A stretch of DNA of 58,970 bases, the filler included, from Sphacelaria rigidula (Eukaryota): assembly GCA_964200075.2 (NCBI GenBank). It is 10 parts of 10 records of this genome, joined end to end, with 100 filler letters (N's around TTAATTAATTAA, not from the genome) between each part and the next. Parts side by side here need not be neighbours in the genome. Positions count along the whole stretch, not along the records: positions 5,909 to 11,715 come from CAXNAA020024309.1; 9 more parts are not named here. The stretch is one strand, 5' to 3'. The translations under genes and the position numbers were made by a program. The notes below the pieces were generated by a model. It made no database searches. It worked only from the letters and a program-made list of their open reading frames with translations, and was not told where the DNA came from. This document shows, piece after piece, positions 1 through 58,970 of this stretch (positions are counted from its first letter, which is position 1; each line of letters starts with the position of its first letter).

Positions 1-1018
1 AGATTTTAATCCTCCGGGTTTTCATCCTCAATCAATAGCACCATCCTCAACATCGATGATTGGCTGTTTTCGGCCACGGGTCTGGACAAAATGGCTGACG
101 TGAAGAAAACACGTGCTCATGTATACTCACGACTGACCGTCTGCAGCGGTACTGTACTGTACTGTACCGTACCGTACTAATCGGTCATACTTTTGATCGT
201 GCGGGCAAATGCTTCCTGATTTGCAACCGTCAGATTCAAACGAAAAATCCTGCTGCTGAGTGTGCGGTACTGTTATGTATCCCAGGGTACTGGATTATAC
301 TGGGATCTTTCTCCGGGTCGATAGTGATGAAAATACGTCGAGGAAGCCCTTTTCTTCGCGTTTCGTTTCCAGTACGCGCAATGGGCCAATGACTTCGCCA
401 TCCACAGCCCGCCTGTGCGTCAGCACCGCAACACTGAGGCGATTTCGCTGCCCACGAATCTGGCGTTCGGCCACGGGTCTGAACAAAAGGGCTGATATGA
501 AGGTGATAGGTGCTTGTGTACGGCTGTTGTAGCGGTACTTTACTGTACATTACTAGTCAATCGACCGTACGGGCACATGCTTCAGATTGCGTCAGTACAC
601 CCCCGTCTAGGGTGCGACTGCCAACACACGGGTGCCGCGTCCAGAGAAAATTACATTTGCTTTTCGTTGCACATTCCTAATTCGCTGACCGTTACAAGGG
701 TGGTATCACGTCTCAAATCATGTACGGCCTGAGTAGTGTTTTCAAACTGCGGTGGCTTTATGGTCGCGGCAAAAAACCTGGTGCGTATGCATGGCACTTC
801 GTGCGTGTGTACGACATACTAAGCAGAACAACATGGGCGGAGCCGCACTAGCGAATGCAGGGAGCCTGCCAAGGTGCGGTGTACTGTACCATCACAGTAA
901 CTATCTTTGTTTTGGTTCTGAAACAAGTCGGTGGACTGACTTCCCATAGTGGTACGGTCGTACCTGCACAATGATCGGCCTGTTGCCAACAGCATCGATC
1001 ACAAGATCCGAAAAGACG

Positions 1019-1319
1019 GTCAACCATTAGTTTCATAATCATATGGTTGAACAATTTCGGTGATGTCTGTTTTCGGGACCTTGTTATTTGTGTCAACCAT
1101 TTTTTCCGACCATCTGGTAAACAGCCGAGCCCTCGCTCATCATATTGTTGAACAATTATGTGGACGTCTGTTGTCGGCACCTCATTATTTGTGTCGACCA
1201 TTTTCTCCGACCATCGGGTGAAGGACCCCTCCCTCATCGTATTGTTGAACAATTATGCCGACGTCTGTTGTCGACACCTCATTATTCGTGTCAACCATTT
1301 CTTCCGACCATCTGGTGAA
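1019..1319. repeat. ~99-bp tandem repeat, about 3 copies
   Basis: TGTC(A/G)ACCATTT..CCGACCATC.GGT recurs at ~1091, ~1192 and ~1289, each with TTGTTGAACAATT..GACGTCTGTTGTCG nearby. A shorter unit starts at ~1019. Confidence 0.9.
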
Positions 1320-1417
1320 CCCTTAGACCGAGAGGTTAGTCTTCTGTTGAATCGGCATCAATTTTAAGTGAAAAAAAGTATGCATGACCCAGGAAGACTA
1401 ATCTCGCGGTCTAAGGT
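1320..1417. mobile_element. ~100-bp piggyBac-like MITE
   Basis: Inverted ends CCCTTAGACCGAGAGGTTAGTCTT / AAGACTAATCTCGCGGTCTAAGGT, flanked by TGAA and TTAA. Homologous to 20848-20947 and partly to 50455-50525. Confidence 0.7.
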
Positions 1418-3009
1418 TTAACAGCCCTCTTTACTGAACTGTCTCATTGGTGAATACTCGTATTGCTGCGTATTTTTAAAAAGTTCGGTGGGGCACGTTG
1501 CCCTCCCGTGAAGTTATCGCTTCGGAACTCGTCAGGGTTAGGACAACTCAAGATTCATACGAGTTGACTCCCGATGAACGTTCGAGGACAAGTCGTGGAC
1601 GTTCGGGTCATCCGTAAAGTCACGGGGGTATGAAGCTGGATACTAAAGGTCATGCACGAGTAACGAGTTGGACATATTTCTTCGACTGCGTTGTGTCACA
1701 CGACCGAGAATTGGAAAGCATGTACGGGTCATGGTTCATGTATGCGTGATGAGTAATTGAAAACACATACTCCTCCTACACCCCGCATGAAGCAAAGGGT
1801 GAGTTACATGTATCCATTCCGTGGCGTTTATCGAAGGGTGTCATATTCATCCCTACCTTCATCTCACACGCACCGAAGGAGGACAATCTACATGACTCTT
1901 GTCATCGAATCTGTTATCTCGCACGAATCAAAGAGTAAATATTGTCTACCCAGGAGTCATCCGGCATAAGGTCAATAGTGATAGTAACATACTCACGATG
2001 GAAAGCACGCATAGTCATGCGCCCACGACTCCCGCGGTGCGGATAGTCCATCTGGATTACTCATAGATGAGTCATGAATCACGGGTGGGGAGCGAGAACA
2101 AGTCGCCGCCAACGGCGGGCCCGGGCGATTCGTTTCATGTGAAGAGCCGAGAAGTCACTACGCGCATGGTGCATGTTCCAAAAACAAAAACACACCTCAA
2201 GCCGCACAACCGGGAGGACGATACTAGTTCGTGTGCCCCCCCCCCCCCCCCCCCCCCATCCCTTCCCCCGCGATCTTTGAATGTTTCATGATATCGTCCA
2301 CGCCGAGGTATCCCAGGGTACTCTGGAAGTTATAATATTTCCCTCAAAACCTTGAGCTGTGGTTCATAATTTCGACCACCGTGAGACGGTACCCCCGGTA
2401 CATCTGTTTCTTCATCGAGGCGAATCCGATTACCGTTGCTACGCGACGTGATGCGATCTCCATTCAAGTGAAAACGACCTCCCACCATTCACAGTGAACG
2501 AAAAGGCAGTAGAGTGGCGTATATTTATGTATACACTTACCGGTGAATATCAATGAAATATCCGAAAAATCGAGTCACTGAACTGTCGACGAATCGCCCA
2601 TCGTAATCCAGAGTTCACGCAAGTAATCATCCACATCACCTTCCATCTCACCCCAGTCCATTTATCAACAGCTTCACACCTTCTCCAGAGCAAAAAGGAA
2701 CTCTTCCCTATTCACGGTGATGGTAATATAGTATTAGTAGTGCAGAAACCTTCAGATTTGGGTGCGGGATTTGGGAAAAGGCTTCCCCCGCTGCCTCTTG
2801 CCTCAACATACGCACGAATATGATCAACTATCATTGGCGTGGCAGCTGCAAACCCCTCCTCACTGAACACCACTCCCGAGCCGTCGACGGAATTGCCCTC
2901 CAACAGCTGCAACCCAAGAACGAGGGATATTGAGGCAGCTCCAACTGCGTCAATCTCGCTTACGAACAGCAAACAAATGGACATCCCGCTCATCCCGGTG
3001 GCTATCTAA

Positions 3010-4331
3010 CTATCCGTCAGCCCCGTGACCGTCTCCTTCCTCGTATCCCCTCTGCTCGGCGATGAAGTCGTCGACATCGCTTTCATCATCCCCCTCTTCG
3101 GGCCCCTCGGAGAGCTTGCTGGCGCTCTCGGAGGGGTTGCTCAGCCGCTCAGGCACGGCGGCCAACTCTTGAGCGTCCGACAGCATCGGCACCTCTTGGG
3201 GGATGCTGTCGTAGCTGCCGTTGAGAAACAGGACCATTTCGTTCTGTGCGGCATCCAAGCGGTTGCGGCACCCGGTGATCAGGCGACCGGCGGTGCTGAA
3301 GACGCGCTCCAAGATGGCCGCGGATGCCGGGATTGACAGCAGCACTCGGGCTGCGCGTGCCATAAGCGGGTAGAGACGTGAGCCCTCCAGGGTCTCCTCC
3401 CGTTCAGCAAGCACGAAGCGGTCAAATTCTTCCGCGCACAGCTGTCGTTGTGTCTTCGGTGCCGATCCCACTGCTCTGCCCCTGACGATGTTCCCGAACA
3501 TGCCGCTTTGAAATAAGCGCGCGGCCCCCTTTGATGCTGCCTTCGACGGGGTGGTGGAGCGGCCCTGGCCCCCGCTGGGGCGCTTTTTCTTCTTGGGCCG
3601 AGCATCGTTCGCGTTGGCACCCCTGGCCTTAGGGCTTCCCACGGTAGTGGGCTCAGAGCTTGATTCGCACTCTTCCGCCATCTTCGTCATAAGCTCAACG
3701 ATCTTATTCCCAACAACTGCCCGTATGCGAACAACCATGTCGTCGCTCTTACAGATGGAAGGAAGGTCAGCTCGGCGAGGAATGGATTCATGCAGGTTGC
3801 CATCTCGAAGAGGAAGTCGGGTATGGCACCCGGGGCATCCAAGTCGTAACGCTTGAAGAAGCGCTTGTCGACCGCCGCGGCCAGCAACTTCTTGGTCTTC
3901 TTCGTCACGTTCTGAAGAGCCGTCCCCTCGCACAAGACGGGTTGCGCCGTCTCGGTGCGAACCTCGACGGCCGCAGTCACGTGTCACTTGGGAGTCTGAA
4001 GGCGGAGGGGGGTGCCCTCCTTCAACAGAGACACCCTGATGGCCACGGGGTCGAGGAGCGTCTGGACCCCTGTCGGCACGTTAGTGCTCTGAGTTTTCTT
4101 CATCAGAATCGCAATGGGCTTCACCAAGGAATATAGCTCCTCGATGCTCGCCTTTGAGGCGGACAGGGGGAAGGCCACTGACTCATTCTCCGAGTAGTGG
4201 CCCTCCAGTGCTGACCAGTTCGAGAGCACTGTTTGGAGCACGCCGCACGTTGATATCTACCGCTGAGGCACCGCATTGACCAGCTTGTTGCTCTTGCCGT
4301 AAAGAATTGCCTGAACGTCTTCGAATTTGAC
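3010..4331 (-). pseudogene. hAT-family DNA transposase, C-terminal part, decayed
   Basis: hAT dimerization motif YPLMARAARVLLSIPASAAILERVFSTAGRLIT..RNRL. Upstream NAVPQR*IST matches the hAT xRW motif with W mutated to a stop. In-frame TGA at 3984-3986, frameshift near 3750, and a CAG acceptor before 4331. Confidence 0.9.
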
Positions 4332-5387
4332 CTGTTTGTTTTTGAGGTGAGGCGAGGGGGTGGCAGCGAGGGGGGGGGGGGGGGGCAGGCACTTGTGCGT
4401 CTATCATGCTCCGCATTTTTTACCGGAATAAAGCATTCTTGTTTATCCTGACCAACCAAGTGCCAACAGCGGGCTGTGTCGGCAAAAATAAGAGGAGTGT
4501 CGCGAATGATGAAACGCAATCGTCCATGTGTACAGCATGGGCATGTACTTCCTCTGTGTCAGAAGTCAGTGCAGTAATGTTTATATGAGCCCTCAACGAA
4601 GTCCGATTTGATTTTCAATTTTTTGGCTGCATTCGTTGGCGTTTTTTGAGCTAAAAACAACACTCAATCTGCAAGATGGGTGCTTGGCCCATGCAGGCTC
4701 GCGACCGAGAAAACGTGAGCCGGTCAAAAATTGGGCATTTTTAGCTTTTTTTCCCAGTGAAGCACAGCAGACCCGGAAATCGCGAAAAGTCGTGAAAAAA
4801 TGTGAAAACCGCAAAACCACCACTGATTTGGATGTGTCCGTCACGTTAACATACGCACGCCCCATCTGACAATTTTTCAGCATGTGATTGCTAGTGCTCG
4901 ACGTAAAAACGTCCAAAACCGGTCAACGTTGGGGTATAAGTGGACCAAAAAGGGCCAAAATAGGGTATATTTTGACCTAAAATTAGTACTGAAAACAAGT
5001 CTTTTTTCCCTCTTCTTTTTCTTGAGTCAGCTTTGTCTGCGCGTTATCTCTCCAACGGACCCAAGTACGGGATGATCGTCAGCGTTGAAGTACCCAAACA
5101 ATCAAGCAGAGGAACCTTACCGCCAGCAATTCGTTTTGTCGAGATATCAATATCGACGAAACAAGGACATATTTCCACTCTTGCCAAATTCAAACCTTTT
5201 GGAGCGATCGCCGCCGACAATGTTATTAGCAGCTCAACAATTTCAAGGGGCGGATAGATAATACTTCGTCTGAAAATTACTTGGTTGTAGTATGAGTCGA
5301 CTCGTGACGAATCAATCCCTAGACTTTATTTCAGCCTTGCAATCCAGATACACGCAGCCCAGACACGTGGAAGGGCGCAAAAGCTGC

Positions 5388-5498
5388 GCGGATACCCCTT
5401 GGACCAGCGATCAACTTTTTTCTTCCTCTAGGAAAATCAGGCCGAAGAAATCGTAAAATTTGGTGATTTTTGAGTCGTGATGATTTGTCCTAACCGCG
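5388..5498. repeat. Dispersed repeat, probable transposon terminus (5'-CACGGTTAGGAC on the minus strand)
   Basis: Also present at 11816-11876 (+) and 23421-23529 (-). Homology stops at the same base in all three copies. Confidence 0.85.
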
Positions 5499-5808
5499 AA
5501 CAATTACATGACGAACACAATGGCATCTGCAAAAAATGCCAGCAAAATGCCGGCTGCCAAAGGCCAGATCTTATACAAATACAAGCTCCCACTCTTGAGC
5601 AAATCCGCACACAACCAACAACGTGCCCACCTTCGAGTTGGGAGACTTGTTCAGGTGCTCGACCACCTTTTTCACGGCGTCGATGACCTCCCGGGCTTCG
5701 TTGTTCTTGCAGGATGCCCTGGAAGCATTCGTTTCAAAAGTCTGTCAAGGGAAACAGAGGTTGGATATTCAGTTATTATGGCCTTACTCATCGAAGACAC
5801 GTGCACAT

Positions 5809-5908
5809 NNNNNNNNNNNNNNNNNNNNNNNNNNNNNNNNNNNNNNNNNNNNTTAATTAATTAANNNNNNNNNNNNNNNNNNNNNNNNNNNNNNNNNNNN
5901 NNNNNNNN
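5809..5908. other. Artificial contig linker N44-TTAATTAATTAA-N44 (first of nine)
   Basis: Identical 100-bp linkers start at 5809, 11716, 17623, 23530, 29437, 35344, 41251, 47158 and 53065 (period 5907). The core gives stops in all six frames. Confidence 0.99.
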
Positions 5909-6889
5909 GGGCCCCACAAAGAAAAAAAAATTTTCCCAAACACCAAAAATAAAGGAAAGGTCCCCCCCCCCCCCCCCCCCCATCACACACACTTGTACAT
6001 TCATAAGTGATTGTACGCTAGCGTGGGTTTGATGGATGTTGATGTTTCGTCTCCAACGTGAGGTTGACAAAGGGCTGAGTGTGCTTTCCAGTGAGAAATG
6101 TTCCACGTGTATTCAATTCAATCCTTCACATCTTACTTCGTCCTAAATTGTGGTGAATTGCGTTTTGCTCGTGTTTGGTATATATGCAAATATAGAGATG
6201 CATATAGAAAGGTTCCGCGTGTACGTCTCTGTCCTTGTTTGTGCGGCAGCTACAGACGCAGGAGCAAGCAGCAGGGAGCAACCCGGCGGGGGGGCAGCGG
6301 CATTCTGGTGACTTCAGGGTAGCAGGAGGCGTTGCTACCGTGGGAGGGGTTGCGCCGGACACATCCCCGTCTATGCTTCGCTCGATGACGATGTAGAACT
6401 CGTGTCATCCCTGGCGCCCGTGCTTTCTCGCCTCTTTTTGAAAGCGTCAAATCGGGGAGAAAAAAAAATCGAAAGTCAAGGAGCTTGTGGTGTGTTTTTG
6501 TTGAACTGAATGTATACTTGCCTGTATTCTTATGGCTCATGATTTGGCCACGTGTAATGGTGTGTTGATCTCTTGAAGAAAGTGGAACACAGGCGAAGGC
6601 GCGCCAGTTTTGTATCCGTATATAAATATACTCTCCTTTTTCATTTGTTCCGTGTTTGTTTTTTTTTCAGTACTTCGTATTGCTTACTGTACTGTGCCCT
6701 CTGCATAGTTGTATGTAGTCTGTTTGCTTTTTGTACGCATCTGATGCTCTGTACAAGGTCTTTAGCAGAAACGGTCGGGATGTGTACCGTACCATTCAGT
6801 TATTTTCCAAAGGTGTACTCATGATATTGCATGCCATAGTTATGCGACCATTTGACCTCGCATCCCTACGAAGATTGGGTATATTCCAT

Positions 6890-6950
6890 GGGGGGGAGGG
6901 GGGGGGGGCTACTCATTTGTCAATTGCCTTAGTCGTTTGACCATTGACCA
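6890..6950 (-). mobile_element. LINE 3'-end fragment (family A)
   Basis: TACTCATTTG..TGCCTTAGTC.TTTGACCATTGACCA matches the 3' end of the LINE at 37929 and the copy at 29369-29436. Confidence 0.85.
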
Positions 6951-9084
6951 TAAGGGGGCGGGGAACATTCCGGGGTTTTTGAATAACTTGGGTCAAAGGA
7001 TGTGTTGATTATCAATGCGCGATGACTTCTGTCGTTGGTGATTTGGGGGTTAGAGGCAGGTCATTGTGTACTAATTTCTAATTTCAGTTTCGCTGGGTAG
7101 ACCGCGACAGGGAATCTTGTTTGAACTTTCGAAGCCTGAAGAATTTTGCAGGGCTGTGTCCCGTAAGGTATACCCGCAAGTGTGGGAATTGTGGTTCACA
7201 TCCTGAACCAGACCGAAACGTGTATCGAATATCCTGGTATGATCGGGCAGTGTATTAACCTTTGGTCTGAACCGTAGCGAATGGTTCGGGAGGGTATATT
7301 AACCGGTCAAATACCTCTTTCACGCTTCTGTAAATACCCGAATGTCACCCCGAATACCGCCAAGAGCTCGGAATTTTGTTTTTTTAATATTATCTTGAAA
7401 AATCCCAGTACGACCGGCTGTGGAATGCAGATCAAGAAAGCAAGGAGGTGCTCAGCAATATGCAGTTTTTGTTTTATGTAGTCGGAAAAAACTGCGTGCA
7501 TATCATCTATCTCTTGTGTCGACGTTGGCGTTCGAGGACCATGAATCGCACCCATCCTTGGACCATTCGGCCGGCGCCGTTTTCGCCATCCGTTGGTTGA
7601 TGGATTCACATCGGGCACACTTACTTAAAAGGCATGAGGAGCGTCGATCTGAAGGTGTTTCCGATCCGTAGGTACCTGAAATATGAGCATGGGCAAAGTA
7701 TGAAACAAAGTTTTCTTCGCACACGATGTGACTCCTCCTGAAGATGTAGTACAGTTTTGATCCTCTGTGACCGCTGCCTGGGTTGAGTCATCTGTCGAAT
7801 AGGCATCAGTGTTGGTTGAATAATATTATCGAAATACCCAAATGAACCCCCCCCTCTCCCCCCCACTCTTGCGGTTAAAGGGTTCATCTTGGCTGTGTTG
7901 GCGCGTGCGCGCTTTTTCCCGCTTCGTGATCGTTATCGAGCGCCCTGGGGTTCCCATCTTGCTCTTCGTAGCGTTTTTTTGCGGGAGGGGGAATGGGTGT
8001 CTTGTGCCCGGTGTGGTACCTGTTGAGCAAAAAATGTAGGTATGCACTTGGATGGATTTTTACCGATTTCTTTGTTGCAAAAAGGCACTTTTTTACTTCG
8101 TTGTTGAAAGGTGCGTCGGGATCACAATCTTGATTTATGTGAAGTTGAACCATCCGTAAGGGGGTTCCCCGTGGGGTTGGACGAGTGTGTTGTACTGAAA
8201 TCAGAGAAAATTATTAGTATTGAGTGTATGTATAGTAAGAACGGGAGTGTGTCACATTCCATTTGCACTTCGCTGAGGCGAAACGAGTGAACTCGATAGG
8301 GGAGGGGGGAGAGATCCCGTGTTCTGGCGAGGAGCAAATAATTGATACGCAAAATCTGCCCCATGATTATGTTACATGCGCCTCGGAGGACGCTGGAGAG
8401 TAACGCCACCCGCGTGGGTGTATATTATGTTTGTAGTGTAGTAGTAGTTCTTTGTTCTTTGTTTTTTGTTTTTTTGTGTGGCATGCAAGTGTTGTACAAT
8501 GACCCATGTGCCGATCGCGCAGTGGGTTGCAGGGTGCAGCGCCTAGATCTCAGGGTAAAATTTGGACGGCGGAGCATGTACGGTTGCAAGGTAATGGTGG
8601 CCCTTGTGGCAGGTAGGTGCGACTTCTTGTGTTAACGGGATTTTCGGAGGCAATATGATGGTTATGGGGATATGTGGAGGCACGAGGAGTTGATCGTTGG
8701 GTCGGGAGTTTTTTTCAGGTTAGAGTCTTTGTCGTGTGAGGTTTGACGTGGGGTATTAATTCAGCGCACTCATGGTGATAAACCAGCTGCCGCGGGAAAA
8801 GAGCGAGAGCAGGGGCGAGGTGGGACAGCTGGAGGTTTGTAGTTTGTCGTGCTTGGGCTTTCGACAAAGAGTCGATCGGATGACAGCGCAAACAACAAGG
8901 TTTTCGTGATATTGAGAGGAGAGCGCTGATTTAGAGTGGCGTTAATCGTTCGCTCTAGCTTGGCCAATCGTTCATCCCGTATGTGCTTTTTTTTGCCTTT
9001 TATCATTCGCGTGTATTGACAGCAACACGTCGATATCCTACTCAAGAATGCCAAGGGCCTCAGTGGCAAGCTACTACAAGAAGC

Positions 9085-9116
<32 letters not shown>

Positions 9117-9140
9117 CGGGCTTCGTGGAGAACTTCGGAA

Positions 9141-10445
9141 GTGGAACGATTAATTATCCAATTGAACGCTTTTCACTCTCAGTCGTATCCTCTACTCAAT
9201 CTCACGAAAACGTTGTCAAATGTAGTGTGTCGTGGTCGGGCTTTCTCGAAGAGTCCGTCGGATAATTGTGCAAACCTCGAGGCGACGAGGAAACGTAACA
9301 TGATGGGAACACACAATTTTCATACAGTATATTGTTGACGCAGATGCACTGAATCTTGCGCCTGAACGTATCCCTCGAGCGTTTCGTTTGGATCTCGTTT
9401 GGGTCCATCTCTCTGTCTGCTCATCCCCGGCGCAATTTCGGCAGAATCTACCACGTTCTCTCTGTGCGGCCGGTGATATCTTCTCATCACTAATGGTGAC
9501 ATTTCCGAGGGTGCCCACAGTTGACAGGTGATTATAGTTTTTGAGGTTGAACACTTGAATGGGGTTCAATCGACATATCTTTTTTGCAGGAATGGCGCGA
9601 AACAGTGACACCAAGGGAAACCATCTTCCCCCCCCCCTACAATCTGCAGCAGTTCAGCAGTTGTGGCTAGGTGCACTGAACGGATGCGGTGTACAAGCGT
9701 GTCGATGACTACACCGTCAGAGGAGTGACGGCAAAGAGGAAGTTCCTCGCCCGTACCCTTTGCGTGTCCTCGCCCGACGACTCCCAATCGCTCGAGAGAC
9801 TGGCATCATGCATGTTACCAGCATGTACCCCATTACCCATGTGCCGGTAGGTAGGTTATTGCTGCACAGCTCGCCAAATAATATCGAGGTGTCGAGGTGT
9901 CGTCTCTTCATGTCTGTGGAGCTTACCAATGCAAAGATCGGTTCCTCTCTGCCTCTCGTTTTGAACAGGACGCGCCTCTGTGCGCTGTAGTACACGTCGT
10001 TGGAAAACAGGGCGATGTTCCCGTCATCGCTACTGCTCTCTGCCATACACATGCCAGCAAGGACATTGCTGCGGCAATGAGAGATCCAGCCGCAACTGAG
10101 GAGATGTTATTCGTCGCTGATTTTACCCGACATGTGTACTCGTACCTGTGTGAGAGCGAAGACAAGAGAGTGAGTGCCACAGACCAGTTCTGGGGATGTA
10201 TGAGAGATCAAAGACTTGTGGAGACCTCCTTGTCATGCGAAGTGAAAAATGATACCTATGGTAGGGACCCAACTATTTCTGGCGTGGCGCATGGGGGTGC
10301 CTCTACGGTGCAATCTCGAGCACACACCAATCACCCGCTGCGTGTGTCGCGTTGGCTTTCGACGATTCCCAAGTGAGGAGATCATTCATTACAAGCTGGG
10401 GCGAGGTATGATCCCATGAGAAACAAGGATGCTCTATGATCAACT
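9141..10445 (+). pseudogene. Unassigned multicopy coding family, copy 1 (stops and frameshifts)
   Basis: DNA homology to 10930-11715 (-) and ~54220-55220 (+). Shared peptides include LCVSSxxDSQSLERLASC, CKDRFL, KQGDVPV, DFTRHV and GCMRDQ. Confidence 0.7.
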
Positions 10446-10929
10446 GCGGCTTCCCTGTCCTCCCGCCAGGTATACAAGGAGGTCGGCATAGATTTTGCAA
10501 TCGCATGTAACACTCGCGGGGAAACAAATAAGTTTTCCTCTGTGAAATTCCGCGTTTTCCAACCTGCAAATTGTTTGATGCCCGTTGCTTTCTAATAAGA
10601 ACGTCAAACCGTCAACTTCTGTACCGTTCTGTACTGATTGCGGTTCCCAATGACAGCAAGTTTGGTACCGCTGTTTTACAGTATCTTCGAACGTGTGGAC
10701 GGACCCAAAGTGGCCACTTTCCCTCCGACCATGTTTATGTAGTTGAAAAAATCGAACTGTTTTGCTTTTACAGAGATTGCGAAATTTGGTACATGTTGCT
10801 ACGCCGGGCGACCTCTACGCAGACGGCAGCCAGTCCAGTAGAGCGACGAAAGCTAGCTATGATCGGGTGTGCCTGCCGTACTGCCGCCAGCGTTGCTTGA
10901 AAGCCACAAGCCCTTTGAGGTTGGCGGTT

Positions 10930-11715
10930 GATGGCGTGGGTGTCAAATGCAACGACAAGTGGTTGATCATAGAGCACCCTTGTTCTTCGTGGCTTCATGT
11001 GTCGCCCCAGGAGGTAACGCGTGACCTCGTCAGATCGGAATCCATTCTTGAAAGCTTCTGTACCGAGGTGCTCACGCAGCCAGCGCGTGCTCTAGGTTGC
11101 AGCATGGACGCACCCCTCTGCACCACACTCGCAACGGTTAGATCACTACCATAGGTATATTTTTTCACTCCGCATGTCAAGAAGGTCTCCACAAGTGTTT
11201 GATGTCTCATACACCCCCCCCCGCCAACTTGGGTCTCGCACGCTGTTGTCGTTGGGCACCCAGAGGGTCGCTCACATACATGTCGGGTAAAATCAACGAT
11301 AAATAGCACCCCCCCAAGTTCAAATTGGATATATCTGTTGTTTTCGCGGCAGCACCGCCCTTGCTGGCATGTGTGTGACAGAGAATAGTAGTAGCGGTGA
11401 CGGGAACATTGCCCTATTTTTCAACGATGTTTTTCAGCGCACACAGGCGCGTCCTGTCTTAAGGGAGAGGCGGCGAGAAATCGATCTTCGCATTCGTGAG
11501 ATCGACCGGCTATTGTAAGCCAGGAGAAAATCTCTCCGCAGCTCGATGTTTCGGCACATGGAAAATTGGGCACATGCTGGTAACATCTATGAAGCCAGTA
11601 TCTCGAGCGAGAAGTAATCGCCGAGCGAGGACACACAAAGAACACGGGCGAGGAGCTTCCTCTCTGTCGTTACTTCTCTCTCTGGTGATATCGTCATCGA
11701 CACGCGTGTACACAG
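10930..11715 (-). pseudogene. Unassigned multicopy coding family, copy 2 (cut by contig end)
   Basis: Inverted homolog of ~9685-10445. Peptides ECEDRFLAASPLRQDAP, LFIVDFTRHV and GCMRHQTLVETFLTCGVKKYTYGSD. Confidence 0.75.
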
Positions 11716-11815
11716 NNNNNNNNNNNNNNNNNNNNNNNNNNNNNNNNNNNNNNNNNNNNTTAATTAATTAANNNNNNNNNNNNNNNNNNNNNNNNNNNNN
11801 NNNNNNNNNNNNNNN

Positions 11816-11876
11816 ATCAGGCCGAAGAGAATGTGAATTTGGTGATTTTGAGTCGTGATGATTTGTCCTAACCGTG
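11816..11876. repeat. CACGG-ended dispersed repeat, copy 2
   Basis: ATCAGGCCGAAG..GGTGATTTTGAGTCGTGATGATTTGTCCTAACCGTG matches ~5436-5498. Confidence 0.85.
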
Positions 11877-12229
11877 AAAAAATCATCTATAGATTTTCGA
11901 CCAAAGCTGAAAAATGTCATGTTTCACCCCAGCTTCTGCACTCGGGTTTTGGCAAACTTTTGCCCTACGCCACCCTAAAACTTACGTTTTGACACAAATA
12001 TTCTCCGGAAGTTGCCTGGTTCCAACTGCACGTATGTTTGGGTAATACTTAGTGTTCCCCCCTTTCAGGACTACGGTGGCGGTATACTAATTTCTGACCT
12101 CAAAAGCCCGGGTCACATTTGAATGGTCACGCTCCGCGGCGTGAAATATGCTGAGGTAAGAGGGGCGAACGTCCTTGGAAAAGAGTTGTCCACATCGGCA
12201 CGGAAAGCTGGCAATACAGACGACGCCTA

Positions 12230-12850
12230 CGAGCTGAGCCACCTCAAAAGCGGCTAAAAGTTGCCTACACTACAGCTTTGCCAGTTTCCCGAATGAACCC
12301 CATGTAAGGTGACCACTGTGAACTGCAGACCCATCTGATGACAGAGGACTGCGTCGCTGCTCGATTGGCGTCGTATTGCCGATGACGTTACTGTACTGCA
12401 TAGAGTACGGGGTGGGTCTGATATCGTTGGGCGATTGCGCGTGCGCGGAGTGCGTCTTTTTTTTTTTTAATGCGGTGGGCTCACGTCAGCAATCACCCCG
12501 CACTGGGTATGTGTGGGGTGCAACAGCGTCACGCAAAACGTTGCACGCACGGCCCAATCCGACGACCCTTGAGCTAGAATTTCACGAAGACCTTCCGCAC
12601 TCAGAGAAGTAATACATCCCGGGGGCAGCTGTCGATTCTCATTTTTTTCCTAAACGAATGACATTATCTGGTTTCTGCTGAAATTTGAAAATCCCCATAA
12701 CTTCTATTTTTTCCCCTTTTTTTTCTGCTCTCGAAATGTTCTGCATGTCGAGCATAACACCTGCTGTCAAAATTTCAGCGTCCAACTCCTAATTTTAGGC
12801 CGTGTATCGCCGGAGCGAGAAAACTACCCATTGTTGGCTGGCCCAGCTCG
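12230..12850. mobile_element. Tc1/mariner-type MITE with TA target duplication
   Basis: TA|CGAGCTGAGCCA ... TGGCCCAGCTCG|TA (11/12 inverted match). The same terminus followed by TA ends at 18604 and 47319. Confidence 0.65.
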
Positions 12851-13599
12851 TATGGCCGAAACGCCTGCATGGCACAGGATTCATGCCATTGCAGAGGGAT
12901 GAAGCGCGTAATATGCATTTGTATGTTCAGAAATGCAGGACGAAGTTGGCACGGTGTTCTTGGAGCCGGCAGTACCGTACTGACTGTACGACGTGAGCCA
13001 CCCCTCTGCAGGGCTGGGAAATCCGAGACCCATCGGTGAAAATTGCGTATTATTCTTTATCGCATACTGAGAGCAAATGAAACGAGAAAAAAAACTGCAG
13101 AAAGTCGATCAAGTGTATCTGGGAAAAAGCTCAAGATATTCACTTGGGGGCCTTGCCCACAAATACCGAAAGTTGGTTGTGATGGACGAAGAGGACAGCA
13201 CCGGCCCCCGTCGCGGTTAGTCTGTCGTGATGCCCTGTTCAGAGCTTGTGGTACTGTCTGTGAAGGTAAGTTACCCCCTGCCGGAACAGCTTCACAGCGG
13301 CCCTTAGCAAAAGGCACTGTTGTCTTAACTCGGCTGTGCGGCCACGTCTGCCGCGATACGGTATATACATTCTGAGGGCGGCAACCTCAAACTTATGACG
13401 AAGCCTGGATGGTGCTTGTTGCCGCGGTGCTGTAAAGCATCGACCGATAAGCGGGCCGAGTTAAACGACGATGCTACCAGGATCTGCCGCTGCCTGCGCG
13501 CTGGTTTTGTGTTGTACCCTCTATTATAGTTGACATGAGATATGGGAAAATGTTCCCAAAATAATTCAGTGTTGCACCCCAAAAAAAGTTCGCAACAGC

Positions 13600-14110
13600 A
13601 TCCGAGATATTTTTGCCCCACTACGCACGCACACAATGCGCAACCCCAGATTCAGCAACATCAAGTTGTTGTCTGTTGTCTACATGATATGTGGTCCAAG
13701 TTTCAGCGCGCAAAAGCACTGACAGCGCTTTCCCGGCCGTGCCTCCTGAAGAGGGCACCTCTACAAGCGATACCAGGATGGGTACCGCGTAGAACGACAT
13801 CATCCAGAGTGTGTTCAATACGGCTCGGTGTTTGTTTGTCAGGGCAGGAGCCACCCAGCAGGTCATGATGTGGAAGTGAGCGTATCCGCGTGTCAACATA
13901 TGGATCCACTGACGTCCCACGCTGTCTGGGCGGCGGAGACGCCGTTTTGAGAGCATATCCATGGTATTGCTCAAATTCTGCGTTTGTTAGGGTGCGTCGC
14001 TTACGCACCCCCCAACACGTGCCGCCGAACTGGGAATATGCCGTGTATGTTGTGGTCCATCTTTGTGCCAAATTTCATGCCAGTCCCTCCAGACACGGCG
14101 GAAAAATCCA
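13600..14110. repeat. Old dispersed repeat shared with ~24440-24960
   Basis: Colinear blocks, e.g. ACATGA(T/C)ATGTGG...AAGTTTCAGCGCG and GCCGTTTTGAG.G.ATATC. Confidence 0.7.
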
Positions 14111-14315
14111 CAGGCAAAGTGAGGCACAGGACCCATACATGGGGATGATTTTGTAGTGAATTAAATTATTTGGGCGAAGCGCGATTATGGCCGAGCATTC
14201 AAGATCGGCACCGGGCAAACACTGAGGAACCGTTTGAAATCATGCCTGCACAGGCACCCTGATACTAGTACCCGGTACCGGTATGTGGAACATGAACATC
14301 TCACACCCTACCGAT

Positions 14316-14701
14316 ACGGGTCCAATCGTGTATTTACAATGATCATGTCTACGACACCCAAGATACCACGGTATTTCGAGGTTTCAAGACCTATCATCCC
14401 GTTCGATCGGGTTTTTCGAATGGCATACGTACGATACCCACGATACCACGGTATTTCGAGATTCCATCACCCACTGTACCCGCTCAATCGGGTATTTTCA
14501 AATGCAGTACTTACGATACCCATGATACCACGGTATTGCGATAATTCGACAACTACCCTACCCGCTCAATCAGGTATTTTCAAATGCGATACCTACGATA
14601 CCTACGATACCACGGTATTTCGATATTTCAATACCTACCATACCCGCTCAATCAGATATTTTCAAAACTCATACCTACGATATCCACGCAAACCACGGTA
14701 T
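14316..14701. repeat. ~82-bp minisatellite, 5 units
   Basis: CCCG(C/T)TC(A/G)ATC starts at 14398, 14479, 14561 and 14643. ACCACGGTAT occurs in each unit. Confidence 0.92.
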
Positions 14702-15126
14702 GGGATACCCCGGGAAATACCGAGGATATATCCGGTAAACACCGGACACGATGCGATCCCCACGGTGCAGCAGCTGGTCCAAAATTACGCGAAGGCCAGA
14801 AGTTGTCAGAGCAGGTACGTATTGTTTTCACTAGTAATATATACCCTGATTCCCCCGATTCTTCTGTTTGGATCATTTCGAGTGAACTTATTATTATGTA
14901 GTCTGATTATCTGGGTAAATGGATATAAATATTTTATCATCGTTACGGTGCTGAACACTGTTTCATCGTTCATGTCGAAGATGATCATCATACTCAATAA
15001 TATTCAACGTGCGAACAAGCAGAGAGAAGGAAACGAGAAGGAGGAAAAGCATAAAATAAACGTGAGGGGTCGCAGGAGGCATACAAAATAGACAACAAGG
15101 TACCAAAATGCCAAATAAATAACCGC

Positions 15127-15159
<33 letters not shown>

Positions 15160-17396
15160 TACCGTTATTACTGCGCCATTTCTGTGGTATGGCATGAACA
15201 CTACCTCTTGCCTCTGTACTTCAGCGCTCATCTCCCACTCCAAATTCTTTTCATGTCTGCCATTCCGGCGACAGAATGTCGTGGCCGGCGCACGTTGTGC
15301 ATGCGCCGCTGTCATGCACACAGCATCCGCGACACACCTTCGGCGATGCAAACGATGTTTTCTCTCTGTCTTCAATATTTCATTGCGCTCACCATGTCCG
15401 TGCCGCCCCCGTCACCTCTAACCCTTGACTACCTGTGCAGGCGGCCTTCAGGCTAAGTAAATCGCTCGGAGCACATGGACGGAGGGTGCAGATACCTCGG
15501 CGGGACTGTTTCACCGCGGCATGCCCCGTTCTGTGGGAGAGATTCCGTCGGCGGTTCGCGAGGCTTTCGCCTGGCTGTGGGATAGGGGGTCGTGTGGATT
15601 TGCCAGGCGTCTACGGAAAGCCTCCACGCTTTTGGTGTGAAGATATAACAACTACGTGATGAATGGACGGAGGGGGCGGGGGCGGGAACTTAAAACTCAC
15701 TTTGGATCCAGGATAGTCTGCCCCGCCAGAAGTTGGGGTGACGGTTCCCACCCGCCCGTCACGACGAATCATACATCCTTCTGTGGTCGTGGTGAATTCG
15801 TCGTTTCCACATGTCGGCGCCGACGCGTTGTGGTGTTGAGGGCAGCAGCGAACCGTGAGGACGGCGGCTGTCGGGGTTTGCGGATGTGTTGCGCTCCATG
15901 CCGCGGTATGGATTCGTGTGATGAATTTGGCGCACATCGCACGAAAGGTATCCCTGTTAGGCCCACTGAGTCGCGGACCTGGGTCGTGGGTTCTGGGTAC
16001 GAGGCACCTCGTATTGCGTGGTTCAGTTTTTCTTCATGGCACGTGTGTTCGGCGGGCTGATTTGTTGTTGCCATCCTTCTCGGCTTTCCTCGTATTTTGT
16101 AGCCTTCCTCCGTGTGTTCCTCGTTGTCGGTGTCTGTGATTGTAAGTGTAATATCTCGGCCTCTTGGGGGCTGGGGGTGTGTGCTTCACATACCTGTGGT
16201 GATGAGGTCTACACATATGCTTCGCCTGTGATCGTTTGGGTTTTTGGTCTTGTGTTTTTTTTTATTCCTTCATCATAGGGCTTGGGTTTCGGTGCACGAT
16301 GATACGCGCCGAAGCGACGGCGCAGAGACCGTTTGTTCAACGACGACGTTTTTGCGTTGCCTCTGCTTGATCCTTGGAGGACCTGTGCGAATTTTTCAGT
16401 AGCAATCGTTCCACGGGTCGACCTTCTTCATTTGTGCACTTTTGGCATCCGATTGCTCTCGTACTGTGCTTTGCTGCGGCACGCACGCAGGGCCACTGTC
16501 TCTCCACCCGGCGGTTACTCCGCCGACGTGCGAGTGGTCCAGACGCGTGTTCAGATGTTTTCATAGATCGGCTTCTGTGAACTCAAAAATGACGGGGGTT
16601 TGAGTGGTTGGCGAGAGTCCGTCTCACCTTTGAAGCTCTCCACTCATCGACTGGCGACAACCGGATGCCTTGTGCCCGGTGGGCGACTCTTAGACATGGA
16701 TGATGTGGATCATTCTCGGGTATGCATCGATGGGGCTTAGTGTGCCGGCTTGTTGTCGGCTGTGCATTATTCTGGTGTCGGTGCAATTCGGCGCCATATT
16801 ATCACGCCGTGGGAGGTACCTCTCATGAAAAATGCCCCGCTCCTCCCTGACGACTAAACGCAAGCAAGAAATGAGAACCCGTCCCCCGCCGGCGAGGGGG
16901 TCCCTCGTTGTCATAAGGAGACTTGCCTTCATTCTACATAATGATTTCCCCGCGGTGGTCAAGGTCTCTAATCCAACGAAAAATTATGGTCATAGCGTCA
17001 GCCATCTTGCCCGCAGAAATAATTGCATATTTGAACTGAATCAAACGCGCATAGCGAAAAGCAGATTCGAGAAAATTAGCGTCGCGGAGACCACCCCGTT
17101 CTATTTCCACCCCGTTCTATTTCAGAAGTATCGGTGACATAAAACAGGGGGTTTGATAAGTTGCGGGAGCAGGTATCGTTGAGGATGGGTCGTGGGAACC
17201 TGCATAATAATCGCAGTCATCATAAACTACGTGCTAATGCACGCTCCGGTCGCGATATGGCGATTTTTCATCTTGGAAGTGAAAGCACCATCCGCTATTC
17301 CTGAATTCCCCTTCTACTCGGAGGTTATGAACATCGGGGTGGAGAATGCCTGTCGGGAAATGAACGGGTGTCGAAATGATTTGGAATTAGAAGAGA

Positions 17397-17473
17397 TATC
17401 TCAAACTCGAGGTCCCTGGTATATTTCAAAGTAATTTACAGTCAAATATACCGGGAACCTCGAGTTTGAGATA
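17397..17473. repeat. Near-perfect hairpin (~30-bp stem, ~17-nt loop)
   Basis: ATCTCAAACTCGAGGTCCCTGGTATATTT ... AAATATACCGGGAACCTCGAGTTTGAGAT. Confidence 0.9.
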
Positions 17474-18303
17474 CTGGACCTCTGGAACATGGGTTTACAC
17501 ATTGCCAGTGTTATTCCTTTTCAATATTATGGAGGCGGTATTTTTGGAGATTAGGCGCCCCAACACAGTACACCAGGCGTCTGACGATACTGAAACTTGA
17601 CGTATGTGTGGACTGAAGCCGCNNNNNNNNNNNNNNNNNNNNNNNNNNNNNNNNNNNNNNNNNNNNTTAATTAATTAANNNNNNNNNNNNNNNNNNNNNN
17701 NNNNNNNNNNNNNNNNNNNNNNATGAAACCCCCGATGGATGCATTCAGCGGATGACGACTAATTTTGATGTGGACATTCTCTTGAGCAATGGGAGACGAT
17801 AGATACCCTCACCTTAACCTAACTCGTTATCTATCCCGAGATACTAGAATCAATATATCACAAGCAGAGGCACTAGATGCCCTTGATCTGGACATGGCGT
17901 CTCATTTTTTGAGGGTTGTTCGATCAAATATCGTTTAGTAGACCTCTAGTGCATAATGAAAAAAATGAAAACGGCTCGCTACCTTTTCTCATTTTTTTTT
18001 TCACTTCTCTTCTTGTTTCTAGTGGAGATTAGACGAGAAATGAAGTACAAACGTGTGCCGAAAAAAATGGGCCTCCATTTTTTTAATGGAGGTTCGGACG
18101 TTCTCGTGAAAAAATGGTCTTGACCGTAGTAGAACGCCTTGAACCAGTAAAAAAAAATGAAATAAATCGACCTAACCCGCTTTTTTTTGTCAACTATGCC
18201 TTCGAGAGCGCCCACACCAAATTTCAATACACGAAAACCAAACGTAGGCAGGTGAGTGGCCTGCGAAATACTGTTCCGAATTTCCACCCACTCGGTTTTT
18301 CAT

Positions 18304-18604
18304 AGGCCCATGCTCTCTTATGCATTTAAAGTTGGGCCCTGAAATTTGGTATGGATAGTGAATAGGCCATGAAAAAAATTTCTTCGGTACCAAAAGTGTT
18401 TTTTTTTTATAAATTGGGGGCAATAATCGGTTTTCAGGTATCAGTAAAATGCCCCTAACTCATGAAGAAAAAATATGATACCGAAGTAATTTTTTTTCTT
18501 ATGCCTTATGCATTGTCCACACCAAATTTCAGGGCCCAACTCTAGATGTATAAAAGAGCATGGGCCTGCAAACTTCAAATCCGCCTCTAGGCTGGCCCAG
18601 CTCG
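18304..18604. mobile_element. Foldback (~120-bp arms, 18304-18567) next to a CGAGCTG-family terminus
   Basis: AGGCCCATGCTCT..GTTGGGCCCTGAAATTTGGT is inverted at ACCAAATTTCAGGGCCCAAC..AGAGCATGGGCCT, followed by GGCTGGCCCAGCTCG|TA. Confidence 0.8.
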
Positions 18605-18783
18605 TAAACGGTTGACGTATGCGCCTCTGTTGACTGGCTCTGGTTGCTTCCACCACTCGTATCGCCGTCGTTAATTCATACTTGATATGATCGTATGTTT
18701 TCATCGCCCAAATCAGTCAAGCAATCACGATCCCGAGTTCTCAGGGAGTTGCAATATTTGTCCTTCGTCCGTGTGTTGGCTAG

Positions 18784-18855
18784 GCTGCCCATGCTGAGAT
18801 TCAAGAGCTCCAGAGCGCTTTGAAAGCTCAGGAGCGCAAGCTAGCCCTCCTGCAG
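18784..18855 (+). CDS. Coiled-coil protein, internal exon A
   Basis: TAG|...|GTGTGC boundaries, 72 nt, phase 0/0, AAHAEIQELQSALKAQERKLALLQ. Confidence 0.8.
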
Positions 18856-20105
18856 GTGTGCGTATGCTTGTGTGGTAGTTCTAAATCATGACATTACTCA
18901 GGGTCGATATGTGTAGTGTTTTTGATTTGCAGCTCTTTCGGGATGATGAGAGTGGATGCTTGTTTCTCATCACCGCAGCGTTCGTGTAGTTTGCACCACG
19001 TTCCCAGCTCATGTGTGCCAAGAAAATGTGATGTACCATGTCACCATGTTCCATGTACTTGTTTTGGATCACAATCATCACATCCCGAAATATTGCACGT
19101 ATATCTCAATGACGGGCTCAAATACACCAACACCACACTCCTGCCAAGAAGTCATCACACTCCTGCCAAGAAGCAATATCTTGAAGCAGTTGCCGACGCA
19201 AACCCCCTGAATTTTGTAGTGTAAAGATGGTATGTCTGTGACGGCGATGCTACGGGCCTCCATTTTCACTCCGGCTCAGTGCGTCCCAGCGCGTCAGTTG
19301 ACTGCATGATGGAGTTGCAACGCCTTGTACTGTATGATGCTGCATTTCCGTGGCCAAAGTGTACTCAGCAGAGGTGCAAATAGCAGAAGTTGAAGCCAAA
19401 ATACCTGTATCGTCTCGCAACTATTCCATATTTTTTTTTTTAAGTTTGTCAGTTTCATCAAGCACAATGCCACCCTTTTTATGTTTTTCCCCATTGTGGT
19501 GAGCAAATCTCAGGTACCTGGTGGTTGATATGTGTGGAGTGCCCTACGAAAAAAATGGTTGTATTCGTTTTCTTAGAAGTCAGTTATAAGGTGTAAAAAT
19601 TCAGCTGACATTTAGTCTCACAAGCAGTTTGCCTACGTGAAAAATAGCGCAAAGACGTCACGCCGTGCATCACTGTTGTTGTTGTTGTTGTCATCGGGTG
19701 CTGCACCTGAGAGCCGACCGTAGTTGACCCTATAATAGCGTCAAAATTCTAAACCGGTTCGAAATTCGAAGTTCGGTCTCACGTTCTCGTCTCGTCTCTC
19801 CGCCCCCATGGACAGGTATCCCATGACCACGTACGAAAGTGTCCTATGTGCTGACGTTTTCCGGGTCCTCAGAGTATGCCTCGCCGTTGTTCTCAATTTA
19901 GGAGCCTAAGCTTGCTCCAACGTCTCCCCGCCTAAATAAGGCAGTGGGGTCAGACGGCCAACTACTCGCGAAAGAGCGAGTTGTGTGTAGTCGAACTCGC
20001 CGTTGGACGGATCGAGGCAAGTTGTACAATGATCACATCTCCTCAAGATGTACCAATTCATCAATGTATCGATGTATCATTGTATTCCAACGTGTACGGT
20101 AACAG

Positions 20106-20222
20106 AAAGAGGAGGAAGGGCACAGCGAAGAGCTCTCCGCACTACGTGCCGCGAGAGATGAGCTCAAGTCCCAGCTTAAAGCCGCCAGGGCTCAGGCCAG
20201 CGAGAGCTCCTGCATCGTGCAG
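20106..20222 (+). CDS. Coiled-coil protein, internal exon B
   Basis: CAG|...|GTAATT, 117 nt, phase 0/0, KEEEGHSEELSALRAARDELKSQLKAARAQASESSCIVQ. Confidence 0.82.
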
Positions 20223-20847
20223 GTAATTGGTTCAGGTACTGGTCTTCACAGCAGTCAGTTGCTTTCGTGTGACATAACCCTGCCGTTCGTTTGACATCTC
20301 AGGAACATGCGACCATTGTAGACCCGCGAGAAATGCACAAAAATCTGACAACAGTGGAAATATTTGGCCAACTCGAGATTACCCGTCCTTGATTGTCAGC
20401 TCTCCCTGCGAAAGACCCGTTCACCCTTTACTCCATCAGGCAGCCTGTTACTCTCCTTTTGTTACGCCTTCTTCGATTTCGGAGCTACCATTCCACCCGA
20501 GTACTGTCGTGCTAATGCTTGGGACACTAAGTCCGCGCATCGGTCGAGAAACGGATATAAAATAGGCCTGTCCAATGCAGTGAGTGTTTACCAGCTCCGG
20601 AGGAAGGGGTCAGCAATTGTAGACGGGAGTCTGGGCTTGGCCTGATGTTCGTTTGCCCTCGCGTTGGACGTTCTCGCAGCTTTGTGGGAGTCAGTTTCCT
20701 CTCAAAATATCGCGTCTCACAAACACAGCCCGTATGCTTCAAGCGCCGAACAAATGCTAGATTTCGCCCAGTGGACTGATCACAAAATTGTTTCACGTTT
20801 AGGGTTCAGAGTGATGGCATACTCGGTACTGTCAGGGCCCTTGTTGA

Positions 20848-20947
20848 CCCCTCGACCGCGAGGGCAGTCCATCTGGACCATGCATAATTTTTTTCAAGTG
20901 AAAAATGATACCGATTCAGCGTGTGACCAACCGTCGCGGTCAAAGGG
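20848..20947. mobile_element. ~100-bp piggyBac-like MITE (same family as 1320-1417)
   Basis: TTGA|CCCCTCGACCGCGAGGG ... CCGTCGCGGTCAAAGGG|TTAA. The interior aligns with the reverse complement of 1320-1417. Confidence 0.75.
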
Positions 20948-20951
20948 TTAA

Positions 20952-21734
20952 CGAAGGGGATAATCCCCGTTTTCACCATCCCCTTTCGAGAGGGGATTGG
21001 TCCCACAACGACCAGTCCCCAGTCCTATCGACAAGCAGTTTTTTGTACAGATTGGAACCCAAATCTGCACGCAGGTTCAGGAACGCGGCGGGTCTGAAAG
21101 TGGTCGCAATTCCAAGCAGGTGTAAGGTCTGTAATGCTGCAGACAAGACGCGAGAAGGCAACAAAACACCTACACACCCAGCCTCGAAAAAACACGCCCA
21201 GGCACCCACCAATCACGCGCATTAGTTTCACTGCTGGCCCTTGCTAATCTACACACGGCAGTCTTTGTTTGACGGAAATCTATTCTGTATTGGACGAATG
21301 GCGGTCGCGTGCGTGTCAAAAACAAGCGAAAACGTGTCTTTGCTGACCGTTTTGTAAGCGTGTGCCGCGCGCGGGTCACACACAATCGTTTCTGAATGAA
21401 CTCTGAACAGATTTGAGCACGGTCACGCACGACTTGCACAGCTGATGAACAGCAAAATAAGCAGACTGTGCTCGAATCACGATGCCCAAGTTGGAGTTGC
21501 TGGCTTGAGCGGTGTGTTTTTGGTGTGCCGGGCCACAAAGTTCTTCAGGTTCAGCTGTGATTGTGTTGGGTTGTGTGGTGAGCCTCTGCATGTGCCCGTC
21601 AACGGGACATACACGTTCCCCTCCGAATCTGTGCACGTTAAGGGGATTTTTCGAGGGGAGGGGTGGTATTGCAGCGAACAGTCACGGGTCGTTTCTCAGA
21701 AAGGGGATTTTGAGAAAGGGGATCATCCCCTTCG
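20952..21734. mobile_element. 783-bp non-autonomous TIR element flanked by TTAA
   Basis: TTAA|CGAAGGGGATAATCCCC.. and ..GGGGATCATCCCCTTCG|TTAA, with imperfect TIRs of ~40 bp. Confidence 0.8.
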
Positions 21735-21950
21735 TTAAGAACGATCCTCAGTACTTTGCTTTCTCGTTAAGGTGATCCAAGCATGATACGCTGGAAGTCA
21801 GACAGTGTTGTGGACCTGTAGGTTGAGCAGTTGGTGCATACAGGCAAATGAACTAGTAGTTTGACAAGTAACCTGGGACGTGGCCATGTGTCGGAATATA
21901 GTGGAGTGGTCATTTCATCACTCCTATCATCATGGAGTTGGTCGTTATTG

Positions 21951-21983
<33 letters not shown>

Positions 21984-22345
21984 CATTGTGCACCGCCTTG
22001 AAGTGTTTGGACCTCCAGTTGCGTGGAGGTGCACTTGTCAGCAAATGTGGGGTGGGCAAAAGTAACAAGTTATTGGGGAAGCTTTCCCCACCATTTCACC
22101 ACCGTGACAATATCCTCCTCAAAAACGCAGAACAAGAGGAGGAATTGAGTAACCTGTAGTAGTTGCGAACAAATCTGTGTCGACCACGATACCCTTTATT
22201 TGTCACGCTTTTTGTTGATTCCGACCTCAACTATTCACCACTCCCCTCTCTCCACTATTCCTTGACACTACTCGTTCCCCGGTCTGTGTTCCCTTGCTTC
22301 GTTGTCCATGCTTTCCTCCATTCTGACTCTGTTTTTCTACTCCAG

Positions 22346-22403
22346 CGGCTAAAGGATGAACTCGAGAACATTGCGAGAGAAAGATCCGACGGTGGATGGG
22401 CAG
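22346..22403 (+). CDS. Coiled-coil protein, internal exon C
   Basis: Pyrimidine tract plus CAG, donor GTGCGG, 58 nt, phase 0/1, RLKDELENIARERSDGGWA. Confidence 0.78.
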
Positions 22404-22417
22404 GTGCGGTACCTTGA

Positions 22418-22830
22418 TCTTGCATGCGGTAGTCATATGACCGTTGACATCGCATCTTACAAAGCCTAGACGGAGCACACGGGGCTCTCGCTGGACCAGG
22501 CTCGCAATATATTCCCAAGCGCGAAGCGCCGTCATGTAATCGGCGAGTCGAATAAAGAGTGAGCTGCATCCTGCCAAGATTGTTTGGCCCGAAGCGCGCC
22601 GATTATCTTGCATTTGGATGAGTCTCCAGTGAGTTGCTCCATTTACTGGTATTGCCACATCCAGAGCATTGCTTGATGGGTTTCTCGTCATTGAAACACC
22701 ACGTCGTACGATCATCCCCCTTGCGCCTAGTTCGGATGCTCAACCCCGAGCAATATGATGTAGCTCGACCAGAATCATGGCGACCGCAAAAAAAACGGAA
22801 ACGAACAAACCCCGGCAACCTGGTTCCCTA
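22418..22830 (-). mobile_element. LINE 3' fragment (family B), intronic
   Basis: FVRFRFFCGRHD and CDVNGHMTTACK resemble the family A C-terminus (CVVNGHTTKAS). DNA homology to ~28741-28830 and ~6826-6870. Confidence 0.6.
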
Positions 22831-23100
22831 GCTTGCGTGGCGAGGGATATGTTTACGGTGTCGTTGCAAACCGACGCCAATCCTCTTCACTGCCTACCAT
22901 CGAACTGAGTTTCACCGACGAAACATTGTCGGTCGGTTTATTGACTAGTGCTTGCTTGTCACTTGAGATTCGTTGGCGCTCCAGTTTAGTCGCGTGTTTT
23001 TACTCGGCCATGCACTTCCCCTTCCCCGCGCCTCGCCCTCGTATAAATGTCTTCCCCCTCCTTGATGTTTGAACACATCGAACCTTTGCACGAACCATAG

Positions 23101-23380
23101 GCCAGCAGATACTTTCCTCCAGCATCCCCGTCGACAACGGCAATAGCACGAGCCGGAAACTTCCTCCCGCGCTGGATGCGTTCATCACTGAGTCCATCCC
23201 TTCCTCTCCTGCTTCAACCTCTGCGAGCGCTACCGGGGAACGTTTTGGGCAGCAACAGTTGCAGCTGCTGCCGATCAACGGTGATTCTAGAGACGGACTG
23301 CAGAATGCATTAGGAGTGGGGAAGGCAGGTGGCAGCAGTGCAGACACGGAGCTAATGGCCATCGCTGAGATGGCGAGGAG
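23101..23380 (+). CDS. Coiled-coil protein, internal exon D (low complexity)
   Basis: TAG|...|GTGAGA. Open in the phase required by exon C: GQQILSSSIPVDNG...DTELMAIAEMAR. Confidence 0.78.
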
Positions 23381-23420
23381 GTGAGATTTTTCAATGATCG
23401 CGCAGCAAGTTGAATCGATT

Positions 23421-23529
23421 CACGGTTAAGACAAATCATCACGACTCAAAATAACCAAATTCACGATTTTTTCGACCTGATTGCCCAAAAGGGAGAAAAA
23501 AGTTGATCGCAGGTCCAAGGGGTATCCAC
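23421..23529. repeat. CACGG-ended dispersed repeat, copy 3
   Basis: Reverse complement of 5388-5498, running into the contig end. Confidence 0.85.
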
Positions 23530-24999
23530 NNNNNNNNNNNNNNNNNNNNNNNNNNNNNNNNNNNNNNNNNNNNTTAATTAATTAANNNNNNNNNNNNNNN
23601 NNNNNNNNNNNNNNNNNNNNNNNNNNNNNGTTTTTTTCGTTTGTTTGGTGCCCCTCCGTCCAGGGGGCGCGCGGGTGGCCGGCTGTCCTCGGGGGGTTAG
23701 GAGGGGGGGGGGGGGGGGGGGGGGGGTTCGCGAGCTCAACAGATGAGTAGCAAAAAAAGGGTATTTTTTGCATAGCATTTTTTCGGGAATTTTTGCAGAG
23801 CGAAACTTTCCGGTAGCACGTGACCTGCGAGTGTGGTGAAGGGCAGTCTCCAACATCGTGTTGAGATGGTGTTCAAAGTATGTCGTGGGATCGTTCCTGC
23901 TGTAACGTCCCAGTGGTGGCGATTGTGTTGCAAGCGGTGACAAGAATTCTACGTGAATATGAGCGGCAGGCTTATGAGATACTGTAGGTTACGTATGATA
24001 TTCGAGGTGGGGTAAATTGGCATAAAACCATTGAAGTCCACTCATCCGAACCTCCTGAGGAAGAAGAGAGAGCACCGTATATGGATCGGAGACGGGTGCC
24101 ATTCACGTGCAGCGGGTCAGGCACGGTACTTTCATCGCGGTGGTTTACTGGCCTTCTAACCGCCCTCATGGTCATTTTCCGTCGTTGACGTATGATATTC
24201 GCAAGCCGCGGATTGCATAGTACTGCCCTGCAGGATCCTGCTGCTGAGTACCGACAATAGCAGCAGCACCGCAGATGCTAAGTTGCTCATGATTTGGGAA
24301 CCGCCCGCATACCGTCTCAATAGGTATTTTTACTCGCGACTAGCCCTTGGATGAGTGCTCTACCGCGTACCGTGTGCTGCTGCTTGCTCTAACAGTGTTC
24401 CGCCCAAATGAAATAGAGAAACCTTTTTATGGGAATTTGTTTCACCTCTTTTCACCCCGTTGCGTACTGCTGCAACGCGCGACCTCAGATTCCTCGATAT
24501 AGGCTTGTTGGCTGTGCTTCACATGACATGTGGCTGAAGTTTCAGCGCGTTGCAGCGCCGACTGCGCACGCACAGTCGTATCTCCCCACACAGAGCCCCT
24601 CCACAGGCGATATGTGATTGAGTTCTGTACAGACGGTCATTGTCCCCGGGGAATCCTAGTACAGATCGAGGTCGTTTGTCAGCGAAGCATCTGACCAGCT
24701 GTATATGATGCGGGAGCTACTGCACGAGCGTGTCTAGATGTGCACTGAGGGTTAGTGCGCGAAGTTCGGTCCGCGGCAAGCCGTTTTGAGGGTATATCGA
24801 TCGCATTGCCAAAGATATGCAATCGCTGTCCTCCTTCGTGCGCGTTGGCGAAACGTGCCGCCGATTATCGCATATGCTGCCTGTCTACTGTTCAAGTAGT
24901 GTGCGAACTTTCGCGGCTGTTTATCAGCCCACGGCGGGGAATTCCACAACCCAAGTTTGCTGCGAAGAATAGCGAAACGGCAGTAGTGGACGAGTGCAA

Positions 25000-25960
25000 G
25001 ACGCAGCAGGAACGGTTACGTCGCATATCCCGCGTACGGAAACACCTTGGCGTCACACCTTCCACCTCTCTGGCTGCCCGGTATCGGTGGGAACGAGAAG
25101 TGCATAGCGGCCGTCAGCGCTTTTCCGGGAAGGGTGCGGTAGATGGCCGTCCGATACCGTATCCCTTTTATGATATCAACAATAACGATCATAGCGAACA
25201 GGGTTATCGTGCAGCTGCAGTATATCACGAGAGCAAGTGCGGGTGTGGTCGAACCTCTACCTATCGTTGTTGCCGCCAAGATGTGGGGATTAACGCATGT
25301 ACATTTTACCCAAGTGTCGCCATTTCGCGGACATGTCAGCCTTTTTACTCTGACGCCCGTCGCACTTCTACCGACATGAAGCGCCTCCTTGGTTCACCGA
25401 CGGCGAATTTCTGTAGACAACTCGAAACGGTCACCACGGCGGTCCTGTGTGTAACCTCTGGCGCTCGCCAGCGATGGGGATCCCAAACAGCATGACTTCT
25501 TCCAAACAACCCTTTTGTTGATAACGGGTCAAACTGAGTGTTAACATTAGAATGTGCTCCGCGGCGCCGAAATATCGGTGCAGCATATTTTCAATGTGGC
25601 GGCAGGCGCCGACGCCGCGGATGGACGTGAAATATCCGCGGGAGAAGCATATCATATCCCATGTTGCCCTTAGGCGACAAGATGCCGATCGCCATTTCAT
25701 TTCTGTCGTGTTACCGTCAAAATACCTTCCGCGTCTGAATGATTGCGCAACATGTATCTTGCCCTGGGACTAACCACCATGTGCCGGACCGAAAACGCCG
25801 TAAAGCCTGCGCTCACTTTTCGAGGAGAGGGATGCAATTGCTACAGAACTTGCCACGGGGAACGACAGCGTTTCCGATCGTCGCGCGGAATCCCTCTCTG
25901 TATTCGCCGGAATTACGGGATCGCGGGCGCCCCGCGGCAAATGTCCTTCACGAAGCAATA
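25000..25960 (+). pseudogene. Probable divergent member of the unassigned coding family
   Basis: Colinear anchors with copy 1: INNNDHSE/ITNGDISE, GRTSTYRCCR/GVQSTYLFCR and VLCVTS/TLCVSS. STY-to-Cys spacing is 192 vs 191 nt. Confidence 0.5.
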
Positions 25961-26517
25961 TCCCCCGGGTAATGCGTCACATCGCCAAAATATGTCGCTC
26001 AGTTCCGCGGAAGAAGCAGTGCGCCTACTGTCAATTGTGTAAATTATTTCAACACGGTAAAAGAAACCCGGGGCCATTTCCACACCGCCTCTACATCCTT
26101 CGCACACACCTCCCGTGTCCTAATCACACGGCGAAACGACATGAAGTGCCACCAGCACGACTGACAGCGCTTCAGCGTCGTCTCATAGCCGTTATCGTTT
26201 GCACGCGTTGAAAAATAAGCACCAGGCAGGTGAGTATGCCCGCCAAAACCATTAATCTTTCGTGGCAGAACATAATTTCTTGGGGTGAACCACCACTCAC
26301 ACTTTCATCAACCCATCATAAAATCTGGTAACCTCGTACTCCCGCGTCAACCCCAGCGTTACTGCTCGCATATACTTCGCCCCCGCCTCGCGATCGTCAG
26401 CGTGCACCTGAGGCCCAACATGGTACGCGCAGTGAACGTGGGTGGTACAGGTTGAGGTCCAAATAACTGTGAGTAGTGCTTGTTTGGTGTCTGATCGGTT
26501 TGGACGTGGGGACAGTA

Positions 26518-28039
26518 CAGGCTGGTTCACGCTCATCACCCAAAATTGTGTTATCAGCAAATGCCTTCCGCGAAACCTACCCAATGGTCGCATGCATGAT
26601 ATCATACTGACCGCCATGGACAGCTGAAAAGTGTGACATAGCCGGATTTGAGAGTAAGACCATAGTGGTAGCACTAAGGGCAAAAAGGTATATCGATCAA
26701 TCAGCGCCCGTCAAAATGTTCCGAGTTCGAAATTACGAATTTCAAGCCCGATTTCCACCCAACCTCCACATGCTTCAAATCATAATAACCGTCATCGGCT
26801 CGGGAATCTAACGCAATAAATAAATTTAAAAACGGTTACTACGGGGTCGCATTATATCCGAAACCGTGATGTTTCGGGGTCGTCGGGTAATGGCGTCCTC
26901 TAATTTCCACTAATACGCACGAAAGACCCAGGGAGCATCGTGACGGTGTTCCCTATATTTGTTGTAGAAAAGCTCAGATCCCCCTCAAACTTGGCAGTTC
27001 CGTAGGTGTTGATGCTCCAAATAAAAAAAAGGGGTTCTTGACAATATATCATGGTTTTTCCGTTCTCTGCCGGCTTCCAAGGGTCCCAATATGAAGACCC
27101 CCGGAGGACGGTACAGAATGCTCTAGAAGAAAAATAATAAAATGATGCGTCCTGGGATCGTTCAAGGAACACATGTACAAAGTTTGGGGCAGAAATTCGA
27201 AGGCCTCATACAGTTTTTCTTGACTTGACGTAAGGTTCACCTCAAAAGACGTTTCCATAGTAAAATCGAGTAGTTCGCAGTTTCACGTTTCAAGCCCACG
27301 TCCTCCACAAACGCGCAAACCTACACGCCGTCACTGGGAGTTAGATCCTGGAACTTTGCAAAAGTACGCTATGTACCATTAAACAACTTTCTATGGATTG
27401 TGTTTTTTCACTTGTTGGGTTTTTCACCTTTTTCCTTGGGTCCGACGGGGGTTTAAGTCGGTCTTCGAAGTAGTCTCCATTCTGGGACTCGGGAAAACCG
27501 GCACGACGATATTGTTTTTCATTTTTTCGTGAGCGAGCTGTCCCCGCATAACCCGAGGAAGGGTCCCACAAACATTTGTCGCAAAAATCGATCAACTGAT
27601 GCTTGAATTTTCATGTTCGCGTCAAAGAACGCCCAAAAACGCCGTTTTCATACTAAAATCGAGTAGTTTGCGGTTTCACCGCGGCACGTCGAAGTTCATC
27701 GCACAAAAGTGAAAAACCTGACGCTGTTTTAAGGAGTTAGATCCTGAAATGTTTTGCACAGCTGTGCTATGCGTCATTACGCAACTTTGGATGATTGAGG
27801 TCTTTCGAGTTTTTGTTTGTTCACCGTTTTACGGGGGTCCGATTGGATTGATGTCCCCCGGAAAAAATTGGGACCCCCGAAAAACGGCGAAAAAAGTCAA
27901 AAAGTCGGAAAACTTCGACCTTCGAAAGTAGTGTAGTGCCCCATAGAACATCTGGGCAAAATTTCAGGGTCTACCACCTTACAGCGGCGTGAGGTATTGC
28001 CGATGAATGTGTTTTGGGTGATATGCCTGAACCAGCCTG
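26518..28039. mobile_element. 1.5-kb non-autonomous Tc1/mariner-type element
   Basis: TA|CAGGCTGGTTCACGCTCATCACCCAAAA ... TTTTGGGTGATATGCCTGAACCAGCCTG|TA. Contains an internal ~390-bp tandem duplication and no transposase ORF. Confidence 0.85.
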
Positions 28040-28489
28040 TAAGACAAATGGGAGGGATCGCCGCGCCGAGTACTATACTCGGTCGACGACATGTTTTGCC
28101 ATGTAAACACAAGTGTACGGTGACTGGGAAAGAACTCCTGGGCGTTTCCACAATTAGTTAGTGAGGGTTGCTTGCCTGCGGGGTACCGCAGTGCGCGTGC
28201 TTCACGTCGTCGGCGCGTGCAACACAATGCAGTATAAGTGTGTGCGTTGTCATCCCATCTATTCTGGACGCATCAGCCGGGGCCACACAGGAAAAAGGTC
28301 AATACAAGATTTTTTCCTTTTGATTTTGTCTGAGGACTCCATCTTCCTTCAGCGGTGCTTGCCTTGTTTTTTTATCGCGAGAGGGGATCAGCAGCCCATT
28401 TCCCTCGCCGACCGTGGAGTCGAATGTTGTGTATCATGACGTAGTCGCTTTCCACTATTTGGCATGTTTTGGGAAAGAATTGCAGATCG

Positions 28490-28564
28490 CGTGACTTCAC
28501 CGAGGTTCGAACCCACGACCCAACTGTCAAAAGAGCTACCACCTGAGCCACCGGGGCGACCGGC
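28490..28564 (-). mobile_element. tRNA-derived SINE head or tRNA pseudogene
   Basis: Minus strand reads GTCGCCCCGGTGGCTCAGGTGGTAGC (A box) ... GTGGGTTCGAACC (B box). Anticodon arm and acceptor stem do not form properly. Confidence 0.65.
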
Positions 28565-28719
28565 TTACAAGTCAAAAACAAAACGAGTGCAAAAAAACAA
28601 AAACGAGTGCAAAAACATATACGAAAGGTCCCTGGCGCCGCGCTGGCGGCGGTCCGCAGAGAGAGGGGGGTGAGTGGTGACAGGAGATATTTGCGAAAAA
28701 ATTGGACCATCGTCGACTT

Positions 28720-29060
28720 CATGGGGGAGATGTGTTCATGATCTTGCACGCCGTAGGCATACGACCATTGACCTCGTAGCTCTATCCCTACAAAGCCGGG
28801 ACGGAGCACGCGGGGTTTTCGCTTTGGGAAGGAGCGGAACGAGTAGTACCAGGTGGAACTGCCGTGTGTTCCATGTTGCAAGTCAGTATTTTGTCGGTAT
28901 GGTCTCTCCCATTTCGCCGCCGTTCGATCCATTCTTCCTGTTACTTGGGCGCTAGCGGGGCCGACAATAATCTCAAGTGCATCCTTGCGAGCAAAACGGT
29001 GAAGCCGGAAGTTGGAATAACCAACGGCGTTGAAGGTTGACGTTATCAGCGCCCCTAGTG
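28720..29060 (-). mobile_element. LINE 3' fragment (family B)
   Basis: KPRVLRPGFVG..EVNGRMPTACKI, homologous to ~22418-22500. Confidence 0.55.
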
Positions 29061-29368
29061 AACACATGCGCATACTGAGTTACCACACACAGCGCCAAGT
29101 AATTTGTTGGAGCGGGCAACAAATAGCAGCAAGTTTAACGGAGAGATACAGCAAGGTGGTCCAGGCCAGAAACGTACATTCTCCTGGCGCACGATAACTT
29201 CTGCACTTGCCCGAATGCATGTGTCGCTGTGAACTGCAGAGCAAGCTGCTGATGCACGCTCTGCTGCCAAAGTTAGAAGACTCGGAGAACAATCGTTACT
29301 GTACGGTATATTATTATGCTGGATAAAGACGAGAGATTGGTTGATCCCTTGAGACTACCGACTCGTCC

Positions 29369-29436
29369 GGAGGGGGGGGGGGCGTACTCATTTGTTGCTT
29401 GCCTTAGTCATTTGACCATTGACCACGCATCCCTTT
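29369..29436 (-). mobile_element. LINE 3' end (family A), cut by contig end
   Basis: Near-identical to 37929-37984 and preceded on the + strand by a G run. Confidence 0.9.
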
Positions 29437-30416
29437 NNNNNNNNNNNNNNNNNNNNNNNNNNNNNNNNNNNNNNNNNNNNTTAATTAATTAANNNNNNNN
29501 NNNNNNNNNNNNNNNNNNNNNNNNNNNNNNNNNNNNTGGAATACGACCTATTGCCCATATCACGCACATCGAGAACGCCTTCTATTTAAGCGACTAATAT
29601 CCGCCGTCACACATCACCCCCGTGTCCTCGGTCGTTATCCAATATCTTCCCAGAACCCTCGAAAATCCCCGTGCGTCCAGTCATTATCCAGATTATCACT
29701 ACCAACTCAACGTAACGGCGTATTTTCGTCACAGCACCCCCAAAGCGCGTTGGACGAAAATGGATTAACAAGCTTGACACGTAGAAAACGCCAAAACGAT
29801 GAGTAAGTCACAACTGAATACCAAACTCACTCGTAATGCGAGCAGCAGCGGCACGAGTCACGCGCATTTACGCAACTCCTTCGTGAGAAATTCCGGACCC
29901 ACGTACGCTCCTCAACTTCGAAACCAACCCTGTCGACCAGCACGATCAACGAACGATCGTCTGCTTCTGCCACTCGGACAATACCAGCCATCTGGAATTG
30001 CCCCTGATTGAAAACGTGCTAGAACACGTCCTTAACGCCAGCCGTAACATTAAGCTGCGAGTCTGCATAAAAGCTCAAACGAGCTACATGGGCGGTCTGA
30101 ACACGACTCGAAACAATATTCAGAATCTCAAACACGTGCGGGTGGTGAGCACCAACCACTCTCCATGGACTAGTCCACGATACGCTGTATTGAGCGCCCA
30201 TTGCACCGCGGGCAACATGTCCACCCACTCGGAAACCGCTCTACGCTACTGGAGAAGAATAGAGGGAAGAGCACGAACTACTTCCTTGACCATGCGTTCG
30301 CACGTTCCATTAGACCGCGGAGAATACGCCAACGCAAACTGGTGATCAACGCGCAAAGCCTCTCGCAATCGGGCCAAGGTCACATTCTGGAAAAAATGCG
30401 TGGCGGTATCACTCAC

Positions 30417-31544
30417 CTACACACGCGGCACCCCCAAAGTTTTGCAGCAATTCATCAAATATGCAGCGGTCGATTCAGCAGTACACACTGCTACTGGTTT
30501 CAGAGACACGAAGTTGCTCGAATCATCCATGATTACCGAAATGTATCGAAACACAGCATCCTCCGCCAAACCTTGATAAGCTAGCGGGCCACTCTCGCCC
30601 ACGTACAAGAAGTCAAAATGAACGACTTTATTCGGCATGGTCCCGTGGACTGTTTCACCGAGCGGGCGGGGAACATCATCGCCCGCCCTCGGGCCAGCAC
30701 AGTGAAGACACTGGCGGAAAAATTCGCGCACATGGGTTTCTATCCCCTGCCAAACACAACACCCTTGCAGGCGCACGAGCGTCGCAGCCAAACCACGATG
30801 CCCGGCGTCGCGCACGTGCGCGCAAATCACCAGACGTACCTGCAACTGCTTGTCAGTACTCGGGATCCATAAAACGTTTCGGTTACGTACATGCACATGA
30901 AAAAGACCTTTATTGTCCAAGAGAGCAGTACCAACGTCCGACTCGAAAGATTGCACATCCCCATCTTCGGCCGCGAGTTCTTTCCGTTGCGCTTGGCGGA
31001 CAACAGATTTGCACGGCATCGAGCCATCAGGTTCACATGGACCATACACAGCCACAGCGCGCATAGGCAAAGCCGGAATATTCATCCAGCGCGGAAGCAC
31101 GTCACCCAACGCATTACGGTCGCCTGAAATGTGGCAAATCGAGTGACGAAACTGGTCAAGAAGAGCTTTCAAACCCTTCAAACGTTGTGGCAACGCTTTC
31201 GACACAGACGTAACGCACGCTTCCGGGTTGAAAATACATACGAGATTTCGATGATCCGTGAAAATATGAACGCCATCCCACGAAAGATGCTCCAAACGAC
31301 GAAAAGTGCTCACGATAGCAAAACCTTCCTCGTCAATTGTGGCCCAACGCAACTGGGAACCCTTGAAATTATCACCGAGGAAAGCTAGCGGTCCATGCGT
31401 CATATCCTCAACTGGCAAGCGTCTTTGCATTTCAAGTTTAGGCACCTGCGTGACAGAACAGCCCCAATGGCACTCGGATGCATCCGGAAACATTAGCACC
31501 TGACGATCATGACGATGATGAAACAGCGTCACGGCGTGAGCCAC
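30417..31544 (-). pseudogene. Gypsy RNase H-integrase segment
   Basis: MFPDASECHWG, FKGSQLRWATIDEEGFAIV, HIFTDHRNL, the HHCC zinc finger and VVHFDFLYVG. Confidence 0.92.
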
Positions 31545-31787
31545 CTTATCCTTCGCTGACGCCCATGCCTGGAACCTGTCCTCCGTTCACGATGTAGGCG
31601 GAATAGAGTGGTTTTTTGCAACACGCTTCGTCCGCCTCGCAGCACCCGCCATAAGTTCTTCGAGGAAAAAACGCAAGGGAGCTACAGTTTCTTCCATACG
31701 CGGCAACGAGGCACGCAGCCACTTTATCGCGTGCAGGAATTGCATGAGTTCTGCGGCCGTCTCCGGGCGCCGCATGTCAGACATGCC

Positions 31788-33157
31788 TTACAATCTGACA
31801 GGGTCATGAGATACGCGTCCGTGTGAGTACACTTTCCCACACAACATGAGTTCACTAGCGATGAATATCATTTTGTGCGCCGCCGTAAACAAATCAACAC
31901 CATCTAAACAAGCCAAGATAGCATCAAGCGTGTCTAAACGTTTTTCTTCCGTGTCGGCGAAAAAAAGAAGATCACTCACACCCATATCTTGTATTTGAAG
32001 CCGACGAGCAGTTCTGTCATGATGCCTTTACAATATGCCGTGACATTCAGCACGCCTTGCGGAACTCGCTTCGGGGTAAACAAACCAAACGGAGTCGTGA
32101 TTGTGAAAATCTCCTGCGCCTCCTCCGCCAACGATATCTGCCAGTAACCTTGGAGGAAGTCCAACTTGCTAAGAAAAAGAGCACTCAACAGATCACGCAT
32201 GCCCGGCTCTTGGTTGGGCATCACACCCGGCGACTTCTCAACCTGCTCATTCACTGCCTTGTAGTCGCTTACCAAGCGAAACGGGTCTTTCTTCGGAACC
32301 GCCATCGCCGGACTGGACCACACCGCCTGCAAGTTCCTGAACACCAGCCCGAGCGCCAAAATAGCCGCCATGCACGACGCCAACCAACTCGACTTCACAG
32401 GATCGTGCCGCTGCGGCGTCGTCTTCACCGCGGACGCCCCAGGTTTTAGCTGAACGCGCATGAGCTCCAAGCGCGCAGGGGGATCACCCCCCAGCGCACG
32501 ACGAAACGCGTTGACACGGTGATGTAATATGCCGCGCAGGCGCTTCGCTTTCGAGACGCTGAGGCCTTTCGCCACAACATCCGTCACGCTCTCCTCCAGC
32601 GCGACCTTCCGAGCGGACTCCTCTTCCGTCGGATTCATAAACATCTTCGAGCCACGCTCTACCAAGCGTTCCACCGCCGCATCCCGCTCCTCGGTCACCT
32701 GCACCCCAGCCTCCTGAAAATCATCCACCGACAAGCTCACGCGACGACTGCCCAAGTAGGCGGGCGTCTCCACGTGCGGATCAGGTGGAGACACCCGCGT
32801 CTTGATGGAGTCCCGCAATCGCTCATACGGGTCGACTCCAAGATCCTGAAGCGTCGGCAACCGCAGAAGAATGACGCCATCCGACCCCGGCATAATTGCA
32901 AACGAGATCGGAGGAAACGGCGCCGGCCCCCAGGCAGTCATGAAAGCCAGCTGCAGCGGAACAGTTCGCTCCGTGACGGAAACATGCTGACCCGACGGGT
33001 GGCGGCCTGCCGCGCCCGGAGCAAAAACGGGATGCGCAGCGGCACACCCGGGAGAAAACGCTCCAGCATTTCTACAATCTGCACCGACAAACTCGTGAAG
33101 TGGGCGCCAGAATCCAACACAGCTCCGGCTCAACGCTTCCGTTGATTTGGAAGACAC
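31788..33157 (-). pseudogene. Gypsy protease-reverse transcriptase segment
   Basis: LDSGA in an alternate frame, WSSPAMAVPKKD, RLVSDYK and TPFGLFTPKRVPQG. The YxDD region is frameshifted and degenerate (WV/SDLLFF). Confidence 0.92.
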
Positions 33158-35689
33158 AGCTCCGCAGGAACGTACTTGTCCGCGAACTCCACTGGCACTT
33201 CATCCACCGACCGATGCGCCGCTGATCCTACTTGACGCCACGGCTGCGCCGGCTGCGCAGGCGACGACGCCCCGGTAGGTTCAAATGGCACCGCCGGCGG
33301 GTTTGACCTCCAGCCAGCAGACCAAAAACTTGGAGAAACTCCGACCAGCGCATCAGCAGGCATCGCGCCTGACGCTGCTGCCGGCGTCGCTACCGGCGCC
33401 ACCACCGGCGCCGGCGCAGTGTTCGACACTGCAGAAGTCGGTCTAACCTGCACCGCCCGTTGCGGAGCAGCAGCACCAAGGGCGGCGCGGGACCCAGAAT
33501 CAGACCCATGCTGACGCCGCTGCCCCTGCTGCTGCTAGTGCTGGTGCTGCTGGTGCTGGTGCTAAGAACTAGACTGCGACCCTCCACCGCCGGAGGGTCC
33601 ACGGCCGCCATCACCCCGATCACCTCGTCCTTTGCGCTTGTGCTGTCGATGCTGATGGCGCGCGGCATGAGACTGCCCAGACTCTCCACCGGAAGACGTT
33701 GGACAATCGCGCGCGTCATGGCCGACCTGGCCACAGCGGTGGCAGGTGATGGTCGCAGCGTGGCCGGCCGATTTTAAGCCGTGGTGGCGCAAAGACGTCG
33801 TTGTGAAGGTGGACGACTGACCGAACACCTCTATCTTCCGCCACTCCTTGGCCTCAGCCACGACGGTGTCCATCACCAGGTAAGGGTCAACCTTTTAGTC
33901 TGTTTGGTGCTGCAACTTTACAAGCACGGCTGCTCAAATTTTTCCGGCGTTAACCCCTCCACCAAAGCCTTGGTGATTACGGCAGTAGGGCCGGGAACAA
34001 ATTCACCATCGAGGGAACGATATACTAGTTCCACGTTCGGATTTTTTTTAAATTATTCTTCCAGATTGGACAGGATTGGCTCCACCCGCTCTAACATCGT
34101 CTTTCCCCGATACTCCATGGCGACAGCTTTCGCCACGGCCGCGGACGCTTGGGACAACCCCACCTCGGCGCCCGTGGCATGCCCAGCATGCTTTTTGATT
34201 GCCGCAACCAACTGCGGCGGGGTTATTGTGCTCCCATCATATTCCACAGGCGCAAACACTCTTTGCATATGTGTGGGTACCTGTTGAGCCATCGACACTA
34301 CCTGATGTCGCACTGCATCCCCTGCGTTTGCGTGTTCGACACGCTTTATATACTCCGGTTACTTCGTATAGAAAGTGCAAGATGCACTCTCGGAGTACCT
34401 ATCCCCGTATTGAGGAGGTCGCAACCCTTCCCGCATAACCACGGGCGTCACGCTGGACGTACTACTCGAGCCGGTCGCCATAGCTTCAGCCGGCTACCTG
34501 CGAACCTTTCGCAGGCCAGCGGACCTTCGCGAATTGCACACTTCCTTGCTTCGTCGCTGCACCACACAGTTGAAGGAGCCTCCAAACTCCCGCTGCACAC
34601 AGCTTCAGCAAGACTCCAGTCTGGACCAATCACAAGCCAGCCGCCTTTCTGCAGCTACCATCAGCTTGAACCCCCTTCACGCGTCCGTGATGCTTCACGT
34701 TGTCCCCAGCTGCCAGACTCCTCCGCCGAAAATCTTCCAGCAGATTCCGCTAGATACTAAGTTTAGCACTCACACTAATATCGATACGCCAGCCAGAAGA
34801 ACTGGTGGATCACTGCTGTCGAGGGACTCCTCAGTCTCACTGGCCTCAGTTACTAGTCGTCAGCCTTCACAACATCTCATTATCAGCAGTGCCCTTCCAG
34901 GTACCAACCTCCTACACGCGCAGGGTATCATCCCCGTGTCCCCGGTCATTACCCAGAATCCTTCAGAATCCTCGAGAATTCCCGTGCGCCCAGTCATTAT
35001 CCAGATAATCACAATCGGGCATCGAACCCTTCATAGAGGTAACTAATATCACGATTATTCTGATCTTTAGTTCTAGGTCGCTCACAGCACAGCGGGGAAA
35101 CTCGCCCCCCTCTCAGATCAGTACGTTAAGCGGTACCTCTCTCAGCCCGCGCGCTCCACCACCGCCCGACTCCTCCTTGCACGAGGTCAGCGAAAAAAGT
35201 CTTTCCAACACATACCCGTTGCCGCCGTGCCGAGTTTTTGCGTTGGAGTCAGGCTACCAGCGTGAAGCTACACGAGTTATTTTCGTGTGTGCTGTGAAAA
35301 GTCAAAAACGTCAGCCACACCCCTGCATACCTGAAGAAACACGNNNNNNNNNNNNNNNNNNNNNNNNNNNNNNNNNNNNNNNNNNNNTTAATTAATTAAN
35401 NNNNNNNNNNNNNNNNNNNNNNNNNNNNNNNNNNNNNNNNNNNCCATTCATGTGATGGGGTAGGTATGAGAGTAGTGAAATGAAGCAGGGTCATGATCCA
35501 AAGTCACATTGTCTTGGAGGAGGTGGTTGATGAAGGCATAGTAAAATTTGTGCCCTCGTCCCCCGTCCCCCTCCCGCCACGAACAACGCGAGAACTGTGA
35601 CGATGTACGGCCATCTCATCGTGTCATTCTCCTCAACACCCATCTTTTGTCCCCCACGACGACCAACCCTGCTCTCGCGGGCGCTGCAG

Positions 35690-35989
35690 GTGCCTGCTTC
35701 CTTTGAGCCGGGCCATGCCTCCTTGACCGCGGCCCTGGCTGCTTCGGCCGCGGAGCGCGCGAATAGTGGAGATGACAACGGAAGCGGGGGGGACGGGGGC
35801 GGGGGCATTGGTCAGCCCCCAACACCAGGGGGGGAATTCGACATGATGTCCGCTAAGTCGTTGTCGGGCAAAGTAACCACTCCTTGCACACCGGCAGAGG
35901 GCGGATGGAGTGGGAATAGCGCGGCGGGCGCTGGAGGGGGGGATAAGCGGTCGGAGCTGCGAGTCTCGTCGGCGGATCATAGGGTGCAG
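35690..35989 (+). CDS. USP deubiquitinase, probable low-complexity insertion exon
   Basis: CAG|GTG...CAG|GTACGT, 300 nt, phase 0/0, Gly/Ala/Ser-rich, in phase with the next exon. Confidence 0.7.
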
Positions 35990-36336
35990 GTACGTTTGTG
36001 GGCTGTTCACATTAATGTTTTCACGTCTCGTGTCGTTGTTGGGGCATTGCGATGCTTCGTATGATATTTCGGTTGGTTCGTTTGTGGAAGGGCGGCGAAT
36101 GAAAAGCGGTGGCGAGATGCCTTGGTGTACGAGTACTGTGACCAGGGGCCGGGTGAGGGACGAGCGTACGAAGCGGACAGGATGCACATGCTGCGTGCGT
36201 ACGGCACAGCATTTGTTCGCGTGGAGGTGGTTGGGTGTCGCATGTCACGATTGCAGCGTGGGTATGATGATTGTAGCCTCTGCAGACTCCATGTCATCGT
36301 CCTGAGTCTCTGCCTAGGCACCTGCCGTACGATTAG

Positions 36337-36369
<33 letters not shown>

Positions 36370-37062
36370 CTCACAAGAGCCCTTTCCACAAATCTAGTGC
36401 CTGTGGTCACAAAAGAGTTGCCATAAAAAGACGGGACATGAGGAAACGAGTAATAATACGGTGCCCCGCAGGATGGGGTTCTACGACACGTGAGCTAAAA
36501 ATACAAAATGCGTGAAGATGTAGGTATGACTCGAAAAAGAAACAACTGCAGAGAAGTCATCGGTCATATGGTGTGCGGGCCAGGAGGGATAGAAATGGCA
36601 ACAAAAGGTCCAAGTAGCAGAACTACACAGGTGGGGATACCGAATACGTGAGGACAAGACAACACAAGACGCGACAAGAGCAGAGGATGATGGGATTCGA
36701 GTACAGGCCTACAAAAAGCGAGAGATGACAAGAAACAGGACAGGAGGAGAGGAAATGAAAGGAGAGAAATAGTCTCAAGAGCCGGGAATACTAGAGAGAA
36801 GGAAAGAGTCATGGCAACACAAGCGGGTGGAAGAGGGAGCGGTATCGTCAGTCGAAACCAATGTCGCCTCGCGTTGTGCCTCCTCCATCTGGTTCATACT
36901 TGTGTCGAGCAAAGTTTTACCATCCTGAGCATTTTTGGCGCCGTGCCCGCCCCCCACCCCTCGTGCCGCACCTGGTACGGCCTCTGCGTCTGCCTCTTGT
37001 GCCGTGTGGTGTCGTGTTCTCTCCTCGCGCTCGTGATGTTTTCGGCGCCTTTCCGCACGCAG

Positions 37063-37686
37063 AGTGACGTTTACTGGCAGAGCGCAGCGGCCGAGAGTTT
37101 TCAAGGCATCCTATTGAGCCGGATCACCTGCCGCACGTGCGGCCGGCACTCGGAGCAACCGGACCGGTTCTACGACCTCTCTGTCCCTGTCCTGGGCACC
37201 TCGCCGTCTGCTTCTTCCAAATACGCGGAAGCCGGCGCCGCCGCTGCTGCTGGCGCAGGAAGAGCAGACTCGTACCACAGTTACGGCAAACCGAGCCGAG
37301 ACACGAGCATCTATAGTATGTCTCCCGTCGTCACGGAACAACCAGGTCCTTCGTTTCTTGTGGCAACATCAGACGGCCACAATGACCATTACCACCACTC
37401 CCATCCAGATCTAGGCCGCCCCGGTGGCGTGCTAGAGTCTCGTTCGGAGTCTCGCCGCTCGTCAGCCCGCGGAGGCTGCGGGTCGTCGATAGCGGAAACC
37501 AACGACTGGAGCTGGCGGAAGCGGAGCGGGGGGTGGTGTCTGGCCGCGCATGATCGGGACGGTGCGGCAGAGGAGGGAGGCGAGGGCGCAGGGGCGAACC
37601 GGTACGGGGAAAGAGACCGGCGCACGGGGGTCGGGTGGATGTCTTCGTTTGGCGTGTGGCTTGGCATTAGAAGCGTCGCCGTTGAG
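37063..37686 (+). CDS. Ubiquitin-specific protease (C19/UCH family) exon
   Basis: FQGILLSRITCRTCGRHSEQPDRFYDLSVPV is the USP zinc-ribbon CxxC/F.DLS.P motif. CAG acceptor, GAG|GTGAGG donor, 624 nt. Confidence 0.88.
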
Positions 37687-37928
37687 GTGAGGAGGTTTGG
37701 GTAAAGTTGCTATGCGTGTTTTTGTGTTTTCACCCTGCGTCGTTACAGGCGGCGACTTCGGAGAAACGCTTCGAATAAGGGTGGGTTGTTGGGCTCGATT
37801 TTCGTTTAGCACCCAGATGCACATGGGATGGGCCGAAGAGTCCGATGAAGACGGCGACTTGTGTATATGTCGCGGCTGGCAGCAATGCAGGATCAAGACC
37901 AAAATGGATGGCGGTAGCGTGGTGGCAG

Positions 37929-40410
37929 GGCGTACTCATTTGTTGCTTGCCTTAGTCGTGTGACCATTGACCACGCATCCCTTTCGAGACAGAGTACCGT
38001 TCCAACTCCTAATAGAGACACCTTCAACATTCCGGCGCTCATTACGTTTCTTCCATACATTACACGATAATCTCATACATATATTATCCCCGTCCTGTTT
38101 CGCCGTCTGTGGCCACCATCTATCTCCTAGTATAGCCATCGCTTTCTTCCTACTGTCTAATTCATCAAACGCGTTCATGTCATCCTCGTTCACGTCCCGC
38201 ATTTCCCCCTCTAGCACGTCCCATTCCTCCTTGTATAGTTCACATTCTGCCACTAAATGACTTCTGCCCTCTATTACTTTGCCACAGGGGCACTTCTGTG
38301 CATCTACTTCCTCCTCCTTTCGACGACTGGTATATCTCTTTCTTTTTCTGGCAGGTCCAGGTCCCACACCCGAAATCGCAGTGTCAAAATTTCCACAACG
38401 TCCATTGGGCCATGCAGATATGTTTTCATCCCTATGCCCTCTCTTAACCACCTGTATATCTCCAGGTATTCTTCCTCGTCCACTTTGCGTCTGGGCGCTC
38501 CTTTTCCCCTTATTTCTATCATGCCTATTACTTTTACCTTGTACCCCGCGCCGTCACCCATGGACAGTATTTCCTCTTGGTTTCCGCCTATCTCCTTCCA
38601 CACTTTCTTGAGTTCTCTATCCCACCTTATTCCAGTCCGCCGTTTCGTAATTTTCTTCCATGCAGCCTTATCAACTATAGCTGTTCATCTCTTTCTCTGC
38701 ATGTTTTGTACGCTATATTTTCATCGCAATTCTTTCATGCCTCTGTTAGTAATAAGTGAGTGCATTCCCAACTCTGCTCTCAATGCTGTATTACTCGTCG
38801 TTTTCAAGCATCCAAGTATCTTCTTAGCTGCTGCTTTCCGTACTATTTCTAACTGCCCCACCAGCTTCACGTTCCCCTCCCATACTTCTCCTGTATATTC
38901 CAGCTTTGGTACGATCACGTTCATCAGGATACATCCCTTGACCCTAGTGTCTAGGTGCGGGTCTCTGAGGATCACGTCCATTCTGCCTATCTGTGCCTTA
39001 TCCTTTTCTATTACTTTATTCATGTGTGCACCCCAAGAACAGTTACTTGAGATCTCTACGAGTACGCCAAGGTATGCATATTGGTCTACGATCGTCAACT
39101 CCTCTTCTCCCCACTTCCAATTGAACTCTACCAGCTTTTATCTTTGTTACAGACGTGTACCGCGCATTTGTTGACGTTCGCTGTCATTCTCCATTTCCTC
39201 ATATATACTATTCTAGCGCCTTGTCTATCTGTGTCTGTAATCCTTCTGCTGTTCCTGAGATCCCCACAACACCATTCGCGAACATCAATCCTGATATCGT
39301 ATGTTTCCCCACCTTGACTCCTTGCTTTGCTGCTTCTATTGCTAATATTAGCTCATTGATGAATACCTTGAATAGAGCGGGTAATAACGTACTTCCTTGT
39401 ACAACTCCTTGTAAAATATCAAAATATTTTGATACCGGGGGAGAGATGGGTTGATCGCTTGAGACCACGGACTCAGCTCGAGGAATGAGAGATGTTCAAA
39501 GTGCGAATAAAAAAGAACTTCCCCGTCTAGAATCATAGCACTCTTGACACACCACTCATCTCCTTTACCATTCTACACATCTTTCCTCTGATCCCAGTTT
39601 CCCATAACGTTTTCCACAACCTATTTCCCCATACTGTATAATAAGCCTTTTGCGCGTCCAGAAAGAAACGGTACGTTGTCAGCCCGGTGTCTTTCCTACC
39701 CTGAATAATCTTACCTAGTGTGTACACATGGTCTACGCAACCACGGTTTCGTCTAGAACCTGCATACACCTCGCTGATTTTCTTCTTTCCCCAGCATCCT
39801 TCCTACTCTGTGATTCAGAATCTTACGGAATGTTTTCCCTACAGTGCTCAGTAGCGTTTCCCCTCTATAGTTTCCTGGGTCAGCCTTGTCTCCTTTCTTG
39901 AAAAGGTTGATGACTACTCCTTCTCTCCAACTCTTGGGTGTGTACTCGTTTTCCCAGATCCAGCATAACCATCACGGTAATAATTCCCTCTCCGCCGTAC
40001 CCTGGAAATTCATTCAGTATTCCGTCTTCCTCTGCTGCTTTTCTGTTCTTGAGTTTAGCTACGCACTCCTTTACTCCATCTTTGATAAATTCTCTCTGCA
40101 ATTCTTTGGAGCCTCCACCCTCCCGTTTCGACGTCTCTACATTTGCCTCTGCCCATGTGATGTGTTTTTTTCGAATTCGGTGTCGAACTTTGTGCTAGTT
40201 TTTGGTGTTCCTAGTTTACGGTAGTGCTCGACTAGCACTTATCTTCTCCCCTCCGAACTACTGACCATTTTACCGTTCTGTGCCCGGAGTGTGGCTATCC
40301 CGTTGCCCATCTTTCCTGCCTGGTTTTCAACTACCCCTTCTATCCCTACCCACAATTATTTAGTCACTACATCTCCCCATGCTCCCTTCTTTTCCTGCTG
40401 CACCATCTTC
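37929..40410 (-). mobile_element. 5'-truncated LINE (RT plus C-terminal zinc finger), decayed, antisense downstream of the USP exon
   Basis: PGNYRG..LLSTVGK, RNRGCVDHVYTL, FLDAQKAY, GVVQGSTLLPALF, LMFANG (degenerate FADD), YAYLGV and CPCGKVIEGRSHLVAEC. Confidence 0.95.
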
Positions 40411-41350
40411 TGGTAGCGGGGGGAGGGGGGCTAGTTATTGTGCGTTGCTTCTAAGCTTCAGTAATGGCTAGAGATTATACGTATCAACAGTGGACTTGAG
40501 TGCGGAAATCATACTGTGACATCAGCGTTCTCCCCCACAAAACAGTGATTTAGGGATCCTGGTCGCTTCCGCTGATCTGCACTGCCCTTAAAATGTTGTA
40601 ATGGGGAGGAAGAAGTGTCTCCGGGGCAAACAGGATGAGACCGGTGGCCGAAGGGGTCACAGGTACGTTTCCTGCCACCGTGTAGCCAACCTGGAGTGCG
40701 CCGCGCGCTATGATCGCAATTTTTATCGTTTCACACTGTCCTGGGACACCAAATACGGCATGGTGGTGGTTTGGTCCAAAAATCATTATAGCCGGATTCT
40801 CGCCCGATTGCGCTCAAAATTGGTGGGCGTGTTGCTAGTACCACGGCGAGAACAGTCCCATTAATAGGTGTGTTAGCTTTCAAGTCGTCGCCGTTGGACA
40901 ATAACGGCCAGAGCACGTATTGGGGAAAAAATATACAGTAATGGAGTCCCCCCCCCCCCGCCCTCCCCACCTCCTTAGGAATCTAACATATCTTGGATTC
41001 GGGAGTTCAATGCCCGTTGGAATCTGCATATCCTGGATTCTATTTCGCTTGAGGTTTCGAGGTAGGAAATGAGCACATCGATTGTTCGAAAAGAGTGGCC
41101 GGTGGTATTTCTCAATTTCATCTTTTCGATTCTGTAATAGAGGATGAAGCGCATCCTCATCGGAAATTCCCTTAACCCTGTGGGAACTAGACCCCCAGGG
41201 AGTGCTGATTTTTGTTTTGGTGAATCGGCATCATTTTCAGTCATTTATAANNNNNNNNNNNNNNNNNNNNNNNNNNNNNNNNNNNNNNNNNNNNTTAATT
41301 AATTAANNNNNNNNNNNNNNNNNNNNNNNNNNNNNNNNNNNNNNNNNNNN

Positions 41351-41425
41351 CATTTCGATTTACGTGAAGATTTCGCCTCCCAAAACATGCACTTTTGGGG
41401 GGGGGGGGCTATCGTAGAAAGTGTC
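41351..41425. mobile_element. End of a GACACTTTCTACGATAGCC-family MITE
   Basis: Reverse complement matches ~48628-48708. Confidence 0.8.
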
Positions 41426-41999
41426 ACCCCAACATTTCGGTGATCGAAATCCAAATCTACATGGGTTGTAGCAGTTGTCAAGAGCTATCAGTAGGTGTAG
41501 GAATAGAATCATATTTCGAAGATTCGGTGTGGATACGAAGATTTTAATCCTCCGGATTTCTCATCCCCGATAAAAGATCCGTCCCCAATTTGTAAGATCC
41601 CGTGTTTATTGTAAGACAAAGATACACGGTCATGTCTAGGAATGGTACAAAGAACCGTAACATAAGGCAACATCTTGTTACAAGGAAGTCCACCCAACGA
41701 AATTGCAATCGAGATGGCGCCACAGGTGGTAGGGGTGTTCCCGGTGGTACTGTAGCGAATAAGAACGACCAGAATAGCGGTACGGAAAACGTCGTAGGCA
41801 AGAGGTACGACGACGTGAGACACACGTGTCATCGCTCCTTAGAGCCAGGACATCGATGGTTCGAGTGGACCGCACACATCATCTCAGCCCCGAAGAAATC
41901 ACAGGGTGGCTCTCGTGATATCATAGCGTGTTTGTCGGCTGGTATGCAACAAAGTGAGAAAGATACGGTGGGAGACCGTGATAGCAGCAAGGATTATAC

Positions 42000-44900
42000 T
42001 AAAAGATGAATAGCCGAAGATTCAGTGCAACCCAACCATCCTGTTCCCCCTGGTGTTCCCGGTGATAGCCCCCCGTAGTGCTGATTCATGCGAGACTGCC
42101 GTAGGCATCAACGCTTACCACTGCGTGCAGGGACATGTCAATGGATTGGTGTTGAGAGATACTGCAAAATCGCTAGGTATAGAGTTACCGGGTACCGGAA
42201 GACGATCGCAAACTGTACAAAATGTCGTGGTTCACATAAGCTAGAAAGTGGTTGTCTTGATCCTAGTGGTCCCAGGATAATATCTTCATTGCCATAAAAG
42301 AGATATGTCGGGATAGTGAAAGACGATTTTACCCGGTACGCATGAGTATACTTTCTCGAGCGTAAGTGCGGTACCACTGATGTCTTCAGCAAGGTTTTGG
42401 CTGATGTACGTGCGGATGGTGTACCTTTGGAAGTAATAATAGTTAGGTCTGACGACGGAGGAGGGTCTGTTGGTGGTGATTTCGAAGACGTGTGTAGGCA
42501 CTACTGTGCTAGGCAGGAATTCACCAGAGCGAAGTGTCCAGAACTGAACGGCGTTGCCGAGAGAGCTCGAGGTATCATTCAAAACGCCGAACGTGCCGCT
42601 CGGGTCCAAGCCTCCATCCTCCTTTCACATGACGAGCTGCCACCATCGGAGACCTTCTGGGCTGAGGCAATATACTGGGCGTGTGACGCCCTGAATCACA
42701 CCGCGACGACGTCCAATCCAGGTAGTAAGTCGCCGTACCAGATGTGGGCACTGTACGGCAGCACCTGCATCACCACATCCGTTTTTTCGTCTGGGCTACT
42801 GCTGCTGCAATCGACCGTCAAAGTCGTTCTCCTAGTAGTACGAGAGTGGCTCTCTACCTCGGGCCCGGCATCGACCACCCCCGCGGTTCATAACCGATGC
42901 TGATGCGGGTGAATAACGTAGTGGAGACAAGGGATATCACCTGGGAGGCACCGCCGGTCATGGTGGTGCCGAAGGTACAACTGCAACAGCCAACTTCGCC
43001 GAAGCTGACAGGGACGTTGGAGCTGGGAGGGACGTCACTGCCGGGAGGAACCTCGGAGCTGGGGGAGACTCCAGGGCCGCGAGGGCTAGATGATTTGGGT
43101 GCTGCTGCACCGATTCCATTACCGCAACTGGGGGAGAGGAATTCTCCACCAGCGTTATATGACTTCTCCGGCGAGGAGTACACACCATGGTGGTGAAGGT
43201 GAGCGGGGTTTGCTTGGCGATGAAAATCAGCCGGCCCCTGACAGCCCAACTGCTTCTTTTTAGGTGTTCATTTGTCACAGGCGAGTAGTGAGACGTCTGC
43301 CGATCTTTCAGTCGAGGGGAGCGATTTGTCTTCATCGGAACAAAGTATCCCACTTGCAACGGCAGCGCCGATTACGGCCACATACTTGAGTCATATCTGG
43401 TTGGATCTGGAAATGGCGAGGAGCTTGGGTGAATCAGGGCGCAGACGCGAGTGCTCAATCGAGAAGCATCTGAGCTCGTGACTATGTTAGGGCCCGATTA
43501 AGCGGAGAAAATGATTCATGGCCTACTATCGATACAAGAAGTTACCAGTAAGCCGGGCGAGCTTCCTAAATGTCTCGTCAGGTAAGCGAGGCCGGAGCCG
43601 TTGGCCTACTCTGCGGCGTGTTCATAACAATACTCCGGCGTGTGGATGAAGGCGATGAAGATAGAGCCCGATGGGGGTTATGCCTTACAGAACGTTGGTG
43701 GAGGTGAATGGCATTCTAGAGGAGTGCAACCTCTTGGAGGTGGGCGTATAAGTGAAAGGGCGATGCACATCGTATGGTTGACCGGGCGGAAGCTCTTCTG
43801 ATTGCTATGGGGTACAGTCAGGTAGAGAGAGTAGACTAGTTTGAGCAATTTGCCCCGACGGCATCTGCTACTTTGAACAGGTTAGTGGCGGCTACGGCAT
43901 GTAAGCTAGGCTGGCATTTGAGGCACTTAGATGTAGACCAGGCTTCAATTCTGTCAAATTTGGACAACGATATCTACTCGAGTCTTCCCCGGTTGTGGAT
44001 CAATATCCGGTAAGGTAGTGCCTATTGACAAGTCGTTGTACGGATTCAAGCAGAGTGGTCGTACGTGGTATCAACTATTGTCGTCAAACCTGAAGTGTGG
44101 TTTCGAGTAAATTTGGTAGATCCCTGTGTGTTTCGACTGAAGATTGCTGAAGACGTTGTGGCGATGATGGCCTTTCATGTGGACGACATCATGATAGCAG
44201 CTACTGGAGAGATGACTAAAGCGATGATCATATACTCAATCAGAAATGTCCCACTAAACATCTCGGGGAGGAAGAGTTGGTATACGGGGAGTGAGTACAA
44301 ACGGGAGCGGGACAGAGGTACTTTTCGAAATGTCCCGAACCCAGTTCATTGCAGGTGTGCTGTTAATAAATCGTTTAGACGTCTCTGAGACTAGCCCCAT
44401 TCGCGCGACCTCTTCCTTAGACCTCTTGAGGAAACCGTGGTGGATGTGCCTTTCCGTGAGATCGTGGGAAGCCTGATGTGAGTAGCGAAACGAGGCCCGA
44501 TATCGCGAATGCGATTTGGTCAACCGCTCGCTTTTCTCATGAACCAAAGCCGATTCATTGCAAGGCGGCACAGAACATCGGACATAGGGTTATTTTGCAA
44601 GAAGAATAACGACTTGGGATGTATTCAGTTGGAGTTTGTTTTGGATACGTACGTTGATGCAGACTATGCCCAAAAGCAGGAGGATCGAAGTTCCATTTCT
44701 GGTGTACAGTACCTATTTGTTTCGGAGGTATGCTGTTAATAATTAATAGTGCTTTGGTTCTCTAGGACGAAGAAGTGCGGCACCCTATCTACCACAGAGG
44801 TAGTATGTAGGATTGGCAGATAGTGTCAAGGACGCCCTTTATGTGAGGGAGATCCTGGAACTTGAAGCTTCTGATGCCCAGTCTGGGGTGGAAAAGAATT

Positions 44901-45540
44901 GGCGCCTTTTAGGACAACCAGTGGGCGATAGACTTAGCTGAGAACCCCTTGAGCTCGTGCAACGGCGAGTGCATCGATGCACCCTGCCACCTTCTCAGGG
45001 AGCTGACTGCTAGTAGCGTCATCTCTGTGATTTATCTTCAATAAAAGAATCAGCATGTGGACGTTCTGACGAAATCCATTAGTGGAGAGAATACCGGAAG
45101 GCACCGTGATTTTCTCGTAGGCAGGAGATAGATTTGACCGTTTGTATTTTTTGTAGTGGTGGACCATATTTTTCGACATAAGCTATGATGGTAGGGATTT
45201 CGATTGAATGTGGTTTATTCGATAACAATAAGGCCATGCTTAGAATTGATGATCAATAGAGCTAGGGAGAGTGTTCGGCATACTTGATCTACGAACAAAA
45301 TCCAGCAGCATGAGCGAGGAACTTGCGGGGTACTCGAGTTCTCTAGGGATTTTACTGAGAAGGCCCTCTGTGGTTAAGCGAAAATCAATTGTCCTGATTT
45401 TGTATGTATTAGGGGCGGTAAGCATATCTTTTGCGGATATTTCGCTGACAACAAATTTTAGATCGTAGGCAGTCGAGACAGGGTAGTGCGCGACACCCCA
45501 CTCTCTCACTCGTTCCCCTCACCTCTCTTGACCCAACTTC
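42000..45540 (+). mobile_element. Ty1/Copia LTR retrotransposon, decayed (integrase-RT-RNase H, probable 3' LTR)
   Basis: Pre-integrase YHCVQGHV. Integrase KDDFTRY, IVRSDDGG, PELNGVAER. RT HLDVDQA, KSLYGFKQSGR, DPCVF, HVDD. RNase H YVDADYA..DRSSISG, ENPLS, ending at ~45132. Purine tract AGGGAGAG then TG at 45272. Right boundary is approximate. Confidence 0.93.
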
Positions 45541-45661
45541 CCACGTGTGGATAGTAATAGTAAATACTAGAGACACATCTCCATCTCCTTCTCACTTTCC
45601 GCAAGAGGGCAGTAATCTGTTTGAGCACATAGCAAGGGGCTGTTGCTTCTACACGGCCATA

Positions 45662-46249
45662 TCAAAACGACCATTCAAACACGGGATAGTGGCATGAGAC
45701 TCGAAGGCAATTTACTATCATGCCATCACAGACCCGTATATCTGGCATTTGTTTTGGGAAACAGTACTTTGTGGGACTACAAGTCTGATCAGGCTTGATC
45801 AGCCCCGACATGAGTTTGATGAATAAAGCGCAGTCAACGGCGCCTTGCCGCCGCACCGCCACTTACCTTCTTGCAAGCGATTGCTGGAAGCCTCGGGACA
45901 TGGAGAGACGAGTGAGGTGCATTGAATGAGCGATCAGGAATACGAGTGAACAAGAGTCCTGTAAATCAAAATCTATCAAACTACCTACTACGCGGATCAC
46001 GATGAAGGGCTTGGGGTGCTGATTCGTCGTTGTACACAAACGTTCTGGGCAGGTTACCGCGGACAGCTGCTCCCATCTACCTTGCCAAGCGTGTTTGCAT
46101 ACACACCAGCTTACCCCACTACACGTTTGTGTTTGACGATACATATCGATCGGTTTCCCGCCGCGTACATTGCTAAAGCAACGGGCCACCGTTGTGATTA
46201 TTGCCCATAGTTTTATATCATAGTTATCACCGGAACTGCTGGCCATCAC
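45662..46249 (-). pseudogene. Ulp1/C48 SUMO-protease-like remnant
   Basis: One frame with a single stop: (P for H)FIVIRVVGSLIDFDLQDS ... RQGAVDCALFI ... FPKQMPDIR. The spacing resembles the C48 H-D-Q-C catalytic core. Confidence 0.5.
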
Positions 46250-47277
46250 ATCTGCCCTAAGGTTATATTTCGAGGTTTAAAGCAGCACTACTGTACCCTT
46301 TCTCATGGCAAACAATTTTGGCCGTAGGCGTGGAGGAGAGGACACCTCCTCACCCATCGGTTGCAGCATGTGTATTCGAACTTCAGCAAACTTCTCCCCC
46401 TGAATATTAATGTCCTCGATTGACACACAAGAGGCCACACAGACCGCCATCCTCCTCTCCCCACAAGCGAAATGTACTAAACCGACCGTGAACTGAGTCC
46501 GAATACCGTCACCCTTTTTGGGCCACTATTATAGAACACTGCAAGACGTCTTCCTTCTGTAGACTCACCAAGCCACGGCGTTCGAAGACAGGTTCCTACT
46601 AGCTCGAGGCGCTCCTTCTTGGTCCCCAAAGGGATGAAGAACGGCCAGTGGATGATCTTATCGAGGTACTCAGCGCCGGACACCTGGAAACGACGCCAAC
46701 AACAATATGTGCGATAAGTACATTCATCGTCATTGGTAGGTTACCGTACACGGAGGTAACAAGATGGAAGGAACACTTGAGCATAAAACGGCGTTCCAAA
46801 AGTCATCCAGACACTGTTGCCCATTTATGATGAACATAGGTGTTTCGGGTTTTGCTCCCCAGAAGCCGTTTTGCAGATTTGAAAGTGCCATCCGCCTGCG
46901 TAAATATGCCGACCACGGCCCCCCGCGAGTGATGGGAGAGTTAAACGAGTGATCAGACCGTTGCCGAGAATCGTAACACGGGTGGTGCATGTTGCAAACT
47001 TAGACAGGGCAGTCTAAGTTCGTTGTGTGTTATTGAAATCGCCGCTGCAAGATTCTGTACTGCATAAGCGGCACGATTTGAATACTATTTGGTACGGTTC
47101 AGGTGAAACTGTAAACCACGGATGTGTCGTTTCACTGTACCTTTTTCATGGTAATATNNNNNNNNNNNNNNNNNNNNNNNNNNNNNNNNNNNNNNNNNNN
47201 NTTAATTAATTAANNNNNNNNNNNNNNNNNNNNNNNNNNNNNNNNNNNNNNNNNNNNCAAATATTGGCCGGCGCATC

Positions 47278-47319
47278 CGCCTGCAAACTTCCATGCAGCC
47301 TCTAGGCTGACCCAGCTCG
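47278..47319. mobile_element. CGAGCTG-family terminus
   Basis: GCCTGCAAACTTC....GCCTCTAGGCTGACCCAGCTCG|TA matches ~18564-18606. Confidence 0.8.
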
Positions 47320-47823
47320 TAGTCCGGCCGAAAGTGAAACTGACCTCGCGAAAAATCGGGAACTCGCGCTAGAATCCTCTTGGGCAATCATAGCATATCT
47401 CTCCGAGGCCGTACAATTTGCCAGGGCCCCGTATTCCGGCAAAAAATTACGCTGAATATCTCAAAAGGACTACTTTTGAAGAGATTTTTTTATCATGTCA
47501 AAAAGCGGCCTTGTTTATTAGAGCATCGCGAGATCTGAGGTTTTCGGATCAGAGACAACCCGCCTTCACGTGTAGCGGTCAAGTGTGGAATTGCATCAAT
47601 TGAAATCGGAACATCTGCGTAAAAGCCGAATTATGACGGTTGGCGGGGATGAGGAAGCTGTTGTTGTAGTCTATTAATAGGAGGAATTCACAGTGCAACA
47701 GTATAGGACAGTTCAGTGCTTCCGATCGGGTAGCGCAGTCGTCCCCGCATTAATCAACCCTCCCGATGAACTCTCAGGGCTGAGTAAATACCAAACTCGA
47801 CCCACCTCTACGCTTTGGCTCCA

Positions 47824-47906
47824 AGCGATGGTTCATTCATGACTCAGCATAATTTTCACTTGAGAAAGGAATGAAAATCATGACGATTCATGAATGAACC
47901 ACCGCT
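47824..47906. repeat. Hairpin (~35-bp imperfect stem, 13-nt loop)
   Basis: AGCGATGGTTCATTCATGACTCAGCATAATTTTCA ... TGAAAATCATGACGATTCATGAATGAACCACCGCT. Confidence 0.88.
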
Positions 47907-47999
47907 AGCACTCGACTGCTTGACCATTTGACAGCGCGTCGCCTCGGAACAGTTTCACAGACAGAAAAGTGGCGATTTTCTCTAGACTTGTTCTTGACC

Positions 48000-49205
48000 G
48001 TTCTTGGATAAAAATTCTTGTTTGTCTAAAATGAAAACTGCGGCCACGAAAAACGGAAAGATGTCCTGGAACCGCCTCAACTCGTACAGCAAGTCATTCC
48101 AAGGTGTCAAACTCCGCCTGGGTCTCTTTTTGGGTGTAAAACGACGTAAAAGCTCCAAAAAAGCATTTTTCCAGATTTTTATTTTTGTCCGTTATCAGGA
48201 GCGGCCTAAGGGCGCTGAAGTGTAACGTGCCCGGTACAACCTCACTTCTATAGTCGGTTTTACTCTATGAACGCCTTTTTCGACGTGAAAACGATTGGTT
48301 GTATAACGTTATTGATTTTCGCGACGAAACCTTTGAACAAGGGTTCCTAGGACTACCCCAGGACGTGTACATCCGCTATGTTTGCCTTGAGGTGTTCTGT
48401 ACCGTCTTCCGGGGGTCCCCAAACATTTTTTTTTTTCCATATAGAGCACCAATACCCACCGAATCGCCGAGTTTGAGGGTGATCTTAGCTTTTTTACGAC
48501 AGATATGGGAGAAACCGTCTAGAGGCTTTCTGGGTCTTTGGTGAACATCATTAGTGGAAATCCGACGCCGCCGAAACCTCACATCACCGAAATACCACGG
48601 TTTCAAGGATAACTCGGTCCTATCGTGGACACTTTCTACGATAGCCTCCCCCCCCCCAAAAAAAGTGCTTTGTTTGTCGAGGCAAAATCCTCACGTAAAT
48701 CGAAATCGAAAAAGCCGAGCTGAACGAGCATCTGGAAAATCCCACGCTTGGGTTTGTCTCGCCAATGTCGCCCATATGAGGCGCTTCATGGAGCCTGAAC
48801 CCAAACATCAGGCACTGTATGACCATTTTTTTCGTGACACTTTCGGGATGGGTTTTTTGGGGGGGCTATCGTAGAAAGTGTCCATGACCGTTTTCAAATA
48901 TGTTTTTTCCCGTGAGATTCTCGAGCTAACGCCGGTTACTACGGTTTGAAGCTTGTGGAGAGAGGATAAAGTTGTGTTGGAAATTCGTATATTTCATTTC
49001 AAAACATTTGAAAGGGCACTGATTGATTGAGGTAACCTGTCGCCCGTAGTACCACCCTCATGGCCTCCAACAGAAGTCTATCCTTATGAACGTCTTGAGT
49101 TGTTCACGGTAGTTAGTATGTTACAATTTGTGCGACTATTGAATAGCCATTATCGAAGGCAGTTGCTTATACGTGAACTTTGGGTGAAAAGTGTAAACCA
49201 GCCTG
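48000..49205. mobile_element. Diverged inverted copy of the 26518-28039 mariner-type element
   Basis: Ends AAACCAGCCTG|TA at 49205. 48980-49205 aligns in reverse to 26518-26750, and 48230-48420 to ~27095-27290. The left end was not located. Confidence 0.75.
48623..48887. mobile_element. ~265-bp MITE nested in the mariner-type element
   Basis: TGGACACTTTCTACGATAGCC..CCCCAAAAAA inverted as TTTTTTGGGGGGGCTATCGTAGAAAGTGTCCA. Confidence 0.85.
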
Positions 49206-50202
49206 TACTGCTCCCCGGAGCATAATCTTCACCATCACCCGCATCAGTAAACAATACCGCTGCCATCCCCCCAATAGTTCCTTTATCTGGGTCGAATGAC
49301 ACCGTAACCGCATGAATTGCTATTACTAATGCCCGCGATATCACCGTTTAGTACTCCAACTTGCCCGTACGTATTTCGTGCGAGCCCCACTGCTAGACGC
49401 AGAGGCAGAACTCGTAGAGTTATTTCTGGCAGAGTGTCAACCCCCGTGGTCTGCCGGCGCCAGAAATAAATGACGTACTCCGGAATCATGAGAGGAACAC
49501 GGCTGACCGCAAGAGCTACAAGAGCTGCACTGCTCCCAAAACGGTGAGGCAGCCCTCGACAAAAGTTACTTACACTTCTCGACCCAAAAGAGCGTCTCCG
49601 GGAAAACAGGAGGAACAGCCGCAAACAGTTACACAAGTAGGAGCGATGCTACGGTAGCCCCCTCGACAAAAGTGGCTGGCTTGAGGAGGCAAAATCTACA
49701 TGCGACTCAAAATGACTGAAGACGAGCACGCCGAGCAGCTGGGAAGTCCCACGTTTGGGATAGTCTTCACCGAAGTCGCCCATAGGGGGCGCTGTATGCC
49801 AATTTTCTTCTGACAGTTTCGGGGCTGGGTTGGATGGGGGGAGGGGGGGTGCAGGGCTATCGCAGCATATCTCGTAGGTTCCCTGCAACCGCATGGCCAA
49901 CCGGGAGTGCCTCGCGCGGCCTGCTGGGTCATCTCGCCACTTTCATCGTTGGACACTATTCTGGGATACCGAGTATGGCCTGGCGGCCGTACGGGTTGGT
50001 GATGATTTGAAGAAATCAAGATACGCAAATTGTTGTCAGATCCCGCTGGGAATTGCCTTTACGTGCGGCTGACACCAAGAGGAGGACAACGGTTGCTGTT
50101 TCCGCCCCTAACTCGTCGCCGTTCAGAAGTTGTGGTAAAAAGCAAAATATTGAGGAAAATAACTGCAAAGACGTACCGAGTTTTCCACGCTCTCGGGAAA
50201 TC

Positions 50203-50233
<31 letters not shown>

Positions 50234-50731
50234 CTTGGATTTTTTCGCCAGAGGTTCGAGAGTTAAGATCTAAGACGACTTTGGAAAAAGGAGCTAGCTT
50301 GTCGGCCATCCTAAGGGCGTCATCGATGGTGTTTTTGTTTTCTCTGCTACGGAGACTGAAGAAAACTGGATCTTGAGTTCGAAAGTTCCCTCAGATGGAC
50401 CCAGTAGACTTTGCATGACGTGGCCAACGAATTCCATGGTTAACATGAGTAATTTGTTGAATCGGCTCCAATTTCACTTGAAAAAGGTATGCATGACCAG
50501 ATGGACTCGTAACCTCGCGGCCAACCGATCAAAAGAAATGAATCGGTCGATTATTGTAGAAACTCAATATTAATACTTTTTTTAACCATTCGACCAAGCG
50601 AACGAGGATATATGTTGGCTTCTTTTCTTCCTATCGCGAAGAGTGAGGCAAAACATCACAACCTAATGGTATATGGCGCCATCCGTTCGAACAAGAATGT
50701 TACATCATAAGCGACACGGGGTTGGCCACCG

Positions 50732-51080
50732 GCGAGCTAGGCATATGACGTAAGTGAGCCACGACCATGTGTCCCTGGGGTGGGCTACCGGGTGAGCTAC
50801 AAAAGCTGCGTGAGCTACTCATGTTTGCCTTGGGCGAGCTATCGAGCGTAGCTCATCCGCATATGTTTTCCTTGGGTGAGCTGTGAGAGCTACATGAGCT
50901 GCACATGTTTGCCCTGGGTGAGCTACCAACCCGTAGCTCATCAGCTCATATTAGCCGTGGGTGAGCTGGGAACTCGTAGCTCATCAGCGCACGTTTACCT
51001 TGTGTCGAGCTATCGGGCGTAGCTCACATGTACATGTTTGACTACAAGTGAGCTACCACCCGCAGATGAGCTAGCTCATG
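50732..51080. repeat. ~44-bp degenerate tandem array rich in GAGCTA/TAGCTC
   Basis: About 7 units of CATGTTTGCCyTGGGTGAGCTA-N-CGTAGCTCA. Confidence 0.85.
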
Positions 51081-52566
51081 ACCTGTCCTACGTGTGGAAC
51101 GTTTGATCCCAAAGTTTGGGAATCGGGAGATACTAGGCATCCCTTCTACATTCCGAAAAAGATCATATCTGCGCTCATCATTGTCGAGCGACGTACAGGC
51201 TGACCGTTTTTGAGGGGGGTCCTGAGACTACCCAGCCCCAGGTTCTGACCCTACAGCTTTTTTGCTGGATTGAAGCAATCCCAATCGTTTTCGTGTATAA
51301 ATTAAAAACTTTTGATTTTTTCCAACCTACTTATTGCGCTATTAATAGAGCAAAAAAACTGTGTTTTTTGGGCCAGTGGCGATCGATAATACCCCCTGAT
51401 GCACAAGGTACTTCCTCCGTGTCACCCCGACAACACCAATTGAGGATTGTGTTCTTGACACGACCTGCTCATCTTCCCAATGTCTATCGACGCTAGGACT
51501 TTTGACCGCCAAGGACGGGTACTATACGAGAAAAATCATAATAGTACCCCAAAATGAAAATTGCCCAACCGAGCTCTGCAGCACGGGCGGGGGTGAACCA
51601 ATTCCGATCACTCGAATGAATGATTTGACCGACCCTTGTTATTATTGTTTTTACCTATTCACTGCGCTAGAGCCGAAAAAAAACGTATTTTGGACCAAAA
51701 ACGGTCAATAACACCCCCTGTTAATTCAGCTCGGGAGTCGTTCAATTTTGAGCGCAGAGACGATCTTTGTTTCGAAGTGTTGAGGGGATGCCCTGTATCT
51801 CCCGACTCCCAAACGTTGGGATCAACCGCTTGCTGGGGTGGGCGGGTGGCACGCGAAAAAAAAACATCAAAGATCTCCGGCTACGAAAACATTACAAAAA
51901 TATCCTACTTCATATGGAAACTACTATATCAGATTTTCGAGTGAAGGAAGATATCGATTCCACGGATGGTCTACCCTGGCGGTGAAGGGGTTGACACTTT
52001 GCAGTTACTTCTGTTTTATTACTCTTTTTAGTTTGACGTTCTCTGCTGCGCTAAACATTGATCGACACTCCTGGTGACGAACTGAAGATATACCCTTCAA
52101 GTCCCATGAGCTGGGATGTTCGACCGTGTCCGATTGTGGAGACGTTTTTTCTTCTATGGTTTTCTTTGGCGTGTTTTGGGTTGAAACTCTTGTTGTTGCT
52201 TTTCCCATCGTCATCGTTTCTACCATGCGGCCGAAAGGTCGAGGGAAAAAAAGTACGCCTGAAAATAGCGATATTTCTTGATTCTCGGGAAAATGAAGAA
52301 TCCTCGAATATTCCCCAAATGGGTCATTCTTGACTCGAATTTTGAACCAAATATACATCCGTCGTTTTTTTCTTTTTTCTTGGGCTTGCCTTCCCTTACG
52401 TCGCGTTTTGTCTCTCCAACGATACCAACTTTAGTGTCGTACGTACACGCGCGCCGTTGGGGTTAACGCTCCCTGTACCACTTTTCTTCTTGTTGCTACT
52501 GTACTGCATTCTTTTTTTTCCCGCGCTTACTGCTGTACTGCACACAACGCCGACTTCTTTTATCTT

Positions 52567-52602
<36 letters not shown>
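52567..52602. repeat. (ATG)12 microsatellite
   Basis: Read directly from the sequence. It explains the poly-Met ORF. Confidence 0.97.
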
Positions 52603-52616
52603 TTGATGATCGACAG

Positions 52617-52794
52617 GCCCGAGGTCACCAGCTTGCGTTCAGGTTCGCAGGCTCCACAGCGGACAGCGTACAGTTCAGCCAGTTTGGTGAACGCCAATTC
52701 GACAACCTACTGCTATTCGCGCCGTCCCTCAATGGATCTAAAAACAGCGAGGGGGTGGTCGTTGCTGACGTCATGGAGTTCATCGAAGACGGGG
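52617..52794 (+). CDS. DDOST: Oligosaccharyltransferase 48-kDa subunit (OST48/WBP1), internal exon
   Basis: CAG|...|GTACGT. ARGHQLAFRFAGSTADSVQFSQFGERQFDNLLLFAPS...VADVMEFIEDG matches the OST48 N-terminal pattern RG.L.F...GE..YDNL..F.PS...FID.GG. Confidence 0.88.
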
Positions 52795-53399
52795 GTACGT
52801 TTATGTTGAGCCTTTTTCCCTATTAGTAATAGATACACTACAGAACCACGTGGTTGATAAGAACTTTACCGGAGGTTCATCACTTGATTTGAGTGTGAAC
52901 ATCCACATTCGGGTCTTTAGCGGAGCTGACAGTCCCGTGTGGCAGTCCCTTGTGCTCCCAGCGTGTACAGAACGCGTTTTCGTTCAAATCTTCGCCTGCG
53001 GCTGGGGCGCCCTTTGCGCCCCCCCCCCCCCCCCCCTGCGGCGGACTCCCGCCGGCGATGGTCANNNNNNNNNNNNNNNNNNNNNNNNNNNNNNNNNNNN
53101 NNNNNNNNTTAATTAATTAANNNNNNNNNNNNNNNNNNNNNNNNNNNNNNNNNNNNNNNNNNNNAACGAAAAAGGTTGAAAAAGGGGAAAGAGGACAGAA
53201 CAGTTTGAGGACAATGGTCTTGTGAATTTTGCATGCATGATCATGAAAACCCCCCCCCCCCCCCCCTTAAACATCAGGGAGAATGACGGTTTCGGTCAGC
53301 GCTGTAAGCTCACACAGTCGGTAAAGTACGCTGAAACAAATCTACGCAATCGAGGGGCATTGGGGTATTAGCCCTACAAAAAATCTCTGAGCACCATCG

Positions 53400-53700
53400 C
53401 TGTACGTGTGGGAAAACATCGTTTTAGGCTTGAACCTCATATTTGTGTATAACCTCATTTCATAGAATTGTCTGTTGATTTCCCGTGGCACTCTCTCCTG
53501 GACTCTGTGGCATTACTGTTGTATTTCTCTTCCAGGGCCGGCCACGCCACTTGCCCGTTGCCGACGCCATCCTCGTCTGTCTTGCTCATGTGTCTTGTGC
53601 GGTGTCGTGCGCGGAGAGGTCTGCTCTGAGAAACTAAATACTGAGTAAATATTGATTCGCTGGGTCCCATTTCGTCAGGGTTACCGTATCACGAGGCGGT
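53400..53700 (-). mobile_element. Copia gag fragment
   Basis: GNGQVAWPALEEKYNSNATESRRECHGK resembles the Copia gag (UBN2-like) AWxxLxxKY motif. Confidence 0.65.
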
Positions 53701-54219
53701 GTATCGTTGCCGGTAAGAATAGTCTGCGGTCTCGGTTAGCCTTGCAGCGTATCGGCGACCTCCTTCTGATGAAGTGGCAGTATAACCCGAAGTTTGTCTT
53801 AATGCTCCCTGAATCTGGCTTTGTCTCTACCGTCAAATATCGGACAAAGCTGCAGCACCCCTTGGATGCCGTTGCCGTTACGCGCCATCGCAAATTAAGT
53901 CGTTCTTAAGCATAGATCCCTTAGTGATCCAAAGCTACTACTTCAGATTCTGAAGTTCTTCCCAGAGCCCGTTTTCTCCGTGTACGCCAAGCGAAAAATC
54001 GAGGCTCAATAAACCTGTTAGATGTCGGAGAAGGTATCGGCGCTACATTGCTCTCTAGGGCACCATTCTACTTGCCCCTTGATCACACACAAAACATCAT
54101 GTTACCAAGCGTGGACCAAATCCAAAGCTCCATTTCCTAACAAGGAGCATCACCGTTCGTTTGCGGCAGGGCAAAACGGTGGGTACCACCCCCGGAGAAG
54201 ACTACGTCCCTATCCCTGA

Positions 54220-55220
54220 AAACGTCATGGGTCCAACCTCCATATAATATCTCACCAATGCAGTGGGTATATTTTCTATGTAGTCGTCCGTGTCGTACAC
54301 TCTCAACGGAGGATCCTGAAAACTAAAGTTGAATACTCAAATGGGTTTCAAGTGGCCTTAAATAAGTGAGAGATTTGCGAAACGGTATTGCCAAAGGAAC
54401 GCATTAGCGCAAAAAACGTTTCTGTTGCAGTTAAGTAGGGGTGGCTAGGTGCACTCAATGAATGTGGTGTACACGCATGTCGATGACGATACCACCGGAG
54501 GAGCAACGGCGGAGAGGAAGCTCCTCGCCCATGTCCTTTGTGTGTCCTCGTTCGGCGATTCCCAATCGCTGGAGAGATTGGCATCATGTCACCAGCATAT
54601 ACCCAGTTTTGCATGTGCAGGCAGGCGGGCTATTGTTTCACAGACCCCCAAAGAAGATCAGGGTGCTGAGGGTAATCGTCTCTTGTCTAGCGCTGATGAG
54701 TGCAAATATCGATTTCTCGCTGTCTCTCCTTTTGAACAGAGCGTGCCTCTGCGCGCTGCAGAACGCGTCGTCGAAAAGCAGGGCGATGTGCCCGTCAACG
54801 CTATACTGTTCTCATGCACACATGCGCGCCAGGACGGTTGTGCCAAGATACAATCGCATGGTGGGGGGTGTTATTGTCATCGTTGCCTCTACCCCATCTT
54901 TTCCGCAAGGACAAAAGTCTGCCACATCCCGATTGGGGGGATGTATGAGAGATCAAACATTCGTGGAGACCATCTTGGCGTGCGGAGTGAAAAAAAGTTA
55001 CCTCGGCGGTTACTTGACTGTTCCTGACGTGACCTATATGGGGGCTGCCATGCTGTAACCTATGAGCTTTTCTGATGTGCAACCAGTCGCGTGCTCAGCG
55101 GTGTGTGTTTGTGCGCGTGTCCCCCCCCCCCCGAGAGTTTCCATATATATGAGGAGGTAGGTCATCACAGCTGAGGCGAGGGCGTTCTATGGTTAACCAT
55201 TCGTCGTTGCATTTGTGTGC
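54220..55220 (+). pseudogene. Unassigned multicopy coding family, copy 3
   Basis: DNA homology to ~9400-10445. Peptides VYTHVDDD..ERKLLAHVLCVSSFGDSQSLERLASC, ECKYRFLAVSPFEQ and GGCMRDQTFVETILACGVKK. Confidence 0.75.
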
Positions 55221-55839
55221 CATGGTATTCGAAAGAAGACTGGCCTCGAGGAGATCAGTAACCTCTCGGACACACATGACTCGGAGACCAGCAACATTCG
55301 GATATGAATCTTCGATTGGGCCGTTGAGGGATTACAGTTTGATGCAAGGAAAACGTGACTCGTGGTACTCAACCGGAAGAGCTGTACTGGTGTGATAAAC
55401 TCCAATAGAAAAAGAAAAGAGGCGACCAAACATCGTGTAGTGCTACAAATTACTTGCGATGACAGCACTTGTCAATCGGTGGTAGTCCCATTCGGAGACA
55501 GTGTTGCTACTGCAGTACTCGGGTACTGTAGTGCGGAATAACTCGAATTTAACGTAAATTACTACGGCCATCCACCATGGGGTACATGTTAGCCCAGGTG
55601 TCCACAGGGCGTCGGGTCCCTTTTCATCTTAGTATCATTATTCCACTGTGGATCATGACCACAGGGAACACGCGCTTTCCGTTGCTCCACGGGTTGGAGG
55701 TGGATCCCCCGTGGCGATCCGGTCGGTAAGCCAAGAGCTGACGCCGTCACGTACTACTCTCGAGAACCTCCCAACAGCGCCAGGTCATGACGGTACGTCT
55801 CAGGCATAGGATGTGCCTCTACCGCCCTCTGTCCCCCCG

Positions 55840-56400
55840 TTGTCCCCTGAGCCAGCACCAACAAAGAGGTCAAGGCGGAACGTGCTGAGCCGCAAGTCCA
55901 CCCTACCTGCTGTCGGTTCGTTGCCCTACTCCCGTGCGAATCCACCACTGGCGACCTCACAGCACCGCAGACTCAGGCATGCAACAGACGACTCATCCCT
56001 TATTTTATTTTATTTTTCCACTTTGGCCCCTGGCAAAGCTTCTGCCGGTACATACGGCAAGATTGTACCCATTCACGATACGTGCGTTGATATTTTCGAT
56101 ATAGTCTTGCGATGATGACTTCAACCGGACCACCCCCATACAGCATTGTTGCTCCCTGAGTCAGCACCAACACGAGAGGTGAAGGCGGAACATTTGTTGA
56201 GCCATGGTTCACCCTCCCTGATGTCGATTTGTTGTCGCGTTCACGTGTGGATCCGCCACTGGCGACCTCACAGCATTACAGCTTCAGGCAGGTAACTGAC
56301 GACTCGTCCCCTATGTCCCCAATTTTAGCTCCCGACAACGTGTCTTCCGATAAATACGTGCAGACCATGTCTATTTCCAATGCATGTATTGATGTTCCGG
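55840..56400. repeat. ~310-bp diverged tandem duplication
   Basis: CCCTGAG.CAGCACCAACA.AGAGGT.AAGGCGGAAC and CCACTGGCGACCTCACAGCA each occur twice (units start at ~55845 and ~56154). Confidence 0.88.
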
Positions 56401-56849
56401 ACGTGAGTTCCGCTGATGCAGTCACCGGAACCACGTCCCATGACGACAAACCGTCGCCCCTTATGTCCACTACTGTAGGTTGTTTGGCAGACACAGCGCC
56501 GTGCAGGGTTGAAATTTCTGCCGACCCCACACATGGGACATCCACTACCGAGCCGACAGTGCATGCCCCCCCTGCCGGCATCACATCCAGCCCCGTCTTC
56601 CACTACTATCGCCACCGCGAGCAGTCACACCCCACAGCGGTTTACGAAATACGTAGCCCTGACGCCTCAGCAACTGAGAACACTCAGGATCAGTGCCCAC
56701 ATCCTCAGGCCCCACAAGACCACCCCAGAAGACATCTCAATGCTATAGTTTAGGAGGTACAGCGAACACATATCAATTGGTTGCTAGAGCTTGGCCCGGA
56801 TCTTGCGCGTAGCGTTGTAACCTTGGACGAAGCGCCTTTCACAACGACT

Positions 56850-57950
56850 TTTGTAGTGGGTCTTGTGCAAGCCGTCAGCTTATGGCGCTAGCATTACCGG
56901 ACTCGGGCTCCCCTCAGACCTTCATCACCGCCAGTTGCTGGCAGGACATGCTCCGCACCGGCGCGGCCGATGACAAATGTTTGCTCGCTGTCCTCTCCCG
57001 CACCTTCGGCGGCTTCGGGTCAGGTTATACTTTGAGTTACCACCCAAACTGTGCGATTGAGTGTTCGGTTCTTCGACGATACGCACCCTACGGCACGACT
57101 TATTGTTTGGGCTTTGTTTCTTCCACACAATGCTATGGCGTTCGATGTTTTGCTGGTCAAAACGAGCTGCTTGCGATTTTCGACACATATACATCACTAG
57201 ACCACTGTCACCGCATTCAACCACGAAGGACAAACTACAGCTGACCCACCTCGACGACCAACCCGGTGCCGAGGTTTTCACGCCTGCCCCGTCTGGAACG
57301 CAGACCGCTTTCAAGTTTTATGTTGGAGAGACAGTCGCGTCAATTTCGCATGAATCCCAACCCTCGATGGTGAATTCGGCACGGTGCAATAGTAATGGTC
57401 TGCAGGCCCTCACAGGACAGTACTTCGTAGACTCACTTCCCCGCGACGGTTCGAGAGGTTGCATGTTTGGACAGGAAGATGTATTTGTGAAGGGTGGGCG
57501 TCAGACTTTGTTTCTGGCGTCTCCGGAGTGCATTGATCAAATACCCAAGCCGTCGTTTGGATATGCTTCGGCTCCGTTTCTATGTACACCTCGATTGAGG
57601 CACAAACCGAAATTCCGTAAAAACTGCTGGATCGCTTACGGCCTGAGCAACGGGCAAGTCTTTTTTGCGACTACGGAATGATCGTCCACCACACTTCTGT
57701 CACATCACCTCCAATCTCGACGGTGACGACTGGACTGTAGCGGTCATTGACAAACTTCGAGATGTTCTGATTCCCTATGCCGCGCGATTTTCCACCTCAC
57801 CTCTGGACTTGGGTCGATGCACGACGGCTCCGTTTACGATCAACGTGCCAAAAGGAACGCCTCCCATCGCCACACGCCCGTATCGCACGAACCCGCTGCT
57901 CGCTGATGAATGTCAAGTAATCATAGATACCTAGTGGCGAGGATTGTTCG
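56850..57950 (+). mobile_element. Gypsy protease to RT N-terminus fragment
   Basis: ALPDSGSPQTFI (aspartic protease), FGGFG and FSTSPLDLGRC..F.I.VPKGTPPIATRPYRTNP. Confidence 0.85.
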
Positions 57951-58199
57951 AGTTCCTCTCCACCGAAACGTCGGGTTTGCGCATGAGTGGGCTGACACCT
58001 TCTGCCCCGAAAAAGGCGCTAGGTGGCTTGCTCCCTCGATCTTTTCCTTTGGGTTTTGGGAATGTTAATTCCAATTTCGCAAAGTGAAGTTGGTTTGTGC
58101 TGCTGGTAATAATTCGACTAAGAGGTTTTTTGCGACTCCGTTTTTGCGTCGGGATTCTTGCGTCGGATTCTTGCGATAGTTGTTTTGCTAGATTTTCCC

Positions 58200-58900
58200 A
58201 GTCTAAAACCCTTATCGATTTCGAGTTTTTGGGGATAACGTCGTCGAATGGACACCAAACGCATCCTGCTCCAAGGGGCACCTGGACACACAGCAGTTGC
58301 CGCTGCCCACCTAGTATGATCCTCCAAATCGAAGTCTTGAGTGAGAGTCCCCAGGGTTTGGTGCCCATGTATAAGGAAGGGTGATCTTCATCTAGTATTG
58401 TGCCCCAAAACGTACCTGACAAGGGGGCAACATCCCCGTACAGAGTGTAGAAATGCTAGCGGACCCTACGTCCTGACAGTCTCTGTGACAGTCTGGCAGC
58501 AGGCAAGGTGGTTATGGTAGTGTCCTTCTAGCGATGTCAACTTACAGTGCACTGGAGCAGAGCTTGCAGGTGAATATTTCGGCGATTGCGCCTCACCAGC
58601 ACTTCGCCCAGATGTTGTGGAGATTTTCTCGATATCACCGAGTAACATTATTACATACATGTACAGGTGGAAACCTACCAGACCCTCCGTCACATTATAC
58701 GTTGAGATGGTACCAGACTCTGCATTGTATATAACAGCAAATTGTGAGAATTGAGGTTTAACTCTGAAATGAGGCTCAAGTGGGCAACCCAACTTGCGAA
58801 CTTTTTGTAGCAGAAGTACCGAGGGCAAGCTCTTATTCGGATCAAGTAACCTGTGGAGGTGAACCCGTGATGCGTCGTTTTCAGTATGTCCAAATATAGA
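58200..58900 (-). pseudogene. Possible divergent member of the unassigned coding family
   Basis: Anchors CYKKF..CPLE vs CKDRF..SPxE and YGDVAPLSGTFWG vs YGRDPTISGVAHG. A WS..GC-like site lies ~178 nt after the YG, as in copies 1 and 2. Confidence 0.35.
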
Positions 58901-58970
58901 TATAAGTTAGTAGCGTGGGCACTCTAGTTCCTCTACACCACAGGGAAATAGGTGACAGCGCAGAGATTAC

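Follow-up and report, generated by a model that had tools for sequence, protein, structure and literature searches.

A high-copy, non-coding repeat of about 0.9 kb beside a Ty3/gypsy polyprotein remnant in Sphacelaria rigidula is probably a long terminal repeat

The DNA analysed here (58,970 nucleotides of the Sphacelaria rigidula assembly, hereafter the window) is assembled from ten pieces, each about 5.8 kb long, with N44-TTAATTAATTAA-N44 linkers between them. Because the window is composite, features at piece ends are cut artificially, as is the repeat copy that stops at 11715. A unit of about 0.9 kb is present in three copies. Two of them (c1 and c2) lie within one piece, at 5909-11715, and the remaining one (c3) lies within the last piece (piece 10, 53165-58970). 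The features of the unit and its surroundings are:

9541/9548-10445/10468, plus strand: copy c1, read as a solo or orphan long terminal repeat (LTR); from blastn, boundary alignment and motif search
10932-11715, minus strand: copy c2, read as a solo or orphan LTR with its 5' part lost at the piece end; from blastn and the end of c2-c3 homology
54323/54330-55222, plus strand: copy c3, interpreted as 5' LTR of a Ty3/gypsy element that is decayed and truncated; from blastn, boundary and depth jump
55223-55240, plus strand: candidate primer-binding site, with TGG directly after the terminal CA of c3; from sequence reading
55633-57928, plus strand: frameshifted Ty3/gypsy polyprotein remnant (N-terminal region, protease and start of the RT); from tblastn
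58732-58831, plus strand: weak, partial match to the 5' start of the unit; from an nhmmer profile of the three copies, E 4e-5

The copies share 67-72% DNA identity (blastn), which confirms the three copies aligning at the DNA level that the sequence-only reading of this region had described. c1 9689-10444 matches c2 11713-10962 at 69.3% over 789 columns (E 4.5e-90), c1 9643-10249 matches c3 54421-54994 at 71.7% over 614 columns (E 3.5e-85), and c2 11160-11713 matches c3 54995-54467 at 67.1% over 580 columns (E 5.2e-45). Conservation comes in blocks. It is 76-84% at 9648-9840 and 9936-10035 and 26-60% between the blocks, which fits regulatory non-coding DNA. Tblastx at E<=0.01 revealed no copy in the window beyond these three. 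The "up to six candidate copies" proposed earlier are thus reduced to three, plus the weak match of about 100 nt at 58732-58831. In this match, TGAGGTTTAAC at 58752 stands against TGAGGTTGAAC at 9542 in c1, and according to a motif search, the motif has no further exact match anywhere in the window. The pairwise alignments at 58732-58831 are not significant individually. The stretch may represent the beginning of a related LTR family.

Homology between c1 and c3 sets in at 9546/54328 (boundary alignment). Upstream of this point, the best alignment score is 28, while shuffles reach a mean of 25 and a maximum of 36. As the score is within the shuffle range, 9141-9540 (with the peptide "ITNGDISE") and about 100 nt of copy 3 lie outside the repeat. 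Both stretches had been counted as parts of the copies, so the earlier delimitation holds for the repeat but not for these two starts, where similarity is at shuffle level. The loss of homology at the same point in c1 and c3 suggests the true terminus of the unit. The 5' end of c1 is at 9541-9548 (TG at 9542 and 9548), and its 3' end lies between 10445 and 10468. c3 starts at 54323-54330 (TGAAT at 54330) and ends with CA at 55221-55222, with an uncertainty of about 20 nt. Homology between c2 and c3 extends to 10944/55215, and a few bases beyond, both show ...GCCA, which is terminal in c2 (10933-10932).

c2 is inverted relative to c1, and the two stand tail to tail about 480 nt apart. The c1-c2 identity of 69%, compared with 72% for c1-c3 and 67% for c2-c3, indicates that this pair is no recent inverted duplication. 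Its placement may be due to chance. (TA)n microsatellites are found at 9074-9130, ~15125-15164 and ~50197-50236. The one at 9074-9130 is outside the repeat unit and gave rise to spurious miRNA-type Rfam matches.

The sequence-only reading had taken the unit for a gene or protein family. When block 9643-9811 is compared with 54420-54589, the six frames score 87.7, 85.8, 84.5, 83.5, 75.8 and 74.4 bits (tblastx), and the remaining blocks likewise show equal similarity in all six frames. Hence, the likeness is a property of the DNA rather than of any single frame. Indels divisible by three make up 1/10, 2/15 and 3/16 in the three pairs (6/41 overall), and mismatches are evenly distributed across the three codon phases in the pairwise alignments. 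Nei-Gojobori dN/dS in the frames chosen by that reading is 0.70 and 0.94 for block A and 0.75 and 0.95 for block B. These values fall inside the range of 0.44-1.9 obtained for the other sense and antisense frames.

The longest ORFs of the copies are 164 aa (c1), 141 aa (c2) and 198 aa (c3), and they occupy differing parts and frames. The 164-aa ORF of c1 was equalled in 34 of 500 dinucleotide-preserving shuffles, and an ORF of at least 164 aa is present in 25% of 154 other 900-nt stretches of the window. In c3, the ORFs of 198 and 192 aa are unusually long (equalled in 5/500 and 0/500 shuffles, respectively). Since they overlap in two frames, a single protein would not explain them. Building a majority consensus from the three copies does not lengthen the ORF, which reaches at most 127 aa on the plus and 150 aa on the minus strand, and the consensus peptide quoted earlier arises only by frame-hopping, at different places in each copy. 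Within what was examined, dN/dS is essentially near 1 and no ORF is intact, a combination that the sequence-only reading itself had associated with a non-coding repeat.

No Pfam family was found for 13 ORFs of the region or, at E<=1, for the 16 members of the peptide alignment, and the best profile-search match among PDB sequences had an E of only 0.6. Structure prediction with AlphaFold2 on 14 sequences gave no confident fold (pLDDT 48.7, pTM 0.24). The predicted fold is without helices and would be unlike capsid domains. ESM Atlas recognition was 1935 and thus below the value of 2300 reached by 91 of 100 known proteins, which proves nothing by itself. With no favoured frame, codon-blind indels, neither an intact nor a consensus ORF, and no family or fold, the gene interpretation is not upheld. 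The open frames within the repeat copies would be chance ORFs.

ORFs from other copies are present in public protein sets. The c1 ORF gave 13 matches at E<=0.001 among 1.84 billion representatives (phmmer), all of them short ORFs of 58-210 aa. Nine of these were looked up, and all are singletons on contigs of 963-2,508 nt. The search with the c3 ORF gave three matches, two of them new. By frame comparison, five database ORFs contain both the upstream block and the core. The two parts are joined in the frame of the sequence-only reading in two of the five (P0007 and P0029) and in the other two frames in the remaining three (P0009, P0010 and P0011). c1, P0005, P0006 and P0008 agree in the frame of the third block, and c3 and P0029 read it in a different one. 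In four database ORFs, core and third block share a frame. We conclude that the database ORFs are gene-caller output from many decayed copies and no protein family. If all copies decayed neutrally after one burst, a frame signal would also be absent. With this caveat and the four ORFs that keep one frame, we regard a coding origin as unlikely rather than impossible.

Downstream of c3, the ORF at 57647-57934 is 67% identical to P0001 (E 6.7e-32), a protein of 899 aa with RVT_1 and two RNase H domains. The 90% cluster of P0001 has 27 members, including named Sphacelaria rigidula records and the 2,264-aa polyproteins P0025 and P0026, two intact relatives encoded on contigs of 9,611 and 9,059 nt, respectively. 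The domains of P0025 are RVT_1, RT_RNaseH, Integrase_H2C2 and rve, which is the Ty3/gypsy order, and no Pfam gag domain is found within its first ~500 residues. Residues 287-594 of P0025 match 56298-57194, residues 592-725 match 57184-57588, and residues 785-874 match 57659-57928 (tblastn). As the matches are in three frames and then stop, the element is frameshifted and cut at ~57930, just before the RVT_1/RT core. Residues 120-171 match 55633-55785 weakly (E 0.028 in a 2.5-kb database), and the placement of the first ~290 residues of the polyprotein depends on this one match. The start of the polyprotein is extrapolated to ~55276-55440, which places it about 50-220 nt downstream of c3 in the same orientation. 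Piece 10, which extends to 58970, contains only the 5' copy of the unit, and the element breaks off at ~57930. P0066, a C-terminal homologue of the polyprotein, has a precomputed Chromo domain.

In JGI metagenome contigs, 34 pattern matches to P0025 were obtained and none was confirmed, and in IMG/VR nothing was found for P0025. Among the 120 listed of 244 matches, there are no read-through ORFs from the C-terminus of the polyprotein into the repeat. Tblastn also gave a weak cluster at 10444-10518 (best E 0.031), which a profile built from 113 C-terminal segments failed to confirm. The metagenome locus L001, obtained by a 21-nt DNA pattern match, was rejected as chance, with only those 22 nt common to both sequences.

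Abundance was assessed with Logan contigs from four public runs (X1, X3, X4 and X5) of two studies, which were aligned to piece 10 at a likeness of at least 80%. The summed contig word depth is not equal to copy number, and the 80% threshold favours conserved parts. The depths in X1 along piece 10 are:

53553-54134: 55-102
54135-54328: 337
54329-54522 and the next bin to 54716: 197,488 and 242,240
Rest of the unit, in bin order: 4,717, then 35,013, then 274
55299-58014, polyprotein region: 292-3,851

Low-depth DNA and conserved block differ similarly in the other runs, with 27-51 vs 162k-178k in X3, 61-104 vs 188k-235k in X4, and 4-10 vs 24k-44k in X5. In all four runs, the conserved block of c3 has about 2,000-4,000 times the depth of the adjacent unique bins. 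The jump is between the bins 54135-54328 and 54329-54522, where c1-c3 homology also ends. These data show that the unit is a very abundant repeat and that the outer edge of c3 meets low-copy, apparently unique DNA. The term "high-copy" used in the sequence-only reading is therefore appropriate for 54329-54716, and "mobile" is supported by the Ty3/gypsy polyprotein remnant that the unit adjoins.

Further very high-copy repeats flank the element of piece 10, at 53165-53552 and 58015-58970. Their depth peaks in X1 are 437,710 (53165-53358) and 356,244 (58597-58790), and a 13-nt tandem repeat is located at 58144-58175. Contigs of three of the four runs skip 893 nt at 55797-56691, with 7 other letters in between. 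The skipped stretch contains the repeated peptide motif PPLATSQH...TDDSS, and the skip indicates that the N-terminal region of the polyprotein differs in length among copies.

Within the unit, the 5' block (54329-54716) is about 50-800 times deeper than the internal region in X1, an excess above the expectation of two LTRs per element. The 80% threshold, solo LTRs and related families may explain this excess, and an amplification history of the unit's own also fits. The conservation of the 5' block (76-84%) is above the expectation for a U3 region, which counts against reading the unit as an LTR. A self-spreading module of ~400 nt (54329-54716; c1 9648-9840) with thousands of copies, either as a non-autonomous LTR swarm or with a kept function as promoter, enhancer or small-RNA source, appears improbable to us. 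Its variant, an LTR that once carried a short ORF, is less likely.

The repeat is real, abundant, without coding signature, and adjoins a polyprotein. We consider it probable that the unit is the non-coding LTR of a Ty3/gypsy (Metaviridae) retrotransposon in a brown-alga-like genome. An LTR contains the promoter and polyadenylation signal of its element, supplies the repeats for strand transfer in reverse transcription, and provides the terminal bases recognised by the integrase. Recombination between the two LTRs of one element leaves a solo LTR. In piece 10, the polyprotein follows the end of c3 (~55222) on the same strand after just a short leader, and the ~0.9 kb of the unit is a typical LTR length. 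The order of unique DNA, unit and polyprotein corresponds to a 5' LTR layout, and no other candidate for the 5' LTR is present. c3 would accordingly belong, as 5' LTR, to an old element that is now frameshifted and truncated. The other two copies, c1 and c2, have no adjacent polyprotein and would be solo or orphan LTRs. The copies are about 30% divergent and look dead. As a second LTR was not seen for any element, the LTR status is deduced from position.

TG is found at the start of the unit in c1 and c3, and CA at its end in c2 and c3; as the boundaries are known only within ~8-20 nt, such dinucleotides are easily found. The CA of c3 is followed by TGG, and the window contains no tRNA genes with which this candidate primer-binding site could be compared. 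The flanks of c1 share 5 exact repeats in 1680 boundary combinations vs ~2.9 expected, with GAGGT at 9543-9547 and 10479-10483 as the best, so there is no significant target-site duplication of 4-6 bp. The c1-c2 spacer has no homology to the leader after c3. In the 30 nt after CA, the similarity of c1 and c3 is not significant, as 8% of random windows score as well. A terminal inverted repeat (TIR) DNA transposon or MITE, or a SINE, was considered and rejected: the search for inverted repeats at the ends of the unit found none, and there is no pol III-type head. Rfam at E<=1 detected no tRNA-, 5S- or 7SL-like part and only (TA)n noise.

Other elements in the window are unrelated to the unit or of a different kind. 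A second, unrelated Ty3/gypsy element is located in piece 6 at 29537-35343 on the minus strand, with the following domains:

33565-33894, minus strand: zf-CCHC
31979-33199, minus strand: RVT_1
30420-31586, minus strand: RT_RNaseH and Integrase_H2C2

An 87-nt direct repeat (29613-29699 and 34927-35012), 84% identical and 5.3 kb apart, is probably what remains of the LTRs of this second element, and this remnant is unrelated to the ~0.9-kb unit. The 356-aa ORF at 3013-4080 (minus strand) matches Dimer_Tnp_hAT with an E of 1.6e-10 and is a hAT transposase fragment. The ORF at 52467-52823 (plus strand) has a sub-threshold match to OST48_N (33 bits vs a cut-off of 36, E 5e-8) and could represent an exon of the host gene for an oligosaccharyltransferase subunit.

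The LTR assignment has to be weighed against three other explanations. The unit could be another non-coding mobile repeat, for example an LTR from a non-autonomous family of the TRIM/LARD type or an unclassified interspersed repeat, that came to lie beside a 5'-truncated gypsy element by chance or was captured into its LTR. We regard this as unlikely, although the depth of the conserved block greatly exceeds that of the gypsy interior, high-copy repeats crowd both ends of piece 10, and c1 and c2 have no polyprotein beside them. The end of c3 is just where that of a 5' LTR is expected, and its strand is that of the polyprotein. DNA of unique depth borders its outer side, with no alternative 5' LTR, and neither terminal inverted repeats nor tRNA-, 5S- or 7SL-like parts were detected.

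The unit could also be a decayed protein gene of this element or of an unknown mobile element, for instance a gag or accessory ORF upstream of pol, with a frame signal erased by neutral decay after one burst. Such a gene would agree with the missing Pfam gag in the first ~500 residues of P0025, with the public ORFs of 58-210 aa from other copies (13 at E<=0.001 and three from the search with the c3 ORF), with the core and third block kept in one frame in four of the database ORFs, and with the unusual length of the c3 ORFs. We nevertheless find it rather improbable. No ORF is recovered in the consensus, all three relative frames occur where blocks are joined in different copies, there is no Pfam, PDB or Atlas relative, and the fold prediction is unconfident and, as modelled, without helices and unlike capsid domains. 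In addition, the common terminus of c1 and c3 and the unique DNA outside c3 leave no space in which an LTR could precede a "gag". A virus-derived gene multiplied in the genome, for example from a phaeovirus, had been suggested as well, and nothing beyond the absence of a known domain speaks for it. The c1 ORF gave 7 pattern matches in IMG/VR contigs with none confirmed, a coding signature is missing, and the repeat adjoins a retrotransposon polyprotein; we therefore consider a viral origin hardly credible.

A literature search found no paper on Sphacelaria rigidula and retrotransposons, and the literature consulted does not name the repeat family. Brown-algal Ty3 elements (ECR and other lineages) are described as having the order RT-RNaseH-integrase and a C-terminal chromodomain (bioRxiv 10.64898/2025.12.07.692804). 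The C-terminal homologue P0066 likewise carries a Chromo domain. Like Ty3/gypsy LTRs, the unit is non-coding, measures ~0.9 kb, has candidate TG...CA ends with TGG after the 5' copy, and lies directly upstream of a same-strand polyprotein whose relatives carry RVT_1, RT_RNaseH, Integrase_H2C2 and rve. Its isolated copies resemble solo LTRs. In contrast to such LTRs, the abundance of the 5' block greatly exceeds that of the internal part, and no LTR pair, target-site duplication or tRNA match was seen.

TRIM and LARD elements are non-autonomous LTR elements, in which abundant LTR-like units occur without a coding interior. A likeness to them would account for the excess of the unit over the polyprotein (related: PMC4350172). 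The difference is that c3 is attached to a coding interior and that the window contains no short LTR-interior-LTR unit. An ORF inside an LTR is known from MMTV, in which the LTR carries the superantigen gene. A comparable LTR ORF is the only way to retain the protein idea of the sequence-only reading, but the unit, unlike the MMTV LTR, has no conserved frame, intact consensus ORF or fold.

The repeat is an ordinary component of the genome. Chance ORFs in abundant LTRs have been called "proteins" in public sets, where 16 were found, and they can mimic an orphan multicopy gene family. With the unit classified as an LTR, it will inflate neither gene counts nor searches for new mobile-element proteins, and its abundance makes it a useful marker for repeat annotation in the Sphacelaria rigidula genome.
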